DNA of 64,000 nt from NCBI GenBank assembly GCA_965116875.1, contig OZ220733.1, forward strand, positions 4,640,001-4,704,000, written 5' to 3'. The notes under the pieces were generated by a model. It saw nothing but the letters and a program-made list of their open reading frames with translations, was not told where the DNA came from and ran no database searches. This document shows, piece after piece, positions 1 through 64,000 of this stretch; position 1 is the stretch's first letter, and every line of letters begins with the position of its first letter. Made by a program: the position numbers and the translations under genes. Source of the DNA: Candidatus Latescibacterota bacterium (GTDB lineage Bacteria > Latescibacterota > UBA2968 > GCA-2709665).

Positions 1-2181
1 GTGGAACGACCGGTCCTGGTGCTGGCGGGGGCCGGATCCGGCAAGACGCGTGTGCTCACCCACCGACTTGCATACCTGATTGAGGCCTGCGGCGTCCATC
101 CGGGCGCGATCCTGGCCATGACGTTCACCAACAAGGCTGCGGGTGAGATGAATGGGCGCGTGGAAAAACTGTTGAACCGCAACACCGGGGGCATGTGGCT
201 GGGGACGTTCCACTCCCTGTGTGCGCGCATCCTGCGGAGGGAGTCCGGGTCCGCCGGCCTGGACTCCAATTTTGCAATTTACGACGCGGCAGATCAGCTT
301 GCGTTGTTGCGACAGGTGATTCGGGATCAGGAGATATCCGAGCGACAATTTCCTCCAAGGCGGGTTCGCGCCCGGATCAGTTCCGAGAAAAGCCGGATGG
401 TCGACCCGGTCTCTTTCGCCAACCGCGCCGGTTCCTTTAACGAGCAGCAGGTCGCCCGGATCTACCGGCAGTACCAATCAGCGCTGCAACAGAATAACGC
501 GGTGGATTTCGACGATCTGCTGATGTTGACCGTGCAGGTCTTTCGGGACGATCCGGAAGTCCTGACACGGTACCGGAACCGGTTTGAACACTGTCTGATC
601 GACGAGTATCAGGATACCAACCGGCCGCAGTACCTCTTTGCGCGTATGCTGGCGGAGGAACACGGCCGCATCTTCGTGGTTGGCGACGACGACCAGAGCA
701 TCTATGCCTGGCGTGGCGCGGACCTGGGAAATATCCTGAATTTCGAGCGGGATTTTCCGGATGCATGCGTCATCCGTCTCGAGCAGAACTACAGGTCGTC
801 ACAGGTGATTCTCGACGCGGGAAACGCGGTGATTCGCAACAATCTCGGGCGGAAGGGGAAAGAACTCTGGACGAATCGGGATCGCGGAGAACCGATTCAG
901 TTGTTTCGATGCTCGGACGAAGGGGACGAGGCCCGGCGGATCGCTCGTGAATTGAAGCGATTGAGAACGCAATACAACTACGGTGAAATCGCCGTATTGT
1001 ATCGAACGAACGCGCAATCCCGTGCACTGGAAGACGGGCTGCGATACCGGGCGATTCCGTACGTGATCGTGGGGGGCGTTCGATTCTACGAACGCCAGGA
1101 AGTCAAGGATGTGCTCGCTTACCTGAGGCTGATCGTGAATCCCAGCGATTCAGTCAGTCTTTACCGGATTGTCAATACACCGCGCCGCGGAATCGGCCAG
1201 ACCTCGCTCGAAAAACTGGTTTCCTTCGCAACGGGCGAGGGCATTGCACCCTACGAAGCGTTGTCTCGCGCCAATGCCGTCGACGGCCTGACCGCACGCG
1301 CGAGACGCGCGATGGTTGAGTTTCACGGCATGATCGAAGGGTTCCGGAGCCGGCTGGAGGTTGATTCTGCCCACCTTCTGGCGGCCAACGTCGTCGAGGA
1401 GACCGGATATCTGCAGACACTTGAGGATTTGACGCCGGCCGAGACCGTCTCCCGCTCAGAGAACGTGCAGGAACTGCTGGTGGCCATCGAGGATTTCGCG
1501 CAACGCTCGGACACCCCGTCGCTGTCGGCATTTCTGCGGGAGGTCGCGCTGGTCACCGACGTCGACCAGTGGCGCGAAGAGGCCGATGCCGTGACGCTGA
1601 TGACGCTGCACAGCGCCAAGGGGCTTGAGTTTCCTGCGGTGTTTATTGCGGGTCTGGAAGAAGGCTTGTTCCCTATTCTGCGGGATCAGGACGATCCGGT
1701 TGCCGAAGACGCGGCCGTGGAGGAGGAACGGCGGCTGTTCTACGTGGGCGTCACGAGAGCGCAGGACCGGCTCCATTTGACCTGCGCCCAGCAGCGCCGG
1801 CGTTACGGAGGAGCGACGGTCAATGCCGAATCCAGATTCCTGCGGGAGATACCGGATGGTCTGATCGTTCGTGACGGAGCCGTTCGAGAGGTTTCTCAGA
1901 CATCAAGGTCGACGAAGAGACTGAATGACCACGGCCCTGTCCCCGTCGAGGCGGGCGCCGTCGTTCAGGAGGTTTCGCCGGCATCCAGGCCCACGGACGA
2001 ATTGAATGTCGACGACCCGTTCCCCCTGGAAGCGGGCGCCGCCGTTCTCCATCCTACCTGGGGACGGGGGCACATTCTGGACCGGACGGGAAGCGGTCCC
2101 GATACGAAAATCACGGTTTCCTTTCAGAATGGTATCACAAAAAAGGTGGTCGTCCGTTTCGCCGGACTCCAACCGGGATGA
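1..2181 (+). CDS. pcrA: ATP-dependent DNA helicase PcrA/UvrD (5' end probably just outside the window)
   Basis: Walker A AGAGSGKT, TFTNKAA, DEYQDTN, VGDDDQSIY, LEQNYRS, TLHSAKGLEF, EERRLFYVGVTRA; C-terminal HPTWGRG Tudor-like domain. Confidence 0.95.
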   Translation: MERPVLVLAGAGSGKTRVLTHRLAYLIEACGVHPGAILAMTFTNKAAGEMNGRVEKLLNRNTGGMWLGTFHSLCARILRRESGSAGLDSNFAIYDAADQLALLRQVIRDQEISERQFPPRRVRARISSEKSRMVDPVSFANRAGSFNEQQVARIYRQYQSALQQNNAVDFDDLLMLTVQVFRDDPEVLTRYRNRFEHCLIDEYQDTNRPQYLFARMLAEEHGRIFVVGDDDQSIYAWRGADLGNILNFERDFPDACVIRLEQNYRSSQVILDAGNAVIRNNLGRKGKELWTNRDRGEPIQLFRCSDEGDEARRIARELKRLRTQYNYGEIAVLYRTNAQSRALEDGLRYRAIPYVIVGGVRFYERQEVKDVLAYLRLIVNPSDSVSLYRIVNTPRRGIGQTSLEKLVSFATGEGIAPYEALSRANAVDGLTARARRAMVEFHGMIEGFRSRLEVDSAHLLAANVVEETGYLQTLEDLTPAETVSRSENVQELLVAIEDFAQRSDTPSLSAFLREVALVTDVDQWREEADAVTLMTLHSAKGLEFPAVFIAGLEEGLFPILRDQDDPVAEDAAVEEERRLFYVGVTRAQDRLHLTCAQQRRRYGGATVNAESRFLREIPDGLIVRDGAVREVSQTSRSTKRLNDHGPVPVEAGAVVQEVSPASRPTDELNVDDPFPLEAGAAVLHPTWGRGHILDRTGSGPDTKITVSFQNGITKKVVVRFAGLQPG
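1882..2049 (+). repeat. Degenerate 81-bp (27-aa) in-frame tandem duplication in the PcrA C-terminal linker
   Basis: VREVSQTSRSTKRLNDHGPVPVEAGAV vs VQEVSPASRPTDELNVDDPFPLEAGAA; GAGGTTTC at 1888 and 1969. Confidence 0.75.
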
Positions 2182-2231
2182 CTCTGAGTCGTACGGACGT
2201 CCGGCAGGGCGCCTCCATTGCCAGAATCTTC

Positions 2232-2260
2232 TTGATTTCGTGTCTGATTTGGCACATATT
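2232..2260 (+). promoter_or_regulatory. Putative sigma70 promoter for gatC
   Basis: TTGATT-N17-CATATT; a similar -10 (TATATT) occurs upstream of the fdh operon and ihf. Confidence 0.4.
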
Positions 2261-2313
2261 AGCATCACAGTGAAGTCCGGATGTAACCTCAATCCATTTT
2301 CATGGGTTTTTTT

Positions 2314-2601
2314 GTGTCAATTACGCAGGAAGACGTCCGAAAGGTTGCGCAACTTGCCCGGCTGAGGTTCGACGCGGCTGAGGAAAGACGGCTGGTGGCC
2401 GACCTGAATCAGATGCTCGACTATGCGGCTGCTCTCGAGAAACTGAACACGACCGCCGTTGAGCCAACGTCCCATGTACTGCCGGTCAGTAACGTGTTTC
2501 GCGAGGATACGCCCGTTGCATCTCTGTCGCAGGCGGAGGCGCTTTCGAATGCGCCGAGTTCAGGTTACGGGCATTTCAGGGTTCCGAAAGTCATCGAATA
2601 G
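2314..2601 (+). CDS. gatC: Asp-tRNA(Asn)/Glu-tRNA(Gln) amidotransferase subunit C
   Basis: ITQEDVRKVAQLARL...VEPTSH...FRED...LSNAP...FRVPKVIE; GTG start at 2314 (ATG 2302 alternative). Confidence 0.93.
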   Translation: MSITQEDVRKVAQLARLRFDAAEERRLVADLNQMLDYAAALEKLNTTAVEPTSHVLPVSNVFREDTPVASLSQAEALSNAPSSGYGHFRVPKVIE

Positions 2602-2605
2602 GACT

Positions 2606-2638
2606 CGGCGGCGGGTTTGTCAACGCCGCCGTTGCTTT
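2606..2638 (+). terminator. Hairpin between gatC and pyrG (weak intrinsic terminator or mRNA stabiliser)
   Basis: CGGCGGCG-N10-CGCCGCCG followed by TTGCTTT. Confidence 0.45.
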
Positions 2639-2658
2639 GTGGGGCACGTGGAGGACGG

Positions 2659-4446
2659 ATGGTCAAGCGGAGAGATTACAACGGACCCAAATACATCGTC
2701 GTCGCCGGTGGTGTCATGAGCGGTGTGGGCAAGGGCCTGGCCACGGCGTCCATCGGAAAAATTCTGCAGCAGCACGGATACAAGGCAACGGGCATAAAAA
2801 TCGATCCATACCTCAATTACGACGCAGGTACCCTGCGTCCGACGGAACACGGAGAGGTGTGGGTAACCGACGACGGCGGCGAAATCGATCTCGACCTCGG
2901 GAACTACGAGAGATTCCTGGGAATCGATCTTCCGCGGACCAACAACCTGACCACCGGACAGATCTACCATACCGTGATCGAGCGGGAACGTCGCGGAGAA
3001 TATCTGGGTAAGACCGTTCAGCCGATTCCCCATATCACCGATGAAATCAAACAGCGAATTACGGATTCAGCGAAGGGATTCGATATCGCGCTGGTAGAGA
3101 TTGGCGGAACGATCGGCGACGATGAAAACCGGCCCTTTCTGTTTGCAATGAAGAGCCTCGAGCGGGAAGTCGGCGAGGAAAACGTCATCTACGTGCTGGT
3201 CACCTACCTTCCGGTACCCGGCCACGTAGGGGAGATGAAAACCAAGCCCACTCAGCATGCGATCCGGTCTTTGAGCGAGAACGGGATATTCGCGGACTTT
3301 ATCATTTGCCGCGCCGTGGAAGCACTGGACGACGTGCGGAAGCGAAAAATCGAGATCTCGGCGAATATCTCGGCGGACCGGATTATTTCGGCGCCCGACG
3401 TCGACAGCATTTATCAGGTACCGCTGGAATATGAAAAGGACCGATTGGGCGAGAAGATACTCGATGAGTTGGGCCTGGCTCCGAAAAATACGCCGGACTG
3501 GAATCGCTGGTGTGAACTGCTTGAAATGATTCGTGCTCCCAGGGAACGCGTGCGCGTGGCCATGGTGGGCAAATACGTGGGAATCGGGGACTATGAATTC
3601 CAGGATTCATATATCTCCGTCAATCAGTCACTGGAACACGCCGGCGCACTGTTGGATACGAAGGTTGAGATCGACTGGATCGACTCCACCCGCCTCGAGC
3701 ACCACGACGTCGAGGAGGTGCTTGACGGATATCACGGCATTATCGTACCGGGAGCCTTTGGGGAAGGGGGCGCTGAGGGCGCTATAAATGCCGTTCGCTA
3801 CGCCAGGGAGAATCAGGTCCCGTTCCTTGGCCTGTGCTACGGGCTGCAGATGGTCGTGGTTGAATACTCCCGCAGCGTCGCCGGATTGGGGGACGCGAAC
3901 TCCGTCGAGATGGATCCCGATACACCCCACGCGGTAATCGATATCCAGTACGCGCAGCGGCAGATCATCGAAGAAAACCGGTACGGCGGTACAATGAGGC
4001 TGGGAGGGTACGCCGCCGTATTGAGACGGGAATCCCGTGTACTGGATCTCTACGAACAAACCGGCCGGCTGGAGGAGGATTCATGGAGAATCCAGCAACT
4101 GCGGCAGCTTCCCGATCAGATGTTCAGGTGTGGTGTGATCCTGCCCAGCGAGAATGCAGTGGTTGAGCGGCATCGGCACCGTTATGAAGTCGCCCCAAAA
4201 TACGTGGACCTGTTGGAGGAGTACGGGCTGGTGTTTTCAGGATTCCATCGCAGGGAAGACGGCACCAAGTTGATGGAATTCGTGGAACTGCCCAATCATC
4301 CATATTTCATTGCAACCCAGTCACATCCGGAATTCAAGTCCCGGCTGGAACGTCCAGCGCCCCTGTTTTACGGCCTCATCAACGCGTCCATTCGCTATAC
4401 CGGAGCGGGCCGGGAGGATTCCTTGCAGATCGAGTTGGAGACATGA
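2659..4446 (+). CDS. pyrG: CTP synthase
   Basis: GGVMSGVGKG, KIDPYLN, HGEVWVTDDG, KTKPTQH, GLCYGLQ (catalytic Cys), ERHRHRYE, QSHPEF. Confidence 0.96.
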   Translation: MVKRRDYNGPKYIVVAGGVMSGVGKGLATASIGKILQQHGYKATGIKIDPYLNYDAGTLRPTEHGEVWVTDDGGEIDLDLGNYERFLGIDLPRTNNLTTGQIYHTVIERERRGEYLGKTVQPIPHITDEIKQRITDSAKGFDIALVEIGGTIGDDENRPFLFAMKSLEREVGEENVIYVLVTYLPVPGHVGEMKTKPTQHAIRSLSENGIFADFIICRAVEALDDVRKRKIEISANISADRIISAPDVDSIYQVPLEYEKDRLGEKILDELGLAPKNTPDWNRWCELLEMIRAPRERVRVAMVGKYVGIGDYEFQDSYISVNQSLEHAGALLDTKVEIDWIDSTRLEHHDVEEVLDGYHGIIVPGAFGEGGAEGAINAVRYARENQVPFLGLCYGLQMVVVEYSRSVAGLGDANSVEMDPDTPHAVIDIQYAQRQIIEENRYGGTMRLGGYAAVLRRESRVLDLYEQTGRLEEDSWRIQQLRQLPDQMFRCGVILPSENAVVERHRHRYEVAPKYVDLLEEYGLVFSGFHRREDGTKLMEFVELPNHPYFIATQSHPEFKSRLERPAPLFYGLINASIRYTGAGREDSLQIELET

Positions 4447-5009
4447 AGCCGGGCCGAACGTCACCGGTTTCGTATTCGTACAGGGTTTGCCTGTTCTTTT
4501 TACTCGCGGCAGGCTGTTCGCCGTCGTCCGGGCCCCCATCCAATCAGGCTGCCGTCCCAACACCTCCGGACCAGGAGGCATGGGGATGGAACACGGTTGT
4601 TACGCGGAACGGCCGCAAACGCGCCGAAGTCACGGCTGGACATTACAGGAAATTCGATCGGACATTTACAGGCCTCCTCGATAGCGGTGTGACTGTTTCC
4701 TTTTTCAACGGTTCCGGGCGGAAGCGAGTGTCGGAATTGACGGCGCGACAGGCGGAGATTCACGAAGAATCCGGGGATATGGTGGTCATCGGAGACGTGG
4801 TCGTGATCGCTGCCAACGGAACCCGCATGGAGACCGATACACTACGCTGGAACCGCGAGACCGAAATGATTACGGGAAACGGGCGGATGACCCTCCGGCG
4901 GCCCGATGGCGAGGAAACCGGTGAAGGGTTCGAGGCATCTTCAGATCTCACGTGGTGGAGGATGCGTCAGGTTTCAACGCGACTGGGCGGGGCGGATTCC
5001 CTCCGGTAA
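4443..5009 (+). CDS. lptC: LPS export ABC transporter periplasmic protein LptC
   Basis: Lipobox-like LAAGC, beta-jellyroll pattern (GDVVV..GTRMETDTLRW..ITG), ATGA overlap with pyrG, upstream of lptA/lptB. Confidence 0.8.
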   Translation: MKPGRTSPVSYSYRVCLFFLLAAGCSPSSGPPSNQAAVPTPPDQEAWGWNTVVTRNGRKRAEVTAGHYRKFDRTFTGLLDSGVTVSFFNGSGRKRVSELTARQAEIHEESGDMVVIGDVVVIAANGTRMETDTLRWNRETEMITGNGRMTLRRPDGEETGEGFEASSDLTWWRMRQVSTRLGGADSLR

Positions 5010-5050
5010 CTTTCTGTCTACCTGCAATCGTCGCCTTTCCTTCCTCTTGT

Positions 5051-6376
5051 ATGTTCTTCTCCCGGCTTTTACTGTGGTGTCTTCAGGCGGCGGCACATCC
5101 TGTTGACGCAACAGAACTGATCCGTGCCGACCGTAGCGAAACCATTCTGCGGGATGCGGGCGTTTTGCGGATTGAAGCGGGCGGCGTATCCTACCGGAAC
5201 ACGGAACGTGCGTTCAGCGTGAATGCGGATTCGGCGCGCCTGTGGATTCCCCATGGCGCACTGTCGCGGGCGAGGTTCTTTGGCCGGGTTACATATCGGG
5301 ATTCCGCCAGAACGCTGGTAGCCGATGCCCTGACGTATCATCCTCGAAGCGAACTGGCCAGCTTTCGGGGCGGAGTTCGGGTCATTGAACAGGACCGGCT
5401 GCTTTATGCCAGGCGCGTGACGTACCGAAAAATGGCAAACCTGCTGGAGGCCGAGGGCGCAGTTACACTGATCTACAGCCGGAAACGGATTTCGTTTCGT
5501 GCACCTGCAATGACGTATCACGTGCTGGCGGACTCAGGTTCCGGATCGGGCGGCGTTCAGGCCGTACGCGTACCCGAAACACCGGAAGATTCGCTAGACG
5601 TTCGCGCGGATTCGATGCGTTTCGCCGATCTTGGGGATCGCCTGCGATTTTCAGGCCGGGTCCGCATGGAACACGCCGGGATGCGGGCACGGGCTCCGCG
5701 TGGACGCTATTTCAGGCCGGCGGACAGGCTGGAGCTGGGCGGCGGGACTTCCGCTGCGTGGATCCAGAACAATGCAACGCGGGCCGACTCGGTGACATCG
5801 AACGCCGAACGGATGCACGTGCACGGCGCGGGTGGCAATTTGCTGGAAAAAGTCGTCCTGATCGGCGCCGCACGGCTGCAAAAGCGGGCGGTGCTGGCGG
5901 AAATGAAAGGCGGGCAGGAGGTTCAGGCCGATTCGGTTGTGCTGGGCATGGCAGAGGGCCGGATCGTCACGATCGATGCGTCCGGGGAGGCTTCAGCGAC
6001 GTTGACCACGCGCGATGGCGCCAGCGTGGACCTCAGGGGCGGTCGAATCTGCATGGACCTTGTGGACGGGAACCTGGACAGCCTGACGGTTCAAGAGGAG
6101 GGCATCGGTGCGTATGTCTCGTCGGATAGCACTGCGGTCAGTCGGATTTCGGGCGGTTCAATTGCGATTGGCTTCGAAGAAGGTGCCGTACGTGAGGTCC
6201 TGATCACGGAAACTGCCCGGTGCACCCATCGATCTGAAACCGAAAAGACCGGAGATATCCGGCTTTCGGGCGACTCCGTGAAACTGACGTTCGACGGCGG
6301 CAGGCTCACTGACGTTCACGCGGAGGGAGGGGTTCGCGGCCGATACAAGCCGGCGGAATCCGGAGATTCGCAGTGA
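5051..6376 (+). CDS. LptA/OstA-like multi-repeat beta-jellyroll protein
   Basis: Repeated ADS/ADA..Y..GGVRV motifs, signal peptide, position between lptC and lptB; start uncertain. Confidence 0.7.
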
Positions 6377-7095
6377 TACTGAGGACACGAGACCTGGTTA
6401 AAGCATACCAGCGCCGGCGGGTGGTGGACGGCGTTTGCCTCGAGGTGAATCCGGGAGAGGTGGTGGGTCTTCTGGGTCCGAATGGCGCCGGAAAAACGAC
6501 CACGTTTCACCTGATTGTGGGCCTGATTCCGTGCAAGCAGGGCGAGATTTTCCTCGGAGACGAGGAAATAACAGGTATGCCGATGTACGTTCGGGCACGG
6601 AAAGGCATCGGCTATCTGGCCCAGGAACCCTCCGTTTTCAGAAAACTGACCGTGAAGCAAAATATCCTCGCTGTGCTGGAAACCCTTCATCTGTCACGCA
6701 TGGAACAGGAGGCCCGTTTGGAGGCGCTTCTGGACGAACTGGGACTCACGAGTCTCGCGACTCGCAGGGCGGACGGACTTTCGGGCGGTGAAGCCCGCAG
6801 ACTGGAGATTACGCGCGCGCTGGCAAGGCGTCCCCGATTCCTCCTGCTTGACGAGCCCTTTGCCGGCATCGATCCAAAGGCCGTCGAAGATATCCAGGCC
6901 ATCGTCCGCGCGCTGAAAGACCGGCGTATCGGACTCCTCATTACGGATCACAATGTTCGCGAAACCCTGGCGATTACCGACAGATCCTATATTCTCTCCG
7001 ACGGAAAGATCCTGACCTCCGGCAGCCCGACTGAACTGGCGGAAAATCCGGAAGTGCGGCGCGTTTACCTTGGGGACAGATTTCGATTGGACTGA
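6373..7095 (+). CDS. lptB: LPS export ABC ATPase LptB
   Basis: [63 protein letters not shown]. Confidence 0.95.
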
Positions 7096-7325
7096 CCCGA
7101 GATAGGGATTGTCACCCGGTTCTGTTTTCCTTATTATTTCCACGAAGTGGATGGAATGGCGAACACGGGTTGAACGGACAATGACGCCTTTCCATCGGGC
7201 ATTGTCCATGTCAAACTCAACCTGATGAAATGCGGCTTGACGGCATTTCCCTTTCGCGCGATTAACCCGCCGAAGGTTCCGCCCGGTCCCCATTCGTACG
7301 TCTTTCATGGGATCCGTAAAGGCCT

Positions 7326-8795
7326 ATGATTCAACTGACCCAGACCGTTTCCCTCCAGCAGAAGCTGGCGCCACAGCTCATTCAGTCGTTGCGGCTGCTG
7401 CAGATGCCCTCGCTCGAACTGGAACAGCTGATTCAGCAGGAGTTACAGACCAATCCACTCCTGGAGGTATCGGAAGAGACAGGTCGCGAAGACGAGGAAT
7501 GGGGGATGGAGTCGGAAGGCGCGGAATCGGTCGATATCGATGCCGGGCGGAAGGAAGCTGACGATACGGATCCGCCGGACCTGGAATTTGACGAGACGGC
7601 ATCGGCCGACGGACGGATGGACGAGAATCAGTGGAACGAGTTCCTGAACGATGCCGGGTATACCGTGCCGAGGCATGAGTTCGATCCCAATGCGGAAGAG
7701 TGGGAGTACGACGGTCCCGGGCAGGAATCATTGGAGGCCGAACTGCGCGCCCAGCTCTCGCTTACGGATCTGGACGCCGGTGAACGGAAGATCGGCGAGT
7801 ACATCATCGGCAACATCGACGAAGACGGCTTCTTGCAGGCACAGATTGAGGATATCGTCGCGGTTCTTGGGTGTGAGCCGGAATCCGTGGAGCGGATCCT
7901 GGAGGTGATCCAGACGTTCGATCCGCCAGGCGTGGGCGCAAGGGATCTCCAGGAGTGCCTGGCGATCCAGCTTCGTGAGCAGGGGCTGGAGGATTCTCTT
8001 GCAATGGGCATCGTACGGGGCTATTGGGACGATCTGGTGAACCGTCGGTATATGAAGATCGGTCGGGCACTCGGCGTGGACCGGGCGGCGATTGCCCACG
8101 CCGAAAGCGTGATATCGGGCCTTAACCCCAAGCCGATGATTTACAGGGAAAGCCGTATCAATCACAATCTGGTTGTGCCCGATCTCGAGGTACAGAAGGT
8201 GGGCGACGAGTATGTCGTATCGCTGATCGACCGCAATCTTCCTGTCCTGCGGGTCAGCCCCGCATACAGAACGCTGCTCAGCAAGTCCGGAGAACCCGGG
8301 AGTCAGGCCAGGAAATTCGTCGTGGATCGCCTCAATTCCGCCCGCTGGTTCATCAGCGCGATTAACCAGCGCCGCACGACAATGCTGAAGGTCATGCGGT
8401 GTATTGTCGACAATCAACGCGCATTCTTCGACAAGGGAGTTGGCTTTCTCAAACCCATGGTGCTTCAGGAGGTCGCGGACCGGGTGGATATGCACGTTTC
8501 AACGATCAGCCGGGTGAGCAACGGGAAATACGTGCAGACGCCGCACGGTGTGTTCGAATTGAAATACTTCTTCGACGGCGGACTGGCCCGCAGCGATGGC
8601 GAAGACATCGCCGCAAGGAGCGTAAAACAGAAGATCTCCAGGTTGATTGCGGAGGAGAACACCAGAAAGCCTTTGAGTGATCAGAAAATCGCTGATTTGC
8701 TGAAAAGTGAAGGTATCGCCATTGCCCGCCGTACGGTTGCCAAGTATAGAGATCAGTTGAATATCAATCCCGCCAGGTACAGGAAGTCAATCTGA
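7326..8795 (+). CDS. rpoN: RNA polymerase sigma-54 factor
   Basis: Gln/Leu-rich region I, GVGARDLQECL, HVSTISR, RpoN box ARRTVAKYR. Confidence 0.97.
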   Translation: MIQLTQTVSLQQKLAPQLIQSLRLLQMPSLELEQLIQQELQTNPLLEVSEETGREDEEWGMESEGAESVDIDAGRKEADDTDPPDLEFDETASADGRMDENQWNEFLNDAGYTVPRHEFDPNAEEWEYDGPGQESLEAELRAQLSLTDLDAGERKIGEYIIGNIDEDGFLQAQIEDIVAVLGCEPESVERILEVIQTFDPPGVGARDLQECLAIQLREQGLEDSLAMGIVRGYWDDLVNRRYMKIGRALGVDRAAIAHAESVISGLNPKPMIYRESRINHNLVVPDLEVQKVGDEYVVSLIDRNLPVLRVSPAYRTLLSKSGEPGSQARKFVVDRLNSARWFISAINQRRTTMLKVMRCIVDNQRAFFDKGVGFLKPMVLQEVADRVDMHVSTISRVSNGKYVQTPHGVFELKYFFDGGLARSDGEDIAARSVKQKISRLIAEENTRKPLSDQKIADLLKSEGIAIARRTVAKYRDQLNINPARYRKSI

Positions 8796-9023
8796 GAAGC
8801 TGTCTGAAAATTACCGGTGGGTTCCCGAGCGGGAGCGAAAAATGGCGGTTATGAGGCGCGAGGGGCGCGCAGCGCCGGCGGGAAAATCCGCTGATGTGAG
8901 GCGAGCAAGCGCAGCTTCGATCTCGTAGGACGGGTGGGTTCGACCAACGCCGACCGGCCTGCCTGCAGCGCAGTACGCTGCGCAGGCAGGCGCGAAGACC
9001 GCTTGGGATTTTAATACAGTTTC
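8796..9023. mobile_element. MITE (non-autonomous, IS5/IS1182-like ends)
   Basis: Imperfect TIRs GAAGCTGTCTGAAAA / TTTTAATACAGTTTC, flanked by TGA on both sides (8793-8795 = rpoN stop; 9024-9026); internal palindrome CCTGCCTGC...GCAGGCAGG; no transposase. Confidence 0.65.
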
Positions 9024-9054
9024 TGAGGGTGGAAGGTCCACGCGTTCATAAGTT

Positions 9055-9111
9055 AACGACCGGCGGAATCAGAGTGTAGATTGGCAAATGCGATCGATTC
9101 CGCCGGTTGTT
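9055..9111. terminator. Long hairpin between convergent rpoN and the 9155-9940 gene
   Basis: AACGACCGGCGGAATC ... GATTCCGCCGGTTGTT followed by TATT. Confidence 0.55.
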
Positions 9112-9154
9112 TATTGTTCGTGCGTATGGTTGGACGTGCCGCGACCCGAACCGA

Positions 9155-9940
9155 CTACCCGCCGGATTGAACCGCGCTGATTTCATCCTTTGAGATCTTG
9201 TGAACACTCATTGGATTGAATGTCTGGCGTGTGCCCGATCGGAGTGCGACCTCGATCCTTCCTCCGGTCAGGACGAAAAACTGCAGCAGAAAACCTCCGC
9301 CCTGCATCGGCTCGACCTGATATTCGACGGGATCCAATCCGCCGGTCCATTCCGGAAGACATGCCCTCAAGCGGGCATCGGCACATACGGATTGCGGCAG
9401 CGCCATGACCAGCGCTCCCGGCGATTCGTCCAGGGCCTCCCCGATGGTCTCTCGTATCCTCGCAAGATAGGGAATCACCTTCCCCGCGTACCCGAAGTCG
9501 TCTTCATCATCCCGTAACGGCGGCACGATACCCCAGGTCATGTGGTGTACGAATGGATTACCGTGACCCTGGGCAAGCATATGGTCCCGGGCAGCCTCGT
9601 CCACGGGATGGACGACTGCGACGTAGTCAAACCACCCCTTGCCTCGAGCAGGGCTGTCCTCGGGCAACCCGGAGGGTACATTTATGTAGTCGTGCCCGTC
9701 AACCGGAGACGGATAGCAACGGGTGTCCCAGCCGGCGATGTAACCAATGCGTTTCAATGGGCCGGAGAGGAGATGCGGGGGATCGACGAAAATGGCGGCA
9801 TGATCCGGATTCGGCAGCAGGGAAACGCCCGCGTCGGTGATTTTTCGTGCGACGTCGAGCGCCTCGCCGAGCCGTTCGGGTGCGTTGGGGACGTCGAGTT
9901 GTTCATTGAATTTGTCCGGCAGGATGACGTATTGGGGCAT
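9155..9940 (-). CDS. Hypothetical protein; probable VOC-fold metalloenzyme resembling the HPPD catalytic domain
   Basis: AAGGAG RBS before ATG 9940; motifs PDHAAI, FVHHMTW, GFLLQFF..RIEVALR..F parallel HPPD IDH/QHIA/LLQIF..FEIIQR. Confidence 0.55.
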   Translation of the reverse strand: MPQYVILPDKFNEQLDVPNAPERLGEALDVARKITDAGVSLLPNPDHAAIFVDPPHLLSGPLKRIGYIAGWDTRCYPSPVDGHDYINVPSGLPEDSPARGKGWFDYVAVVHPVDEAARDHMLAQGHGNPFVHHMTWGIVPPLRDDEDDFGYAGKVIPYLARIRETIGEALDESPGALVMALPQSVCADARLRACLPEWTGGLDPVEYQVEPMQGGGFLLQFFVLTGGRIEVALRSGTRQTFNPMSVHKISKDEISAVQSGG

Positions 9941-10223
9941 CCTGGTCTCCTTCAAGGCAAGGACGATCGAGATCAATTGGAACTGTTGACGCGGTGAAGA
10001 GAGCGGCCGGCAGGCGCTGAAAGGAGAAACACCGACCGTACCGCGTATAATCGCGTGCGGTTTCCGCGGTGTCAAGGGGAATCCCGTTTGGGGTGATGAA
10101 GGGCGATCGGCACAGGTGTCTTTCCGCCGCGCTGAACCCAGGCAGGAGGAATTCCGCGCCGACGGGCTTTCCGGTCGCCGCCCCAAGGCAGGCACAACAG
10201 ACAAGCGTGAACGTTTTCATTTT

Positions 10224-10253
10224 CCCGGCTGCACCCCAGCCGGGGATTTTTTT
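10224..10253 (+). terminator. Intrinsic terminator-like hairpin
   Basis: CCCGGCTG-cacc-CAGCCGGG-like stem followed by a T-tract. Confidence 0.45.
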
Positions 10254-10337
10254 GTCCCCAGCGAGGTTTCAACTCTAATCACCCTTACTGAAAATTGTAT
10301 TCAACCCGGGCATAGCAGATCGGGAGATTTTATAATT

Positions 10338-10395
10338 TAAAATATTGATAAAAAATAAGTTATGTCGTTATTTCACAATTGGCATACGGATTGCA
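10338..10395 (+). promoter_or_regulatory. Sigma54 (-24/-12) promoter with upstream IHF site
   Basis: TGGCAT-ACGGA-TTGCA at 10380-10395 (GG-N10-GC); minus-strand TATCAATATTTTA at 10338-10350 matches WATCAA-N4-TTR in an AT-rich tract. Confidence 0.7.
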
Positions 10396-10437
10396 TCGGC
10401 CGGTACGACGTGTTGGCGCCTCTGGAAGGAGAGATTT

Positions 10438-13400
10438 GTGAAGCAGGTCCTCGTGTTTTTCCTTGTGTTCCTCGTGTTCCTCGTCACTGACCCGACAGGA
10501 CTGCGGGCACAGGCCGTCGTCACACCGGATACACTCCGCTTCGGTCCGGTACGAACAGGGACTTCCGTCCTGGATAGCGTCGCTGTCGCAAATGGAGGCC
10601 CGGGCAACCTGGTCGTGATTTCAGTCAGCATCGACGCGAACGCGTTCCATTTGACGGACAGTCTCACAACAGGCACAGCCATCGTTTTGCCGCCGGACCT
10701 GGCTACGAGCCTGGCGGTCCGATTTAAACCCGAGGACCTCGAAATCTATTCCGGAAATCTGTCCGTCGAAACCGGCAGTGGCGTACTGAAAATTCCGCTC
10801 GTTGGGGAAGGCGTTCGTGAAGTCGTCGTCATTCAGGAGATTCTCGCAGACCCGCCGACGGGCGAGCAGGGCGACGCCAACGGCGACGGGACCCGCCACC
10901 ACAGTCAGGACGAATTCGTGGAACTGCTCAATATCGGATTCAGGGCGGTCAGGCTGGACGGCTGGCAACTGAGCGACGCGGGGGCAACGCCCGGATCCAG
11001 GTTCACGTTTCCTGAAAACACAGAATTGAAACCCGGTCATCGACTGGTTCTCTTCGGCGGTGGTTCTCCCGCAGGTATTCCAGGGCTTGTGTTCGTGGAC
11101 GATGGAACAATCGGCGGGGGCCTGAGAAACGGGGGCGACACTGTCTATCTGATCAATCCATCTGCGACAGATACAGTGGCGACTGCGACTTACGAGGGAA
11201 AGACGGGGGACCGGAATCAATCGATCGTGCGCCACCCGCAAGGGCGGGGTCCCTTTCTGCTCCATAGCGAATTACCAGGTGACGGCGCCCTGTTTTCACC
11301 CGGTCGCGCCCCCGATGTGAAAGAACGTATCGAAGTCACACCCGGCGATACGACGGTGGATCTCGGGTCCACAATCCGTTTCGAGGCCCGGGTGGTAATC
11401 GACGAAGTGCTGGCGGATCCGGCGCCCGGTCCGGACGGCGACGCCAATCGGGACGGGATGAGGGACGGCAAGGCGGACGAGTTTGTTGAAATATGGAATG
11501 TCGACTCGAAGCCGGTAACGATCGGCGGATGGTGGCTGAGCGACGACGACGTCGGGTCGGGAGGGAGATTTCACTTTCCCGACGGTCTGACGCTTGCGCC
11601 GGGAATGCGCGCGGTCCTGTTTGGTGGCGGTAATCCACAAGGTTTCGCCGGACCTGTGTTTGTCGACGACGGCAGCATCGGCAATGGATTGACCAATAAG
11701 GGGGACCGTGTGTTGCTCGTCGATCCCGTCGCGGACGATACGGTTGCCGTGGCCGACTTTCGGGTAACAGGGGATCTGAACCGGTCCGTGGTGCGGTTCG
11801 CCGAGGGCGTTTACTCCCCGCATGCCGACTTGCCGGACGGCGGGACCATCTCGCCGGGTCGGCCGCACCCGAAGCCCCCGGCCCCCGTGAAAACCGCGAA
11901 AACCCCTCGGCCGGAGTTTCTGGACGCCCCGCCATCGTGGTGCCGGGTTGGCGCACTTTGTCGATTCACACCCAGCATTCGCAATCTGGATGGGGGATAC
12001 GTGCATCTGGAATCCCAGGTTCACGGCGTCGTGTGGGACCCTGCTACCGGCGAAATCTCATGGAGGCCTGAACAGGAAGGCCGCTTTCGCTTCTGGCAGA
12101 CTGCGGTGAGCGGCTCCGGGGAGAAGGCTGTAAGGCAATTTGACGTGTGGGTCGAACCGCGTCCGCGTATTGCAATTGTCGAGATTCTGGCGGACCCGCC
12201 TTCCGGCCTGAATGGAGACGCGAACGGCGACGGAACGCGAGAAAGCCAGTCCGACGAATTCGTCGAAATTCTGAACAATGGGCCCGACGCCGTCTGGATA
12301 TCGGACTGGCGGTTGAGCGACGATGATGTTTCGGCACGCAGGCAATTCAGGTTTCCCGGTTTCACCAGACTTCATCCCGGAGAACGCGCCGTTTTGTTCG
12401 GTGGCGGTCGGCCGAGAGGAATCGACGGCCAGGTATTCGTGGATGACGGCAGTATCGGTAACGGTTTGACCGACAAGTCCGATGTGATTCTGCTGATCGA
12501 TCCCGTTTTGAACGATACGCTCGCCAGGGCAGAATACACCATAGAGGGAGATATCGACCAGTCGCTGGTGTGGAACGGCGCCGATTGGGTCCCCCACGAG
12601 ACTCCTCCCGGACGAGGGATCTATTCTCCCGGGTTGCCCTCTGAGAAGGGTGCTGTCGTCGGGAAGGATGTGGGACCGGATGACGGGGAAAAGAGGGACG
12701 GAAGTCCCGCGGCGGCGGTTCCGGCGGGTGTGATCATCAGTGAAATCCTCGCGGATCCCGCCTCCGGGGCAGCCGGCGACACGAATGCCGACGGCGAACG
12801 ACATGGATTCCAGGACGAGTTTGTGGAACTCTGGAATCCCCGATCCGACACGGCCCGCCTCGACGGGTGCAGGCTGGGAGACGACGACACGCCGATGGAT
12901 CGTCTTTTTGAGTTTCCAGCCGGTACGATGATGCCTCCCGGCGGTTTCCTGGTCCTGTTCGGCGGCGGATCGACGTCAGCGTTTCCGGAAAGCGGACTTG
13001 TGGATGACGGTCGGATCGGCGACGGCCTCTCGAATTCGGGCGACACAGTTGTGTTTTTGTCGCCCGGCGGTGCGGACACGATCGACATCATCAGCTATGG
13101 CGCGGCGCCCGACGGCGTCTCGCTGGTCCGCCGCGAGGACGCCACGCTGCAACGGCATGATCAGTTGCCGTTCGCAGGCTTGACCTCGCCCGGCCGTGCT
13201 GCGCCGATGCTGGTTGCCATCCATATCGTTCCCGACACGCTGGTCATATATTCAGGATCCAGCCACGCCCTAACCGCAAACGGTATCTTCGATTCGGATA
13301 CCGTAACCGTTGTCACGGACTACCTGAAGTGGGGCGTCGAGGACTCTGCTGTCGCACGGCTCGAACCGGCAACGCGGTTACGCGGCGGCGCGCCGGGGGA

Positions 13401-14775
13401 GACGGTAGTGCATGCGAGACTCGGACACATCACCTCCAGAGCGCTCGTCCGGGTTCATCCCAGGATCGACGGCGGCGAGAATCCTCCATACAATCGTCCC
13501 CCCATATTCATCTCAAAACCTGATACGCTGGCCATACGAGGTCTAACTTATGTTTATACGCCGGCGGCTGTAGACCCCGAAGGGGACCCTGTGTCCATTT
13601 CGGTGCCGCGGCGGCCTGCGTGGCTGAATTGGACGGAAACAGATCTGAAGGGTATGCCGGAGCATGCCGGATCCTGGCCGGTCGTCATCACGGCCACGGA
13701 CCAGGGCGACACGACCGAACAGTCGTTCACCATAAACGTCGCAGTTCCCGGCCTTCAACCGGCAGGCCTCCGAGACAGCGTTGCCTACGTTGGCTTGACC
13801 TGGAGGATGTCATTGAATACCAGCGAAGGGTTTCAGACCCAGGTAGACGGAGGACCTGTTCTGGACGACACGGGCGAATCTCTCGTATGGCGCCCCCGGC
13901 GCGGAGACGAGGGCCCGCGTGTGATTCGGGTATCCATGAGCCGAAACGGCGCCGAAAGTCTTATCCTGACATTCCCGATTACGGTACGGCCTCGTCCGCT
14001 CGTCGCAGTCGACGAGATTCTGGCCGATCCAATAACAGACGTGAGTGGAGATGGAACGACAGACCGGTATGGAGATCAATTCATCGAATTGCTCAATACC
14101 GCCGGGTTCGCGGTGGATCTGTCGGGCTGGACGCTTGGCGACGACGACGGAACGCCGTTTATGTTCCCCGGGGGTTCGGTCCTGGAAGGTGGCGGGCGAT
14201 TCATCCTGTTCGGCAGGGGGACGCACGGGGGCGCAATCGGCAGTTTTTCAGCGGGAGGCCGGATCGGGGACGGGCTGGATGCCGAGGACAGGATCCTGCT
14301 GATCGTGGCGGCAGGCCCGGATACGCTGGTGGACGTGCGATACGCGAAGGGCGAGATTGGCGCGTCACTGGTGCCCGACCCGCACACGGCCGGTGAATGG
14401 CTACCGCACAACAGCGTTTCGAATCTGCCGTTTTCGCCTGGAAGGGCGACGCCTCTGGCGGACACCGCATTTTCCGACTCCATGGCATTCTCTGCAGATA
14501 ATCCGGATGCCTACCCGGAGCGCCCGTTTCCGAACCCGTTCAATGTACACACGACCATCGGGTTTCACAGCGCCGGCGATCCGGCGGACCTGACGGTCTA
14601 CAATGTTCTCGGGCAACCCGTCAGACGGTTTTCGATTGCGGCCGTCGCGGGTTACCATCATCTCGTGTGGGACGGACGCGACCACCTGGGGCGATCGGTT
14701 GGAACGGGCATATACCTGATTCGCCTGCGAAACGGACCGCGCGCCCGCACCATGCGCGTGGTTCTGATTAAATGA
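10438..14775 (+). CDS. Large secreted protein with five lamin-tail domains, Ig-like domains and a FlgD-Ig/T9SS-like C-terminal domain
   Basis: GAAGGAG RBS + GTG, signal peptide; 5x V.I.E(I/V)LADP..D..GDG...(E/Q)F(V/I)E..N...SPG; Big_2 and cadherin-like (NRPPIF, DPEGD) domains; PNPFN..TTI..VYNVLGQ..WDGRD..G.YLIRL tail. Confidence 0.8.
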   Translation: MKQVLVFFLVFLVFLVTDPTGLRAQAVVTPDTLRFGPVRTGTSVLDSVAVANGGPGNLVVISVSIDANAFHLTDSLTTGTAIVLPPDLATSLAVRFKPEDLEIYSGNLSVETGSGVLKIPLVGEGVREVVVIQEILADPPTGEQGDANGDGTRHHSQDEFVELLNIGFRAVRLDGWQLSDAGATPGSRFTFPENTELKPGHRLVLFGGGSPAGIPGLVFVDDGTIGGGLRNGGDTVYLINPSATDTVATATYEGKTGDRNQSIVRHPQGRGPFLLHSELPGDGALFSPGRAPDVKERIEVTPGDTTVDLGSTIRFEARVVIDEVLADPAPGPDGDANRDGMRDGKADEFVEIWNVDSKPVTIGGWWLSDDDVGSGGRFHFPDGLTLAPGMRAVLFGGGNPQGFAGPVFVDDGSIGNGLTNKGDRVLLVDPVADDTVAVADFRVTGDLNRSVVRFAEGVYSPHADLPDGGTISPGRPHPKPPAPVKTAKTPRPEFLDAPPSWCRVGALCRFTPSIRNLDGGYVHLESQVHGVVWDPATGEISWRPEQEGRFRFWQTAVSGSGEKAVRQFDVWVEPRPRIAIVEILADPPSGLNGDANGDGTRESQSDEFVEILNNGPDAVWISDWRLSDDDVSARRQFRFPGFTRLHPGERAVLFGGGRPRGIDGQVFVDDGSIGNGLTDKSDVILLIDPVLNDTLARAEYTIEGDIDQSLVWNGADWVPHETPPGRGIYSPGLPSEKGAVVGKDVGPDDGEKRDGSPAAAVPAGVIISEILADPASGAAGDTNADGERHGFQDEFVELWNPRSDTARLDGCRLGDDDTPMDRLFEFPAGTMMPPGGFLVLFGGGSTSAFPESGLVDDGRIGDGLSNSGDTVVFLSPGGADTIDIISYGAAPDGVSLVRREDATLQRHDQLPFAGLTSPGRAAPMLVAIHIVPDTLVIYSGSSHALTANGIFDSDTVTVVTDYLKWGVEDSAVARLEPATRLRGGAPGETVVHARLGHITSRALVRVHPRIDGGENPPYNRPPIFISKPDTLAIRGLTYVYTPAAVDPEGDPVSISVPRRPAWLNWTETDLKGMPEHAGSWPVVITATDQGDTTEQSFTINVAVPGLQPAGLRDSVAYVGLTWRMSLNTSEGFQTQVDGGPVLDDTGESLVWRPRRGDEGPRVIRVSMSRNGAESLILTFPITVRPRPLVAVDEILADPITDVSGDGTTDRYGDQFIELLNTAGFAVDLSGWTLGDDDGTPFMFPGGSVLEGGGRFILFGRGTHGGAIGSFSAGGRIGDGLDAEDRILLIVAAGPDTLVDVRYAKGEIGASLVPDPHTAGEWLPHNSVSNLPFSPGRATPLADTAFSDSMAFSADNPDAYPERPFPNPFNVHTTIGFHSAGDPADLTVYNVLGQPVRRFSIAAVAGYHHLVWDGRDHLGRSVGTGIYLIRLRNGPRARTMRVVLIK

Positions 14776-14948
14776 CCCGCCAGTACGCCCGACCATGTCC
14801 GAACACGGATTGGTGCAGGCGTCGGCGTGCGGGACGCTCAAATGTGTGCAGGAGTCCATTCTCGCGGCAACAAAGGCTCATTGCCGTGCAACGTCGGTCG
14901 GATCGTTGCAGCGGGAACGGGAACAACCGAGGAAAGGAGGTGGAAACC

Positions 14949-15209
14949 ATGGCACAGCCAGAGATCACGTTCAGACACGGTTCATGCAGCGCTTCCGTAT
15001 TCGATAACGAATACAGTCGCGGCAAGGACAGCTTCAACGTCCGTACGGTTTCGTTCCAGAGAAGCTACCGGGACAAGCAGGGCGAGTGGCAACGTTCCAG
15101 CAGCCTGAGGGTGAACGACATTCCAAAGGCGATCCTGGTCCTGAACAAGGCGTATGAATACCTGACGTCCAACGGTCAAGCGGAAGTCGAGGAAGAAGCT
15201 GAAAGCTGA
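14949..15209 (+). CDS. Small conserved hypothetical protein, possible PC4/PUR-like ssDNA-binding fold
   Basis: Strong RBS AAGGAGGT; QPEITFRHGSCSASVF..VSFQRSYRDKQGEW..SLRVNDIPKAILVL..AYEYL; acidic tail. Confidence 0.6.
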   Translation: MAQPEITFRHGSCSASVFDNEYSRGKDSFNVRTVSFQRSYRDKQGEWQRSSSLRVNDIPKAILVLNKAYEYLTSNGQAEVEEEAES

Positions 15210-15365
15210 GCCGGATACCACGGTCGCATCCAGGAGGGACAACCGGTGTTCAACGGATGTCCCTCTTTCACGTTATTGCCGTTCTGCTGTTGTTTCGACA
15301 AGAGACTTTTCGTATCTTCATCGGAACGCGATTTCCGAGGATCCTTGTACGTCTGGAGTTCGTTC

Positions 15366-16286
15366 ATGGAAGAAGCGTCGATCGATGTCATCAAGTCTCT
15401 GCACCGGCTTACTGGCGAATTGCAGAATTTTCAGGAAATCGTCAAGCATATCAAGCCGCCTTCGGGTGAGATTCCGGCGTTGAAGGGAATCGACATTTAC
15501 GGTGAGACGATTCCGCTTGACGGCCTGATCGGCGGTGACCATATCATCTACGTGGATTTCAAAAAGCGGTACGATCTCGAAGCCCGGATACGAAAGGCGG
15601 AGGAAGAAGGACGTGGAACCGTAGCGGCGAATCTGAGGAGATGCCAGCGGATGGCCGGAGTCGCCCTCGTGGACGTATCCGGACATCAGATAACGGACGC
15701 GATGCTGGCAGGAATGCTGCACGAGGCTTTCTTGCTGGGCGCTATCTACGAGTTGGACCAGTTCGGTACAATCACCGAGAAACTGTTCGAGAATCTGAAT
15801 ACCCGGATCTACAATTCTTCCAGCGTGAGCAAGTTTCTGACGATGATTTATGGAGAGATCAGCGAGGACGACACCTTCAGATTTCTCTCTGCTGCCCATC
15901 CCATGCCGATCGTTTTCTCCAATTTGCAGAACCGAATAATGGATATCAGCGAGGAACTGTTTGTGAATTTTCCTCCTATCGGTACTTTGCCGTCACAGGA
16001 AGATATAGACAGGCAGGCGATTCAGAGTGTGCTTGGCTTCAAGAAAAAATATGAGATCAACGAGTGGACGTTGCGGGGCTCTGGCGACATTTTGCTGCTG
16101 TATACGGACGGGCTGGCAGACCATCGCCGGGGCGACGACGAATATTTCCCCGATCGGCTCGAGGACATTCTCCGCGGGGTCAAGGGGCTCTCGGCCCACG
16201 GAATATTCGAAGCCATCAAGGTGGACGTACTCGACTTCGGCCAACCTCATGACGATATCAGCCTGGTTGTAATAAAGAGAACATAG
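15366..16286 (+). CDS. PP2C/SpoIIE-family Ser/Thr phosphatase without sensor domain
   Basis: GGDH, DVSGH, SAAHP, LLLYTDGL, DDISLVVIK motifs. Confidence 0.8.
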   Translation: MEEASIDVIKSLHRLTGELQNFQEIVKHIKPPSGEIPALKGIDIYGETIPLDGLIGGDHIIYVDFKKRYDLEARIRKAEEEGRGTVAANLRRCQRMAGVALVDVSGHQITDAMLAGMLHEAFLLGAIYELDQFGTITEKLFENLNTRIYNSSSVSKFLTMIYGEISEDDTFRFLSAAHPMPIVFSNLQNRIMDISEELFVNFPPIGTLPSQEDIDRQAIQSVLGFKKKYEINEWTLRGSGDILLLYTDGLADHRRGDDEYFPDRLEDILRGVKGLSAHGIFEAIKVDVLDFGQPHDDISLVVIKRT

Positions 16287-16363
16287 TAGTGTACGCGCCG
16301 GCCGTGGACCGTTGAAAAGCGGCCTGGACCCGACTCAGCTGTCATTTCGCAGGAGGCAAGATC

Positions 16364-17773
16364 ATGAAGATGTTCGTCAATTCCGGCTGGATGGACAAGG
16401 ACGAGAAAATCGACGTGCTGAACCCGTACGACGGCTCGGTAATCGATACGGTACCTCGCGCCGACAGCGGGGACGTACAGGCCGCTCTTGCAACCGCGGC
16501 CAGGGGCGCCGAAATCATGGCGGCGATGCCGGCCCATGAACGGTATCGTATTCTGCACCGCGCTGCTGAATTGATGGCGGACCGCCAGGAGGATTTCGGG
16601 CAGACCATTTCGGCCGAAGAGGGAAAGGTCATTTCCGAAGGGCGCGGGGAGGCCGCACGGTCCGTCGATACGATGACACTGTCGGCCGAAGAGGCAAAAC
16701 GACTCTACGGCGAGACCATCCCGCTGGATGGCGCGGCCGGTGCGGAGGGCAAGTTCGGATTTACCGTTCGAGTACCATGTGGCGTTGTCGTGGCCATAAC
16801 GCCCTTCAATTTTCCTCTGAATCTGGTCTGCCACAAGGTAGGACCTGCACTGGCTGCCGGAAATTCGGTTATCATTAAACCGGCCACCGACACCCCACTT
16901 TCCGCCATAAAGCTTGTGGATGTTCTTCTGGATGCAGGCGCGCCGGCCGAAGCCGTGCAGTGCATCACGGGGCCCGGAGGCGAAATCGGCGACCTGCTCT
17001 CGTCGGATTCCCGGGTCCGCAAGATCTCCTTCACAGGCAGCAGGGACGTGGGTGAACAGATTTGCAGGACAGCTGGACTGAAGAAAGTGACAATGGAGCT
17101 GGGGTCCAATTCCCCGTTAATCGTAATGCCCGACGCCGATCTGGACAAGGTGGCGGCCGCCACGACCGCGACCGGGTTTGCCAACGCCGGGCAGGTGTGC
17201 ATTTCGGCGCAGCGTGTCATGGTCAACAAGGACGTATACGAGGATTTCATTGACGTACTCAAGCCTCAGGTGGAGGCCATGAAAACCGGCAATCAGCTGG
17301 ATGAGTCGGTTGCCATGGGACCGATGATCCGTGAAAGAGATGCCGAGCGGGTTGGCGCCTGGATACGCGAGGCCAGGGACGGCGGTGCAAGGATAATCGT
17401 GGGCGGAGACCGGGACGGCACATTGCACGCGCCAACGGTGGTGGCGGACGTCGATCCCAAAATGCGGATCTCCTGCGACGAACTCTTTGGTCCGGCCGTC
17501 GGACTGACCCGATTTGAAACAATCGACGAGGCCATTTCCTCTGCCAACGACACCAATTACGGTTTGTCGGCCGCATTGTTCACGGAGAACCTGGACCACG
17601 CAATGCAGTTCGTAAACAGGGTTCAATCGGGGAATATCATGGTGAATTGGGGTCCTCAATGGCGGGCGGACCTGATGCCTTACGGCGGATTGAAAGACAG
17701 CGGGATGGGCAAGGAAGGACCAAAGTACGCGGTGGAGGAGATGACCGAGCTAAAGATGGTGGTATTTCACTAG
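16364..17773 (+). CDS. NAD(P)-dependent aldehyde dehydrogenase
   Basis: ITPFNFP, KPA, FTGS, MELG, GQVCIS, ELFGP, YGLSA, PYGGLKDSG.GKEG. Confidence 0.92.
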   Translation: MKMFVNSGWMDKDEKIDVLNPYDGSVIDTVPRADSGDVQAALATAARGAEIMAAMPAHERYRILHRAAELMADRQEDFGQTISAEEGKVISEGRGEAARSVDTMTLSAEEAKRLYGETIPLDGAAGAEGKFGFTVRVPCGVVVAITPFNFPLNLVCHKVGPALAAGNSVIIKPATDTPLSAIKLVDVLLDAGAPAEAVQCITGPGGEIGDLLSSDSRVRKISFTGSRDVGEQICRTAGLKKVTMELGSNSPLIVMPDADLDKVAAATTATGFANAGQVCISAQRVMVNKDVYEDFIDVLKPQVEAMKTGNQLDESVAMGPMIRERDAERVGAWIREARDGGARIIVGGDRDGTLHAPTVVADVDPKMRISCDELFGPAVGLTRFETIDEAISSANDTNYGLSAALFTENLDHAMQFVNRVQSGNIMVNWGPQWRADLMPYGGLKDSGMGKEGPKYAVEEMTELKMVVFH

Positions 17774-17943
17774 TGTCCTGCCCCGAGGAGCAGGTACGCC
17801 GGGCGCGAAGCGCAAGTCGACCGGACTGCCTCCGGACAGGCAAGGGTGAATGAAGCGCGAAGGCCCCGATACGCCCCTGTAAAGGACCGGTACCCGGTGG
17901 CTGCCCGTACACAAACGTCACGATCTGTTGATTTTGGTCAAAC

Positions 17944-17977
17944 AAAAAAGCGGAGTGGCGTCTCATGCGCTCCGCTT
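17944..17977 (-). terminator. Intrinsic terminator downstream of the IHF/HU gene
   Basis: A-tract + GCGGAG...CTCCGC stem (T-tract on the minus strand). Confidence 0.55.
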
Positions 17978-18074
17978 GCGGCGTTCGGTGTGAGACTTCT
18001 GTTGCGTCCCCGTGTTTACAGATTCCCGTGGCGATCGAACCCGGGGTTGTAGGTTCAACCGGCCGGGGGTCCTG

Positions 18075-18404
18075 TCACCGGTGAAGTGGTTCGGATTCTG
18101 CCTGCGTCGTTGAGTCCAGCGGCTGGTGGAGTGCCTTCTTGATGAGAACGCCTGCTTTAAAATAGCTCTTTTTTCGTGCGGGCACATAGACGATTTCTCC
18201 GGTCCGGGGGTTCCGTGCGGCAGGCTTGGGCTTGGTGTCTTTTACGCCAAGTACGCCGAAGCCGCGAATCTCGATGCGGTCACCGGAAATGAGGCTCTCG
18301 CGCATAGCCTTGAAGAGCGTATCTACAACCTCGTAGGCGAGTTGCTTCTTAACGCCCAGGCGTTCTGAGATTTCGAGCGCCAGGTCCTTTTTGGTTGTGG
18401 TCAT
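18075..18404 (-). CDS. Integration host factor beta/HU family DNA-binding protein
   Basis: TKKDLA..IEIRGFG..ARNPRTGE..VPA..FKAG; GGAGGAG RBS. Confidence 0.9.
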   Translation of the reverse strand: MTTTKKDLALEISERLGVKKQLAYEVVDTLFKAMRESLISGDRIEIRGFGVLGVKDTKPKPAARNPRTGEIVYVPARKKSYFKAGVLIKKALHQPLDSTTQAESEPLHR

Positions 18405-18908
18405 TTTCTCCTCCCGTTTGGCATACACGATTGAGCCGAAATACAATATAGAACCAAAGTGACGATTGCCGCAAGAAAAAAATTTACTAGAAGTTACACG
18501 AATTTTCGCCAAACGGAATCTGGGTCAGAAGGCACGGAAATTCCTGTAATTGTTTGTTATTTATACAGTTATATATAATTTCGTCTATTTTATTGAATTT
18601 TAGACACTTACACGAATTATCCCAATTCGCATTCTCAGCTTTCGACGGCGCGAAAACACCACGTCCGGCCACGTCCGCTACAGGGTACGACGATCCGTGA
18701 GCGGAAATCCCGGCATTGTCTGAAGGTCGGTGTCGGCCAGCGGATCGCACTGGAAACGCAGTTGTCAATGCCGACACCGCAGCGGTTTGGCGGTGAAGGT
18801 GCGAGGTCGAACAGACGGTTTGGACACGGCCATTGCGGTATCGTCAAACCATACGCAATGTACCGGGGCGCGGAGTTGACGTCTGCCGACCACGCTCCGT
18901 TTTAAAAC

Positions 18909-20123
18909 TCAACCGTTTCGTAGTTCGTACAGGGCCTCGATAAGCCGGTCGACGTGGTCATAACCGTTGCAAATGTGGGTAGACACCCGGATCCAGTGGG
19001 CGCCATTGACTCGTTGCGTCGGTACGGTTATCCGGTATCGCTCATACAGGTCGAGGTGTTCGAAACCAGTCACCTGGAATGCCGAGATTGAACCGGACAT
19101 GCCGGGCCTGCACGGTGTGAGAAGTCTCGCCCAGCCCGTTGCCTCCAACCCTTCCCTCAGGTAGGCAGCGAGTGCCCGGCCTCTGCGCAGAATCCGGCGT
19201 TTTCCGATCCGCTCCTGGAAATCCACGGCTTCGCCAACCGCGATAAAACCGGCCTGATCCCGGGTTCCCCAGTTCTCGATTCCCCACATAAACGGACGGT
19301 CGTTGATCCGGAGCGATCCGTCCCCGCACCGTTTCGGCCCCGAGCGGCTGTATCCCCAGCTCACAATGATGGGATTCAAGCGCTCCTGCGCGTGTGGCGC
19401 GGCGTAAAGGAACCCCGTACCCTTGGGCGCGCACAGCCACTTGTGGCAGTTGCCGCCGTAAAAGTCACATTCAAGGGCATCCAGGTTCAGAGGGATCATA
19501 CCCGGTGCGTGGGCGCCGTCTACCGCAATCATCGCGCCACGCCGGTGGGCGAGGCGGGTCAACGCTCCGATTGGCGTTATCAGACCCGTACGGGTAAAGA
19601 TGTGGCTACAAAGTACCAGGCGGGTGCGAACGGTAAATTCAGATTCGAATGCACCCAGTATTGTATCGGGATTGTCGGCCTCCGGTGGGATTCTTGCGCG
19701 CCTGACCACAATCCCGTACCGTCGTTCCGCCTGATGAAGGCAATGGTCGATTGCGCCGTACTCATGGTTTGAAGCCAGAATCTCATCACCGGGCCGCCAG
19801 TCCAGACCGTTAACAACCATATTGATGGATACAGTAATATTGCAGGTGAATGCCACGTCCTCCGGTTGGGCGTTGATAAATTCGCCCAACCGGACGCGGC
19901 TCTCGTCCACGGCGTCCGAATGTTTCGCCCGATTCCGGATGGGGCTGCGTTCCACGTCCTTCAGGACCGCGATCATCTTCTCGAAAACCGGTCTGGGTTG
20001 CACGCCAACGGATCCGGTGTTGAGATAGACCTCATCGTCGTCGATCATATAGCCTGCGCGAACCTTCAGCCAGTAGACTTCCTCGTCCTCGGAAGTCGGC
20101 CAGTTCGTACCGCGTAGGTTCAC
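18909..20123 (-). CDS. Class V PLP enzyme (isopenicillin N epimerase / cysteine desulfhydrase / EgtE-like)
   Basis: YLNTGSVG, NHEYGA, VDGAHAPG, GNCHKWLCAPKGTG, WGTRD, IRVSTH; GGAGG RBS + GTG 20123. Confidence 0.8.
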   Translation of the reverse strand: MNLRGTNWPTSEDEEVYWLKVRAGYMIDDDEVYLNTGSVGVQPRPVFEKMIAVLKDVERSPIRNRAKHSDAVDESRVRLGEFINAQPEDVAFTCNITVSINMVVNGLDWRPGDEILASNHEYGAIDHCLHQAERRYGIVVRRARIPPEADNPDTILGAFESEFTVRTRLVLCSHIFTRTGLITPIGALTRLAHRRGAMIAVDGAHAPGMIPLNLDALECDFYGGNCHKWLCAPKGTGFLYAAPHAQERLNPIIVSWGYSRSGPKRCGDGSLRINDRPFMWGIENWGTRDQAGFIAVGEAVDFQERIGKRRILRRGRALAAYLREGLEATGWARLLTPCRPGMSGSISAFQVTGFEHLDLYERYRITVPTQRVNGAHWIRVSTHICNGYDHVDRLIEALYELRNG

Positions 20124-20358
20124 CTGAACCTCCTGGAACGACGTTGAAGGAAGTTGAACGGCATCGGCCGGCGAACGCCGGGTACCGAAGCCGGGGACCC
20201 CGTTTATCCACAATTGTAATTTCCGGATTGAAGGTTTCCAAGTCCTTTGTGAACGACTCCGTCGCCAGCGGCGTCGCGACCGGCATTGCCTCTCCGCATT
20301 ACAGGGTCGACGCAAAATCCGCAGCTGGTTTTCGAGATCCGACCTGCCGTAACCCGCC

Positions 20359-20387
20359 TTGACAGCTACATTTATCTTGTCTATATT
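20359..20387 (+). promoter_or_regulatory. Sigma70 promoter of the fdh operon
   Basis: TTGACA-N17-TATATT, 90 bp upstream of ATG 20477. Confidence 0.65.
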
Positions 20388-20476
20388 ATCCCGAACCACA
20401 ACAAGCGCTACCCTTGCTGGCCGGTCGCCGGCAGGCGCCGGTTTCCTGAAAAGTTGGCATCGACAGGGAGTGTGCA

Positions 20477-22141
20477 ATGGCGGACCCTTCGGACGCCGAA
20501 CTGGTTCGACGCTGGAAGGACGAACCCGCGCCTCTGTTGCCGTTGTTGCACGCGTTCCACGATCGGGATGGATATGTCTCAGATGAGGCCATCCGGTCGA
20601 TTGCCACCGGGTTGAAGACGCCACTGGCAGACTTGTTCGGCACCGTAACGTTCTACCACCACATCTCCCGCAAGCCGGGCGGACTTGACGAATTCCGGGT
20701 TTGCACCGGCCCCATATGCGCGCTTCGTGGCGCGCAGGAGTTGTGCGACGCGTTGGACGGCGTCCCAATGGCCTGCCCGGGCAGGTGTGACGAACCGGTA
20801 CCTGTGATTCAGAACCGCCGGGTCCTGGTGGGGACGAATGCCCGTCGCCTCAGGGAAGTCCCGACACCCCTGCCAGCGGAAAACCCGGGCGAACGGGAAG
20901 AGTGCGTCTTTCGTCATATTCGTGCGCCGAACCGCTCGAATCTCGAAGGGTATTGCGCGACACGCGGGTACGAAGGACTGAAGAGAGCAATTGCCCAGAT
21001 GAAGCCCGCTGATGTCGTGGAACGGGTCACGGAAAGCGGGCTGACAGGCCGCGGAGGCGCGGGCTTTCCCACGGGACCAAAGTGGGAGGCGGTTTCTGAA
21101 GCCGCGAGTGGTCCGAAAACGGTTGTCTGCAACGCCGATGAAGGAGAACCCGGGTGCTTCAAGGATCGGGCCCTGCTGGACTATGATCCTCACGCGGTGC
21201 TGGAGGGCATGGTCATCGCCGCGTACGCAACCGGCGCCACGCGCGGGTTCATCTACCTGCGATACGAATACCCGCAAACGCTGAGCATTCTGGATCGCGC
21301 CATCGAAGAAGCGGAGGCCGCCGGCTTGATTGGCGATGGTATACTGGGGTCGGGTCTCGACTTTCAGGTACATATCCGTCGAGGCGGGGGGGCGTATGTT
21401 TGCGGCGAGGAGGGATCGTTACTGAACAGCCTGGAGGGCAGGCATCCGTTTCCGAGAAACCGGCCGCCCTATCCCGTTACACACGGATTCGAGAACCTGC
21501 CGACGGCGGTGAATAACGTTGAAACGCTGGTTGCCGTACCTCAGATCATTCGAAAGGGCGCGGAGTGGTACCGGAATCTCGGGTTGAACGGTCAGCCAGG
21601 CACCAAAGTCATCAGTCTGTCGGGCGATATCGAGAATCCGGGTAACTACGAAGTCCCCTTCGGCCTGCCGCTGAGAACACTGCTTTGCGATTGGGGCGGC
21701 GGCGCCCCCGTTGGCCGGAGTATCCAAGCCGTCACCATGGCGGGACTGTCGGGTGGCTTTATTGCCGGCGAAGCGCTGGAAGCGACTCTCGACGAGCCCA
21801 GTCTGCGGGGATACGGGTCGTTTCTGGGCGCGGGGGGCATCATCGTATTTGACGACAGCAGGGACATGGTTGAGGTTGCCCACACCGCGATGGCCTTTTT
21901 CGCGGACGAGTCCTGCGGCAAGTGTTTCCCGTGCCGCATTGGCACCCGCCGGTTGGTCGAGCGGCTGAGCGGTGTTGGCGGACCGGGGCAGGTGGGGCAG
22001 TGGCGGGCCGAAGTGCATGATATCGGCCAGACCATGATGGCCACCAGCGCGTGCGGCCTGGGAACTGCGGCGCCTCTGGTGACGGAAAGCCTGATGAAGT
22101 ATTTTCCGGATCAGGTCGAAGGGCACGTTTCGCGGCAGTAG
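20477..22141 (+). CDS. NAD-dependent formate dehydrogenase diaphorase subunit, NuoE-NuoF (FdsG-FdsB) fusion
   Basis: N-terminal TFY..CTGPIC..CPGRC [2Fe-2S]; GRGGAGFPTG, NADEGEPG, YVCGEE, NNVET, SCGKCFPCRIG..CGLG. Confidence 0.9.
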   Translation: MADPSDAELVRRWKDEPAPLLPLLHAFHDRDGYVSDEAIRSIATGLKTPLADLFGTVTFYHHISRKPGGLDEFRVCTGPICALRGAQELCDALDGVPMACPGRCDEPVPVIQNRRVLVGTNARRLREVPTPLPAENPGEREECVFRHIRAPNRSNLEGYCATRGYEGLKRAIAQMKPADVVERVTESGLTGRGGAGFPTGPKWEAVSEAASGPKTVVCNADEGEPGCFKDRALLDYDPHAVLEGMVIAAYATGATRGFIYLRYEYPQTLSILDRAIEEAEAAGLIGDGILGSGLDFQVHIRRGGGAYVCGEEGSLLNSLEGRHPFPRNRPPYPVTHGFENLPTAVNNVETLVAVPQIIRKGAEWYRNLGLNGQPGTKVISLSGDIENPGNYEVPFGLPLRTLLCDWGGGAPVGRSIQAVTMAGLSGGFIAGEALEATLDEPSLRGYGSFLGAGGIIVFDDSRDMVEVAHTAMAFFADESCGKCFPCRIGTRRLVERLSGVGGPGQVGQWRAEVHDIGQTMMATSACGLGTAAPLVTESLMKYFPDQVEGHVSRQ

Positions 22142-22189
22142 TCCGTTCCGGTGTGGGTACAACGCACGTACGCGGGAAGGCGGTGCGTA

Positions 22190-24928
22190 ATGGTCGAAGA
22201 CGGGGAAAGAGCCAAAACGGCTACGATAACCCTTGACGGCGAGACGGTCTCGTACTCCGACGGAGAAACCGTCTTCGACGTTGCGCAGAGGCACTCGAAA
22301 TCTGTGCCGACCCTGTGTTATGACGCTCGGCTGGAACCTTTCGGAAGTTGCCGCCTCTGCGTGGTGGATGTGGAAGGCGCCCGGACTCCCGTGGCTTCCT
22401 GCACGACGCCCGCAACGCCGGGGATGGTCGTTCGATCGGAGACGGATGCGATACGGAAGTATCGAAAGGTGTTGCTGGAGATGGTGGCGTCGGAAAACCC
22501 CGGGATCGACGTGGACCCCCTCAGCGGGTATGCCTCGCAGGAACTCTCCACGCTTGTGGATCGATACGGCGCGCGGACCGGCAGGTTTAACGGTTCTCAT
22601 TCCGGACGCAGCAAGGTGGAGGACGACAATCCGTTTCTGTTGAGGGACTACGACAAATGTATCTCCTGCTACCGCTGCGTCCGTGTGTGCTCCGAGCAGG
22701 AGGGAGACGATGCGATCAGCGTGATGGGCCGCGGATTCGATACGCAGATCGTAACCGAATTCGACGGCCTGCTGAAGGAATCGTCCTGTACGTTCTGCGG
22801 GCAGTGCATTCAGACCTGTCCCACGGGCGCGCTTGCCGACAAGAAGGCGTTGCGGGCCTCCGGCGAATCGGGAAAAATAGAAAAGACACGCACAATCTGC
22901 CCGTATTGCGGGGTGGGGTGTTCCGTGGACCTGATGACCCGGAAGGAGAGAATCGTGGGCATCCAGCCCGCGATGGACGGCCCCGCGAACCAGGGTGCGC
23001 TTTGTGTCAAGGGACAGTTTGCGTTCGACTTCGTGCACCACCGCGATCGCCTGAAGGCGCCGCTTGTGCGACGCGAAGACGGCAGGCTGCACGAAGCGAA
23101 TTGGGACGAGGCCCTGGATCGCGCGGCTCGGGGATTCAGCGATGCGAGAGCGAATCACGGGAAATTCAGCGCGTACGGAGTGGCGTCGGGTCGGGCGCCT
23201 ACCGAGGCTGCGTACGTGATGGGGAAATTCATCCGCGCCGGATTCGGTACCAATTACATAGACAATTGCAGCCGTGCCTGACACGCCCCTACGGTTGCCG
23301 GTCTGGCAGCCACGATCGGAAGGGGCGCGATGTCGAATCCGCTGGTCGATATGGACAAGCCCGATGTGTTCTTCTGCATCGGGACGAACATGACCGAGTG
23401 TCATCCGGTGGCCGCCACGCGACTGAAGAAAGCAATACGGGGCGGCGCAAAGCTGATCGTTGCAGATCCAAGGCGCATTCCGCTGGCGGAGATGGCGGAT
23501 CTCTTTCTGCCGCTGCGGGTCGGATCGGATGTGGCTCTCCTGCTGGCAATGGCTCATGTCATTGCGCGGGAAGGGTTGATCGACAGCGACTTTGTCAATA
23601 GCCGGACGGTGAAGTCTGAAGAGTTCATTGAGCATGTCAAGGAGTATCCTCCTGAATGGGCTGAGCGGATTACAGGAGTGCCGGCGAAGGATATCGAACT
23701 CGCCGCGATCTGGTACGGCAAGGCGGACCGGGGGGCGATTTACTATACGCTGGGAATAACCGAGCATATCTGCGGTGTGGACAATGTCCAATGCCTCTGT
23801 AATCTGGCCCTGATGACGGGGAACGTGGGGCGGGAAGGCACGGGGATCAATCCGATGCGCGGCCAGAACAACATCCAGGGCGCGGGCGATTCAGGAGCCA
23901 TTCCGGATAAATTCCCCGGGTTCCAGCCGTGCGACGACACGGAGAATGCAGAGAAATTCTCGAGGCTCTACGGACAGCGTCTGGAAGCGGAAACGGGGAT
24001 TACGAAGGTGGCGGCTTTGAACCAATGCGGCGACCGGATCCGCGCTATGCTGATCGACGGGGAGAACACGGTCGTGTCCGATCCGGACCGCGTGCATTGC
24101 ACGCACGCATTGCAGAGCCTGGACCACCTGGTGGTGATCGACATTTTCCTGACCGAAACCGCGGAACTTGCCGACGTGGTGCTGCCGGCAACGGCATGGG
24201 GGGAAACAGACGGGACGTGTACGAATACGGAACGACGCGTCCAGCGGTTGCGTGCCGCGGTCCCGGCTCCGGGAGAAGCCCGTCCTGACTGGTGGATCAT
24301 AAGCGAGATCGCGAAACGGATGGGAACGCCCGGATTCGAATACGCTTCCGCTGAAGACGTGTTCAACGAACTGTGCAGCGTGTCCCCAATATACGAAGGG
24401 TTGGATTGGGACCGGATCAAGCACGGCCGGTATCATTGGCCGGTCCCGGAAGCCGGTCATCCGGGCACGCCGACGTTGCACCAGATCGAGTTTGAAAATG
24501 GCCGGGGAATCTTCACGAAGCATCGCTATCGCAATCCTGCGGAGACCGTCAGCGACGACTTTCCGGTATGGCTCACGACCGGACGCAGGTTGCATGCCTA
24601 CCATACGCGGACTCAGACCGGCCGGGCGGCAGGCATGGACTATTTTCTGTGCGAAGAGACGCTGGAGGTGCATCCGTCGGACGTGGCGGCATGGGGTCTT
24701 TCAGACGATGGCTGGTGTCAGATGTCGAGCGCGCGGGGATCCATAAAGATCAAGGTGAAAGCGACCCGCCAGTCGCCGCGAGGCACCGTGTTCGCGAGTT
24801 TTGGTTTCAATGATGTTCCGGTGAACGTGTTAACAGGATCCGGCTACGATCCGGTCACGGAGACTGCCGAATTGAAGGTGTGTCCGGTTCGCATTGAAGC
24901 GATTGTGGCGGAACCACATACACCCTGA
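22190..24928 (+). CDS. fdhF: Formate dehydrogenase alpha subunit, selenocysteine-containing (UGA 23279-23281 read through)
   Basis: ORFs 22151-23281 and 23330-24928 are in frame across TGA, giving DNCSRA-U-HAPTVAGL; NuoG-like Fe-S region, CPYCGVGC, PMRGQNNIQG, TTGR; SECIS directly 3' of UGA. Confidence 0.92.
23279..23311 (+). promoter_or_regulatory. Bacterial SECIS element
   Basis: TGA + 11 nt, then stem GGTTGCC-GGTCT-GGCAGCC, resembling the E. coli fdhF SECIS. Confidence 0.88.
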
Positions 24929-24936
24929 GGATAAAG

Positions 24937-25764
24937 TTGAATCCGGGGATTACACATCGCGTGGTTTCGAGGATGGATGACAGCTGTCCGCCGCGTTCGA
25001 TCCACGACGAACTCGCAGTAGAAGAACCCCTGGAGATCCGCGTTGCGGGGGATCCGGTTGCCGTTACCATGCGTTCGCCGGGAGAAGATGCGCGGCTGGC
25101 GGTGGGTTTTCTGTTCTCGGAAGGGATCATCGCGTCGGTCGAGGACGTCGGGAGGGTCTTTCACTGCGGACGACCGGGGACTGAAGGATACGGCAACGCC
25201 ATCGACGTGCTCCCCGCGCCCGGCCACAGTCTTGATATCGATCGTGTGAGTGCCAGCCGGCGCGGCACACTCACCACGTCGGCGTGCGGCGTCTGTGGCA
25301 GACAGGACGTTGCAGACCTGGTGGCGCGCTGTTCCGTGTTGCCGCCCGGGCCGAAGATTGCGGCAGAATTGCTCATCGAATCGATCGACGGGATGGGACG
25401 GATCCAGCCCACATTCTCCCATACAGGTGGCGTACACGCCGCCGCCGCGTTCGATCGGGATGGGCGTGCGCTTGTGTGCTCGGAGGATGTTGGCCGCCAT
25501 AACGCCGTGGATAAGTCCGTAGGGGCCCTGCTGTTCGACCGGTTGGTCGGTGCGCCGGCGGGAGCCGTCCTGCTGGCCGTAAGCGGCAGAGCCAGTTTTG
25601 AGATCGTGCAGAAAGCGGCGGTCGCTCGCATACCCGTTGTCGCAAGCGTCTCAGCGGCCAGCTCTCTTGCGGTCGATCTTGCATCCGACGTGGGTATTAC
25701 CCTCGCGGGTTTCGTTCGACAGAAGGGGTTCAACCTGTACGCGCACCCGGAACGGGTCATATAA
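24937..25764 (+). CDS. fdhD: Formate dehydrogenase sulfurtransferase FdhD
   Basis: EEPLEI, TMRSPG, GFLFSEG, SACGVCG, TGGVHAA, EDVGRHNAVDK, SGRAS.EIVQKA. Confidence 0.93.
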   Translation: MNPGITHRVVSRMDDSCPPRSIHDELAVEEPLEIRVAGDPVAVTMRSPGEDARLAVGFLFSEGIIASVEDVGRVFHCGRPGTEGYGNAIDVLPAPGHSLDIDRVSASRRGTLTTSACGVCGRQDVADLVARCSVLPPGPKIAAELLIESIDGMGRIQPTFSHTGGVHAAAAFDRDGRALVCSEDVGRHNAVDKSVGALLFDRLVGAPAGAVLLAVSGRASFEIVQKAAVARIPVVASVSAASSLAVDLASDVGITLAGFVRQKGFNLYAHPERVI

Positions 25765-25777
25765 CAAGGAGAAGGCG

Positions 25778-26005
25778 ATGCCTATATTCGAATTCATCTG
25801 CAGCAACTGCCGTCATCCCTTCGAGACGCTCATCCAGGGCGGCCAGGAACCAGACTGCCCTTCCTGCGGCAGCAGCGATCTCAAAAAGCAGCTATCGGTG
25901 TTTGCGGTAAGCGGCGGCAGTGGTCAAACCGATGCGAGTGCGGTCCCTGGACCATGCGGAACCTGCGGAGACCCCAGAGGCCCCGGTGCATGTTCGCTGA
26001 ATTAG
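25778..26005 (+). CDS. FmdB-family zinc-ribbon regulatory protein
   Basis: MPIFEFICSNCRHPFE..CPSCGS..KQLSVF..CGTC; AAGGAG RBS. Confidence 0.85.
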   Translation: MPIFEFICSNCRHPFETLIQGGQEPDCPSCGSSDLKKQLSVFAVSGGSGQTDASAVPGPCGTCGDPRGPGACSLN

Positions 26006-26484
26006 CCCCGATTCAAACGAAACAGCCAACGCGGCAACCCGACCAGGACTCCCGAATCCGGGTGCAAGAGACGTCCAATAGGACGCTTTTTCAGTTCACG
26101 TACAATAACCTGATGTATCCTGGGTATCCGTAGTCAAATTGTCTTTATCCACGTACGTATAGTCGGCTTTACGTACCCTGAAAATGACGAATGGAGTTTG
26201 GCCTTTGAATCCCGGTTCGGAACACCGGGATTTTTCGTGTACAAACATCCGAGGAATCAGGGTGATTATCGAATTCAGCGATGGTCCTGCAGGTTGTCGG
26301 CGACGTGAAGGTTGTGAGAATTGCATTTGTGCATTCGGCCGTTCCGGGCTATCTTTGGCGGAGTTGGTCCATTCGCGCGTCACCACCATGGGATGGGTCC
26401 TCATCGTAATTTTCACTGTCGTTGCGGGCGAACTGGAACAGTCGACGGATGGCCGGGCTTCCGGCGCATCGGAGCGGAACCCGC

Positions 26485-28233
26485 ATGGTCGGCATCTTCT
26501 CGAAAGCATACCTTCGCATCCGGCAATCCATTGTCGAGGACCGTTGTGTGATTCTGGATGGCGGTGTTGCCACTGAACTGGACCGCCTGGGGCTTCAGGA
26601 TCACGCCATAAGCGATCACAGCCTTTGGGGTACGTGGGCACTGTACCACGAACCCTACAAGGTACTGGATGTGCACCGGCGATTCGTTGAAGTCGGATGT
26701 GACGTCATTTCAACCAATACCTGGGGAATTCTCGAGGGGCACGGGATTGAAGAGGAAAGGCCGATCCCGGAAGCGGGGATATCGCATTGGATGGACGTAG
26801 CGCGACGCGGGCTCGGTCTGGCTCGCCAGGCGCGCCAGGAGTTGGGCAGGGAAGACGAATGTGCCGTTGCGTTCAGCGTTAACGGAGACATCGAAACGGC
26901 CCAGCGGCTGGAGCGTTTACAACTGCTGACAAGGGTGTTTGCAGACGATCCGCCCGACCTTGTATTGATGGAGACAATGTCAATCCTTCGGGAGGACCTT
27001 ACGCTTCCGGCAATCGAAATGATGATTCAGACGGGTGTTCCGGTATGGCTGAGCTTCCGGCGCTGCAGAAAGGGTCTGTGCGGCGTACACGGACAGCACT
27101 GGGGCGGACCGGAGGGTGACTATTTCGGCAGACTGGCCGGCCGGTTCCAGCGGATGGGAATTGGCGCCTTGTTGATCAATTGCCTGCCGGTGGAACACGT
27201 ACCGGGGATGATCTCGTGGCTCAGGGATTTTACGGATCTGCCGCTGGGCGTGTACCCGAATCTGGGGCGTTACCTGGACCCGGGCTGGAAAGCTGACGAA
27301 AACGTGGGACCCCGGCGCTTTGCCGCGCTGGCCGGCGCCTGGCGCGAAGAAGGCGCGCAGATCGTTGGCGGGTGCTGCGGCGTCACGCCGGATCACATCA
27401 ACGAAGCCAGGAAAACGCTGGCTTGCACCCGGCCGGGTCGAATGCGGGTACAGCCGCGGACATCCCGGGCGCCCGGAAGCAGAAAGGATGATGCCGTCGT
27501 CCCGGGTCCATGGGCGGACGAGGACGGGAGGGCGCTCTTTCCGTTGCCGTTCCCTGAAATTGTGTGCGACCCTGGCGTCTTCGCGCCCACGCAGGGGAGC
27601 TTTCTGATCTGGAAGCACCTCTTTCGAACGGGCGCCGGCCGGGGCAAGAGTTGTCTGGACGTGGGGTGCGGCACCGGAATCCTGTCCGTACAACTCGCAT
27701 TGAACGGAGCGGAACAGGTCCAGGCAATCGATATACAGAAAGAAGCCATCGGGAATACAATGACGAACGCTTTTCGCAACGGCGTGGCCGACCGTATTTC
27801 CGGACGGGTTGTGGATCTCTACACCTATATTCCGGAACAGCGTTATGACCTGGTGATCGGCAGCCTTTATCAGATGCCGGTGGATCCGATCCGTCAGTCA
27901 GCCGGACACCGGCCCGCGGATTTCTGGGGCAGGAATCTGCTCGATCACCTGGTCGCCCTGCTGCCGGAGATGCTGGCCGACAACGGCATAGCCTATCTGA
28001 TGCAGATTTCGGCATTGAGTCAGATTCGGACCTCGGAACTGGTTTCGGCCGCGGGGCTGGATGCAAGGGTCATCGATTTCAGCTTTTTTCATTTCGGCCC
28101 GTTATTCGACGAAAACCAGGATCAGATCAGACGGGTCGCCGAATTGTCGGACGCCTTTTACCTGAGTTTTGGTGGGGAAAACGTGATGGTGATGTACCTG
28201 CTGGAATTAAGGGCTGCCGGACGGAATCGATAG
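26485..28233 (+). CDS. Homocysteine S-methyltransferase domain fused to a class I SAM-dependent methyltransferase
   Basis: ILDGGVATEL, INC, GVYPN, VGGCCG (Zn ligands); C-terminal PGVFAP..LDVGCGTG..AIDI; start uncertain. Confidence 0.8.
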   Translation: MVGIFSKAYLRIRQSIVEDRCVILDGGVATELDRLGLQDHAISDHSLWGTWALYHEPYKVLDVHRRFVEVGCDVISTNTWGILEGHGIEEERPIPEAGISHWMDVARRGLGLARQARQELGREDECAVAFSVNGDIETAQRLERLQLLTRVFADDPPDLVLMETMSILREDLTLPAIEMMIQTGVPVWLSFRRCRKGLCGVHGQHWGGPEGDYFGRLAGRFQRMGIGALLINCLPVEHVPGMISWLRDFTDLPLGVYPNLGRYLDPGWKADENVGPRRFAALAGAWREEGAQIVGGCCGVTPDHINEARKTLACTRPGRMRVQPRTSRAPGSRKDDAVVPGPWADEDGRALFPLPFPEIVCDPGVFAPTQGSFLIWKHLFRTGAGRGKSCLDVGCGTGILSVQLALNGAEQVQAIDIQKEAIGNTMTNAFRNGVADRISGRVVDLYTYIPEQRYDLVIGSLYQMPVDPIRQSAGHRPADFWGRNLLDHLVALLPEMLADNGIAYLMQISALSQIRTSELVSAAGLDARVIDFSFFHFGPLFDENQDQIRRVAELSDAFYLSFGGENVMVMYLLELRAAGRNR

Positions 28234-28366
28234 CCGCGCCGGTTTCTTCGAACGCCGTGCGGTCCAGTTTGCAGTGTAGAGATGTCCGCCCCGGCCGTGT
28301 CCGGCGCGTAGAAGCGGCTTGTTACGGCAGGACGAATTCCCCGCTTGCAGAATCGGGAATCGCTTT

Positions 28367-29197
28367 ATGGACGATCAGTTCCTGAAGGGACGCGCCGCAA
28401 TTGTCACGGGGGGCGCGAGTGGACTTGGCAGGGCGATCGCGTTGCGCCTGGCGGGTCAGGGCGCCGACGTCTGCATCATGTCCTTGAGCAGCGAGCGCGT
28501 GAAACGGGTGAACAGCGAGGTGAAATATTTCGCGGACGTTGACGAGATCGAAGCAACCCGGGGTGAAATCCGGGAAACGGGGGTACGGTGCATCGGTCTG
28601 GACGGAGACGTAGGTTCCACAACGGACGTTGAGAACATGATCGGCCAGGCCATCGGGACCTTCGGCAGGTTGGATGTCCTGGTGAATAATGCGGCCACAA
28701 ATGTAATACATCCAATTCTCAACCACGACAATCGGGCGTGGAAGCGCGTGGTTGACGTGAATCTGTTCGGACCCTACCTGTGCGCCCGGTACGCACTTCC
28801 CCATATGATTGAAAACGGCTGGGGGCGTATCGTATCCATCGGCTCGACAAATTCCCATGTCGGCACGTCGAATTACAGTGCCTACGCGGCATCCAAACAT
28901 GGGTTGCTGGGGTTCAGCAGGTCTCTCGCGCTGGAAGCGGCTCCTCACGGCATAACGGCAAATACCGTCAGCCCGGCCACGATCGAGACGCCATCGGGGG
29001 AAATGCATCTTCAGCATTGGGCGGAAGACCAGGGTCTCTCGCCTGAAGCCATGCGCGGTGAGGTCATGAAATCCTATCCGCAGGGGAGATTCCTCCGACC
29101 TGAGGAAATCGCCGACCTGGTCGTCTATCTTTGCCGGGATGAAGCGCGTGGAATCAACGGGGAAGACATCCGCGTGACAACGGGCGCCATGTACTAA
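28367..29197 (+). CDS. Short-chain dehydrogenase/reductase (classical)
   Basis: TGGASGLG, NNAA, YAASKH, P.TI.T. Confidence 0.9.
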   Translation: MDDQFLKGRAAIVTGGASGLGRAIALRLAGQGADVCIMSLSSERVKRVNSEVKYFADVDEIEATRGEIRETGVRCIGLDGDVGSTTDVENMIGQAIGTFGRLDVLVNNAATNVIHPILNHDNRAWKRVVDVNLFGPYLCARYALPHMIENGWGRIVSIGSTNSHVGTSNYSAYAASKHGLLGFSRSLALEAAPHGITANTVSPATIETPSGEMHLQHWAEDQGLSPEAMRGEVMKSYPQGRFLRPEEIADLVVYLCRDEARGINGEDIRVTTGAMY

Positions 29198-29266
29198 GTG
29201 CAATGGGGTCGCGGAACGCGTTCCCGGCACGTCGTTGACACGGAGTCCGGCACGCAGGAGGTATTG

Positions 29267-30049
29267 ATGGACCTTGGGCTTAAGGGCCGCCGGGCACTGG
29301 TGACAGGCGGCAGCAAGGGCATCGGCCGTGCAATTGCACTGGAACTCGCACGGGAAGGCGCCAACCTTGCGATTTGCGCCCGTGGGGCCCGTATACTTGA
29401 AGAAACGGCGACAGCGCTCCGGGAGGAAACGAATGTCGACGTATTTGCCGACACTGCCGATGTAACGGAAAGCAGTGAGATCCGGGCGTTTGTGGAACGG
29501 GCCGCAGCCACACTGGGGGGCATGGACATTCTGGTGAATAACGCTGGCAGCGCGCTTCCCGGTACGTTTGAAGAGGTGGACGAGGTTTGCTGGCGAGCGG
29601 ACCTCGACGTGAAGCTGTTCGCGGCAATGCGCTGCGTGCGTGCCGCACTGCCCTTTCTGAAACAAAGCACGCAGGCAAGGATAATCAACATCAACTCCAT
29701 CGTCGGACGCCAGATCGCGCCGGAATACATCGCCAACAGCACGGACAGAGCGGCATGCCTGGCGTTCAGCAAAGGTCTTGCGGACAACCTTGCACAGTAC
29801 GGTGTTCTTGTCAACAGTGTGAATCCCGGCAACGTGAAGAGCCAGGCCTGGGGAAGTACGCTGGACTATTTCGCGCCGGACGCGGAACTGGAGGATTATT
29901 ACGCACAGGCAGGCCGGGAGACACCGCTGGGCAGGGTGGGGGAAGCGGACGAGATCGCGGCGGTGGTGACCTTTCTGGCGAGCAAACGCGCAAGCTACAT
30001 TACCGGAGCATCTATCGACGTCGACGGTGGGCTGGTGAGATACATTTAG
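29267..30049 (+). CDS. Short-chain dehydrogenase/reductase (atypical active site)
   Basis: TGGSKGIG, NNAG, VDGG; YxxxK replaced by NSTDR. Confidence 0.88.
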   Translation: MDLGLKGRRALVTGGSKGIGRAIALELAREGANLAICARGARILEETATALREETNVDVFADTADVTESSEIRAFVERAAATLGGMDILVNNAGSALPGTFEEVDEVCWRADLDVKLFAAMRCVRAALPFLKQSTQARIININSIVGRQIAPEYIANSTDRAACLAFSKGLADNLAQYGVLVNSVNPGNVKSQAWGSTLDYFAPDAELEDYYAQAGRETPLGRVGEADEIAAVVTFLASKRASYITGASIDVDGGLVRYI

Positions 30050-30119
30050 CAGCCCGGATGGACGTTTCCAACGGGCTGTTTGGCCATTCCCTGAGAGTTC
30101 TGAAGCGAAGGCGTTCAAC

Positions 30120-32375
30120 TTGTCCAATCCCCGATTTGAGAAGTCGTCGCCCGTCCCGGGCCTCGGGCTGGAGGGCTACGCGGATGAAATAACCCTTCCC
30201 GCCGGAGCGCGTATCTCATTCAAACTGGGCGGGCCTCCGGGTGCAGCGGATGTGAACCTGTCGCGGCTGATCCATGGCGATCCGAATCCTCACGGGCCGG
30301 GTTACCGGGAGGAACGCGTGTCATGGGGGCAGCCGGATCGGGTTGAGGTTTCCGAACAGGCAACGGACTACGGTTCGTACGTAGAGATTCCCCACTCCGA
30401 TACCCTGAATCCGAAGGGTCCGTTTACCGTTGGGCTCTGGTACCAACCGACACTGGGCGGCGGCGGCTGGCGGGCCCTGGCCGTGAAGTGGACGCGCGAA
30501 AATCTGGGCTACGGGATTTTCTTCGCGGGTGAGCGCTTTCTTACGGCTGCGGTGTCTCATGACGGTATGACGGCGCAATGGGCAACAGCCAGAGAGAACA
30601 TCCACGTTGGCAACTGGCAATTCGTGGCGTTCTCGTACCGTCCTGACTCTGGTGAAATCCGTCTCTACCAACAGATCGGCGATACTGCGGGTGTCGTCGA
30701 AACCCGTTCGTCCCCCGATACGCTGAGTCTTTCGTCGAAAAAAATCCGGAAGGGTTCCGTGTTCGCGGGTAACGCGCCATTGCTGTTCGGCGCGTGCCGG
30801 GACCCCGATCGCGGCGCTTGCCACTGGGCACACTTCACGGGCAAGATTGCGCATCCCGTGATTCTCGGAGCCGCGCTCGATTCCGAAGCGGTCCGGGCGC
30901 TTGCAAACGGGCAGGATCCGTCAACACTCGGCCCCGTCGTTGGAAACTGGCATCTTGGCATGGACGTTACAGGCCCCAGGGTCGTCGATCTGTCTGACAA
31001 CCGAAACCACGGGGTAGCCGTCAATGCGCCGGGGCGTGCGGTGACGGGGCCGTTCTGGTCGGGAATGCCGTCCAGGCTCTATACGGATCGGCCCGATGAT
31101 TACAACGCGATCTACCTGCACGAAGACGACCTCGAAGATGCCGGGTGGCCGACGTCTTTCTCGGTTGACGTGCCATCCGACGCGAGGTCCGGCATATATA
31201 CACTGCGGGCCCGGTCCGGTTCGGACGCACTCTTCGTGCCGTTTATCGTTACATCGAGGACGCCGCGGTCCGAACTGGCCTGTCTGATTCCCACGTTGAC
31301 CTGGCAGGCATACGGAAGTAACCGCGCCGCGTACAGCTATACTGAAGACGGTGTCCTGGACCGTACGCTGTGCACCTACGACGTTCACAGCGACGGGTCG
31401 ATGGTTCATTATTACTCGCGCCTTCAACCCACCCGGGGATGGAATCCCGGCGCGGGATTCCAGAACTGGGGCGCGCACAACATTACGGCGAACCTCTACC
31501 TGATCGACTGGCTGGAGGCACTGGAATTCGAATACGAGGTGTTTGCGGACGAGGACCTTCATCGCGGGGGCGCCGATCTGCTCTCCGGCTATCGATGCGT
31601 GGTCCTGGGAAGTCATCCCGAATACCACACCGAAAACATGGTGGACAGCCTGGCGGCGTACGTGCGAAACGGGGGCCGTCTCGTCTATTTGAGCGGCAAT
31701 GGTTTGTACTGGGTGACGTCCATCGACGCCCGGCGGCCGCACCTGCTGGAACTTCGCCGGGGAGGAGAAGGCGACTACGGACCTGCGTACGATCCGGCGC
31801 CGGGGGAATCCCAACACAGTACGACACTGGAGCTGGGAGGTTTGTGGGCCCGGCGTGGACGACCGCCGCGACGGACGGTGGGCGTGGAACACGCATCCAA
31901 CGCCTGGATCGAATCCAACGCAAAACGGGGATTCCGGCGGCTTCCTTCAAGCAGGGACGCAAGATACGCCTGGGTATTCCACGGCGTCGGGGCGGACGAG
32001 ATCATCGGCGACTTCGGTCTGAACCTGGGCAGCGCGGCCGGATTTGAAATGGATGCCGTTCAGGCCTGGGCGTGGGACCGGTTCACGCCTGAGCCGGTAG
32101 TACTCGCCAGGGCGTTGCATCCGGATTTTGTCCCCGCCCGGCGCACGCATGTCTCGCCCGCAGCCGACGTGGCGATTATGGACTATGCCGGGGGAGGCGC
32201 GGTTTTTTCTGCGGGCTCCGTAACCTGGACGGGCAGCCTTTCTCACAACGGGTATTCGAATAACGTTTCAAAGATCACACGCAACGTGATTCGCCGATTT
32301 CTGAATACGCCCGCCGGCCAGACAGTGCTGGGTGACGCCGACCCGACGTCGCCGGTGGGGGCGTGTTCCCGGTAA
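30120..32375 (+). CDS. N,N-dimethylformamidase large-subunit family protein with LamG-like domain
   Basis: GYAD..LIHGDPNPHGPG, TWQAY, YDVHSDG, DWLE, GSHPEY, YLSGNGLYW, GFEMD, GAVFSAGS..W. Confidence 0.85.
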   Translation: MSNPRFEKSSPVPGLGLEGYADEITLPAGARISFKLGGPPGAADVNLSRLIHGDPNPHGPGYREERVSWGQPDRVEVSEQATDYGSYVEIPHSDTLNPKGPFTVGLWYQPTLGGGGWRALAVKWTRENLGYGIFFAGERFLTAAVSHDGMTAQWATARENIHVGNWQFVAFSYRPDSGEIRLYQQIGDTAGVVETRSSPDTLSLSSKKIRKGSVFAGNAPLLFGACRDPDRGACHWAHFTGKIAHPVILGAALDSEAVRALANGQDPSTLGPVVGNWHLGMDVTGPRVVDLSDNRNHGVAVNAPGRAVTGPFWSGMPSRLYTDRPDDYNAIYLHEDDLEDAGWPTSFSVDVPSDARSGIYTLRARSGSDALFVPFIVTSRTPRSELACLIPTLTWQAYGSNRAAYSYTEDGVLDRTLCTYDVHSDGSMVHYYSRLQPTRGWNPGAGFQNWGAHNITANLYLIDWLEALEFEYEVFADEDLHRGGADLLSGYRCVVLGSHPEYHTENMVDSLAAYVRNGGRLVYLSGNGLYWVTSIDARRPHLLELRRGGEGDYGPAYDPAPGESQHSTTLELGGLWARRGRPPRRTVGVEHASNAWIESNAKRGFRRLPSSRDARYAWVFHGVGADEIIGDFGLNLGSAAGFEMDAVQAWAWDRFTPEPVVLARALHPDFVPARRTHVSPAADVAIMDYAGGGAVFSAGSVTWTGSLSHNGYSNNVSKITRNVIRRFLNTPAGQTVLGDADPTSPVGACSR

Positions 32376-32405
32376 AGAGTTGCGTTTTGCAAAGGACCCG
32401 TCCTG

Positions 32406-33473
32406 ATGAACGCTGGTGAGTCGAAGAACCCCCGCGGCCTGATGCAGCGGCTTGACGAAGATGCGGTGATATGCGCAGAGGGCTACCTGTTTGAACTTGA
32501 GCGTCGGGGGTATCTGCAGGCGGGCCCCTACGTGCCGGAGGTCGTGCTCGAGCATCCCGAGGTCGTGGCCGGGCTGCATCTCGAATTCTGGCGCGCGGGC
32601 ACCGACGTGATCGAAGCGTTTACATACTACGGGCACCGTGAAAAGTTGCGTCTCATTGGCAGTGAACATCTTCTGGAACCTCTGCAGAAAAGCGCATTGT
32701 CCATTGCGCAATCGGTCGCCGGATCCGTCGAAGGCGAACGTCCGCTCGTGGCCGGCAATATCTGCAATACCAACATATGGGATCCGGCCGATCGCGCAAC
32801 GGATGCGCAGGTTACGGCGATGTTCGACGAGCAGGTGGCCTGGGCGGTTGAGGCAAACGTCGATTTCATGATCGCGGAGACATTTTCTTTTTTCGGCGAG
32901 GCGGCGCTGGCGCTGGCGTCCATCAGACGCGCCGGCATTCCGGCTGTCGTAACCTTCGCCCACCATCGCGAGGAAGGGTTGAGGGATGGCGTCATGCTGG
33001 ATGAGGCCGCAGCTTGCCTTGAACAGGCCGGGGCCGACGTCGTGGGGGTGAATTGCACCAGGGGACCGCGTACGATGCTGCCCGACGTTGAACGAATTCG
33101 GCGTTCGGTGTCGTGCCACGTGGCCGCGCTGCCGGTGCCGTATCGAACGACGGATGAGCAACCGACGTTTCAATCTCTGAGGGAACCGGACACCGATGCC
33201 CCGCCCGGGGAACGTTCGTTTCCGACGGCGCTGGATCCGTTTACATGCCACCGGTACGAAATGGCTGCGTTTGCGCGTACAGCGTTCGAAATGGGGGTCC
33301 GGTACCTCGGCGTCTGCTGCGGCGCCGGGCCACATCACGTCAGGTCGATCGCGGAAGCGTTGGGGCGGCGCCCGCCAGCCAGCAGGTACTCACCGGATAT
33401 GTCCAGGCACTATGCGCTGGGCAGCGATGCCGGGCTCAGGGTTCACAATCAGGAGTTCGTCGATAAGCTGTGA
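32406..33473 (+). CDS. Betaine-homocysteine S-methyltransferase-like protein
   Basis: AEGYLFELERRGY..G..PE, EF.RAG.DV..FTYY, GVNCTRGP, FPTALDP, GVCCG. Confidence 0.85.
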   Translation: MNAGESKNPRGLMQRLDEDAVICAEGYLFELERRGYLQAGPYVPEVVLEHPEVVAGLHLEFWRAGTDVIEAFTYYGHREKLRLIGSEHLLEPLQKSALSIAQSVAGSVEGERPLVAGNICNTNIWDPADRATDAQVTAMFDEQVAWAVEANVDFMIAETFSFFGEAALALASIRRAGIPAVVTFAHHREEGLRDGVMLDEAAACLEQAGADVVGVNCTRGPRTMLPDVERIRRSVSCHVAALPVPYRTTDEQPTFQSLREPDTDAPPGERSFPTALDPFTCHRYEMAAFARTAFEMGVRYLGVCCGAGPHHVRSIAEALGRRPPASRYSPDMSRHYALGSDAGLRVHNQEFVDKL

Positions 33474-33483
33474 GGAATCCGGC

Positions 33484-33596
33484 GGCAGGTTCCCGCACGG
33501 AATGGTGAGAAACCGGAGGCGCCGTTGCGTACCGGGCAGGACTCCGGGATTGGACCGGCGTCTCCGGAGGGTGCATCGGGCGGGGCACAAACCTGC
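33484..33596. other. Long imperfect intergenic stem-loop
   Basis: Nested pairings GCAGGTT/AACCTGC, CCCGC/GCGGG, CCGGAGGCGCCG/CGGCGTCTCCGG. Confidence 0.45.
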
Positions 33597-33630
33597 TTTT
33601 CTGGAAAACCGACCTGGAGTCCTCGAGTCC

Positions 33631-35232
33631 ATGCGATCCTGCGCGACAGCCATCGCGGAAACCTTCTACGAAGGCGGTGTAAGGTACGTATTCGGCCACC
33701 CCGGCGGCGAGGTTGTGGACCTGATCGACGCGCTGGAGAAGACCGGTATCCGATTTATACTGACCGGTCACGAAGCCGCCGCCGCCTTTATGGCCAGCGC
33801 AGCCGGGCGCCTTACAGGGACGCCTGGGGTCTGCCTGGCGACGCTTGGCCCGGGCGCATGCAATCTGTTGCTGGGTGTCGGCGCCGCGTACCTCGACAGG
33901 GACCCGATCGTGGCCATGTCCGCGCTCAGCCCGGTTTCCCGGTCACGGGTGAGCCAGAAACAGAATCTGCCTCTCGATGATTTGTTCGATCCCGTATGCA
34001 AGTGGTCCGTCGTCCTGGAGAAAACCGGCGTCCAGGCTACTGTGCGGCGGGCCCTGAAGGTTGCGGCCGCGGCGCCAGCCGGGCCGGTTTATCTCGCGAT
34101 ACCGAATGACGTCGCCGTGGCCGACACGGCGCCTGGTGCGGGAGCCTCGATACCGGATCCGACTCGCGCCTGCATCGGGAGTCTCGACGAAATAGCGGCG
34201 ACGCTGAACAGGGCTGAACGTCCGGTCGGCGTTGTGGGGATGGCACTGGACGTCCAACGGGATTCGCCCGCCGTGCGTCGGTTTTTTTCAGAGTCGGAGA
34301 TTCCATACGTCGTGCTGCCGCAGGCAAAGGGTATTCCCGATGAGCTCGGACCAGGATTTCTGGGCACGATCGCATCGGCCGCGGGAGACGCCGTTCTCGT
34401 GGACCTGCTCAGGAGGAGCGATTGTCTTCTCGGCGTGGGCTTCGATCCGGTGGAATCCGCGCAGGACTGGCATCTTCGCCAGCCCGTTTACTCCCTGGCC
34501 GATTGCTCGATCGCCTTTGGCGACTTCAGTCCGGCTTCCGAATGCGTGGGCGACGTTTCATTCCTGCTGGATCGCTTGCTGAAGGGATATACGGCGCGCG
34601 CGCGCTGGTCGGCCGCTGAAATCCGCAGCGCAAGGGACGGCGTAGCGGATTCGATCCGGCCCGGTGAGGAAGGCGGTGACAACGGTCTTTCCCCGTTTCA
34701 TTTGATACGCGAATTGCACGAAACGCTGCCCGGGGAAACCATTCTCTCCGTAGACGTCGGCGCGCACAAGATGCTGGTTTCGCAGGTCTGGCGGGCGCGT
34801 TCGCCGGGGTCGTTCCTGACGTCTAACGGCCTTTCCGCGATGGGCTATGGACTGCCGTCGGCGCTGACGGCGTCGCTCCTGCGGCCGGGCCAGCCGGTGG
34901 CGGGCGTCTTCGGCGACGCCGGTTTCGCAATGATGGTCCAGGAATTGGAGACCGCGCGCAGGCTGGGACTGCGACCGTTTCTGGTGGTGATGTGCGACCG
35001 GTCCCTGGCAATTGTCAAGGTCGCTCAGGCCATGCGAAACCTCCCGTACCGTGGCGTTGACCTCCAGCTGGTGGATTGGGCCAGGGTCGCTGATGGGTTT
35101 GGAGCAACGGGCGTGACGGTGACCACCCTCGAGGAAATGCGGCGGGCCGGCGAGGCGTGGCTGGCCAAACCGGAGTTGACGGTCGTGGCTGCCAGTGTGG
35201 ACGAGAGATTGTACACCGGCCTGGAATACTAG
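33631..35232 (+). CDS. Thiamine diphosphate-dependent enzyme (acetolactate synthase-like)
   Basis: FGHPGGE, HEAAAAFMA, TLGPGA.N, DVGAHK, SNGLSAMGYGLP, GDAGF.M..QELET. Confidence 0.88.
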   Translation: MRSCATAIAETFYEGGVRYVFGHPGGEVVDLIDALEKTGIRFILTGHEAAAAFMASAAGRLTGTPGVCLATLGPGACNLLLGVGAAYLDRDPIVAMSALSPVSRSRVSQKQNLPLDDLFDPVCKWSVVLEKTGVQATVRRALKVAAAAPAGPVYLAIPNDVAVADTAPGAGASIPDPTRACIGSLDEIAATLNRAERPVGVVGMALDVQRDSPAVRRFFSESEIPYVVLPQAKGIPDELGPGFLGTIASAAGDAVLVDLLRRSDCLLGVGFDPVESAQDWHLRQPVYSLADCSIAFGDFSPASECVGDVSFLLDRLLKGYTARARWSAAEIRSARDGVADSIRPGEEGGDNGLSPFHLIRELHETLPGETILSVDVGAHKMLVSQVWRARSPGSFLTSNGLSAMGYGLPSALTASLLRPGQPVAGVFGDAGFAMMVQELETARRLGLRPFLVVMCDRSLAIVKVAQAMRNLPYRGVDLQLVDWARVADGFGATGVTVTTLEEMRRAGEAWLAKPELTVVAASVDERLYTGLEY

Positions 35233-35276
35233 CGTTTTCGGCGACGGAACACCGGGAACGCGGACACGAGGCAACC

Positions 35277-36614
35277 ATGCATATACCCGAACACACAACA
35301 TACCTGATTATCGGCGCCGGAGTTCACGGCCTGAGTACCGGCTATCACCTGGCGAGGGAGCTGAACAGGCGGCGCGGCGTTGCCGGTTCCGACGTGCTGA
35401 TCGTGGACAAGAAGGGTGTGGCTGCGGGCGCTTCCGGCATTGCCTGCGGCGTCATCCGCAATAACTACTTCCAGCCGGCCATGCGCGAACTGATGGCGCA
35501 CAGCGTCGATTTATGGGAGACCGATCCGGAGGCGTTCAGCTACCATCCCGTCGGATACATGCAGATCAGCCCCGAGTCCATGCATGAAGACGTCGCCAGT
35601 ATCGCTCAACAGCAGCGCGAGATCGGTTACGAGTCGGAGTTTATAGAAGGCCATGCAGACTGTATGAAATACATGCGGCGTCTGTTTCACGACTGGCAGG
35701 CGAAGGGAATCACATCCGTTCTTCACGAAAAAAGAGGGGGGTACGCCAACAATCGGGCGTCGATGAAGGGCCTGGCGGACAAGGCCGGAAGCGAAGGCGT
35801 CAGAATTCTGGAAGGCGTCGCGGTCACCGGATTCCGGCTTGATGGAGGGGCTGTCTCGGCGGTGGAAACGGATCGCGGCGTGATCCGGACAGACCAGGTC
35901 GTTGTGGCTGCCGGGCCGTGGGCGAAGCTTCTCTGGGATATGCTGGGGCTGCCCGCATCGGTAAGCATAAAGGGTTCGGACGGAGCGATGTACCACGAAA
36001 TCCCAATGTGGAGTTACTGGTGTCTGCAGGAAGGTACGCTGGGCGTCGACCCCAACTATCTCAAGACCAACGACGGCAGGATGCCCCCCGTAATCCATCT
36101 GGACACGGACGCGCCGCTGTATTCGGACGTAGACGGTTCGCTGATTACCGATCGACTGTGGGGCATTTATTACAAGCCCGATTTCCACTTCGGGGGTGTG
36201 CAGGGCGGGGCGATGCCCTACCGGGTGGAACGTCCGCCGGACGAAGTGGCGGTAGACCCCTATGGCCCGGAGTCTCCCGATTTCATCGTAGGAGACCGGT
36301 TCGCACACCAGTGGTGCTCGGCACTGGCATTCTGCCACAAACGGTTTCAGGGAAAATCCCCACTCTTCAGAAGAGAGCCATCCGGCGGCATTGGCGCGTT
36401 TACGCCCGACAGCTTCCCGGTGTTCGACCGGTTTCACCAGAACTGTTACATCATTGCGGACTCCAACCACGGGTACAAGATGATTGGCGTGGGCAGGCTG
36501 GTGGCTGAGGAACTCCTGGGCGGATCCTCGCGCCTGCTGGAGCCGTTCCGCTTTTCCCGTTACGCCGCGGGCAGGCTCCATCCGGTATCCAGCAGTCCGT
36601 TCCCGTGGAGCTGA
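35277..36614 (+). CDS. FAD-dependent amine oxidoreductase, N-methylglutamate dehydrogenase subunit A (MgdA)/SoxB-like
   Basis: IIGAGVHGLS, AGASGIACGVIRNNYFQPAMRELMAHS, FTPDSFPVFD, DSNHGYKMIGVG. Confidence 0.75.
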   Translation: MHIPEHTTYLIIGAGVHGLSTGYHLARELNRRRGVAGSDVLIVDKKGVAAGASGIACGVIRNNYFQPAMRELMAHSVDLWETDPEAFSYHPVGYMQISPESMHEDVASIAQQQREIGYESEFIEGHADCMKYMRRLFHDWQAKGITSVLHEKRGGYANNRASMKGLADKAGSEGVRILEGVAVTGFRLDGGAVSAVETDRGVIRTDQVVVAAGPWAKLLWDMLGLPASVSIKGSDGAMYHEIPMWSYWCLQEGTLGVDPNYLKTNDGRMPPVIHLDTDAPLYSDVDGSLITDRLWGIYYKPDFHFGGVQGGAMPYRVERPPDEVAVDPYGPESPDFIVGDRFAHQWCSALAFCHKRFQGKSPLFRREPSGGIGAFTPDSFPVFDRFHQNCYIIADSNHGYKMIGVGRLVAEELLGGSSRLLEPFRFSRYAAGRLHPVSSSPFPWS

Positions 36615-36688
36615 GCGTTCACCGGACGCGTCAGTCCGCGGTCGTTCCCGCTGCGTAAACAATGTGCCGGCACAAGGAGCGTTCACTG

Positions 36689-37936
36689 ATGTCTCACCCG
36701 GACGTACGGCGACACATGCGGGTCCGTCATACGGATTGGGGCGACGCCGTGCGTATCGACCTCAATCAGTTGGGTTCGCAACTGCCCGCTTACGACATAC
36801 AGGGCGCAACGTGGTCGGAGACTACCGGCGAGGCATTACGCGACGAATGGTCGGAGTCCCAGAACGTGGCGCTCTGCGACACGATGACGGAGGTCGCCGC
36901 CGGGTTTGGAGGGGGTTTTGGTTCCTTTGCCGAATGGACGGTTCTGCACAACAAGCGGTACGACGGCACCCACATGCGCGATGTGCGGCGGGCTCGGTTC
37001 GGTCACGGGTACCGCGCCGCGATCACCACGCTTGGCTGGGCGCATTCAAGGACCGGCCTCTCCACGTGCATTCAGGCAGTGGGTTATGTGCCCAGACCCG
37101 GCGCGACGTTCCATCAGGCCATATGGCGTCCGGAATCATTGTACGATACGGAGTTCATGGCGCTTGCCCCCGCCGTCATTACCCGGTTCGGCGGAGGCCG
37201 GCAGATCCATCTGTCGGGCGTTGTCGCGTGGGACGAAGACATCAATCCGCTGTTCGAAGGACAACCGGAACGCCAGATCCGCCACGTGTTCGATCTCATC
37301 CAGGACGTTTTTGAGGAGGGGGGCGGCTCGCTGAGCGACGTCGTGCGTCTCCGTCCGTTCGCCCACTGTACGAGGATCGCGCGCCTCATCCGCAAGGAAG
37401 TAGACCGGCGCTGGTCCGGCCGTCCGCGACCCGTCGTTATGATGTCGGACAGCCGGCGTTTCGGCGATTCACCCAGCCTGTTCGCGGAAATACAGGTCAT
37501 GGGGGTCCTGTCCGACAGCGATAGCGAGGTGCGTCACTCGGAGACCCGGATTCCCGCCGGAGTCCCGGATGATGGCGCCTTGCGGATTCGCCGCTGCCGC
37601 GCCCGTGGCTGGGAACTGATCCAGATGGGCGAACTGCGGGCGCCCCGGGGCACCGACCCGTGCAGGGAGGCGGAGCAGGTTGCGGAACAGCTGGCAACCG
37701 TCATCGATCGGCTGTCGCTTTCACGGAGAGAAATCTGTCTGACGTTTGCCTACGTCAGTTCACCGGAAACCGCCGAGGCGTTCCCGGAAATCGTCTCCCA
37801 GGCGGTGCCGGCGGAAACGGTGCACGTGTTGCCGTGCCCCGCAATGCCTGAACTGGATGGGCGCCGCGTCAAGGTGGAACTGACAGCCGGACGGCGCGTG
37901 GATCGTGTCTCGTCAACGGAATCGGAAAACCCCTGA
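36689..37936 (+). CDS. Multi-domain RidA/YjgF-fold protein
   Basis: Central domain IHLSG..QIRHVFD.I..V.E.GG.LSDVVRL...FAEIQ; degenerate flanking copies ending CIQAVG and VKVELTA; AAGGAG RBS. Confidence 0.6.
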   Translation: MSHPDVRRHMRVRHTDWGDAVRIDLNQLGSQLPAYDIQGATWSETTGEALRDEWSESQNVALCDTMTEVAAGFGGGFGSFAEWTVLHNKRYDGTHMRDVRRARFGHGYRAAITTLGWAHSRTGLSTCIQAVGYVPRPGATFHQAIWRPESLYDTEFMALAPAVITRFGGGRQIHLSGVVAWDEDINPLFEGQPERQIRHVFDLIQDVFEEGGGSLSDVVRLRPFAHCTRIARLIRKEVDRRWSGRPRPVVMMSDSRRFGDSPSLFAEIQVMGVLSDSDSEVRHSETRIPAGVPDDGALRIRRCRARGWELIQMGELRAPRGTDPCREAEQVAEQLATVIDRLSLSRREICLTFAYVSSPETAEAFPEIVSQAVPAETVHVLPCPAMPELDGRRVKVELTAGRRVDRVSSTESENP

Positions 37937-38063
37937 TACCATTGGCCGCAATCGGGCGGTTCCCCACGCGTTTCCTGCGTATCCTTGCGGAACGATCTTC
38001 ACCGCTGTCCGGTCTAAAGCACAGTGTACGGTTCTCCCTCGGAACACGAAAAAGGGGCTGGCA

Positions 38064-38969
38064 ATGCGTATCGTTGCGACTGGATTGACGAAGATCTATC
38101 CGAAGGGGACCGTGCCCGCGCTGGACAACGTGGACCTCGAGATCGGAAAGGGGACCTTCGGGCTGCTCGGACCGAACGGCGCGGGAAAAACCACGCTCAT
38201 CAAGATACTTTCAACTCAGATGGCGCCAACGTCCGGCCATGTAAGCGTGGGTGCCTGGGATCTGCAGCGGAACCGCTCCGAGGTTCGTCGCAGTCTGGGA
38301 TATCTTCCCCAGCACTTCGGTTCGTATCCGCAACTGACGGCGTGGGAGTTTCTGGACTATATGGACCGGCTGGCGGCCGGACGGAGACAGAACGGCAGAA
38401 AAGGGCGTGTGCGCGATGCGCTGGAGAACGTGGGTCTTTACGACGTGCGCGACCGCCGGACCGGCACGTTTTCCGGGGGAATGATGCGGCGCCTCGGGAT
38501 TGCGCAGGCCATTGTGGGCGATCCGGAAATCCTGGTCGTCGATGAGCCCACCGTGGGACTCGATCCGGAAGAACGCATTCGGTTCCGGGGAATCCTTGCC
38601 CGGTTGAGTCGGGACCGGGCCATCCTGATTTCAACCCACATCGTGGGCGATATTTCAAGTACCTGCGATGATCTGGCGGTGCTGAACACAGGGCGGATCG
38701 TCTACAGGGGATCTCCCCAGGCGCTGGTTGATCGCGCCAATGGCAAGACGTGGCGCCTGCAGGCGGACGATGCCGAATTCGAATCGATATCCCGGAAGTT
38801 TCTTGTCGTGACGGTCGCGGTGGACGGCGGCCGGATGGACCTCAGGTTCGTGGGCGATGCCCGGCCGCCTGCAAACTCCGAACCGGTACCACCGAATCTC
38901 GAAGACGCGTACGTGTATTTTATGGGTATGGAGAATCCTGAACGGGACGCAGGAGCGCAAGGATCATGA
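38064..38969 (+). CDS. ABC transporter ATP-binding protein (DrrA-like)
   Basis: [41 protein letters not shown]. Confidence 0.93.
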   Translation: MRIVATGLTKIYPKGTVPALDNVDLEIGKGTFGLLGPNGAGKTTLIKILSTQMAPTSGHVSVGAWDLQRNRSEVRRSLGYLPQHFGSYPQLTAWEFLDYMDRLAAGRRQNGRKGRVRDALENVGLYDVRDRRTGTFSGGMMRRLGIAQAIVGDPEILVVDEPTVGLDPEERIRFRGILARLSRDRAILISTHIVGDISSTCDDLAVLNTGRIVYRGSPQALVDRANGKTWRLQADDAEFESISRKFLVVTVAVDGGRMDLRFVGDARPPANSEPVPPNLEDAYVYFMGMENPERDAGAQGS

Positions 38970-41900
38970 ATACGGTCTTCACCATATTGTCCGTAGCCAG
39001 ATACGAGCGCAAAATGCTGATGCGAACAATCCGGTTTCGCATCCTGGGCGGTATCGGCGTACTCATCCCCGTTGTCCTGGGTATCGGCGTGGCGATCGCG
39101 GAATCCAGAGGCGTCGAATTCGAATCCGTCAGCGGAATCGGCGCCTATATGCCCTTCTTCGTCTACAGCCTCCTCCAGACCGTGGTGATCGCGTTTATTG
39201 TGGGAGATTTCAGGGCGGCGGATGAACGCGCGGGAATCTACGAGGTGGTTGCGGCGCGGCCGCTGTCTACAGCCGAACTGGTCATGGGCAAATATCTGGG
39301 GGTACTGGGTGCGCTGATCACGCTGAGCCTGATTGTGCTGGTGCTCAGCCTGGGGGTGCAGGCGGCCAAAATCAGCATTACGGGCGCCCCGTTTGCGATT
39401 CGACCCTATCTGACGTACCTGCTTCTGCTGAACCTGCCGGGGCTGATTTACATGTCCGCCCTTACGTTCTTCCTCGGGGCGGTGCTGCGCCGGCAGGCCG
39501 CGGTGACCGTGCTGACCATCGCGTATGTACTGATTGTCCTCCTGTTCCTCGGACGCCGATATGGCGGGGTCTACGACTTCGGCGCGTTCTTCGCTCCTGT
39601 GTTCTACTCGGATATGCTCGGCCTCGGCGATATTCGACGCGTCGTGGAAATCCGGTTCTTCTACGCCCTGCTTGCCCTGTTTTTCTTCGGCCTGTCAATC
39701 GACCGGTATCCGCGGCTGCCTCAATCCCGGGCCTGGCGCAGGTTCGGCCGGTGTCTGACTGCCGGCGGTTTCGCTGCCGCGCTGGGTCTCTACCTGTATA
39801 TTGAAAACCGCGACGCCTCAGACCTCGCGTACAGGACAGCGCAGCTGGAAGTACATGAGAGATACGCCGAACAGCCAACCGTGGCTGTAACGCATTACAC
39901 GCTCGACCTGGATCTTGCCGCAGACCGGATGCCCCTGCGGGGCACGGCGGTTCTGCGCGTTTCCAACCCTCATTCCGTTCCGCTCGACACGCTGGTGTTC
40001 AGTCTCAACCCGGGATTGAGACTGCGATCCGTGAGTGTGCGAAGCGGAGAGGACGCTGCCGTGAACTGGAGGCGTGAAACCGCCGTCGTACGGGTCGGCC
40101 GGATGCTCCGGCCTGACAGCACCGCGACGCTGGCGTTCGTATACGACGGTTCGATTGACCTCAGCGGATTCGATCTGAAGCGCCATCCGGATGCGAGGCG
40201 TCTGAAGAAACGGCGCGCGGGGCCGGGAAGAAAGGGCGATCTGACCGCCTGGATTCGCGGGAATTCCGTATTCCTGCCGCCCCGCAGCCGGTGGTATCCT
40301 TCGCCGGGCGTGGATTACGGACACGAGGATGGCAGACCCGTGTCCTTCGCCACCGCGGATTTGGATATCTCTCTTCCGGCGGGTCTGGAGGTTGTTACCC
40401 AGGGTGTGCCGGTCAGCCGGAAGGCGAAGGGCGATCGGGAGGTCCATTCGTGGAAAGCGCGTCGCCCCGTACCCTTTCTTTCGCTCAACGCTGGCGTCTA
40501 CCGTGTCTTCCAGGCCGAAATCCATGATATCCAATGCGCCGTTTACGTTCATCCGGCCCATGCCAGGCAGGTCACCTTCTTCGAAGACGCCAGGGACGAC
40601 GCCCTCGAAACGCTGGGCGAAATCCTGGACAGCGTTGAACAGGAAACCGGCCTGACCTATCCCTACGAACGCCTGTCAGTTGTGGAGGTGCCGTTCCAGG
40701 TACAATGGTATTACGACGGATGGGAGGAAGCCGGAGGTCTCGTGCAGCCGGGCGTGCTGATGCTGGAAGAGGACGTCCTGATGCGGCTCAATCTGCAGCG
40801 GCGCCTGAAATGGATGCAGCGGCGGCAGAGACGCAACGACGACCCCGCGAGGATAAAGCGGGATCTGCTGGTCAGCGCGGTCCTGCGCACGTTTCTTGCC
40901 CGGGAATCGTCTCAAAGTGGCGTCTACCGGAGTCCAGTGGCGCACCTCTGGTCCTTCAACAAGGGCTTCGAAGGCGAACACTACTCCCTGCTCAAGCGCG
41001 GAATGCCCGTCTATATTCAGCAACATCTCGAGACCAGCCTGCAGCAAAGCCTGTATTCGCGGCGTGGCAGGTTCCGGGGTCTGTTCCGGCGCAACAGGGG
41101 CGCGCGAGGCGTCTCCTGGGATACGGTAACGACAAAGATGCGCCAGCGTTCCTTCGCGGAGCTGGACCCGGATGCCGACGAGGAACTCTACCGGGCGGTC
41201 GTCGACGCCAAGGGCGCCTCCATGTTCGGGATGATGCAGGCCGTGGTGGGTGACGAGACGTTCAGAGACGTGGTCAGCGGTTTCGAGGCGTCAAACCGGC
41301 ACGCGGCGGTCGACTTCGAGTCGTTCGAACGCGCGGCCGTCGGAGATTCCTCCAGCCGGGCCGAACGACCCAACCTGCATCGCCTCGTCAGCGACTGGCT
41401 GCACGGCACACAGGTTCCGGGATATACGCTCACCAGGGCAAAGGCGTACAAAGTGGACGATGGGTGGGGAATGATCGTGTATCAGGTCGTCGTGCGGATC
41501 CGAAACGGAGAACCGGGGCGCGGATTCGTCCAGATTCGAGCGATGGGGAGGGAGGACGAGGCGGTGAAGGGCGTTGAGATCGAGGGTGGGCAGGAAGTCG
41601 AGGTGGGGTTGATTCTCTGGGAACGGCCGTCGAGAGTCAGCGTCGAGCCGTTTTTTGCAAGAAACCGCCGCGTTCTGATGGCGCCGCTGCGCATACCCGA
41701 GCAGCCGATGGACGGTTCCGCCACGACCTACGTGAGAGAGGTCGCCCCGGATGAGACGGGATTGACCGAGATCATCGTGGACAACGACGACGAAGGCTTC
41801 GAAATGCCGGTCCGGAGGGTGCGGCGTTATTTCCGACCGCAGTTGAAAGGGGACAACTGGCAGGAACGACAGATGCCGTTTTCATTCGGCCGGTATGAGA

Positions 41901-42364
41901 CCAACTACAGGTGGAAGAAACCCGGCGACGGCGCGCAACCGGCGGTCTGGACGGCCCGTTTGCCGCACAGCGGGGATTACGACGTCTACTACTATTTCGT
42001 TCATCCCCGGTTCGCCAGGCGTCTGCGAATGGCCACGGAATTCAGTCTGGCGGTCTGCCACGGCGGCGAGGTGGATACACTGGCGGTCGAAGCGGACAGG
42101 CTCAAGGGCGGCTGGAACGTGATGGGTCGATACCGATTCGAGGGTGGGGAGTTGGCCCGCGTCGAACTGTCCGACCGGGCAAACGGGCGCCTCTATGCCG
42201 ATGCGGTGCGCTGGAGGTACGTGGATCCCGATCACCCGGAAGAGGTGTATGAAGAAGATCTTCCGACGTGGAATTTCGGTCGGGGCCGTCGGGGCGGCGA
42301 CCGGGGCGGGCGAGGGGGCGGCAGCCGGAGCGGCGGAGGGCAAACGCGGGGAAGAGGTTGGTAA
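38966..42364 (+). CDS. ABC-2-type permease fused to a degenerate M1-aminopeptidase-like domain and golvesin-like C-terminal domain
   Basis: About 7 N-terminal TM helices (ERAG..E...RP..GKYLG); THYTLDL, LNPGL, WYP, YPYERLSVVEVP; IIVDNDD.GF..AVW..GDYDVY..YADAVRW. Confidence 0.75.
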   Translation: MNTVFTILSVARYERKMLMRTIRFRILGGIGVLIPVVLGIGVAIAESRGVEFESVSGIGAYMPFFVYSLLQTVVIAFIVGDFRAADERAGIYEVVAARPLSTAELVMGKYLGVLGALITLSLIVLVLSLGVQAAKISITGAPFAIRPYLTYLLLLNLPGLIYMSALTFFLGAVLRRQAAVTVLTIAYVLIVLLFLGRRYGGVYDFGAFFAPVFYSDMLGLGDIRRVVEIRFFYALLALFFFGLSIDRYPRLPQSRAWRRFGRCLTAGGFAAALGLYLYIENRDASDLAYRTAQLEVHERYAEQPTVAVTHYTLDLDLAADRMPLRGTAVLRVSNPHSVPLDTLVFSLNPGLRLRSVSVRSGEDAAVNWRRETAVVRVGRMLRPDSTATLAFVYDGSIDLSGFDLKRHPDARRLKKRRAGPGRKGDLTAWIRGNSVFLPPRSRWYPSPGVDYGHEDGRPVSFATADLDISLPAGLEVVTQGVPVSRKAKGDREVHSWKARRPVPFLSLNAGVYRVFQAEIHDIQCAVYVHPAHARQVTFFEDARDDALETLGEILDSVEQETGLTYPYERLSVVEVPFQVQWYYDGWEEAGGLVQPGVLMLEEDVLMRLNLQRRLKWMQRRQRRNDDPARIKRDLLVSAVLRTFLARESSQSGVYRSPVAHLWSFNKGFEGEHYSLLKRGMPVYIQQHLETSLQQSLYSRRGRFRGLFRRNRGARGVSWDTVTTKMRQRSFAELDPDADEELYRAVVDAKGASMFGMMQAVVGDETFRDVVSGFEASNRHAAVDFESFERAAVGDSSSRAERPNLHRLVSDWLHGTQVPGYTLTRAKAYKVDDGWGMIVYQVVVRIRNGEPGRGFVQIRAMGREDEAVKGVEIEGGQEVEVGLILWERPSRVSVEPFFARNRRVLMAPLRIPEQPMDGSATTYVREVAPDETGLTEIIVDNDDEGFEMPVRRVRRYFRPQLKGDNWQERQMPFSFGRYETNYRWKKPGDGAQPAVWTARLPHSGDYDVYYYFVHPRFARRLRMATEFSLAVCHGGEVDTLAVEADRLKGGWNVMGRYRFEGGELARVELSDRANGRLYADAVRWRYVDPDHPEEVYEEDLPTWNFGRGRRGGDRGGRGGGSRSGGGQTRGRGW

Positions 42365-42423
42365 TCCGCTGTAGACCAGCGAATGATAACCATTATATGA
42401 GGTGCAACTTGAACAGAAAAACC

Positions 42424-43491
42424 ATGAACGGTTATTGGATGGTATTCATGGCTGTTGCCCTTCTGGCCGGATGTGGCGGGCAGACCGAACAGCGTTCCGT
42501 GGATCTGACCGTCCCCGTAACGGTTCAGGCGGTGCGTCTGGACACCATGGAGGCGACGGTGGCGGCCACGGGTACGCTCCGGCCCGTCAGAGAAGCCCGT
42601 ATTCAGACCGAGGTCGAAGGAATTATCCAATATGTGGCGCGGGGCGTTGGAGGACGGCCGACGGAGGGAATGCGGGTGACCCGGAACCAGGTAATCGCCC
42701 GGCTAGTGAACAAGGAGCTTGTCGTAAACGCCCGCCTGGAGTCCCGTGATCTTGCTCGCGCCTCAGCGGAGCGTACGTTGCGCGAGCAGGAGGTACTCGT
42801 CAACCGGAAACTGGGCACGGAGAGAGACCTGGAAGAAGCGCGCCAGGCCCTTGCGGAGGCCGAATCCAACTATGAAGACGCTCTCGTTCAGATCGCCAAG
42901 ACGACGATCCGGACGCCAATCGCCGGCTTTCTGACAGGATTGGCCGATATTACCGAGGGCACGATGGTGGAGGCCCGCACGACCATTGCAACGGTGATGG
43001 ATTACCAACAGGTACTCGTCGATCTCAAAGTTCCGAACGCATATATCGCAACCGTTTCAACGGGCCAGGTCTTGCGCGTGGAGAACTACGCATTGCCCAA
43101 CCGACGGTTTCTGGGGACCGTCAGGGTGGTGGACCCGGCCATCGATCCGGCGACGCGTACGTTCCGGGTGGTGGGGGCGGTGAAAAACCCGAACCGGATG
43201 TTACGGCCGGGGATGTTCGTGAAGGCAGAGATTGTCACAGAGTCTCACGAAGACGCGGTGGTAATCCCGCGACGATTCGTCCTGACGCGCCAGAATCGCA
43301 AGGTGGTGTTCGTCGAGGAGGAGGGAAGGGCGCAGATGCGCGACGTGGAGCTGGGACTGGAGGGATCGGAACAGGTCGAGATTCTCGAAGGGCTTGAACC
43401 TGGCGAGCGCCTCATTACCAGCAACTACGAGACGCTGCGGTCCCGTACGCGCGTGCGTGTAACCGGGGAGGACGCTGCGGGGCGGCGGTGA
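42424..43491 (+). CDS. RND membrane-fusion (periplasmic adaptor) lipoprotein
   Basis: Lipobox LAGC, TGTL.P, IRTPIAG, IDPATRTF, LRPGMF, VEILEGL. Confidence 0.92.
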   Translation: MNGYWMVFMAVALLAGCGGQTEQRSVDLTVPVTVQAVRLDTMEATVAATGTLRPVREARIQTEVEGIIQYVARGVGGRPTEGMRVTRNQVIARLVNKELVVNARLESRDLARASAERTLREQEVLVNRKLGTERDLEEARQALAEAESNYEDALVQIAKTTIRTPIAGFLTGLADITEGTMVEARTTIATVMDYQQVLVDLKVPNAYIATVSTGQVLRVENYALPNRRFLGTVRVVDPAIDPATRTFRVVGAVKNPNRMLRPGMFVKAEIVTESHEDAVVIPRRFVLTRQNRKVVFVEEEGRAQMRDVELGLEGSEQVEILEGLEPGERLITSNYETLRSRTRVRVTGEDAAGRR

Positions 43492-43774
43492 TGAATACGC
43501 GCTGCGAACGTCCGTGGTCCTGACAGTCCATTGCCGACTCAAGAGGTACCGTCCGCGGCGAACGAAACATCGTGAGCGTTCTCGATTGGACCCCTTTGGG
43601 GCCCAGGGACTTCGTGTGGGCCTTCCGGAGGGGTTTTTTCACCCGTCGCCAGACCTCGTCTCCGGGCCGTGTCACATCTGCTCGAGGACGTTTGTTCCTT
43701 CGATCGCGGTCATACATGTAAACCACGGTTTCTGAGCCAAAGAAACCAGCGCTCATTCAAAAAGGGCCAATACG

Positions 43775-46700
43775 ATGTCATTGCCCGAATTTTCCACGAA
43801 ATATCCCGTGACGGTCGCGATGGCGACGTTGGCGGTAGCGCTCCTTGGCTGGATCTCGCTGGACCGGCTCGACGTGGATCTCTTGCCCGACCTGCGTTCT
43901 CCCGTGATCACTGTCGACCTGCGATTTCCCGGAAAGACGCCCAGGGAGATGGAGGAACGGTACGCGCAGCGCCTGGAAGGGGACATCGGTACGGTGCGGC
44001 ACGTAAAACGCGTCCATTCGGTGTCCCGCTCCGGGCAGGCCGTGGTGATCGCGGAGTTCGAGTGGGATGCGGACATGGATTTCGCGGTTCTCGACGTGCA
44101 GAAGAAAGTGGCGCGGTACGCATCGGACCCGGATATCACGAGTCTGGACGTGACGCAGGAAGACCCGCAGGCATTGCCGGTGATGCGTCTGGCTGTTTCG
44201 GGGGCGGACTGGCAGGATCCCGATGAATTGCTGGGCAGCGTGGAGACGATCATCCGGCCCAAGCTCGAAGGGTTGCCGGGGGTGGCTTCGGCTGAAATCG
44301 AAGGGGGAGCCGAAAAGGAGATCCGCGTCATACTGGATTCCTATCTCCTGCAAGCATTCGGCGTGAATTCCGCGACGGTGGTCTCGCGGATTCGTGAAGC
44401 GAATTCGGATGTCTCCGGAGGAACGTTGAAGGACGGGCAGCAATCCTACCTGGTGAAGGGCCTGGGAAGGCTGACCGACCTGGCGGACGTGAACAGCCTG
44501 GTTGTGGGCGAGCGCAGCGGCGGATCTTCGAACGGCGGCGAAAACGCCTCGACCGAACGCGTGCCGGTCACGGTCAGCGACGTGGGTACCGTGGCCCTCC
44601 GGTATAAGGATAGGGAAACCATCGTCCGTCTGGACGGGATGGAGTGCGTAGGGCTTTCGGTCTACAAGGAAGCCGGCGCGAACACCTCTTCAGTGGTTAA
44701 CGGGGTACTGCAGGAACTGGAGAGCCTGGAGGCCGATCTGGCCGGCATCCGGTTTACGGTGGTGGAAAACCAGGCACGCTTTGTCGAACGTGCGGTAAAC
44801 GAAGTCGAAGAGGCGGCAGTTATCGGCGCATTGCTGGCCGTGGGCGTGCTGCTTGCCGCGCTCCGGCAATGGACCGCCACGCTGGTGATCGGTCTTGCCA
44901 TTCCGATTTCCGTTCTGGCGACATTTACGCTGATGTATTTCCAGGGGTTGACGTTGAATGTGATGACCCTGGGCGGTCTCGCGCTCGGCGCCGGAATGCT
45001 GGTGGATAACGCCATCGTCGTGATTGAGAACATCTACCGGCGCCTCGAAAGCGGTGAATCAGCCGCAGAAGCCTCCGTCAGAGGCGCCGGCGAGGTCGGC
45101 GTGGCGATACTGGCGTCCACACTGACGACCGTGTCCGTGTTTCTACCCATCGTTTATCTTCACGGTCTGGCCGGCGAACTCTTCAAGGAACAGGCATGGA
45201 CGGTGGCGTTCTCACTGGTTTCGTCTCTCGCGGTGGCGATGTCGGTGGTCCCCATGATGACCGCACGGCTTTTCAGGCGGTATCCACGCAGGTCCACCGG
45301 GGTCGCCGGGGCGCGGACGTTCCGGCGTTTTCTGGACGCGTCGCTCAACCGTAAAGGCCGCACGACAGCGGTACTGGCAGCCTGCATTGCGGCCGCCTTC
45401 TATATGGCCGCGTCCATCCATACGTCGTTCATTCCCACGGAAGACGAGGGGGTACTCCACCTGGACCTCGCGATGCCGGAAGGCACGAGACTCGAGTCAA
45501 CAGACAGGGTGGCGAGACGCGTTGCGGCCATTTCGCAGGCGGTTGCCGGAGAGGAAGCCCGGCACATCTACCTGCGGGTGGGAACGGATCCGAACCGGTT
45601 CACGGCCGTTGGAGAGCCCACAGGCCCGAACCGGGCCGAACTGACGGTCGTCCTGGGCCCTCGGGCGGACCGCCGTGGCGTTACCGAGCTCACCGCCGCA
45701 CTGGATGCTGCCCTCCTGGACGTGCCGAATATCAAGGTGAACTATAGACTCCATAAATCTGCGTTGGAAGGACTTATACGTGGAGGCGCTGCACCGGTCC
45801 AGGTGGAAGTGAGTGGCGAGAACCTGATATTGCTTCGGGAACTGACGGCAGAACTGAAACGGCGCATGGATGCGTTGTCGACGGTATATAATGTTCGAAC
45901 CAGCTTCCAGGACGGGCAGCCCGAAGTGGACGTCGTGCTACGACCGGACGTCACCGCGGCGTTCGGCCTGACTTCACAAAACCTCGTGCGTGAACTCGAG
46001 CGCAGACTCGGCGGCGAGGAAGCCGGTGAACTGTCCAAAGACCAGCGCGAGCGAACCATCCGGGTGGGTTTCGCGGACGTGGATCTCCGTGAACTGGAAC
46101 ACGCCAGAATTGACGGCCCCGACGGGGCAATGCTCACACTGGGAGATCTCGCGGACCTTCGCGTGGTTCAGGGTCCAAGGGAAATCCTGCGTGACGGACA
46201 GCGCAGGGTGGGGAGGGTATCCGCGTTTCTGGCCGAAGGCATGGTCTTGAGCCAGGCGGCAGCGCAGATCAGGCAGGCGGTTGGGCAGATGGCCGTTCCA
46301 CATGGGTATCGTATAACGATCACCGGAGAGGAACGTGAACGGGCCGAATCATTCGGAGGCCTGCAATTCGCCCTCCTGTTGTCCGTGGTACTCGTCTACA
46401 TGGTCATGGCCTCGCTCTTCGAGTCTTTGCTGCATCCATTTACCGTAATGCTGACAGTGCCGTTGGCCGGCATCGGGGTGGTGTTCGCATTCTGGGGCCT
46501 TGGAGAGGCGTTTGGCGTGATGGCATTCATCGGAGCGATCATGCTGGGAGGCATCGCCGTGAACGACGCCATCATTCTGGTGGATCACATCAACCAGCTG
46601 CGGCGTAAAACCTCCGACGTCAGAACCGCCGTACTCCAGGGCGCGCAGGATCGGCTCCGACCGATCCTGATGACCAGCGCCACGACCATTCTGGCCCTGT

Positions 46701-46858
46701 TGCCCATGGCGGTGGGCGTGGGCGAAGGCGCACGTCTCCGGGCGCCGATGGCGGTGGCGGTCATCGGAGGACTGGTCACATCCACATTGATGACCCTGGT
46801 GGTGATTCCGGTTGTCTACGAACTGATCGAACGGCTCAGAAACAGGAGTGCGGCGTGA
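43775..46858 (+). CDS. AcrB/AcrD/AcrF-family RND permease
   Basis: LDVDLLP, AIPISVLATF, GMLVDNAIVVIENI, LVYMVMASLFES, RLRPILMT, IGGLVTST. Confidence 0.93.
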   Translation: MSLPEFSTKYPVTVAMATLAVALLGWISLDRLDVDLLPDLRSPVITVDLRFPGKTPREMEERYAQRLEGDIGTVRHVKRVHSVSRSGQAVVIAEFEWDADMDFAVLDVQKKVARYASDPDITSLDVTQEDPQALPVMRLAVSGADWQDPDELLGSVETIIRPKLEGLPGVASAEIEGGAEKEIRVILDSYLLQAFGVNSATVVSRIREANSDVSGGTLKDGQQSYLVKGLGRLTDLADVNSLVVGERSGGSSNGGENASTERVPVTVSDVGTVALRYKDRETIVRLDGMECVGLSVYKEAGANTSSVVNGVLQELESLEADLAGIRFTVVENQARFVERAVNEVEEAAVIGALLAVGVLLAALRQWTATLVIGLAIPISVLATFTLMYFQGLTLNVMTLGGLALGAGMLVDNAIVVIENIYRRLESGESAAEASVRGAGEVGVAILASTLTTVSVFLPIVYLHGLAGELFKEQAWTVAFSLVSSLAVAMSVVPMMTARLFRRYPRRSTGVAGARTFRRFLDASLNRKGRTTAVLAACIAAAFYMAASIHTSFIPTEDEGVLHLDLAMPEGTRLESTDRVARRVAAISQAVAGEEARHIYLRVGTDPNRFTAVGEPTGPNRAELTVVLGPRADRRGVTELTAALDAALLDVPNIKVNYRLHKSALEGLIRGGAAPVQVEVSGENLILLRELTAELKRRMDALSTVYNVRTSFQDGQPEVDVVLRPDVTAAFGLTSQNLVRELERRLGGEEAGELSKDQRERTIRVGFADVDLRELEHARIDGPDGAMLTLGDLADLRVVQGPREILRDGQRRVGRVSAFLAEGMVLSQAAAQIRQAVGQMAVPHGYRITITGEERERAESFGGLQFALLLSVVLVYMVMASLFESLLHPFTVMLTVPLAGIGVVFAFWGLGEAFGVMAFIGAIMLGGIAVNDAIILVDHINQLRRKTSDVRTAVLQGAQDRLRPILMTSATTILALLPMAVGVGEGARLRAPMAVAVIGGLVTSTLMTLVVIPVVYELIERLRNRSAA

Positions 46859-49800
46859 TTCTCCCCGATCTTGCGGTCCGGCGGCCGGTGACGACGTCCA
46901 TGTTCTTCGCCGCATTCGCCATATTGGGCGTCGTGTCGTGGACGAGGCTTCCGATTCAACTCTTTCCCGAGCTGATCTTTCCCGAGGTGTTTGTCACGCT
47001 GACGCTGCAGGGCGCCTCTCCGGAACAGGTAGAGAGAGATCTGCTGATTCCGGTAGAAGGGGAGATCGGCAAGCTCGACGGCGTTCAGGAGATGGAATCG
47101 TTCGCGACGGCCAACCGGGGGGGAATCCGGATATCCTACGCCCCCGACGTGGATATGAAATTCGCCCTGCTTCAGCTGCAGAGCAACCTGAACAGATTGC
47201 AGCCGACATTGCCCGAGCGCACGCAGACCGATGTGCGCAGGTTCGACTCGACGGATTTCAGCAGCAGCATTATGGAGCTTCACGTGCTTGCCGACTGGGA
47301 CCTGAACTCGTTGCGTGAGTTCACGGAGGAAAAGATCCGACCCGAACTGGAGTCTGTCGACGGTGTTGTGAACGTATCTATAATGGGCGGGCGCCGCAGC
47401 GCCGTGGAAATCGTCCTTGATCCGTTTCTGCTGGAGGCGCATGGCCTTTCGGCGGGGCAGGTGCGGACGAGACTGAACAGCCATAACCGGAGGCGCGAGT
47501 ACCTGGGCCGGGTATTCGACGGGAACCGGGCCTATTCAGTGAGTATTCAGGGACAGTTCACGGACCTGCGTCAGATTCGCGACCTCGTTGTGAACGACGA
47601 CGGCACGCTCAGGCTGGGCGACGTTTCGCGGATCGCATACGGCCTTCAGGAACAGGCCGACCGGCACAGGGTCAATGGCAAACCGTCGGTCGGCGTACGA
47701 ATCCAGAAGGACGACGAAGCGAATCTGATCGAAGTGGCCGCGGCCGTGGAAGCCACCATCGGGCGGCTGAATCGGGACCTGGAAAGTGAAGGCGTGGAAC
47801 TGGGGGTGAGTTCCTCCCAGGCCGATTTGATGAACGGGGCGCTTTCCACCCTGAAACAGGCGGCCGTGGTCGGCGCCGTACTCGGACTGATCGTACTCTT
47901 TCTGTTTCTTCGTAACCTTCGCTTTGTATCGGTTCTCCTGCTGGCCATCCCGGTTTCACTCCTGATGACCTTCAATCTGATGTACCTGGGCGGACTGTCT
48001 GTCAACGTCCTGTCGCTTTGCGGTCTCGCCCTCGCGATGGGAATGCTTGCAGACAACGGCATCGTGGTGATGGAGAATATCTTCAAACACCACGAGCGAG
48101 GAAAATCGCCGGCTCGCGCTGCGCGTGACGGGGCTTCCGAAGTGGGGCGCGCCGTGGTCGCGGCAACGGCAACCACGGTAACCGCATTCCTGCCGGTTCT
48201 GTTTATCGAAAGCGATACGCGGGACCTGCTGCGCGAACTCGCGTTGTCCATGGCGTTTCCGCTCCTGGCGTCTCTGCTGGTTGCGCTTACGCTGGTTCCC
48301 GCCCTCGCCGTCCGCGCGTTGAGCCGGGAGGTCCGGCAGCCGCCGGACGTCCGCGGTCTGCTGGAACGGTACACCCTCCTGCTGAAGGCCGCCTTGCGCC
48401 ACCGCGCGTCGGTGGTCCTGGCCGTGGGTGGCGCTCTCCTGCTGACGCTCGTACTGGCTTTCTTCTACCTGCTTCAACAGCAGGTACGGAGAGAGGAGAC
48501 GCGCTTTACGGTTTACGTGAATCTGCCGGAAGGAGCCACGCTGGATGCCACGGATGAGGTGGTGAAACAGGTGGAAGCGTCCGTTCGGGAGGTGCCCGGA
48601 CTGGATCGGTTTACGACGTCGGTCCGGGAGGCCGAGGCCGACGTAACCGTCATGCTGCTCAACCGCTCCGACCGGCCCGCCGGTATCTCGATGGATGAAA
48701 TCAAGGAACGGCTGGACGAGAAACTGCAGAATGTACAGGGTGGCGTCGTCGGTTACGAACCCAGGGCGCGGGCGGGGAGGGGCGGCCGCGGGCAGGGGAT
48801 CGGGCAACGACGGAGACGCGGTTCCGGAGGCTTCGATCTGACCGGGGCCGCGCCGAACGAGCAGGTTGTGGTACGCGGATATGACTTTACGATACTGACG
48901 ATGCTTGCGAACGACGTGTCATACCGGCTCGAGGAACTCGAGGAAGTGGATGCCAACAGCGTACGCGCGGACGCCGAGCGGAGTTCGCCCGAGGTCCAGG
49001 TGATACCCGAGGCGGCCGCCCTGTTCGACCGGCGGCTCGGCGCGCAGGAGGTTCTCGCCGCAATGGGCGACACCCGATGGGACGGATTCCGCACAACCGT
49101 TCCGTTTCTGTTGCCCGACGCGACCGAGATACCCATCGAGGTACGTACGATTGAAGAGGAGGACCGCGACCGGTACGGGCTGGCCGAATTCCGTCGTTCG
49201 CGTATTCTGAATCAGGACGGCCACTATGTGCCTCTTGACGAAGTCGCGCGGGTCCGGACTGACGAGGGCAGAAGCAGCCTGCTTCGGACCGATCAGGCCC
49301 GCCGGCTCGTGGTTACCTACAGGTTTCCTTCGGAAATCCTGGATTCACAGCCCCGGTTGGAACTTGCGAGACGGGTCGTGCGAGCGACGCTGCAGGATAT
49401 GGTGCTGCCTGAGGGTTATTCTATCGAAATCATCGAGGCGCACGAGGAGATGATCTACTATTGGATGATGGCAATCGCCGCGGTACTGATCTATATGATT
49501 CTGGCGTCGCTGTTTGAATCGCTCTCCTCTCCGATCATCATCCTGTGTACGCTCCCGCCCGCCGCCATCGGCTCCTGCTGGGCGCTGATGATGTCAGGCA
49601 CGGGCCTGAGCCAGCAGGAGGGCCCCATGGCGCTCCTGGGATTCATCGTCCTGCTGGGTATTGCCGTAAATAACGGGATCATCCTGGTCGACGCGGTCGG
49701 TGTACTCAGGTCCCGGTTCGGCTACCGCCGTGAACGCGCTGTACTGACCGCGGCGAGGTCCCGCCTGCGACCCATCCTCATGACGACGGCCACGACGCTG

Positions 49801-51567
49801 CTCGGGGTTCTTCCGCTGGCGCTGGAATTCGGCGGCGATTTTGAGATCTGGCCGCCGTTTGCGATCACGGTGCTGGGAGGATTGTCGCTTTCCATGATGT
49901 CCACGCTGATCCTGATTCCGGTTGTGTATATGGGACTGGATCAGATCGGCGACTGGCTTGCCGGAATCGGGTTGGTTGGAGTCACGCTCTCACTGCTGGC
50001 CACTGCCGCGGCCGGCTATGGCGTTTACGTCCGATATGAGAGCATTTTCTGGTTGAGCCTGTCGATATTACCAATCTGGGGCGCATTTCTGGCCGCTGCG
50101 TGGATCATTCAACGGGTGTATTACGCCCGGGTCGCCGCCCGCCGCGTGTCGAGCGCCGTGCACTCCATACAACTGAGGAACCTTACCAAGATTTACGGCG
50201 CTCCCGGGCGTTTCACGAGGGAGTGGGCGCGCACGGAGCGCCGGCGAGGGCGGCTGATGAAAACGGGCCTGGAGCCGAAGGACCGCAAGGCGGTTCGCGA
50301 TGCCCTCATCTGGAAACTGCCAATGCTCGCGCTGTTGTCGTTATTCGCGACCTATTTCGAAGACGAGATCTGGATCTATCTGCACGCGTTGGCTTTGGCC
50401 TTTATGGCCTCCCACGTGGGTCGATGTTTCGGAGAACTCCGCCATTGGCATCTGCCGGCGCTGCCGGCCCGTGTCGTCCGACTGCTGCACAAAGTCGCAC
50501 TACCGCTGGCATTGGTCGCCTATGTACACTGGCGGCTGGACCTGCTTTCGATCACGCTTGCCACTTGCGGGACGTGGGCGGGGTATCGTCTGGCGCGGCG
50601 GCTCGCCGACAGGGTGCGGACGGGCGAAATCAGCCCCGATGACCTGACCGGACGTCTTGTGCGGCCGCGCCGCTGGATTTATCGATTGGCGTCGGCCCTT
50701 CCTCTCATTGGCGTTCCACGGCCGGAATTTCGAGCGCTGGCAAACGTCAACCTGGAAATCGGCAGGGGCATGTTCGGTCTGCTGGGTCCGAACGGCGCCG
50801 GAAAGACCACGTTGATGCGTATTCTCTGCCGGGTACTCGAACCCAGCTACGGGTCCATTCTGATCGACGGCCGAAACATCCTGAATAAAGGCTCGATTCA
50901 CGGACTGATCGGGTACCTGCCACAGCACTTCGGCAACTACGGCCACCTTTCCGCATACGAGTTTCTGGAGTACAGAGCGCTGCTCGAGGGCTTCAAGGAC
51001 AGGAAGATCCGCGAGACCCGGGTGATCGAATCTCTGGAGCATGTCAATCTGATCGAACGAAAAGACGATCCCATCGGTTCATTTTCAGGCGGGATGAAGC
51101 AGCGCCTTGGGATCGCGCAGACGCTCCTGCATGCCCCGCTGATCGTCGTCGTGGACGAGCCCACGGCGGGTCTGGATCCACTGGAGCGTATCCGGTTTCG
51201 CAACCTGCTCGCCAGATTGAGTCAGGATCGAATTGTCATTTTTTCCACGCATATCGTGGAAGATATCTCGGGAAGCTGCAATCGGCTGGCGGTACTGGAC
51301 CGGGGGAGATTGCTGTATACGGGAACGCCGGGGGAGATGAGAATTCTGGCGGCGGGCCGGGTGTGGGACGCGGTGGTCTCGGACGGTCGCTTTTCCGAAA
51401 TGGAAGGTGAATTGAAGCTCATCTCGCACCAGCGAACCCCCGACGGCGTCCGGATGCGTTTCCTGTCGGAGCGCGCGCCGGTCGGCATCGGCGCGCAGAG
51501 CGTGGATCCAACCCTGGAGGACGCATATCTATACCTGCTTGGAGGAGGGGAGGGACAGCCGTGCTGA
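46855..51567 (+). CDS. RND permease fused to extra TM segments and a C-terminal ABC ATPase domain
   Basis: Single 1570-aa ORF: RND motifs (ADNGIVVMEN, LASLFES, RLRPILMT) to about 49940, then [44 protein letters not shown]. Confidence 0.88.
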   Translation: MILPDLAVRRPVTTSMFFAAFAILGVVSWTRLPIQLFPELIFPEVFVTLTLQGASPEQVERDLLIPVEGEIGKLDGVQEMESFATANRGGIRISYAPDVDMKFALLQLQSNLNRLQPTLPERTQTDVRRFDSTDFSSSIMELHVLADWDLNSLREFTEEKIRPELESVDGVVNVSIMGGRRSAVEIVLDPFLLEAHGLSAGQVRTRLNSHNRRREYLGRVFDGNRAYSVSIQGQFTDLRQIRDLVVNDDGTLRLGDVSRIAYGLQEQADRHRVNGKPSVGVRIQKDDEANLIEVAAAVEATIGRLNRDLESEGVELGVSSSQADLMNGALSTLKQAAVVGAVLGLIVLFLFLRNLRFVSVLLLAIPVSLLMTFNLMYLGGLSVNVLSLCGLALAMGMLADNGIVVMENIFKHHERGKSPARAARDGASEVGRAVVAATATTVTAFLPVLFIESDTRDLLRELALSMAFPLLASLLVALTLVPALAVRALSREVRQPPDVRGLLERYTLLLKAALRHRASVVLAVGGALLLTLVLAFFYLLQQQVRREETRFTVYVNLPEGATLDATDEVVKQVEASVREVPGLDRFTTSVREAEADVTVMLLNRSDRPAGISMDEIKERLDEKLQNVQGGVVGYEPRARAGRGGRGQGIGQRRRRGSGGFDLTGAAPNEQVVVRGYDFTILTMLANDVSYRLEELEEVDANSVRADAERSSPEVQVIPEAAALFDRRLGAQEVLAAMGDTRWDGFRTTVPFLLPDATEIPIEVRTIEEEDRDRYGLAEFRRSRILNQDGHYVPLDEVARVRTDEGRSSLLRTDQARRLVVTYRFPSEILDSQPRLELARRVVRATLQDMVLPEGYSIEIIEAHEEMIYYWMMAIAAVLIYMILASLFESLSSPIIILCTLPPAAIGSCWALMMSGTGLSQQEGPMALLGFIVLLGIAVNNGIILVDAVGVLRSRFGYRRERAVLTAARSRLRPILMTTATTLLGVLPLALEFGGDFEIWPPFAITVLGGLSLSMMSTLILIPVVYMGLDQIGDWLAGIGLVGVTLSLLATAAAGYGVYVRYESIFWLSLSILPIWGAFLAAAWIIQRVYYARVAARRVSSAVHSIQLRNLTKIYGAPGRFTREWARTERRRGRLMKTGLEPKDRKAVRDALIWKLPMLALLSLFATYFEDEIWIYLHALALAFMASHVGRCFGELRHWHLPALPARVVRLLHKVALPLALVAYVHWRLDLLSITLATCGTWAGYRLARRLADRVRTGEISPDDLTGRLVRPRRWIYRLASALPLIGVPRPEFRALANVNLEIGRGMFGLLGPNGAGKTTLMRILCRVLEPSYGSILIDGRNILNKGSIHGLIGYLPQHFGNYGHLSAYEFLEYRALLEGFKDRKIRETRVIESLEHVNLIERKDDPIGSFSGGMKQRLGIAQTLLHAPLIVVVDEPTAGLDPLERIRFRNLLARLSQDRIVIFSTHIVEDISGSCNRLAVLDRGRLLYTGTPGEMRILAAGRVWDAVVSDGRFSEMEGELKLISHQRTPDGVRMRFLSERAPVGIGAQSVDPTLEDAYLYLLGGGEGQPC

Positions 51568-52283
51568 ACTGGCGGGAACTGCTGTTGACCACGTGGCGGC
51601 TTTTTCGGCTGAGCTGCAGGATTATCTTTCACAGGAAACTGATATTCATGGCCCTGGGCATCCTTGTCTATTTTGCCGCCATGTACGCATTTGCGGTCTG
51701 GCGTCCCGACGAAGGATTCGGCGTATCGAAAGCGCTCCATGTTCTGGTTGAAATTCCCGGCATCGCACTGGCCATCTACCTGACGATGGACCTCGTGACG
51801 GGCGAACGAGACAGGAACACACTGGAGACGTTGTTCAGCACAACCTCGTCGCACTACCGGATCTGGACGATTCGAATGGTGGGGGTCTATCTGGTGCTGG
51901 CGGGAACGCTGATGGGAATGACGGTTGTCGCCTACTTTTTCTTCGCGGAACTGCCGATCCTCCGGGGCGGGTTGAACGCCTTCCTGCCGGCGTGCTTTGC
52001 CGCGGGGCTCACGTTTTACTTTTCCGTTCTCTGTCGAAGCGGAAACGCATCCGCCATGCTCGCTACGGGCGTGATGGGCCTGATGCTGGTTGTCTCACAG
52101 TCAATGCCCGACTCACCTTTCGTGCTCTTTCTGGACAGTTTCGATCCACCGGTGGGAATGGAAGACACGTTGTGGGGCGACCGGGTGTTGCTGAATCGCC
52201 TGGCGGTGGCGCTGCTGTCGGGTCTGCTGCTCTATGTCGGCCTTCGCAAGATGGAATCCAGGGAGCGGCTGGTATCTTCGTAG
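51561..52283 (+). CDS. ABC-2-type permease-like membrane protein
   Basis: About 6 TM helices, ERDRNTLETLF coupling-helix motif, overlaps the upstream fusion gene. Confidence 0.75.
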   Translation: MLNWRELLLTTWRLFRLSCRIIFHRKLIFMALGILVYFAAMYAFAVWRPDEGFGVSKALHVLVEIPGIALAIYLTMDLVTGERDRNTLETLFSTTSSHYRIWTIRMVGVYLVLAGTLMGMTVVAYFFFAELPILRGGLNAFLPACFAAGLTFYFSVLCRSGNASAMLATGVMGLMLVVSQSMPDSPFVLFLDSFDPPVGMEDTLWGDRVLLNRLAVALLSGLLLYVGLRKMESRERLVSS

Positions 52284-52298
52284 GGGTGGTTGTCCTTC

Positions 52299-53441
52299 CT
52301 ATTCCTTCCGTACATCCAGCCGGACCTTGCGGGGCTCCACGTCTACGACCGTCAGGTCCGTCCCGTGCCTGATCGACTCGATGCCGAATTCAAAGGTCCT
52401 GCGACCGAACCTCACGTAGTTGGCATCGATTGCAAGTTGGAAGTCGCCCACGGACGCCAGCAGTATGGCGCGGCGCGGGCCCTTCACGGTCACGTTGACG
52501 ACGGGGGGCGTGACACCCTGCAGCGCATAGCCGCCCGGCAGATTTTCCACGCCGACAGCCACTTCGTACGTCGTTTCCTGTACCGCGCTGCCGGGTACCA
52601 GGAATATCCACGCGCCGAATGCCAGCGCGAATGAGAGCAACCCTTCCGCAATGCGCCGCACCAGCCGGCTCCGTCCGTTTCTCCTTCCGCCGGCGACCGC
52701 ATGCTGCGCGTGTTCCTGCAATCTGGCAAGCAGTTCGTCAGGATCGTTGACAACTTCCAGTCGCCCCTGAAGCGCCACTGAGATGGTGCCGCGCTCCTCG
52801 GAAACAACCAGGCACAGGGCATCGCTGCGTTCGGCCAGGCCCAGCGCCGCGGCGTGACGAGTGCCTCCAGGTCCCAGTTCGGCGCGGTTTTCCGATAGCG
52901 GGAGATGTACCGCGAAACGCTCCAGTCTGTCTTGTCTCATCACCAGGGCCCCGTCGTGGCCCGCCGACGACGTACCGAACAGGCTGTCGATCAGTTCTTC
53001 GCTGATGGTCGCCTGCAGTACGATCCCGCCCTGCAGGAGCCTGTCCAGCGGTTCCTGCCCGGGCAGGACCACGAGGGCGCCCCGCCGCTTCGCCGCCAGC
53101 TGATGCATCGCACGAACCAGCACCGCCAGACTGCCTCCGCGGGGGCGCGATATCCGTCTGCCCAGGCCCAATGCGGCAATCTGTTCGAAGAGCCGCCTCA
53201 GATCGTCCTGAAAGACAACGACGAGCAGCACAACCAGCACTGCAAAGAAGCCCTGGAATATCCACGCCGTGAGTTGCAGCTCGAACTGCTGCGCCAGAAG
53301 ATAGAATACGCCCAGAAACGCGAGCCCGATCAGCGCCATTCGCGCGTGCATCCTCCGGGTCCAGGCCAACAGGCCCCAGAACAGGACACCCACGACGGCT
53401 ATGTCCACAAAATCGGTAAATGCGATCTCCAGCAGGGCCAT
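52299..53441 (-). CDS. Diadenylate cyclase (CdaA/DisA_N) with C-terminal YbbR/CdaR domain
   Basis: 3 N-terminal TMs, VVFQDDLRR, GALVV, HDGA, LPLS, GTRHAAALG..SEERG; TM then YbbR-like V.V.GP. Confidence 0.88.
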   Translation of the reverse strand: MALLEIAFTDFVDIAVVGVLFWGLLAWTRRMHARMALIGLAFLGVFYLLAQQFELQLTAWIFQGFFAVLVVLLVVVFQDDLRRLFEQIAALGLGRRISRPRGGSLAVLVRAMHQLAAKRRGALVVLPGQEPLDRLLQGGIVLQATISEELIDSLFGTSSAGHDGALVMRQDRLERFAVHLPLSENRAELGPGGTRHAAALGLAERSDALCLVVSEERGTISVALQGRLEVVNDPDELLARLQEHAQHAVAGGRRNGRSRLVRRIAEGLLSFALAFGAWIFLVPGSAVQETTYEVAVGVENLPGGYALQGVTPPVVNVTVKGPRRAILLASVGDFQLAIDANYVRFGRRTFEFGIESIRHGTDLTVVDVEPRKVRLDVRKE

Positions 53442-53774
53442 ATTCGTAGATTTCCGGCTAGTAATTCTGGTCTTCCGAGTACAAATGCGCGCGCGGGAGG
53501 CGAGGAAATACCCACCGGCCCGAAATATGGGCAATCTTTCACCTTTCGTCAAGAGCCGGGCAGGGAATCATCACGGATCCTGCAGCTGCCTGCCCGGGTC
53601 AACGGCGGCCGGAATATTCCACGATCCGCCGATCTCGCCGGGCAGCCTGAATCGTCCGCGGTATCCGTCTTTCGCTTGGCCGGTACCTGGAAAATACCTA
53701 TATTTACGACTTCTTGCCCAGCAGGGAATGTACATTGATTCATCTCACGCTGTTTTGGAATGGAGGAATGCCAA

Positions 53775-54455
53775 ATGCAGGGCGCGCGGGGACGGATGAC
53801 CAGACGGGAACTCAGGCAGGACGAGTTTGTCAACAGAATACTGGCGGCATGGGCTTACGTGGAAGAGAACTATGTCCGGGTACTTGCCATCGGCGGCGGG
53901 GTGGTTGTCCTGATCCTGCTCGGCGTATTCATCATGCAACAGATGGACGCCCAGGCAAGGGAGGCCGTGGAGGCGGAGGGGCGGGTCCGGGTATTGTTGC
54001 TCCAGGGGCAGGTCGACGATGCCATTCTGGATGCGGAACGCATTGCGGAAGCCTATGGCGGTGACGCGGCGGCGGGTCGGGCGCTTCAGTTGGCGGGCGG
54101 CCTCTATTTCGAAACCGGGCGCTATGCGGAGGCACGGGCCGCATTCGAGAAATACCTGCAGGATTTCGAAGCAGCGGGGCCCGCGAGGTACAGCGCGTGG
54201 TCCGGTATCGCGGCTGCAATGGAAGAACAGGGTGATCCGGCAGGTGCGGCGGCCAGATACCTGGCGTTCGCCGACGAATTCGCGGACTCCCCGTTCGCGC
54301 CCAATGCGCTCAGGGAGGCCGCGCGCTGCTATAGAGTATCGGGAGACACCGTTCAGGCCAGAATGCTGCTGCAGCGCATCCTGGACCGGTACGCCAGGAG
54401 TCCGGTTGCGCGAAGCGCGGAAGAGGAACTCAAGCAGATGGGCGGTGACGGATGA
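53775..54455 (+). CDS. Membrane-anchored TPR protein (YfgM-like)
   Basis: RRELRQDEF, single TM, TPR helices. Confidence 0.75.
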   Translation: MQGARGRMTRRELRQDEFVNRILAAWAYVEENYVRVLAIGGGVVVLILLGVFIMQQMDAQAREAVEAEGRVRVLLLQGQVDDAILDAERIAEAYGGDAAAGRALQLAGGLYFETGRYAEARAAFEKYLQDFEAAGPARYSAWSGIAAAMEEQGDPAGAAARYLAFADEFADSPFAPNALREAARCYRVSGDTVQARMLLQRILDRYARSPVARSAEEELKQMGGDG

Positions 54456-57400
54456 CGAGTCCGGAACTGAAAACGACCCGGTCCCGTGAATTTCAGCCGA
54501 CCGACCTGGCTGACGACGTCCTGCTGGTGGTCCCGGACGATATGCTGCGGCATTCCGCCGTCGCCGGCGTTCGGGACGCGGTGGGGAAGGTGGGACGACC
54601 TCCGGAAACGATCCCCCAGCGACGTTTTCAACCGTCGATGTTCCGTGAAAAACACGTCATTGCCTGCGGGAATCTGGCAAATAACCGGGCGATCAACCGA
54701 CTATATACCGCCCGGTGTTGTTTTGTGGACACCTGCTTCCCGGGTGCGAACGGATATCTGGTCAAATCGGTTTCAGACCCGTTCGGAACCGGCCGCAATT
54801 GCATTGTCGCGGGCGCCAGTTCCGATGAGGGACTGGAAACGGCTCTTGGGGTCATCGGGGACATCGTCGCTGGCAGCAGCGGCAGTCTGGATCGCGTCCA
54901 CGCCTCGTCTTCAGGTCGTGACCTGCCGCGCCTGCCGGATGCTTCGGAGACGGACCGGATGGTTCGGGACGATCTGAAGATCTGGGGAACGGGGTGGTCC
55001 GCCTCTCCGTTCCGCGGCGGCAATCTGCTGTCCTATCTCTGGCGCCACTATCTGACCGATCATCCGGTCTGGGCGCGTGCGGCGGTGGAAATCCTGAAGG
55101 GGTCTATAGAACCGTGGCGGGCGGAGTGCCGCGCCCATCCGGAGGCCTACCACTGTTTCTTCAACCTGCATCTCTACATCCACCTGTGGGACCTGGCGGA
55201 AGACAGCCCCGTGTTCACCGATGAAGACCGGCTGGGGGCCGTCACGATGTTCGGCGAGTTGTTGAGACATCTCATGGGACTTTCGTACGTCTCGGAGGAG
55301 GTGAATCCTCCGGGCGTAATCCGGCAGAACCACACGACGTTTATCGGGTTGAACCTGGCGGTGGGCGGCGACTACATGACCAGGCGGCACGGAATCCGGG
55401 AGTTCCGGCGGGCGAATGAAATCGCAAGACGCATATTCGAAGGTCAGATGGATTGCTACAAGCCGGATGACGATGGGGGAGTGGGGTACGTCTGGCACGT
55501 GCCCCAGGAGACCCTCAGCTATTTTCTGTACCGCGGCGACGACCGTTATATAACCGGTGGCCACGTGGCGGATCTGTGCAAACTGGCTGTTGTCACAACC
55601 GACAATATGCGCAGCGAATGCGGTTACGGCGATACGACCGGGTATTCCGGGTTTTCCGCGGGCGGATGGGAAGCGCGCCTATGGCCGCTGATGGTTTCAA
55701 CGTGGCATCGTCCGGACCCGGGGCACCTCTGGACGTTGAACTGGCTGGGGGAGGGGAAACGGCCACCGCCGGACCGGGCGCTGCACGGTCTCTATTCGGC
55801 GGTGGAGTACGTGGGGGACGGCTTCGCCATCGACGGCTGCGCGCCGGAAGCGCCCGGCGACCTGCTTGGCATCTGCGTGATGAATATGCCCGATGCCGTG
55901 CTGTCCTGGGTGCGTGGATATACGCCGCCGACGCATCATCCGGAAGCCGGCAGACGATATTACGACAAGTTGTCCCTGCGCCGTGATTTCGATCCCCGTG
56001 GCGAGTACCTGCTGCTGGAAGGCATCGGCACGACCTGCCACGGCCACGAGGATACCAATGCGATCATCCGGCTGACATGGAACAACCACGCGTGGCTGGC
56101 GGACGGGGATTACATCCGGGCGGCGCCCAGGTTTCACAACTCCGTTACGGTGACGCGCGACGGCGTCGGGGTTCTCGACTCGCCGGGTGACGGCGTGGTC
56201 ATTCCTCCACTGGCATCCCTGGGCATCACGAGCGACGGCACGGAACTCGCGACGATCCGTTCCGAAGCCAGGGGATACAACGGCGTAAACTGGCAGCGGG
56301 ACATCTTCTGGCGCAAGGGTCGATTCATGGTGGTCATGGACCGGCTGCGCTGCTTTGAAGCGGGGGACTATCGTCTGCAGTGTCTGTGGCGAACGGTGGG
56401 GGAGACGGCACTCGATTCCGACGGCGTCCACATCCAACAGGAGGGTGAAGGGTTTCACATCCGTAGCGCGGACGGTTCCGCTCAGGAGATCGTGCCGGAT
56501 CCACACGTCAAGAGCCGATGGGGAAGCTATCCGTATTCGGACGGGACGATTACCGTACTCCATCAGCGAGCGGGGTGTACCCTCGATGCGGGATCGTCGT
56601 TTACCTTTCTGAACCTGCTTACACCGGACCCCGGAATTCGCATCGAGCGAATCGGTGCTGACGCGGTAAAGGTGACGGACGGAGATGAAGTCGCGCTGTT
56701 GGGCGCCGGGACCCTTGAACTGGATGGTTTTCAGCTTTCCGGAAGCATGTTCGGTTGCCTCGTCCGTGAGAATCAGGTCCTTGTACACGGCTTCGAACGG
56801 CTGGCCGGGCAGAGGGTCGAACCCTCTGAACGGGTTCTGGACGATCCCGAGCTTGCGGCGCGGATACGCCGCGCGCCGAAAGTCTCATCGGAAGGGCAGG
56901 CCGTCGACCGCCCTCAGGCGTCAGGCGGTCTCGTGCAACGATGGCGCCGCGAGTACCCAAACGATATTCGGGACGTCTCCGTCTCAGCCGAAGGCGAATT
57001 GCTTCTTGCACATGGCGGGGAGGTCTCACGCCTGTCCGAGGCGACTGGCGAGACGGTCTGGTCCAGGTGGATTGACGCGGAAGGCGGCGCCAGCCGCGTG
57101 CTTCTATCGGATATTGAAGGCGACGGGAGTCCGGAAGCAATCGTGGGAACCGAGGACTCGCAGCTGATTGTCCTGGAAGGGGATTCAGGTTCGGAACGGT
57201 GGCGGCGCGGGTTGCGGAACATGTCCAGTCGCGGCGCCCGGGTTTCCGGCATCGCCGTGGCGGATCTGGAAGGAAACGGCGGCCTGAGCGTGCTTGCCGG
57301 TACCGAAGGATGGTTTGTGAACGCATTTGCACACGACGGCAGCCCGAAATGGGCGGAGTGGTTTCGATATCACGCCATCACCGCATTGCAGGTGACGGAC

Positions 57401-57994
57401 ACGGATGGCGATGGCAGGGCCGAGGTCCTGGCGGGCACGGAGTATTACACGCCGCTGACGGTACACAACTTCGACGGGTCGTTTCGCTGGTCCACGTTCG
57501 AGCAGGTCGGATCGCACGGCAACGCCACAACGCCCAGGCGCGGCATCGGTCTGAAACACATGGTGCTGTGCGACCTGGACGGCGACGGCGTTCTGGAGAT
57601 CGTGTACGGCACGGAGGATGGTTGGATCTATGCCGTCAAACCCCAGGACGGCGCCGAGCTGTGGCATATGAACCTGGTGGGGGAAATCACGGGGCTTGTC
57701 GTCCTGGACGATGTGCTGATCGCGGCATGCGAATTCGGCGGGCTCTACGGGTTCGATTTCAGCGGCAATCCGAAATGGCAGCGCCACGAAGCGCAATGGT
57801 GCCACGCGCTTGCCGAGTCCCGCGGCGCGATCGCCGTTGCGGCCAACCGCCGAGAAATCCGGATGTACGACGTTGAGGGACGCTGCCGGGGTTCGCTGGA
57901 AATGCCCGCGAACGTCACCTCGCTCGCCGAGACGGAAGGCGGATTCGTGTGCGCCACCGGGCGGGGGATCGCGTTGCTTGATCTCTCGTCGTAA
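54452..57994 (+). CDS. Heparinase II/III-like protein with C-terminal FG-GAP/PQQ-like beta-propeller
   Basis: Helical region with QNHTT, HGHEDTNAI and FHNSV motifs, WQRDIFW; DIEGDG, DLEGNG, DTDGDG, DLDGDG repeats; ATGA overlap with the TPR gene. Confidence 0.55.
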   Translation: MTSPELKTTRSREFQPTDLADDVLLVVPDDMLRHSAVAGVRDAVGKVGRPPETIPQRRFQPSMFREKHVIACGNLANNRAINRLYTARCCFVDTCFPGANGYLVKSVSDPFGTGRNCIVAGASSDEGLETALGVIGDIVAGSSGSLDRVHASSSGRDLPRLPDASETDRMVRDDLKIWGTGWSASPFRGGNLLSYLWRHYLTDHPVWARAAVEILKGSIEPWRAECRAHPEAYHCFFNLHLYIHLWDLAEDSPVFTDEDRLGAVTMFGELLRHLMGLSYVSEEVNPPGVIRQNHTTFIGLNLAVGGDYMTRRHGIREFRRANEIARRIFEGQMDCYKPDDDGGVGYVWHVPQETLSYFLYRGDDRYITGGHVADLCKLAVVTTDNMRSECGYGDTTGYSGFSAGGWEARLWPLMVSTWHRPDPGHLWTLNWLGEGKRPPPDRALHGLYSAVEYVGDGFAIDGCAPEAPGDLLGICVMNMPDAVLSWVRGYTPPTHHPEAGRRYYDKLSLRRDFDPRGEYLLLEGIGTTCHGHEDTNAIIRLTWNNHAWLADGDYIRAAPRFHNSVTVTRDGVGVLDSPGDGVVIPPLASLGITSDGTELATIRSEARGYNGVNWQRDIFWRKGRFMVVMDRLRCFEAGDYRLQCLWRTVGETALDSDGVHIQQEGEGFHIRSADGSAQEIVPDPHVKSRWGSYPYSDGTITVLHQRAGCTLDAGSSFTFLNLLTPDPGIRIERIGADAVKVTDGDEVALLGAGTLELDGFQLSGSMFGCLVRENQVLVHGFERLAGQRVEPSERVLDDPELAARIRRAPKVSSEGQAVDRPQASGGLVQRWRREYPNDIRDVSVSAEGELLLAHGGEVSRLSEATGETVWSRWIDAEGGASRVLLSDIEGDGSPEAIVGTEDSQLIVLEGDSGSERWRRGLRNMSSRGARVSGIAVADLEGNGGLSVLAGTEGWFVNAFAHDGSPKWAEWFRYHAITALQVTDTDGDGRAEVLAGTEYYTPLTVHNFDGSFRWSTFEQVGSHGNATTPRRGIGLKHMVLCDLDGDGVLEIVYGTEDGWIYAVKPQDGAELWHMNLVGEITGLVVLDDVLIAACEFGGLYGFDFSGNPKWQRHEAQWCHALAESRGAIAVAANRREIRMYDVEGRCRGSLEMPANVTSLAETEGGFVCATGRGIALLDLSS

Positions 57995-58117
57995 AATAAC
58001 ACATGCATCGGTTGCCGCATTCCATGTCCAGACAAAACCACGAAAAACCGGTATAACATATATTATGTAAACTTGATGCGCTCAAAACGGGACGGTTTCC
58101 CGCTTTTGGGCATTGTC

Positions 58118-58789
58118 CTACTCGAAAGGCTTATTTTTGTCGGTTTTGTCCTGCAGCGTGGACAATCGGGTTTTCAGGCGTCCTATCTCCCGATTTTTAC
58201 CTGCCAGGTCTTCCTTAAATGCCTCACAGCTGTTTTCGAGCACCTTGTTTTTTTCTTCCAAGGACTTCCGTTTCTGCCCGAGCCGGCCCAGTTCTTTTCT
58301 GAGCCAATGCGCCGATAAAGCCGTCTCCTCGCGAGATTTTTCCGACGCCCGGAGGTTTTCGCGCATTCGTTTAACGTCATCCTTGTATTTTCGCGCTTCA
58401 GTCCAACCGGACGCGGACGACGCTTCGAGCTGGGCTTGCCGTTCGTTCATGGCCTTGATTTCAGCCGTGCGTTCCACCAGTGCCCGCTCCACTGCACCCA
58501 GTTTGCCGATTCGCTGCTGCAACCGGTCGTAGTCGTTACGATCGAGTTGAACGAGAGACTCGTGCCGAAGTCCTTCCAGTCTTTCCGGCTCCACTATTTT
58601 TCCATATTTTTTCCTGTAAATTTCTAATATATTTCTCTTTGGGATTCTCCACGCGCCATTCCACTTCACCGCCTTCAGATACTCCCGATCGATGTAGTTT
58701 CGGACCGTTTTCGTGGTCACTTTCAACAAAATCGCGGCTTGTTCGATGGTCAGGTGCTCAGGCTGGGCAATCGGGGCGTCGGACATCAT
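58118..58789 (-). CDS. Excisionase-type HTH (HTH_17) DNA-binding protein with long coiled coil
   Basis: LTIEQAAILLKVTTKTVRNYI..LKAVK..AWRIP, then heptad-rich helix; GGAGG RBS; lower GC than flanks. Confidence 0.75.
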   Translation of the reverse strand: MMSDAPIAQPEHLTIEQAAILLKVTTKTVRNYIDREYLKAVKWNGAWRIPKRNILEIYRKKYGKIVEPERLEGLRHESLVQLDRNDYDRLQQRIGKLGAVERALVERTAEIKAMNERQAQLEASSASGWTEARKYKDDVKRMRENLRASEKSREETALSAHWLRKELGRLGQKRKSLEEKNKVLENSCEAFKEDLAGKNREIGRLKTRLSTLQDKTDKNKPFE

Positions 58790-58900
58790 TCCTCCGTCAC
58801 TTGATTATTCTAATGTTTTTCCTGAATTATTATAAGAAATTTCATTCCTGAATTCAAGGGTGAATCACAGGTCGGCATCCCATTCCGGAAGGATACGAAA

Positions 58901-60010
58901 GTGAACGACGCAACCCTGAAACGCACCCCACTCTACCGGCAGCACCTCCAACTCAATGCCAAAATGGTCGAATTCGGCGGTTGGGAGATGCCGGTCCAGT
59001 ATGCGGGTATCATCGAGGAACATCGGGCGGTGCGAACGTCGGCGGGACTGTTCGACGTCAGCCACATGGGGCAGGTCCATGTCTCGGGGACCGGCGCAAG
59101 GGATTTTCTGGCGTACCTGGCAGCCAACGACGTCCGGAAGTTGGACGTCGGCAGATGCCAGTATTCCTTTCTGCTGAACGAACGCGGCGGTACGATTGAC
59201 GACATGATGGTCTATCGGACGGATACGGACGCGTTTACGCTCGTTGTCAACGCCTCGAACCGGGAGAAAGACTGGGCGCACATTCGTTCCGCCGGGACCG
59301 GCCGGAGCGGCGTCCGTATTGAGAACCGGTTTGACGACGGGGTTCTTCTGGCATTCCAGGGTCCTGCCGCGGCTGAAATCCTGTCGGGGCTGACGCCGGA
59401 CGACGTCGGCGCCCTTCGTTTCCACGATGTACGCCCCTGCACCCTTGCCGGAATGCCTGTTGCAATTGCCGCTTCCGGTTACACGGGTGAAAACGGCTTT
59501 GAAATCTTCGCGGGGTCGAATGAGGCGGAATCGCTGTGGTGCGCACTTCTCGACGGGGGCAGGCGCGCGGGAGCAGTGCCCGCCGGTCTTGGAGCCCGCG
59601 ATACGCTCCGGCTGGAGGCATCGCTGGCCCTTTACGGGCACGAACTTGACGAGGATACGTCCCCGCTGGAGGCCAATCTCGGTTTCGCCGTGGCGAAGAG
59701 CGGTTCTTACATCGGTTCGGAAGCGATCCGGGAACAGCTGACAGGCGGCGTCAGGAAGCGGCTGGTGATGCTGGAAATGATCGACAGGGGCATTCCCCGC
59801 CAGGGGTACGACATCCATCGTCCGGACGGCAGCGCCGCGGGTGTGATCACCAGCGGGTCCGTCTCACCCTGGACCGGCAGGATCATCGCCATGGGCTTTG
59901 TGGACCCGAAGCTTGCCCGGCGGGATCAGGAACTGCACGTGGCCATCCGAGACCGGCGGCTACGTGCGAGGGTGGTTCGCCGGCCGTATTACCGTCGCCC
60001 GGGCGGTTAG
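58901..60010 (+). CDS. gcvT: Glycine cleavage system aminomethyltransferase T
   Basis: RTPLY..FGGWEMPVQY, GLFDVSHMG, VVNASN, GYTGENGFE, GLGARDTLRLEA.L.LYG. Confidence 0.94.
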   Translation: MNDATLKRTPLYRQHLQLNAKMVEFGGWEMPVQYAGIIEEHRAVRTSAGLFDVSHMGQVHVSGTGARDFLAYLAANDVRKLDVGRCQYSFLLNERGGTIDDMMVYRTDTDAFTLVVNASNREKDWAHIRSAGTGRSGVRIENRFDDGVLLAFQGPAAAEILSGLTPDDVGALRFHDVRPCTLAGMPVAIAASGYTGENGFEIFAGSNEAESLWCALLDGGRRAGAVPAGLGARDTLRLEASLALYGHELDEDTSPLEANLGFAVAKSGSYIGSEAIREQLTGGVRKRLVMLEMIDRGIPRQGYDIHRPDGSAAGVITSGSVSPWTGRIIAMGFVDPKLARRDQELHVAIRDRRLRARVVRRPYYRRPGG

Positions 60011-60060
60011 CGCCTCTCCATCGGGAAAAAAGCGTCCTCCCCCCTACCCTGCCCGCTTTG

Positions 60061-60116
60061 TTTTTTCCGCGCGCGCGGAAAAAAGACCCGGAGTCGCCAA
60101 ACGATTCCGGGTCTTT
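60061..60116. terminator. Bidirectional terminator region between convergent gcvT and leuS
   Basis: Perfect palindrome TTTTTTCCGCGCGCGCGGAAAAAA (60061-60084) overlapping hairpin AAAGACCCGGA..TCCGGGTCTTT. Confidence 0.6.
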
Positions 60117-60154
60117 GTGTCCTGTCCGTTCGATGAAAACGCCCATCCGGGCGG

Positions 60155-62608
60155 CTATGCCACGATATTGACGAGGCGATTGGGAACGACGATCACTTTC
60201 CTGGGCGCCTTTCCTGCAAGATGGTTTCTCACATTCGGCTGTTCCAGTGCGAGCCGCCGCACCTCGTCGCCCTCCGCATCCACCTCCACCTGAAACCGGG
60301 CGCGGACCTTGCCGTTGACCTGCACCGGCATCTGAATGGTTGCCGGACGCGCGAGATCCTCGTCCCATTCCGGCCATGCCTGCTCGTGGACGCTGTAGCT
60401 CTCCCCGATGCGTTCCCACAGTTCTTCCGATAAATGCGGCGCAAAGGGCGCCAGCAGCAGGCACAGCGTGCGAATGGCATCCGTCCAGGCATCCGATTCG
60501 AGGGCGGCGTCTGTTTTCGCTTTGCCCAGCCGGTTGACGTAGGTCATCAGCGCGGCGACGGCGGTGTTGAAGTCGAATGATTCCAGATCCTCGGTGACCT
60601 TCTTGATCGCCTGGTGGGTGGTCCTGCGCAATTCCGTCGTCTCCGCCGCCCCCGGAGATTCGCCGGCCGACGCCGGCGGCTCCACGACAAGCGACCAGGC
60701 CCGGTTCAGAAACCGGGGAACGCCTTCCATGCTCGCCGAATTCCACGGACCCCCCTGATCCCACCGGCTGATGAACATCAGATACACGCGGATGCTGTCA
60801 ATGCCGTGCGCATCGATGAGGTCGTCCGGGTTTACCACGTTTCCCCGTGACTTGCTCATCTTCTCTGAATCCTCGCCGAGAATGATCCCCTGGTTGAACA
60901 ACCGGACCATGGGTTCGGCTTCGTCGGTGGCGATCAGCTTCATGTCCCGCATCGCCCTGGTGAAGAAGCGGGTATAGAGCAGGTGCATCGTGGCGTGCTC
61001 TATGCCGCCTGTATACTGATCCACCGGCAGCCAGTACGCCCCCTCTTCCGGATCGAACGGGCCCGCGCCATAATCAGGACTGAGGTACCGGTACTGATAC
61101 CACGAAGAACACATGAACGTGTCCATCGTATCGGTTTCCCGCTGCGCCTCGCCATGGCACGCCGGACAGGTCGTATTCAGAAACCCTTCGTGATGTTTAA
61201 GCGGGGATTCGCCCGTCGGCAGAAACTCCGCATCTTCCGGAAGTCTTACGGGAAGGTCTGACTCCGGGACCGGCACCACGCCGCAGTCGGCGCAATAGAT
61301 GATGGGTATGGGACACCCCCAATACCGCTGCCGGGAAATCAGCCAGTCGTGCAGCCGATAATTGACCTTGCGCTCACCGAGTCCCCGGTCTTCAAGATCC
61401 TCGGCCACCGCGCGCTTCGCATCCTCGGACGGCATGCCGCTGAACCGGCCGGAATTGACCAGCGCGCCTCTGCCCTCGTAGGGCCGCCGCAGAGGTTGGC
61501 CATCCCAGTCCGGAGGCGCGATGACCGTCGGAACGGGTAATCCGTACTGTTTCGCAAAGCCGAAATCCCGTTCGTCGTGTCCGGGCACGGCCATGATCGC
61601 GCCGGTTCCGTACGTCGTAAGCACGTAATCGGCGATATAGATGGGCACCTCGGCGTCGTTCATGGGATTGATCGCATACGCTCCGGTAAAGACACCGTCC
61701 CGTTCCTTGTCCAGCGACAAACGGTCGATTTCGGTCCGCCGGCCCGCTTTTTCCCGGTACGCCGCGACTTCGACCGCCCGGGACCGGGTTGTGATCCTGT
61801 CGACAAGCGGATGTTCCGGCGCCAGGACCGCGAACGTAACCCCGAAAATCGTATCCGCACGCGTGGTGAAAACCCGAAACGACTCCTCCGAACCCTTCAC
61901 GCTCATTTCGAATTCCACCCCGTCGCTGCGGCCGACCCAGTTGGTCTGCATCGTTTCGACCCGGTCAGGCCAGTCCAGGCCCGAAAAATCCAGCAGCGAA
62001 TCCGCGTATTTCGTAATCCGGAACAGCCACTGATCCAGGTCTTTCTTCACAACGGGCGTATCGCATCGTTCGCAGTGGCGGTCGTCACCCCATACCTGCT
62101 CTCTGGCAAGCGTCGTATTGCAGCGCGGGCACCAGTCCACCGGGGCCTTTTGCCGATAGGCCAGTCCATGGCGAAAGAACTGCAGGAAGAGCCACTGCGT
62201 CCACTTGTAGTACTCGGGTTCACACGTGACGATCTCCCTGTCCCAGTCGAACATCGCGCCCATTCTCTTCAGGTGTCGCCGCATTCGATCGACATTGTCC
62301 ATCGTCCATTTGGCAGGGTGAATTCCCCGTTCGATGGCTGCATTCTCCGCCGGCAGTCCGAACGCGTCAAACCCTATTGGAAACAAGACGTTATATCCCT
62401 TCATCCGCATCCATCTCGCGCGTGCGTCCGAAGGCGCCATCGCGTACCAGTGTCCGATGTGCAGATCTCCCGACGTATACGGCAACATCGTCAGCGCATA
62501 ATGCTTGGGCCTGCCTTCCTTCACGCCGCTCCGGTAGATACCGGTCCGCTCCCAGCGTGAGCGCCACTTGGACTCGATCGCTTCAAAATCGTATCCACTT
62601 TCAGCCAT
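60155..62608 (-). CDS. leuS: Leucine--tRNA ligase
   Basis: PYTSGDLHIGH, FDAFGLPAENAA, FTTRADT, GTGAIMAVP.HD, DWLISRQRYWG, KMSKS. Confidence 0.97.
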   Translation of the reverse strand: MAESGYDFEAIESKWRSRWERTGIYRSGVKEGRPKHYALTMLPYTSGDLHIGHWYAMAPSDARARWMRMKGYNVLFPIGFDAFGLPAENAAIERGIHPAKWTMDNVDRMRRHLKRMGAMFDWDREIVTCEPEYYKWTQWLFLQFFRHGLAYRQKAPVDWCPRCNTTLAREQVWGDDRHCERCDTPVVKKDLDQWLFRITKYADSLLDFSGLDWPDRVETMQTNWVGRSDGVEFEMSVKGSEESFRVFTTRADTIFGVTFAVLAPEHPLVDRITTRSRAVEVAAYREKAGRRTEIDRLSLDKERDGVFTGAYAINPMNDAEVPIYIADYVLTTYGTGAIMAVPGHDERDFGFAKQYGLPVPTVIAPPDWDGQPLRRPYEGRGALVNSGRFSGMPSEDAKRAVAEDLEDRGLGERKVNYRLHDWLISRQRYWGCPIPIIYCADCGVVPVPESDLPVRLPEDAEFLPTGESPLKHHEGFLNTTCPACHGEAQRETDTMDTFMCSSWYQYRYLSPDYGAGPFDPEEGAYWLPVDQYTGGIEHATMHLLYTRFFTRAMRDMKLIATDEAEPMVRLFNQGIILGEDSEKMSKSRGNVVNPDDLIDAHGIDSIRVYLMFISRWDQGGPWNSASMEGVPRFLNRAWSLVVEPPASAGESPGAAETTELRRTTHQAIKKVTEDLESFDFNTAVAALMTYVNRLGKAKTDAALESDAWTDAIRTLCLLLAPFAPHLSEELWERIGESYSVHEQAWPEWDEDLARPATIQMPVQVNGKVRARFQVEVDAEGDEVRRLALEQPNVRNHLAGKAPRKVIVVPNRLVNIVA

Positions 62609-62636
62609 CTGACGGCTCCCTGTACTCACAGTTTAT

Positions 62637-62720
62637 CAGTCCGTTTACAGAGTCGCCCTGCAGGCCTGCCGGTGAAGTCCTGGCAGGCAGGCGAGGCGGG
62701 ATGCCTTTTTCAACGGGCTG
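62637..62720. mobile_element. Short 84-bp MITE remnant
   Basis: Imperfect TIRs CAGTCCGTTTA / TCAACGGGCTG; TTAT direct repeat on both sides (62633-62636, 62721-62724, the latter containing the asnS stop); inner CCTGCC..GGCAGG. Confidence 0.55.
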
Positions 62721-64000
62721 TTATGGGTAAAGCCGTTGCAGCATCCGGGGAAACGGAATGGTTTCCCTGACGTGCCGCAACCCGCAGATCCAGGCTACGG
62801 TCCGTTCGATGCCCAGGCCGAAGCCGGCATGGGGCACCGATCCGTAGCGCCTGAGGTCCAAATACCATTGAAAGGGTGTCTCATCGAGTCTGTGTTCGGC
62901 AATCTTCCGCCGCAATTCCTCCAGGTTGTCCTCGCGTTGCCCGCCGCCGATGATCTCTCCGTATCCCTCCGGCGCCAGCATATCCATGCAAAGCGCCAGC
63001 CGGTCGTCTTCCGGGTCTCCCTTCATATAGAAGGCCTTGCAGGAGGCCGGATACCTGTGTACCAGGACAGGGCGGTCGAATTGTTCCGCCAGTACGGTTT
63101 CCTCGTCGCCGCCGAAATCGTCGCCCCACCTGTGTGAAACGCCGCTCCGATTCAGGACGTCCACCGCTTCCGAATAGGAGATCCTCGGAAACGGCTTCTT
63201 CACCCGTTCGAGCGGTTCGAGATCCCGCTGAAGCATTTCCAGTTCCTTCCGCCGGCCCTTCAGGACCTGCTGTACCACGGTACTGACGAAGTCTTCCGCC
63301 AGATCCATGTCTCCATTCAGATCCAGGTACGCCACCTCCGGCTCAACCATCCAGAATTCCGTGAGGTGCCGCCGGGTTTTCGATTTCTCGGCCCTGAACG
63401 TCGGCCCGAAGCAGTAGACCTTTCCAAAGGCCATGGCGCTGGCTTCCAGGTACAGTTGTCCGCTCTGGGTCAGATAGGCCTGGTCGTCGAAGTAATCGGT
63501 CTGGAAAAGCGTAGTCGTCCCCTCGCAGGACGATGGCGTAAAAATCGGAGAATCCGTCAGTACGAACTCTCTTTCGTCGAAGTAATTCCTGCACGCGCGA
63601 ATGACTTCACTGCGCACACGCAAAATGGCGTGCTGGCGGGAAGAACGCAGCCAGAGATGGCGATGATCCATCAGGAAGGCGGTTCCGTGCGCTTTTGGCG
63701 TTATGGGATACGGTTCCGATTCCTGGACCACCTCGATATCGGTAACGCCGATCTCAAAGCCAAGCGGCGAGCGCCTGTCCTCGCGCACAACCCCCCGCAC
63801 GCGCAGCGATGACTCCTGCGTCAGGCCGGCGGAGCGTTCGAAGAGGTCGGTCGACACGTCCCCCTTGAACAGTACACATTGCACCACGCCCGTGCCGTCT
63901 CTCAGTTGCAGAAAGCGCAGCTTGCCGCTGGAACGCTTGTTATGCAGCCAGCCCTGGAGAAGGACGGTATGACCGTCGTACTCTGCAATCCTTGAAATCG
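62721..64000 (-). CDS. asnS: Asparagine--tRNA ligase (start lies beyond the window)
   Basis: [71 protein letters not shown]. Confidence 0.96.

Follow-up and report, generated by a model that had tools for sequence, protein, structure and literature searches.

Six co-oriented genes occupy positions 38064–52283 (+) of the window, which is a stretch of 64,000 nucleotides from a Candidatus Latescibacterota genome (Table 1). All are located where the original prediction had placed them, and the predicted tally of parts is also correct: two ABC ATPase domains (NBDs), two ABC-2 membrane domains, two RND paralogues and one periplasmic adaptor (MFP). The genes overlap by 4 nt at g1/g2, 4 nt at g4/g5 and 7 nt at g5/g6. 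The operon flanks in the window contain unrelated metabolism genes and cdaA. The genome is a single closed contig of 5,453,092 bases.

Table 1. Genes, protein segments and spacer of the locus (window coordinates).
Feature	Position	Strand	Description
g1	38064–38969 (alternative ORF start 37905)	+	free ABC-2-type ATPase, DrrA/GldA/NosF-like, 301 aa
g2	38966–42364	+	ABC-2 permease with large periplasmic domain
g3	ORF 42268–43491; likely gene 42397–43491, alternative start 42424	+	periplasmic adaptor (MFP) lipoprotein
g3-g4 spacer	43492–43774	+	283 nt, GC-rich hairpin then T run (sequence)
g4	43775–46858	+	RND-1, full-length unfused RND permease, 1027 aa
g5	46855–51567	+	RND-2 fused to second ABC ATPase, 1570 aa
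g5 part 1	46855–49935	+	RND-2 permease domain, aa 1–1027, 12 TM
g5 part 2	49945–50145	+	extra TM hairpin TM13-TM14, about aa 1031–1097
g5 part 3	50164–50199	+	displaced NBD beta-strand 1 (IQLRNLTKIYG), A-loop Tyr1114
g5 part 4	50284–50619	+	four-helix membrane insertion, TM15-18, about aa 1144–1255
g5 part 5	50725–51567	+	NBD core and C-terminal regulatory domain, aa 1291–1570
g6	51561–52283	+	small NosY-like ABC-2 permease, 240 aa, 6 TM

The g3-g4 spacer measures about 250 nt in two of the three same-genus loci compared (L116, L134) and about 500 nt in the third (L115), and the gap in other genera is 6–87 nt. With its terminator-like hairpin, the 283-nt spacer separates g1–g3 from g4–g6 in this lineage. 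The spacer has no Rfam match and a fold z-score of −0.78, and its hairpin is not in the terminator-scan output.

The g1 sequence displays an ABC_tran domain (1.4e-30) and carries Walker A, the Q-loop, an FSGGM signature, Walker B (DEP) and the H-loop. Its top NCBIfam models are DrrA and GldA, with scores under their cut-offs. The catalytic motifs (Walker A, Q-loop, signature, the Walker B D-E pair, H-loop) are present in all 14 g1-type NBDs (the Q-loop pattern search missed one, that of L126) and in all six fused NBDs. Within the genome the nearest paralogue of the fused NBD is g1 (45% identity, 247.7 bits; the runner-up has 37%).

The g2 protein has six TM helices and a seventh TM or stalk helix in about the first 300 amino acids, with a positive-inside pattern after TM6 as read from the sequence. 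A periplasmic part of roughly 850 aa follows, in which an M1-aminopeptidase-like fold (about aa 305–815) is succeeded by a beta-sandwich, a Golvesin_C-like domain at aa 964–1082 and a disordered RGG-rich tail. Golvesin_C is recognized by Pfam (2.1e-15), and two further models stay below threshold: ABC2_membrane_3 with 28.5 bits against a cut-off of 31.6, and Peptidase_M1 with 20.7 bits against 27.7. The best Foldseek matches of the AF2 model (pLDDT 78.5, pTM 0.71) are IRAP, ERAP and aminopeptidase N, at an E-value of 2.4e-20 over about 650 aligned columns. The HExxH zinc motif was found in none of 29 g2-like open reading frames; the aminopeptidase-like domain is, on its sequence, catalytically dead.

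The only Pfam match of g6 is ABC2_membrane_3, at a sub-threshold score. It is assigned as an ABC-2 permease because its profile matches the membrane domain of g2 (hhalign probability 93.7%, E-value 1.9e-7, 225 columns) and because some homologues are named multi-copper enzyme maturation permease subunit (JGI). Structure prediction docks g6 on the fused NBD with an ipSAE of 0.65 (best control 0.00), a mark passed by 58 of 80 solved complexes and by 2 of 110 mismatched pairs, although the score does not separate g6 from g2 as the partner of the NBD. At least 95% of contacts recur between docking runs, and the partner pLDDT is at least 73. The predicted contact is at the canonical ABC-2 coupling interface, so g6 may pass because it resembles transporters already solved.

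The adaptor g3 scores 189.8 bits with TIGR01730 RND_mfp (cut-off 94.9) and matches HlyD_D23 at 2e-24. Its true start is probably Met44 or Met53 (42397 or 42424), which is past the g2 stop. A lipobox, LLAGC, follows Met53, so that the predicted MFP lipoprotein is borne out. The g4 protein is covered by ACR_tran at residues 5–1018 (2.3e-222) and displays the motifs VDN in TM4, VND in TM10 and RLRPILMT in TM11. RND-1 and RND-2 are about 31–34% identical to each other. The MFP and RND parts have their top scores with multidrug or HAE-1-type models. Both RND proteins retain the TM4 Asp and the TM11 Arg, as do the other RND pumps of the genome. Two residues of AcrB-type pumps, the second Asp of TM4 and the Lys of TM10, are missing from RND-2. 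Among the RND paralogues of the genome, however, D-N is found in TM4 in 9 of 15 and a Lys at the AcrB K940 position in none of 15. The DN/NN pattern is thus common and gives no sign of lost proton coupling. Both energy modules of the system look functional, judging by their motifs.

The g5 open reading frame is a fusion. ACR_tran (residues 5–1027, 3.8e-185) and ABC_tran (residues 1296–1438, 1.8e-26) are found on a single stop-free chain, which is the combination that the original prediction had proposed to look for. The closest solved relative of the RND-2 domain is MdtB (5.2e-86), and D400 and N401 (TM4), N939 (TM10) and R972 are invariant across 22 fusions. The best Foldseek matches of the fused NBD are TM_1403 (8.3e-23) and NosF. 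Its residues K1317, Q1357, S1411–G1413, D1434, E1435 and H1466 are all invariant.

The tether between RND-2 and the NBD consists of six additional TM helices, a hairpin and a four-helix insertion, and its loop charges obey the positive-inside rule. The hairpin TM13-TM14 has hydropathy peaks at 1035–1053 and 1067–1085 and is modelled by AF2 as helices 2–41 and 44–77 of a 550-aa C-terminal model (pLDDT 85.5). Beta-strand 1 of the NBD is displaced; it is found about 175 residues upstream of Walker A, with the four-TM insertion in between. In the C-terminal model it is a strand at residues 84–94, and its sequence parallels the N-terminus of g1, IVATGLTKIY. For ABC profiles, the match to the fused NBD begins only near residue 1291–1296, from profile position 2–17 onward. 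The insertion (AF2 helices 124–144, 151–176, 182–208 and 211–235) splits the beta1-beta2 hairpin of the NBD. The invariant linker residues are W1034, K1112, Y1114, W1124 and W1153, of which K1112 and Y1114, in the displaced strand, are unchanged in all of 22 fusions. The four-TM insertion is found only in fusion proteins; a variant, L002, has instead a soluble insert of about 45 aa. No solved fold matched the six linker helices by Foldseek, and the predicted complex shows no confident contact between them and g6.

The fusion is widespread. PF00873 and PF00005 occur together in all 120 homologues among the matches listed, at 87–39% identity, and these are labelled Gemmatimonadota, Latescibacterota, Acidobacteriota and KSB1. 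Of 168 genomes examined in the phylum, 75 have the fusion-specific linker, and every match is stop-free and in an open frame of at least about 1570 aa. It was also found in 4 of 401 sampled Bacteroidota. Among 44 representative hits, the 14 that are 1565–1590 aa in length all have the linker near residues 1020–1310. Searches with the linker gave no convincing stand-alone protein (three short hits, of which two come from contigs 1.3–2.4 kb long) and no unfused form of linker plus NBD. Two MAGs taken from a different collection of genomes still retain the covalent link, at about 31–34% best-segment identity. The RND/linker junction is also spanned, free of indels, by short contigs that come from two other metagenome studies and belong to close relatives; the one near-identical contig, X1, may be the assembly's own source and is not independent. 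The system is nearly universal, as a single copy, in several genera, with 14 of 14 and 21 of 21 genomes in two of them. We conclude that the joining of RND and ABC parts in one chain is genuine, of ancient origin and under selection.

The original prediction had also raised conservation of the six-gene set, and the set recurs in all 22 loci examined, namely 20 of the phylum and two in MAGs from the separate collection, one of these labelled Bacteroidales. The genes g2, g3, g4 and g5 are in order at all 20 phylum loci, and a g6 HMM match is present at all 22. The g1 gene is adjacent in 18 of the 20 and in the remaining two is relocated, not lost. By genus, presence of g2 follows that of the fusion. 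The Bacteroidales MAG (L001) has the same gene order. In L002 all parts are kept in a different order, g1 adjoining a g6-like gene and a g2-like gene adjoining the fusion.

No TolC-like gene is found in the locus or its flanks, as had been noted at the outset. Eight OEP-type genes (16 half-domain matches) are present elsewhere in the genome. In three relatives an OEP gene is within the operon: L130 has it between g2 and g3, L141 next to g2 and L002 downstream of the fusion. L001 has a 504-aa open reading frame where L130 has its OEP gene, and judged by gap length only, a g2-g3 gap of about 1.5 kb is shared by L001 and six further phylum loci. The absence of TolC here looks like a lineage-specific loss or relocation.

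It is very probable that these genes form a genuine, physically coupled RND-ABC system. What the analysis shows is how the genes are built, that this structure is conserved, that the catalytic motifs are intact and which folds are present. The assembly beyond the covalent link, the stoichiometry and the energy coupling are inferred; transport direction and substrate are guesses. The system would be a composite envelope exporter, in which a tripartite RND pump (g3, g4, g5 and an outer-membrane factor, which distant relatives encode in the operon and which is here presumably supplied in trans) is tied to an ABC-2 transporter of type V (NosFY/DrrAB-like). The g6 permease would dock on the fused NBD by its N-terminal helix and the TM2-TM3 coupling helix. 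The g1 and g2 proteins would complete the ABC part; they may form the other half of one heterodimer, or a second transporter of their own.

With respect to the first of these, it is possible that a single fused subunit is part of an MdtBC-like heterotrimer and that its NBD pairs with the free g1 ATPase, as had been proposed. A single heteromeric ABC unit is consistent with g1 as the nearest paralogue of the fused NBD, with the homology of g6 to the g2 membrane domain, and with the retention of all four ABC parts in L002 although their adjacency is swapped. A counterargument is that g1+g2 pairs also stand alone (L136, L137, L139, L140), where 15–20 kb of neighbouring sequence holds no RND, MFP or g6-like gene; in genus g11 such pairs arose by recent duplication of the operon copy. 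The g1+g2 type can thus work as its own transporter, presumably homodimeric. An assembly of two fused RND-2 chains and one RND-1, with the fused NBDs dimerizing over a g6 dimer, fits equally well.

The reading that we prefer, and to which we give about an even chance, is a two-step relay in which an ATP-driven ABC step feeds proton-driven RND expulsion. The ABC-2 part would pick up an amphiphilic or peptide-like substrate in the cytoplasm or the inner leaflet and carry it across to the periplasmic face. The pseudo-peptidase domain of g2 might retain it at that face, a role suggested by the fold alone. The RND trimer would then take the substrate from the periplasm or outer leaflet into the adaptor and the outer-membrane channel. 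The fusion would hard-wire the hand-over between the two steps, and the unfused second RND paralogue would resolve the mismatch of a two-fold ABC with a three-fold RND. Several points count against this reading: g1+g2 modules can work without any RND, the locus has no outer-membrane factor gene, the 283-nt spacer divides the operon in this lineage, and the linker helices match no solved fold.

The cargo may instead be a self-made lipid, lipopeptide, glycolipid or polysaccharide precursor, extracted from the inner membrane by the ABC-2 part and delivered by the RND pump to the outer membrane or surface. For the most part, ABC-2 families (Wzm/Wzt, TarGH, NodIJ, Nos, Gld) serve products that the cell itself makes for its envelope or for secretion. 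The g2 protein has a Golvesin_C-like domain, and Atlas neighbours bear the automatic name xanthan lyase family, a hint at glycan binding. The near-universal single-copy occurrence in several genera fits housekeeping better than an accessory drug pump. However, no conserved biosynthetic genes are found beside the operon, and the adaptor and RND proteins score best with drug-pump models. The system is also absent from 93 of the 168 phylum genomes by this linker query and is thus not essential. The two-step logic is that of the relay and only the cargo differs. We regard this envelope role as unlikely, although it ranks first among the alternatives.

A lower probability is given to an ATP-gated or ATP-powered RND pump. 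Here the fused NBD, with g1 or a second fused copy, would drive or gate the RND cycle with no transport through an ABC membrane domain, and g6 and g2 would be coupling or regulatory subunits. In the AF2 model three points anchor the NBD to the membrane and it adjoins the RND TM bundle, and the short tether of L002 would put it directly beneath RND-2. The missing second TM4 Asp and TM10 Lys of AcrB type in RND-2 also point this way, but the pattern is common among the genome's other RND paralogues. A pure gate would have no need of two complete ABC-2 membrane domains and their coupling helices, yet all 22 loci keep both, and the predicted docking site of g6 is the groove normally used for transport coupling.

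It is somewhat more doubtful still that g1+g2, the fused NBD with g6, and the RND pump are two or three independent, merely co-regulated transporters, for which fusion secures co-localization or equal expression. The stand-alone g1+g2 modules and the movement of g1 out of the operon in two genomes favor independence. Against this, the parts stay together even where their order is shuffled (L002), the link with its conserved six-TM tether persists at low identity, which is hard to account for unless the modules are functionally coupled, and the linker-plus-NBD segment was not found in unfused form. Finally, an artefact, in which a missed stop codon, frameshift or chimeric assembly mimics a fusion, is extremely improbable and is refuted by conservation of the fusion across homologues: the frame is clean, the genome closed, hundreds of independent homologues are also fused, contigs from other studies cross the junction and invariant residues occur throughout the linker.

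No description of an RND-ABC fusion was found in the literature searched, in agreement with the original prediction, which knew of no characterized example. Two pump types thought to operate separately may act here as one machine.

As in MdtABC, a single MFP gene precedes two neighbouring RND paralogues of ancient divergence, and MdtB is the best solved relative of RND-2. Heterotrimers are known for MdtABC-type pumps (PMC8277102). The heterotrimer proposed here is putative, the Mdt subunits have neither an NBD nor extra TM helices, and TM4 here has D-N and TM10 N-N or N-D instead of D-D and K. MacAB-TolC is similar in its ABC transporter with a large periplasmic domain and an MFP, in the fusion of an NBD with membrane segments, and in the outer-membrane factor seen in operons of the relatives. 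Unlike MacB, which has a type VII fold with four TM helices (in part PMC8277102), the present system has ABC-2 (type V-like) permeases, an M1-peptidase-fold periplasmic domain and a covalently attached RND pump.

NosDFY, DrrAB, GldAFG and YbhGFSR share the ATPase-plus-permease gene pair of each module. The likeness to NosDFY and other ABC-2 systems extends to the NBD fold, closest to TM_1403 and NosF, and to g6, homologues of which are named NosY-type permeases (JGI). However none of these systems has an RND fusion, and g2 adds a pseudo-aminopeptidase domain. To our knowledge none has an NBD interrupted by TM helices. Single-component inner-membrane pumps cooperate with tripartite RND pumps, and in known cases the two are separate, physically unlinked proteins. 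The proposed relay has the same two steps, with substrate brought to the periplasmic side and then removed across the outer membrane by the RND pump, but the link between them is here covalent and conserved.

The locus at positions 38064–52283 displays six co-oriented genes, and open reading frame analysis together with Pfam and NCBIfam searches bears out every descriptive item of the original prediction as to their types. The genes encode a free ABC ATPase (g1), an ABC-2 permease with a large additional domain (g2), an adaptor (MFP) lipoprotein (g3), two RND permeases, RND-1 (g4) and RND-2, the latter fused to an ABC ATPase (g5), and a small NosY-like permease (g6). There are 4–7 nt overlaps at the g1/g2, g4/g5 and g5/g6 junctions. 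A lipoprotein signal is present in g3, with the lipobox LLAGC after Met53.

Genes of the RND-ABC locus and their profile matches
Gene	Position (nt)	Strand	Product and features
g1	38064–38969	+	ABC ATPase; Pfam ABC_tran 1.4e-30; best NCBIfam models DrrA and GldA, both under their cut-offs
g2	38966–42364	+	1132 aa; N-terminal ABC-2-like membrane domain, Golvesin_C 2.1e-15, weak Peptidase_M1 match in large C-terminal part
g3	start 42397 or 42424, past g2 stop	+	RND-type adaptor; TIGR01730 189.8 bits (cut-off 94.9)
g4	43775–46858	+	Full-length RND permease; ACR_tran 2.3e-222
g5	46855–51567	+	1570 aa, without internal stop; ACR_tran residues 5–1027 (3.8e-185) and ABC_tran residues 1296–1438 (1.8e-26)
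g6	51561–52283	+	240 aa, six TM; ABC-2 profile match only sub-threshold

None of the flanking genes is related to the system. Upstream of the locus lie genes for a TPP enzyme, an FAD oxidoreductase and a RidA-like protein; downstream of g6 are cdaA (on the opposite strand) and genes for a TPR protein and a beta-propeller protein. Farther upstream, positions 30120–32375 encode a 751 aa protein whose C-terminal domain is N,N-dimethylformamidase beta-subunit-like (9e-70) and which also has a laminin-G-like domain; genes for homocysteine S-methyltransferase, a TPP enzyme and an FAD oxidoreductase come next. The cdaA gene, for a c-di-AMP synthase with a YbbR-like region, is at 52299–53552 on the minus strand. 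Downstream of the TPR protein (53760–54455), an 1180 aa protein (54452–57994) displays PQQ/BamB-like and FG-GAP beta-propeller repeats.

Within the locus, a 283 nt non-coding spacer separates g3 and g4 (43492–43774) and contains a GC-rich hairpin followed by TTTTTT (about 43590–43640). The spacer is about 250 nt long in two of the three same-genus loci fetched (L116 and L134), about 500 nt in L115 and 6–87 nt in other genera. In the window's lineage it may divide the operon, giving two transcripts. The fold of the spacer is no better than that of shuffled sequences (z −0.78), an Rfam scan of positions 36000–54000 gave no match, and a promoter/terminator scan gave a result at chance level.

The fusion of RND-2 with an ABC ATPase domain in g5 is not a product of a missed stop codon or of misassembly. 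The genome of this organism is a single contig of 5,453,092 bases and the frame is clean. A search with g5 residues 1030–1570 shows the RND and ABC ATPase domains (PF00873 and PF00005) together on one chain in 120 of 120 listed proteins, whose identity to g5 ranges from 87% down to 39%. Among the matches listed, most fusion homologues are 1540–1650 aa in length, and those with names are labelled Gemmatimonadota, Latescibacterota, Acidobacteriota or candidate division KSB1, or just "bacterium". The RND/linker junction is also bridged, without indels, by contigs of other metagenome studies (X2 record 10 and X3 record 22), which differ there by substitutions only. An identical 33-kb contig (X1) is possibly the assembly's own source and is not independent evidence; coverage in X2–X4 consists of scattered short contigs, and gaps in it carry no weight. 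Close relatives of positions 49000–51700 in X2–X4 are from runs labelled as sponge and coral-reef metagenomes, with 0.23–0.44 of the sampled words shared. A depth peak at 50729–50819 stems from the Walker A regions of many other organisms.

The stretch of g5 between RND-2 TM12 and the core of the ABC ATPase domain (NBD), here termed the linker, provides a 266 aa query that is without any ABC or RND profile. It is found in 75 of 168 genomes of the window's phylum (29 of the 52 high-quality genomes), with all 14 genomes of the window's genus and all 21 of another genus carrying it. No phylum match has an internal stop codon, and the frame remains open over about 1570 aa or more wherever the contig is long enough. 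Residues W1034, K1112, Y1114, W1124 and W1153 of the linker are invariant across 22 fusions. Among the sampled Bacteroidota genomes, 4 of 401 have the linker, the query's own counted. Among 1.84 billion representative proteins it matches 44 clusters, and all 14 representatives of 1565–1590 aa have it at about positions 1020–1310. Another 29 of the 44 are shorter than 1200 aa; a few of these, of 400–526 aa, begin near the junction and, taken without context, are indistinguishable from fragments. When scoring covered the 8000 candidates with the most words in common, three shorter linker proteins were found, two of them on contigs of 1.3–2.4 kb. A related-locus search of genome contigs was keyed on generic ABC motifs and gave mostly ordinary ABC ATPases, with fusions only at L001 and L002, two MAG loci of a separate genome collection.

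Some genomes of genus g31 display very long open frames at the linker (1768–2612 aa) and frames of up to 3004 aa around g2 and the fusion. A triple fusion of RND, NBD and g6 in g31 and in locus L124 was considered and rejected, as the long frames containing g6 are out of frame with the NBD and RND-2 HSPs when compared by hand from match coordinates. At least those containing g6 are spurious, a feature of GC-rich DNA.

The gene set is conserved. Genes g2, g3, g4 and g5 are in the same order in all twenty 20-kb loci from the phylum, and g1 is adjacent in 18; in the two remaining genomes a g1 of 65–68% identity is found elsewhere on the chromosome. A g6 profile match is present in all 22 operon loci examined, including L001 and L002. 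The presence of g2 by genus tracks that of the fusion closely, with mismatches mainly in incomplete genomes. The L001 locus, from a Bacteroidales MAG, has the gene order of the window at 23–54% identity. The order in L002 is MFP, g1, a g6-like gene (hhalign 98.4%), RND-1, a g2-like gene (hhalign 99.9%), the fusion and an outer-membrane factor (OMF).

Extra g2 paralogues are found in family f10, whose genomes (G018, G014 and G011) have 3–8 g2 matches; the pseudo-M1 ABC-2 permease family seems to have expanded here. In the f10 locus L140, from G018, one ATPase gene is followed by two tandem g2-like permease genes without RND genes (7440–15008). The g2-like matches of several g31 loci and genomes (L125, L128, L129, G159 and G164–G167) show one in-frame TGA, and L125, L128 and L129 are left out of alignment A4.

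No OEP/TolC gene was detected in the window's locus, as the original prediction had noted, or in its flanks, and eight OEP genes are present elsewhere in the genome. Seven of the 20 phylum loci, and also L001, have about 1.5 kb between g2 and g3. In L130 this interval is an OEP/TolC-type gene (1.2e-48) and in L001 it holds a 504 aa open reading frame. An OEP gene, 57% identical, lies beside g2 in L141, and the OEP gene of L002 follows the fusion (1.6e-27). The fuller form of the system is therefore a seven-gene unit, and the OMF looks to have been lost or moved in the window's lineage.

The NBD of g1 is contiguous and its N-terminus reads MRIVATGLTKIYPKG.... The g5 counterpart of its first strand, IQLRNLTKIYG, is at residues 1104–1115 and the second strand and Walker A are found only at about residues 1292–1318. 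In an AlphaFold2 model of g5 residues 1021–1570 (56 sequences, pLDDT 85.5, pTM 0.70) the NBD fold is discontiguous, with the first strand about 175 residues before the second and four TM helices between them. The order in the model is TM13 and TM14, an 11-residue strand (the displaced beta-1), an amphipathic helix, TM15–18, a short helix and then a normal NBD. As read from the sequence, loops beside the strand, after TM16 and after TM18 are rich in Arg and Lys and the TM15–16 loop is acidic. The tether topology therefore obeys the positive-inside rule, with the chain back in the cytoplasm each time. The Tyr of KIYG, the A-loop residue in ordinary NBDs, is invariant in the fusions; this points to the displaced strand as a probable part of the working ATP site. 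The L002 fusion is shorter (1437 aa), has its strand, LQIEIDHLTRIY, about 45 residues beyond TM12 and displays a soluble insert of about 45 aa in place of the four TM helices. A Foldseek search places the fused NBD core closest to TM_1403 and NosF, and the same type of search with the six-TM tether gave no match among solved structures.

Both g1 and the fused NBD have the A-loop aromatic, Walker A, Q-loop, signature, Walker B with catalytic Glu, and H-loop. The motif residues of the fused NBD are invariant in alignments of 22 and 56 fusions, and Walker A, the Q-loop, the xSGGM signature, Walker B DEP and the H-loop are kept in 14 g1-type and six fused NBDs, one g1-type row (L126) having been missed by the Q-loop regular expression. 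In the genome, the nearest paralogue of the fused NBD is g1 (45% identity, 247.7 bits, vs 37% and 130 bits for the next). Gene g6 is homologous to the first ~250 residues of g2 by profile comparison (probability 93.7%, E-value = 1.9e-7); BLASTP alone shows nothing. Thus the locus holds two paralogous NBD–TMD sets. Pfam ABC2_membrane_3 is under its cut-off for both g6 and g2, PF12679/PF12698 are found on some g6 homologues, and the ABC-2 helix pattern (N-terminal interface helix, six TM helices, TM2–TM3 coupling helix) is visible in the AlphaFold2 model of g2.

A predicted complex of g6 with the fused C-terminus gave an ipSAE of 0.65 (median of three runs) vs 0.00 for the best control; 58 of 80 solved complexes attain this mark, as do 2 of 110 mismatched pairs. 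Contact agreement between runs was at least 95% and partner pLDDT at least 73. The predicted contacts are between NBD residues 1322–1383 and g6 residues 6–24 and 85–101, including the conserved ERDRNTLE motif, and in the model they correspond to the canonical ABC-2 coupling interface. No confident contact involves the helices of the tether. The high score may stem from resemblance to transporters of solved structure, and it cannot tell g6 and g2 apart; involving g6 and the fused C-terminus alone, the prediction has no bearing on stoichiometry.

The g2 AlphaFold2 model (26 sequences, pLDDT 78.5, pTM 0.71) displays a membrane part with an interface helix, six TM helices and a 46-residue seventh helix, and then a beta-domain, a mixed domain, a helical domain, two beta-sandwiches and a disordered RGG-rich tail. 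The large domain is placed in the periplasm because of the basic residues after TM6. Amino acid positions ~305–815 have an M1 fold like that of IRAP, ERAP1/2 and aminopeptidase N (Foldseek E-value 2.4e-20, probability 1.00), in alignments of about 615–680 columns at ~10% identity. The HEXXH-(18)-E zinc site is absent, HExxH being found in none of 29 g2-like open reading frames, and for this reason g2 is not classed as a peptidase. The periplasmic domain is a pseudo-aminopeptidase, and most plausibly it is a binding module. Atlas neighbors of g2 are uncharacterised "golvesin C-terminal-like" and "ABC permease/M1 aminopeptidase" clusters. The Arg/Gly-rich tail is at 42239–42364 (aa positions 1092–1132, GRGRRGGDRGGRGGGSRSGGG...).

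The ACR_tran profile matches both RND permeases end to end, at positions 3–1020 of 1021 in g4 and 3–1019 in g5, and both have the full 12-TM architecture with its two large periplasmic loops. NCBIfam RND_permease_2 scores are 617.7 bits (g4) and 525.3 bits (g5) vs a cut-off of 1250; the two are HAE-1-like members of the RND superfamily and not equivalogs of named pumps. Identity to their own orthologues is 41–96% for RND-1 and 31–96% for RND-2, and only ~26–34% between RND-1 and RND-2, which are ancient paralogues. The AcrB-type relay consists of two Asp in TM4, a Lys in TM10 and an Arg in TM11, and of these g4 and g5 keep the first Asp and the Arg only. Aligned to MdtB, RND-2 displays Asp-Asn in place of Asp-Asp, and Asn for the TM10 Lys; RND-1 has Asp-Asn in TM4 and Asn-Asp in TM10. 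Reading the RND-2 pattern (D-N / N-N) as a degenerate relay, and so as a sign of ATP drive, was considered and rejected: D-N is shared by 9 of the genome's 15 RND paralogues, and the Lys is absent from all 15. The D-N pattern is the local RND type rather than a defect of this pump, and it is no evidence either way on proton coupling. By analogy with the family, the RND subunits would form a homo- or heterotrimer with the MFP and an OMF. The periplasmic part of RND-2 contains a Gly/Arg-rich loop (48760–48870, aa ~636–672 of g5) whose Gly-richness is conserved in the fusion consensus. A second adjacent RND gene pair in the genome (contig C1, 247420–253934; open frames of 1289 aa and 1048 aa) is possibly another MdtBC-like tandem.

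The interpretation offered in the original prediction stands in part. The RND-ABC fusion is real and conserved (120/120 listed homologues, 22/22 loci with g6), and the single heterodimeric ABC unit of that prediction, with g1 paired to the fused NBD, is one of two arrangements to be weighed. Favoring the heterodimer, the two NBDs are mutual paralogues, as are the membrane domains, and all four ABC parts are kept despite the swapped adjacency in L002. The other arrangement has two homodimeric ABC units, where two fused RND-2 chains and one RND-1 would supply the NBD dimer. Here the evidence comes from g1 and g2 found alone in L136, L137 and L139 (and in L140, with two g2 genes), with no RND, MFP or g6-like open reading frame in 15–20 kb, and therefore the g1 and g2 type can work without the fusion. 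In addition, the stand-alone g1 of genus g11 is sister to the operon g1 of the same genus with support 99/99, in a tree whose outgroup NBDs are partial and on very long branches and which is read only for this placement and for the separate fused-NBD clade. Under either arrangement the unfused second RND paralogue is a natural answer to the fitting of a two-fold ABC unit onto a three-fold RND unit.

That the locus encodes a genuine, physically coupled RND-ABC system is very probable. The chances of a two-step relay from ABC to RND seem about even. In such a relay the ATP-driven ABC-2 part would carry its cargo, amphiphilic or peptide-like, as far as the periplasmic face, the g2 pseudo-peptidase would possibly hold it there, and the RND part with the adaptor and the outer-membrane factor would expel it. 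A somewhat more tentative proposal is that of a dual-energised efflux nanomachine, in which an ABC half-transporter (fused NBD and g6) sits inside an RND heterotrimer, and ATP and proton-motive force serve one substrate path in a single complex. RND-1 would then be present to reconcile two-fold ABC with three-fold RND symmetry. The complex would have either two RND-2 and one RND-1 with a fused-NBD homodimer, or one RND-2 and two RND-1 with the fused NBD paired to g1 and g6 to g2. The four-TM insertion would pass ATP-dependent movements into the membrane beside the RND proton relay.

The fusion sequences are already in databases. Some members carry the JGI automatic annotation "AcrB / ABC-type ATPase", and other current annotations are "efflux RND transporter permease subunit" or "ATP-binding cassette domain-containing protein". 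No study of the system and no description of an RND-ABC fusion was found in the search listings and abstract openings covered, nor in the passages of a 2021 review of tripartite systems (PMC8277102) returned by a term search. With members in several phyla and in 75/168 genomes of this one, a conserved covalent RND-ABC chimera would be the first hard-wiring of two energy sources. It would also offer a natural system for the study of substrate hand-over from a cytoplasm-facing to a periplasm-facing transporter, and a case study in fitting two-fold and three-fold machines together. The NBD is unusual in having its fold split by transmembrane helices, and the pseudo-aminopeptidase domain of g2 points to a periplasmic substrate receptor of a new kind.

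Textbook tripartite pumps are powered by ATP (MacB and HlyB types) or by the proton gradient (RND type), not by both. Inner-membrane pumps are not known to cooperate with RND pumps other than via the shared periplasm, and no TM-interrupted NBD is known to us among MdtABC, MacAB-TolC, NosDFY-type systems or cooperating pumps. MdtABC has two RND paralogues with one adaptor, as is the case here, but is not a covalent chimera. The same distinction applies to MacAB-TolC, a tripartite pump driven by an ABC transporter that has a periplasmic domain, and to NosDFY and like ABC-2 systems; all of these are among the closest known systems. Cooperation of single-component pumps with RND pumps is functional only and involves no covalent chimera. 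The system described here is a variant of tripartite efflux systems, and it could be a categorically new one if dual energisation is shown.

Follow-up and report, generated by a model that had tools for sequence, protein, structure and literature searches.

An RND permease fused to an ABC ATPase whose first β-hairpin is split by a helical, probably membrane-embedded module

The fusion gene and its operon

The window, i.e. the entire 64,000-nucleotide stretch of a Candidatus Latescibacterota genome analyzed here, contains on its forward strand (like all features described below) a gene at 46855-51567 that codes for an RND permease, two additional TM helices and a split ABC ATPase in a single, uninterrupted open frame of 1570 aa. 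Pfam searches recover an ACR_tran domain at residues 5-1027 (E 3.8e-185) and an ABC_tran domain at residues 1296-1438 (E 1.8e-26), with no domain detected between residues 1028 and 1295. The ACR_tran match extends over positions 3-1019 of the 1021 in the profile, as in full-length members of the RND family with 12 TM helices and two large periplasmic loops; RND_permease_2 is matched with 525 bits, under the NCBI cut-off of 1250. The fused RND subunit carries 543 residues beyond the RND domain, the ATPase among them.

The fusion gene is preceded by genes for a periplasmic adaptor (MFP; HlyD_D23/RND_mfp, 42268-43491) and a partner RND permease of 1027 aa without the extension (RND1, 43775-46858), the stop of which shares 4 nt with the GTG start of the fusion gene. 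It is followed by a gene for an ABC-2-like permease of 240 aa (P0004, 51561-52283), the start of which overlaps the fusion stop by 7 nt. This order, MFP-RND1-fusion-ABC-2 permease, is retained in 20 of 20 loci, establishing the operon in silico. Upstream of it in 15 of 20 loci is a gene for a protein combining ABC-2 membrane, peptidase M1 and Golvesin_C parts (1132 aa, 38966-42364), and the window additionally codes for a free paralogous ABC ATPase (37905-38969; probable start M54, about 38064), which serves as a comparator. No gene for an outer-membrane factor was found within the window.

The proton relay of AcrB-type pumps comprises two aspartates in TM4, a lysine in TM10 and an arginine in TM11. 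This set is incomplete in both RND subunits of the operon: the fused RND domain, which is AcrB/MdtBC-like (46867-49935, residues 5-1027), has DN in TM4 and NN in TM10 and keeps the TM11 arginine in 21 of 21 sequences, and RND1 shows DN, ND and R at these sites, again in 21 of 21. A TM10 carboxylate is thus kept in RND1 and missing in the fused subunit, while the lysine of MdtB/MdtF-type pumps is missing in both. Among the pumps used for comparison, MdtB and CmeB contain DD in TM4, and MdtB, 7wlv_A and MdtF contain KN in TM10 (KKN in MdtB).

The split β-hairpin of the ABC ATPase

About two further TM segments had been noted between TM12 of the RND domain and the ATPase, and these map to 49936-50037 (TM13; residues 1028-1061, AF2 helix H4-37) and 50044-50145 (TM14; residues 1064-1097, AF2 helix H40-73). 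Their Kyte-Doolittle values in 19-residue windows are 1.97 and 1.99 respectively, and the Eisenberg <H> is at least 0.42 in 97% of 102 sequences for TM13 and in 99% of 107 for TM14. TM14 is predicted to bring the chain back to the cytoplasmic side. Thereafter comes the peptide IQLRNLTKIYG (50167-50199, residues 1105-1115), which is separated from ALANVNLEIGRG, beginning at 50734 (residue 1294), by 178 residues (1116-1293); re-reading of the ORF reproduced exactly the positions and the spacing of about 178 aa given in the initial annotation.

In ABC nucleotide-binding domains (NBDs) the β1-β2 hairpin is typically contiguous, the A-loop and β2 being a few residues apart, whereas in the fusion 178 residues intervene. 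The hairpin is also contiguous in the free ATPase, the N-terminal part of which reads MRIVATGLTKIYPKGTVPALDNVDLEIGKG. This protein and the fused NBD share 46% identity over 279 residues, in an alignment that opens at P66/P1288, just past the first strand of the free protein. NCBIfam NBD profiles, likewise, begin to align at residues 1291-1306 of the fusion, where the profiles are already at positions 5-35. For example, position 16 of the GldA profile falls on residue 1293, whereas the free ATPase is matched from GldA position 1; the first 4-34 profile positions are absent from the match to the fusion and present in the match to the free ATPase.

The rest of the NBD, from β2 onward together with a C-terminal domain (50728-51564, residues 1292-1570), contains all the catalytic motifs. 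GPNGAGKT (Walker A, with K1317), Q1357, SGGM.Q, D1434-E1435, D1441 and H1466 show no variation across 71 sequences, which is the full ABC ATPase complement of Walker A, Q-loop, signature, Walker B with the catalytic glutamate, D-loop and H-loop. Judged by these motifs, the NBD of the fusion is catalytically intact. The closest structure to the NBD and C-terminal domain is 4yer_B (Z 28.4, rmsd 3.6, 264 aligned; Foldseek E 1.5e-22), and the NCBIfam profiles that match the fused NBD include DrrA and GldA.

An AF2 model of residues 1025-1570, built from 71 sequences (mean pLDDT 89.6, pTM 0.77), shows residues 1104-1114 (SIQLRNLTKIY, 50164-50196) to be ordered as a DSSP strand (E80-90, block pLDDT 95). 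Given that all other strands of the model sit in the NBD, this assignment means that the segment pairs with the NBD sheet. In the VIA-align comparison all 50 solved NBD chains listed start at model residues 76-81, which correspond to their own residues -1 to 10 (48 of these 50 starting at chain residue 5 or lower), and skip the insert; MalK (2r6g_A), for instance, superposes residues 2..224 on model residues 79..474 (Z 27.2, rmsd 1.8 A, 218 aligned). When the NBD was left out in a control model, the β1 segment (model residues 75-88) became a disordered coil with pLDDT < 50. The earlier proposal that this peptide pairs with the NBD sheet is thus borne out by the modelling. Furthermore, K1112 and Y1114 do not vary among 20 sequences from across the phylum in which module identity is only 17-83%; in the larger set of 71 sequences the lysine of the motif is invariant and the leucine, threonine and tyrosine are at least 90% conserved, such that an A-loop aromatic residue stands at the end of a strand superposing on solved β1 strands. 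Read from the DSSP state and the first and last aligned residues, residues 1104-1114 are supported in silico as β1 of the NBD sheet, though AF2 may be biased toward completing a familiar NBD fold.

The inserted module and the membrane

The segment between β1 and β2 is a family-specific insert (50200-50727, residues 1116-1291), which in the AF2 model consists of six predicted helices, with most blocks at pLDDT 81-95. The first, Ha (50209-50262, residues 1119-1136; AF2 H95-112), lies just past the A-loop and contains the invariant F1120, R1122, W1124 and R1129; with <H> of -0.89 and muH of 0.72 it matches the Arg-rich amphipathic helices that the initial annotation had described in the insert. 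Next are four predicted helices of 21-27 residues each, connected by loops of 2-6 residues, namely the putative TM helices Hb (50284-50346, residues 1144-1164, outward, with the invariant W1153), Hc (50365-50442, residues 1171-1196, inward, with W1173), Hd (50458-50538, residues 1202-1228, outward, with P1217) and He (50545-50619, residues 1231-1255, inward). Hf (50659-50694, residues 1269-1280) is an amphipathic helix in the connector that returns to the NBD, where conserved motifs (GR, Y and P.IG) run into β2. The residues named, along with K1112, Y1114, G1266, Y1276, P1283, I1285 and G1286, are the same in all of 20 sequences, in which the connectors on both sides of the A-loop are the best-conserved part of the insert. 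The insert alignment of 107 sequences is gap-free except for one 5-residue spot, and both the motif and the insert therefore prove conserved among homologs without large gaps. The split hairpin and its conservation can thus be regarded as demonstrated in silico.

The distribution of lysine and arginine in the insert obeys the positive-inside rule: family means are 8.8, 5.0 and 10.3 for the segments predicted to be cytoplasmic versus 0.1 and 1.2 for the loops predicted to lie outside. The invariant tryptophans of the insert are located at helix ends. Hydrophobicity differs among the helices: <H> is at least 0.42 in 97% (Hc) and 71% (He) of 107 sequences, and in 14% and 39% for Hb and Hd respectively, which are weakly hydrophobic, contain K, R, H and P residues and have summed Hessa values of 7-8 kcal/mol. 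The roughly four hydrophobic stretches claimed earlier hold as a count of predicted helices, but in the window's own protein just three insert segments exceed 1.5 in 17-residue Kyte-Doolittle windows (KD17) and the <H> of He is 0.12. In the divergent members P0243 and P0264 insert segments attain KD17 values of 1.6-2.6 (four stretches in P0243, five scored in P0264). Together, the insert likely spans the inner membrane: the charge pattern fits, but two of the four helices are marginally hydrophobic. A derivation of the insert from the downstream permease was considered, but no likeness was detected, with hhalign giving a probability of 0.2% for the module family against the P0004 family.

An alternative that we regard as unlikely accepts the split hairpin but takes the insert for a cytoplasmic or membrane-peripheral helical bundle with a regulatory or docking function, such that only TM13-14 would anchor the NBD. 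The marginal Hb and Hd, the low value of He and the count of three segments over the KD17 mark in the window's protein are compatible with such a bundle. So is the behavior of the module modelled alone (pTM 0.48), for which the fold search gave a best Z of 8.8 and nothing past generic 61-residue helical hairpins, soluble ones being matched as readily as membrane ones. However, a peripheral bundle sits poorly with the positive-inside charge distribution, with helix and loop lengths of this kind and invariant Trp and Tyr residues at helix ends, with the TM-like character of Hc and He across most of the family, and with the clearly hydrophobic insert of the divergent members.

We accordingly favor, as a probable though not certain structural reading, an RND permease followed by TM13-14 and an NBD with its β1-β2 hairpin split by a 178-residue, most likely membrane-embedded module. 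After TM12 the chain would continue through the two TM helices into an NBD split after β1 (1104-1114, ending in Y1114); the module would consist of Ha, then Hb-He, most likely as two inner-membrane hairpins, then the conserved return connector with Hf, and β2 would begin at 1292. The insert and TM13-14 could thereby staple the NBD under the bilayer beside the RND domain. If the insert spans the membrane, then together with the TM13-14 staple it would tether both flanks of the adenine-stacking loop to the membrane. The earlier claim that the NBD is pinned to the membrane at its A-loop thus stands in that β1 ends in the A-loop tyrosine within the NBD sheet, while the membrane span that it also presupposes is likely.

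Predicted permease coupling, distribution and known systems

P0004 may belong with the ABC-2 permeases: its Pfam match to ABC2_membrane_3 is sub-threshold (E 0.0038, with 16.8 bits where the cut-off is 31.6), 10 of the 21 members of its family match ABC2_membrane_2 at E <= 0.1 (best 1e-6), and its look-alikes in a structure atlas have scores of 0.95-0.98, some of them with PF12679. It is the predicted TMD partner of the fused NBD. A complex model of P0004 with the C-terminal part of the fusion scored 0.63, against 0.00 for the best of 3 controls. This passes a mark that 58 of 80 complexes with solved structures attain, as do 2 of 110 mismatched pairs; three runs had at least 94% of contacts in common, with a partner pLDDT of at least 73. 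In the predicted interface residues 6-24, 85-101 and 234-238 of P0004 face NBD residues 1349-1383, with the N-terminal helix and the 85-101 loop docking on the Q-loop groove, the canonical NBD site, and the confident part includes no insert residue save Y1114-G1115 at its edge; the models thus give the insert no part in docking, which argues neither for nor against contact. This canonical interface is established in silico only, and its score may mirror mere likeness to solved NBD-permease complexes. P0004 is the sole partner that the models place on the NBD, via the ordinary coupling groove. The coupling of ATP binding to the RND that the initial annotation envisaged gains no support here.

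In light of this, the NBD would use its Q-loop/helical-subdomain groove to dock on the 240-aa ABC-2-type permease, to which the fusion is translationally coupled. We tentatively suggest, as a possibility somewhat short of even, that this ABC-2 half takes a lipophilic substrate out of the inner leaflet or the cytoplasm and passes it on to the attached heterotrimer of RND subunits, which would expel it via the adaptor and an outer-membrane factor whose gene lies elsewhere.

Less probable, and in our estimate quite doubtful, is that the NBD, rather than powering an ABC transport step of its own, acts by way of TM13-14 and the A-loop insert to drive or gate the RND protomer covalently joined to it, with the small permease mainly a stator. 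The relay residues could be read in its favor (NN in TM10 of the fused RND versus ND in RND1, the lysine being absent in both), as could the conservation of the connectors flanking the A-loop and the failure to find the module unfused (below). It is countered by the canonical filling of the NBD groove by the permease, by the presence of this permease at all 20 loci, suggestive of an ordinary ABC transport unit, and by the TM4 aspartate and TM11 arginine still present in the fused RND. A related proposal, to which we give the same low weight, is a hybrid-energy pump whose RND trimer would comprise two fused protomers plus one of RND1; its two tethered NBDs would then be able to dimerize, and ATP binding at the membrane-stapled A-loop would drive or gate the conformational cycle of the fused RND protomers, in which the TM10 carboxylate of RND1 is lost. 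If true, this would be the first case of ATP powering or controlling an RND transporter.

It is very improbable that the β1-like motif is a relic or a chance likeness, with the NBD lacking this strand or using another segment and the 270 residues past TM12 being an N-terminal membrane anchor: Pfam and NCBIfam do pick up the NBD no earlier than about residue 1291 and the short strand is absent from the BLASTP alignment, but the invariance of K1112 and Y1114 in an otherwise variable module, the confident strand at the β1 position in all 50 superpositions listed, its disorder once the NBD is left out and the prediction of a helix (Hf) rather than a strand right before β2 all speak against it.

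The module was detected in 84 of 168 genomes of the phylum (E <= 1e-10), as one match in 83 of them and in two pieces in G065; internal stops are absent from the matches listed for these 84 genomes, and complete frames measure about 1570 aa. A profile search of 1.84e9 (1.84 billion) representatives gave 149 matches, the full-length ones of which hold the module at about residues 1025-1295. By source label, members come from Gemmatimonadota, Latescibacterota, Acidobacteriota and KSB1, and over 100 database proteins have lengths of 1480-1700 aa. The unbroken 1570-aa frame and this recurrence refute an assembly or frameshift artefact joining separate genes, in favor of which nothing was found, a few database entries being truncated or frameshifted (e.g. 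P0264 at its C-terminus). Together these observations support, in silico, the view of the initial annotation that the fusion is old and adapted rather than an accident.

No unfused form was found in a 'shorter' search (residues 1030-1300; the 8000 candidates with the most shared words scored) or among the 149 profile matches, 10 short ones of which were scanned with Pfam and 4 sequences read, which does not prove its absence. Two of the 3 'shorter' matches are fragments, P0126 (on a 2.4-kb contig and carrying ACR_tran) and P0128 (on a 1.3-kb contig and labelled partial), and the third, P0127, is a piece of 188 aa from a 122-kb contig. Other candidates were rejected as their sequences open with the RND end (P0243, P0264, P0270) or contain ACR_tran (P0260, P0237, P0207); P0155, P0144, P0249 and P0255 start within the module and are indistinguishable from truncated genes.

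RND pumps are proton-driven trimers and ABC transporters ATP-driven dimers, in textbooks separate classes of energy coupling. Our search of the open literature, at the level of search listings and of a word search in one review (PMC8277102), found no paper on an RND-ABC fusion. We propose that known parts occur here in a new arrangement, an RND pump and an ABC motor split at β1 by a helical, probably membrane-embedded module. A conserved covalent fusion in at least four phyla raises the question of how a trimer and a dimer, and two energy sources, cooperate in one exporter, and offers a natural test system for the direct hand-over of substrates from inner-membrane transporters to RND pumps. 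Likewise, the split NBD bears on NBD folding and on how the membrane could sense nucleotide binding.

Among known systems, the ATPases of ABC-2 or type V exporters (TM_1403 of 4yer, NosF of NosDFY, DrrA/GldA) are the best likeness of the fused NBD and its C-terminal domain in both structure and profile. However, they are free soluble subunits with a contiguous hairpin, whereas the fused NBD stands behind an RND domain and is split by the insert; these exporters use 6-TM ABC-2 permeases, and P0004 is ABC-2-like but under the Pfam thresholds. MdtABC-type heteromeric RND pumps similarly have a pair of neighboring RND genes preceded by a single adaptor gene, and MdtC/MdtB are the best NCBIfam equivalog and PDB matches of the RND parts. 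The present system differs from MdtB, CmeB and MdtF (DD, KN) in its DN in TM4 and ND or NN in TM10, in the 543 additional residues of one subunit and in having no outer-membrane factor gene nearby. MdtB2C is reportedly a 2:1 heterotrimer, and we infer that a heterotrimer of that kind would supply two NBDs for a dimer. In MacAB-TolC the NBD of MacB is N-terminal, contiguous and on an FtsX-type permease, without an RND component. This envelope exporter shares with the fusion an ABC ATPase acting together with a periplasmic adaptor, and an NBD fused to membrane segments (PMC8277102). For the split itself the nearest parallel is the regulatory insertion of CFTR NBD1 (residues 404-435), which separates strands 1 and 2 of the NBD β-subdomain (PMC2217481). 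The CFTR segment, of about 32 residues, is mobile, soluble and phosphorylated, whereas the insert of the bacterial RND fusion has 178 residues in six predicted ordered helices, is hydrophobic, positive-inside and probably membrane-embedded, and has no sequence relationship to it. The insertion site is nevertheless the same, which shows that this hairpin tolerates insertions and, beside the adenine pocket, can house a whole, probably membrane-embedded, domain.

The split first hairpin of the fused ATPase

The open reading frame at 46855-51567 (+) is uninterrupted and encodes a 1570-residue fusion, in which a full-length AcrB-type RND domain (residues 5-1027, Pfam E 3.8e-185) is followed by an ABC ATPase domain (residues 1296-1438, E 1.8e-26). 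Its translation places IQLRNLTKIYG at residues 1105-1115 (50167-50199, +) and ALANVNLEIGRG from residue 1294 (from 50734, +), with 178 residues between them, exactly as the initial annotation had located them. The comparator is the free ATPase at 37905-38969 (probable start M54), which reads MRIVATGLTKIYPKGTVPALDNVDLEIGKG and shares 46% identity over 279 residues with the fused nucleotide-binding domain (NBD) in BLASTP. That alignment starts at P66/P1288, right after the first strand of the free ATPase. NCBIfam profiles agree with this, matching the free protein from position 1 of the GldA profile, whereas their matches to the fusion begin only at residues 1291-1306, corresponding to profile positions 5-35.

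The proposal that the strand IQLRNLTKIY belongs to the NBD is supported by structure prediction. Residues 1025-1570, folded with an alignment of 71 sequences, gave a model with mean pLDDT 89.6 and pTM 0.77, in which DSSP assigns a strand to model residues 80-90 (protein 1104-1114; β1), with a pLDDT of 95 for the 10-residue block. All remaining strands lie in the NBD, from model residue 268 onward, so that β1 could pair only with the NBD sheet. In VIA-align comparisons with Foldseek's top PDB chains (50 entries listed), alignments start on the model side at residues 76-81, with residue 6 in one ABCA4 row; on the side of the free NBD chains they start at residues -1 to 10 (5 or lower in 48 of 50), and the two ABCA4 rows are aligned from the start of the NBD. 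Aligned lengths for free NBD chains are about 205-264, and the insert is therefore skipped in these superpositions, which include MalK 2r6g_A (Z 27.2, rmsd 1.8 Å, 218 aligned; model 79..474, chain 2..224) and TM_1403 4yer_B (Z 28.4, rmsd 3.6 Å, 264 aligned; model 77..541, chain 1..305). In a control fold limited to the module (residues 1028-1290, 20 sequences), which lacks the NBD, the β1 segment is coil with pLDDT below 50. Together the models suggest that β1 belongs to the NBD sheet, and they show in silico that the ATPase is intact and its first hairpin split; models and conservation analysis rest on the same alignments.

Conservation and distribution of the module

A database search with residues 1030-1570 listed 120 proteins, all with both ACR_tran and ABC_tran, most of them 1540-1650 aa long and named as RND permeases or ABC proteins, with source labels that include Gemmatimonadota, Latescibacterota, Acidobacteriota and KSB1. 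Restricting a set of 124 to lengths of 1480-1700 aa left 107 proteins, and their local alignment has NLTKIYGAPGRF among its best conserved stretches and a single gap-prone spot of 5 residues within the insert. At E up to 1e-10, the module is present in 84 of 168 species genomes of the phylum, as a single match in 83 of them (one copy in the genome of the window); the listed matches contain no internal stops, and those frames that are complete measure about 1570 aa. In the remaining genome, G065, the match (G065:C644:3143-4108) falls into two pieces within one open frame with about 86 extra codons between them, suggesting that another lineage has a larger insert. In 20 sequences drawn from across the phylum, with modules 17-83% identical to that of the window, K1112, Y1114, F1120, R1122, W1124, R1129, W1153, W1173, P1217, G1266, Y1276, P1283, I1285 and G1286 are invariant. 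The A-loop, with Y1114 at the end of β1, is shown in silico to be flanked on both sides by conserved connectors to helices following the RND domain, tethering the ATPase.

With an E cut-off of 0.001, a profile of this 20-sequence alignment recovered 149 proteins from 1.84 billion representatives. Full-length matches are about 1550-1594 aa with the module at about 1025-1295, and the short matches that can be judged start with the end of an RND; a search for shorter proteins with the module gave 3 matches, two of them contig-end fragments. Neither search recovered an unfused module, so it appears from these sequence comparisons to be specific to the RND-ABC fusion family. P0127, a 188-aa protein on a 122-kb contig, spans just the central part of the module and may be a copy that was split or frameshifted.

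TM13-14 and the probable membrane placement of the insert

The two helices after RND TM12 are plainly transmembrane: TM13 (1028-1061, 34 residues) and TM14 (1064-1097, 34 residues) have Kyte-Doolittle means of 1.97 and 1.99, and in 97% and 99% of sequences, respectively, they reach the Eisenberg <H> threshold of 0.42. In the model they bring the chain back to the cytoplasmic side, where β1 would lie. The insert is predicted to contain an Arg-rich amphipathic helix, Ha (1119-1136, muH 0.72), followed in the 1025-1570 model by Hb (1144-1164), Hc (1171-1196), Hd (1202-1228), He (1231-1255) and Hf (1269-1280), with loops of 6, 5 and 2 residues between Hb-Hc, Hc-Hd and Hd-He.

The claim that this insert is a membrane segment is likely to hold. 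If Hb-He form membrane hairpins, the family-wide charge pattern is as expected: the three segments predicted to be cytoplasmic average 8.8, 5.0 and 10.3 K+R, and the two loops predicted to face outward average 0.1 and 1.2; invariant Trp residues at helix ends in the 20 sequences point the same way, and an <H> of 0.42 is reached by Hc in 97% and He in 71% of 107 sequences. However, no more than 14% of sequences for Hb and 39% for Hd reach this value, in the window's own protein He has an <H> of just 0.12, and summed Hessa values for that protein's four insert helices are 6-10 kcal/mol. The module-alone model (pTM 0.48) also matches only generic helical hairpins, with a best Z of 8.8. On the other side, the inserts of two divergent members, P0243 (four stretches, KD17 1.6-2.45) and P0264 (at least five hydrophobic segments, the five scored stretches having KD17 1.6-2.6), are strongly hydrophobic and hold unmistakable transmembrane segments; in P0264 the distance from Tyr to Walker A is about 284 residues, versus 197 in the window's fusion, and its C-terminal part looks frameshifted. 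Given the split hairpin, we consider it probable that the insert is membrane-embedded.

Operon context and possible mechanism

The fusion follows an adaptor gene (42268-43491, +) and a plain RND gene, RND1 (1027 aa; 43775-46858, +), whose stop overlaps its start, and precedes a 240-aa gene with weak ABC-2 permease signals (51561-52283, +), whose start overlaps its stop. This order, on a single strand, recurs in all 20 loci fetched across the phylum. Upstream, 37905-42364 encodes the free paralogous ATPase and a 1132-aa protein that carries, besides an ABC-2 membrane domain, a peptidase M1 region and a C-terminal Golvesin domain. In 15 of the 20 loci the adaptor gene is preceded by a homologue of this 1132-aa protein (the other five cover little upstream sequence), and the protein may be part of the same system. 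A convergent gene at 52299-53552 (-) encodes a CdaA-type diadenylate cyclase (DAC, CdaA_N, YbbR), which also adjoins the cluster in a same-genus locus. The 64-kb window contains no outer-membrane factor gene, and the cluster is therefore without a linked one; elsewhere in the genome the OEP (TolC-like) family has 16 matches in 8 open frames.

A model of the C-terminal 546 residues of the fusion with the small permease scored 0.63, while none of 3 controls scored above 0.00. Among reference cases, 58 of 80 solved complexes and 2 of 110 mismatched pairs attain this mark; the pass may reflect likeness only, because similar NBD-permease complexes have been solved. Runs shared at least 94% of contacts, with partner pLDDT of at least 73. 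The confident part of the predicted interface is the textbook one, joining the N-terminal helix (6-24), the residue 85-101 loop and the C-terminus of the permease to the Q-loop and helical subdomain (1349-1383) and Y1114-G1115 of the NBD. The modelling shows in silico that the fused NBD offers its small, dedicated permease the canonical place to dock.

In alignments to PDB chains, both RNDs of the window have DN in TM4 (fusion 48043-48069, +; RND1 44996-45022, +) where MdtB and CmeB have DD, and retain the TM11 Arg. In TM10, the fusion has NN (49660-49686, +) where MdtB, 7wlv_A and MdtF have KN (KKN in MdtB), and RND1 has ND (46553-46579, +). The AcrB-type DD/K relay is absent from both. As the fused RND is DN/NN/R and RND1 DN/ND/R in 21 of 21 sequences each, they differ systematically by one TM10 carboxylate.

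We propose that TM13-14 and the insert would keep the NBD next to the RND and below the membrane, with the NBD-permease pair as the ATP-driven half, and an RND1/fusion heterotrimer with its adaptor as the proton-driven half, of one exporter. We tentatively favour a relay, in which a lipophilic substrate, drawn by the ABC-2 half from the inner leaflet or the cytoplasm, might be handed on to the RND. The bolder alternative, that ATP drives or gates the fused RND protomer, would fit its missing TM10 carboxylate and the exactly two NBDs that a 2:1 heterotrimer would supply, but we regard it as improbable.

This picture of the fusion is computational, drawn from sequences and models. Its parts, namely RND, ABC-2-type NBD and strand 1-2 insertion site, are already known; among the papers listed by our literature searches, none was seen to describe an RND-ABC fusion or to place a membrane module within an NBD. 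The RNDs are nearest to MdtB/MdtC (NCBIfam, PDB alignments), and the fused NBD groups with ABC-2-type ATPases such as TM_1403, NosF and DrrA/GldA (Foldseek, VIA-align, NCBIfam). In CFTR, the regulatory insertion lies between strands 1 and 2 of the NBD (PMC2217481), the same site as in the fusion; it is short, mobile and soluble, unlike the 178-residue insert of the fusion.
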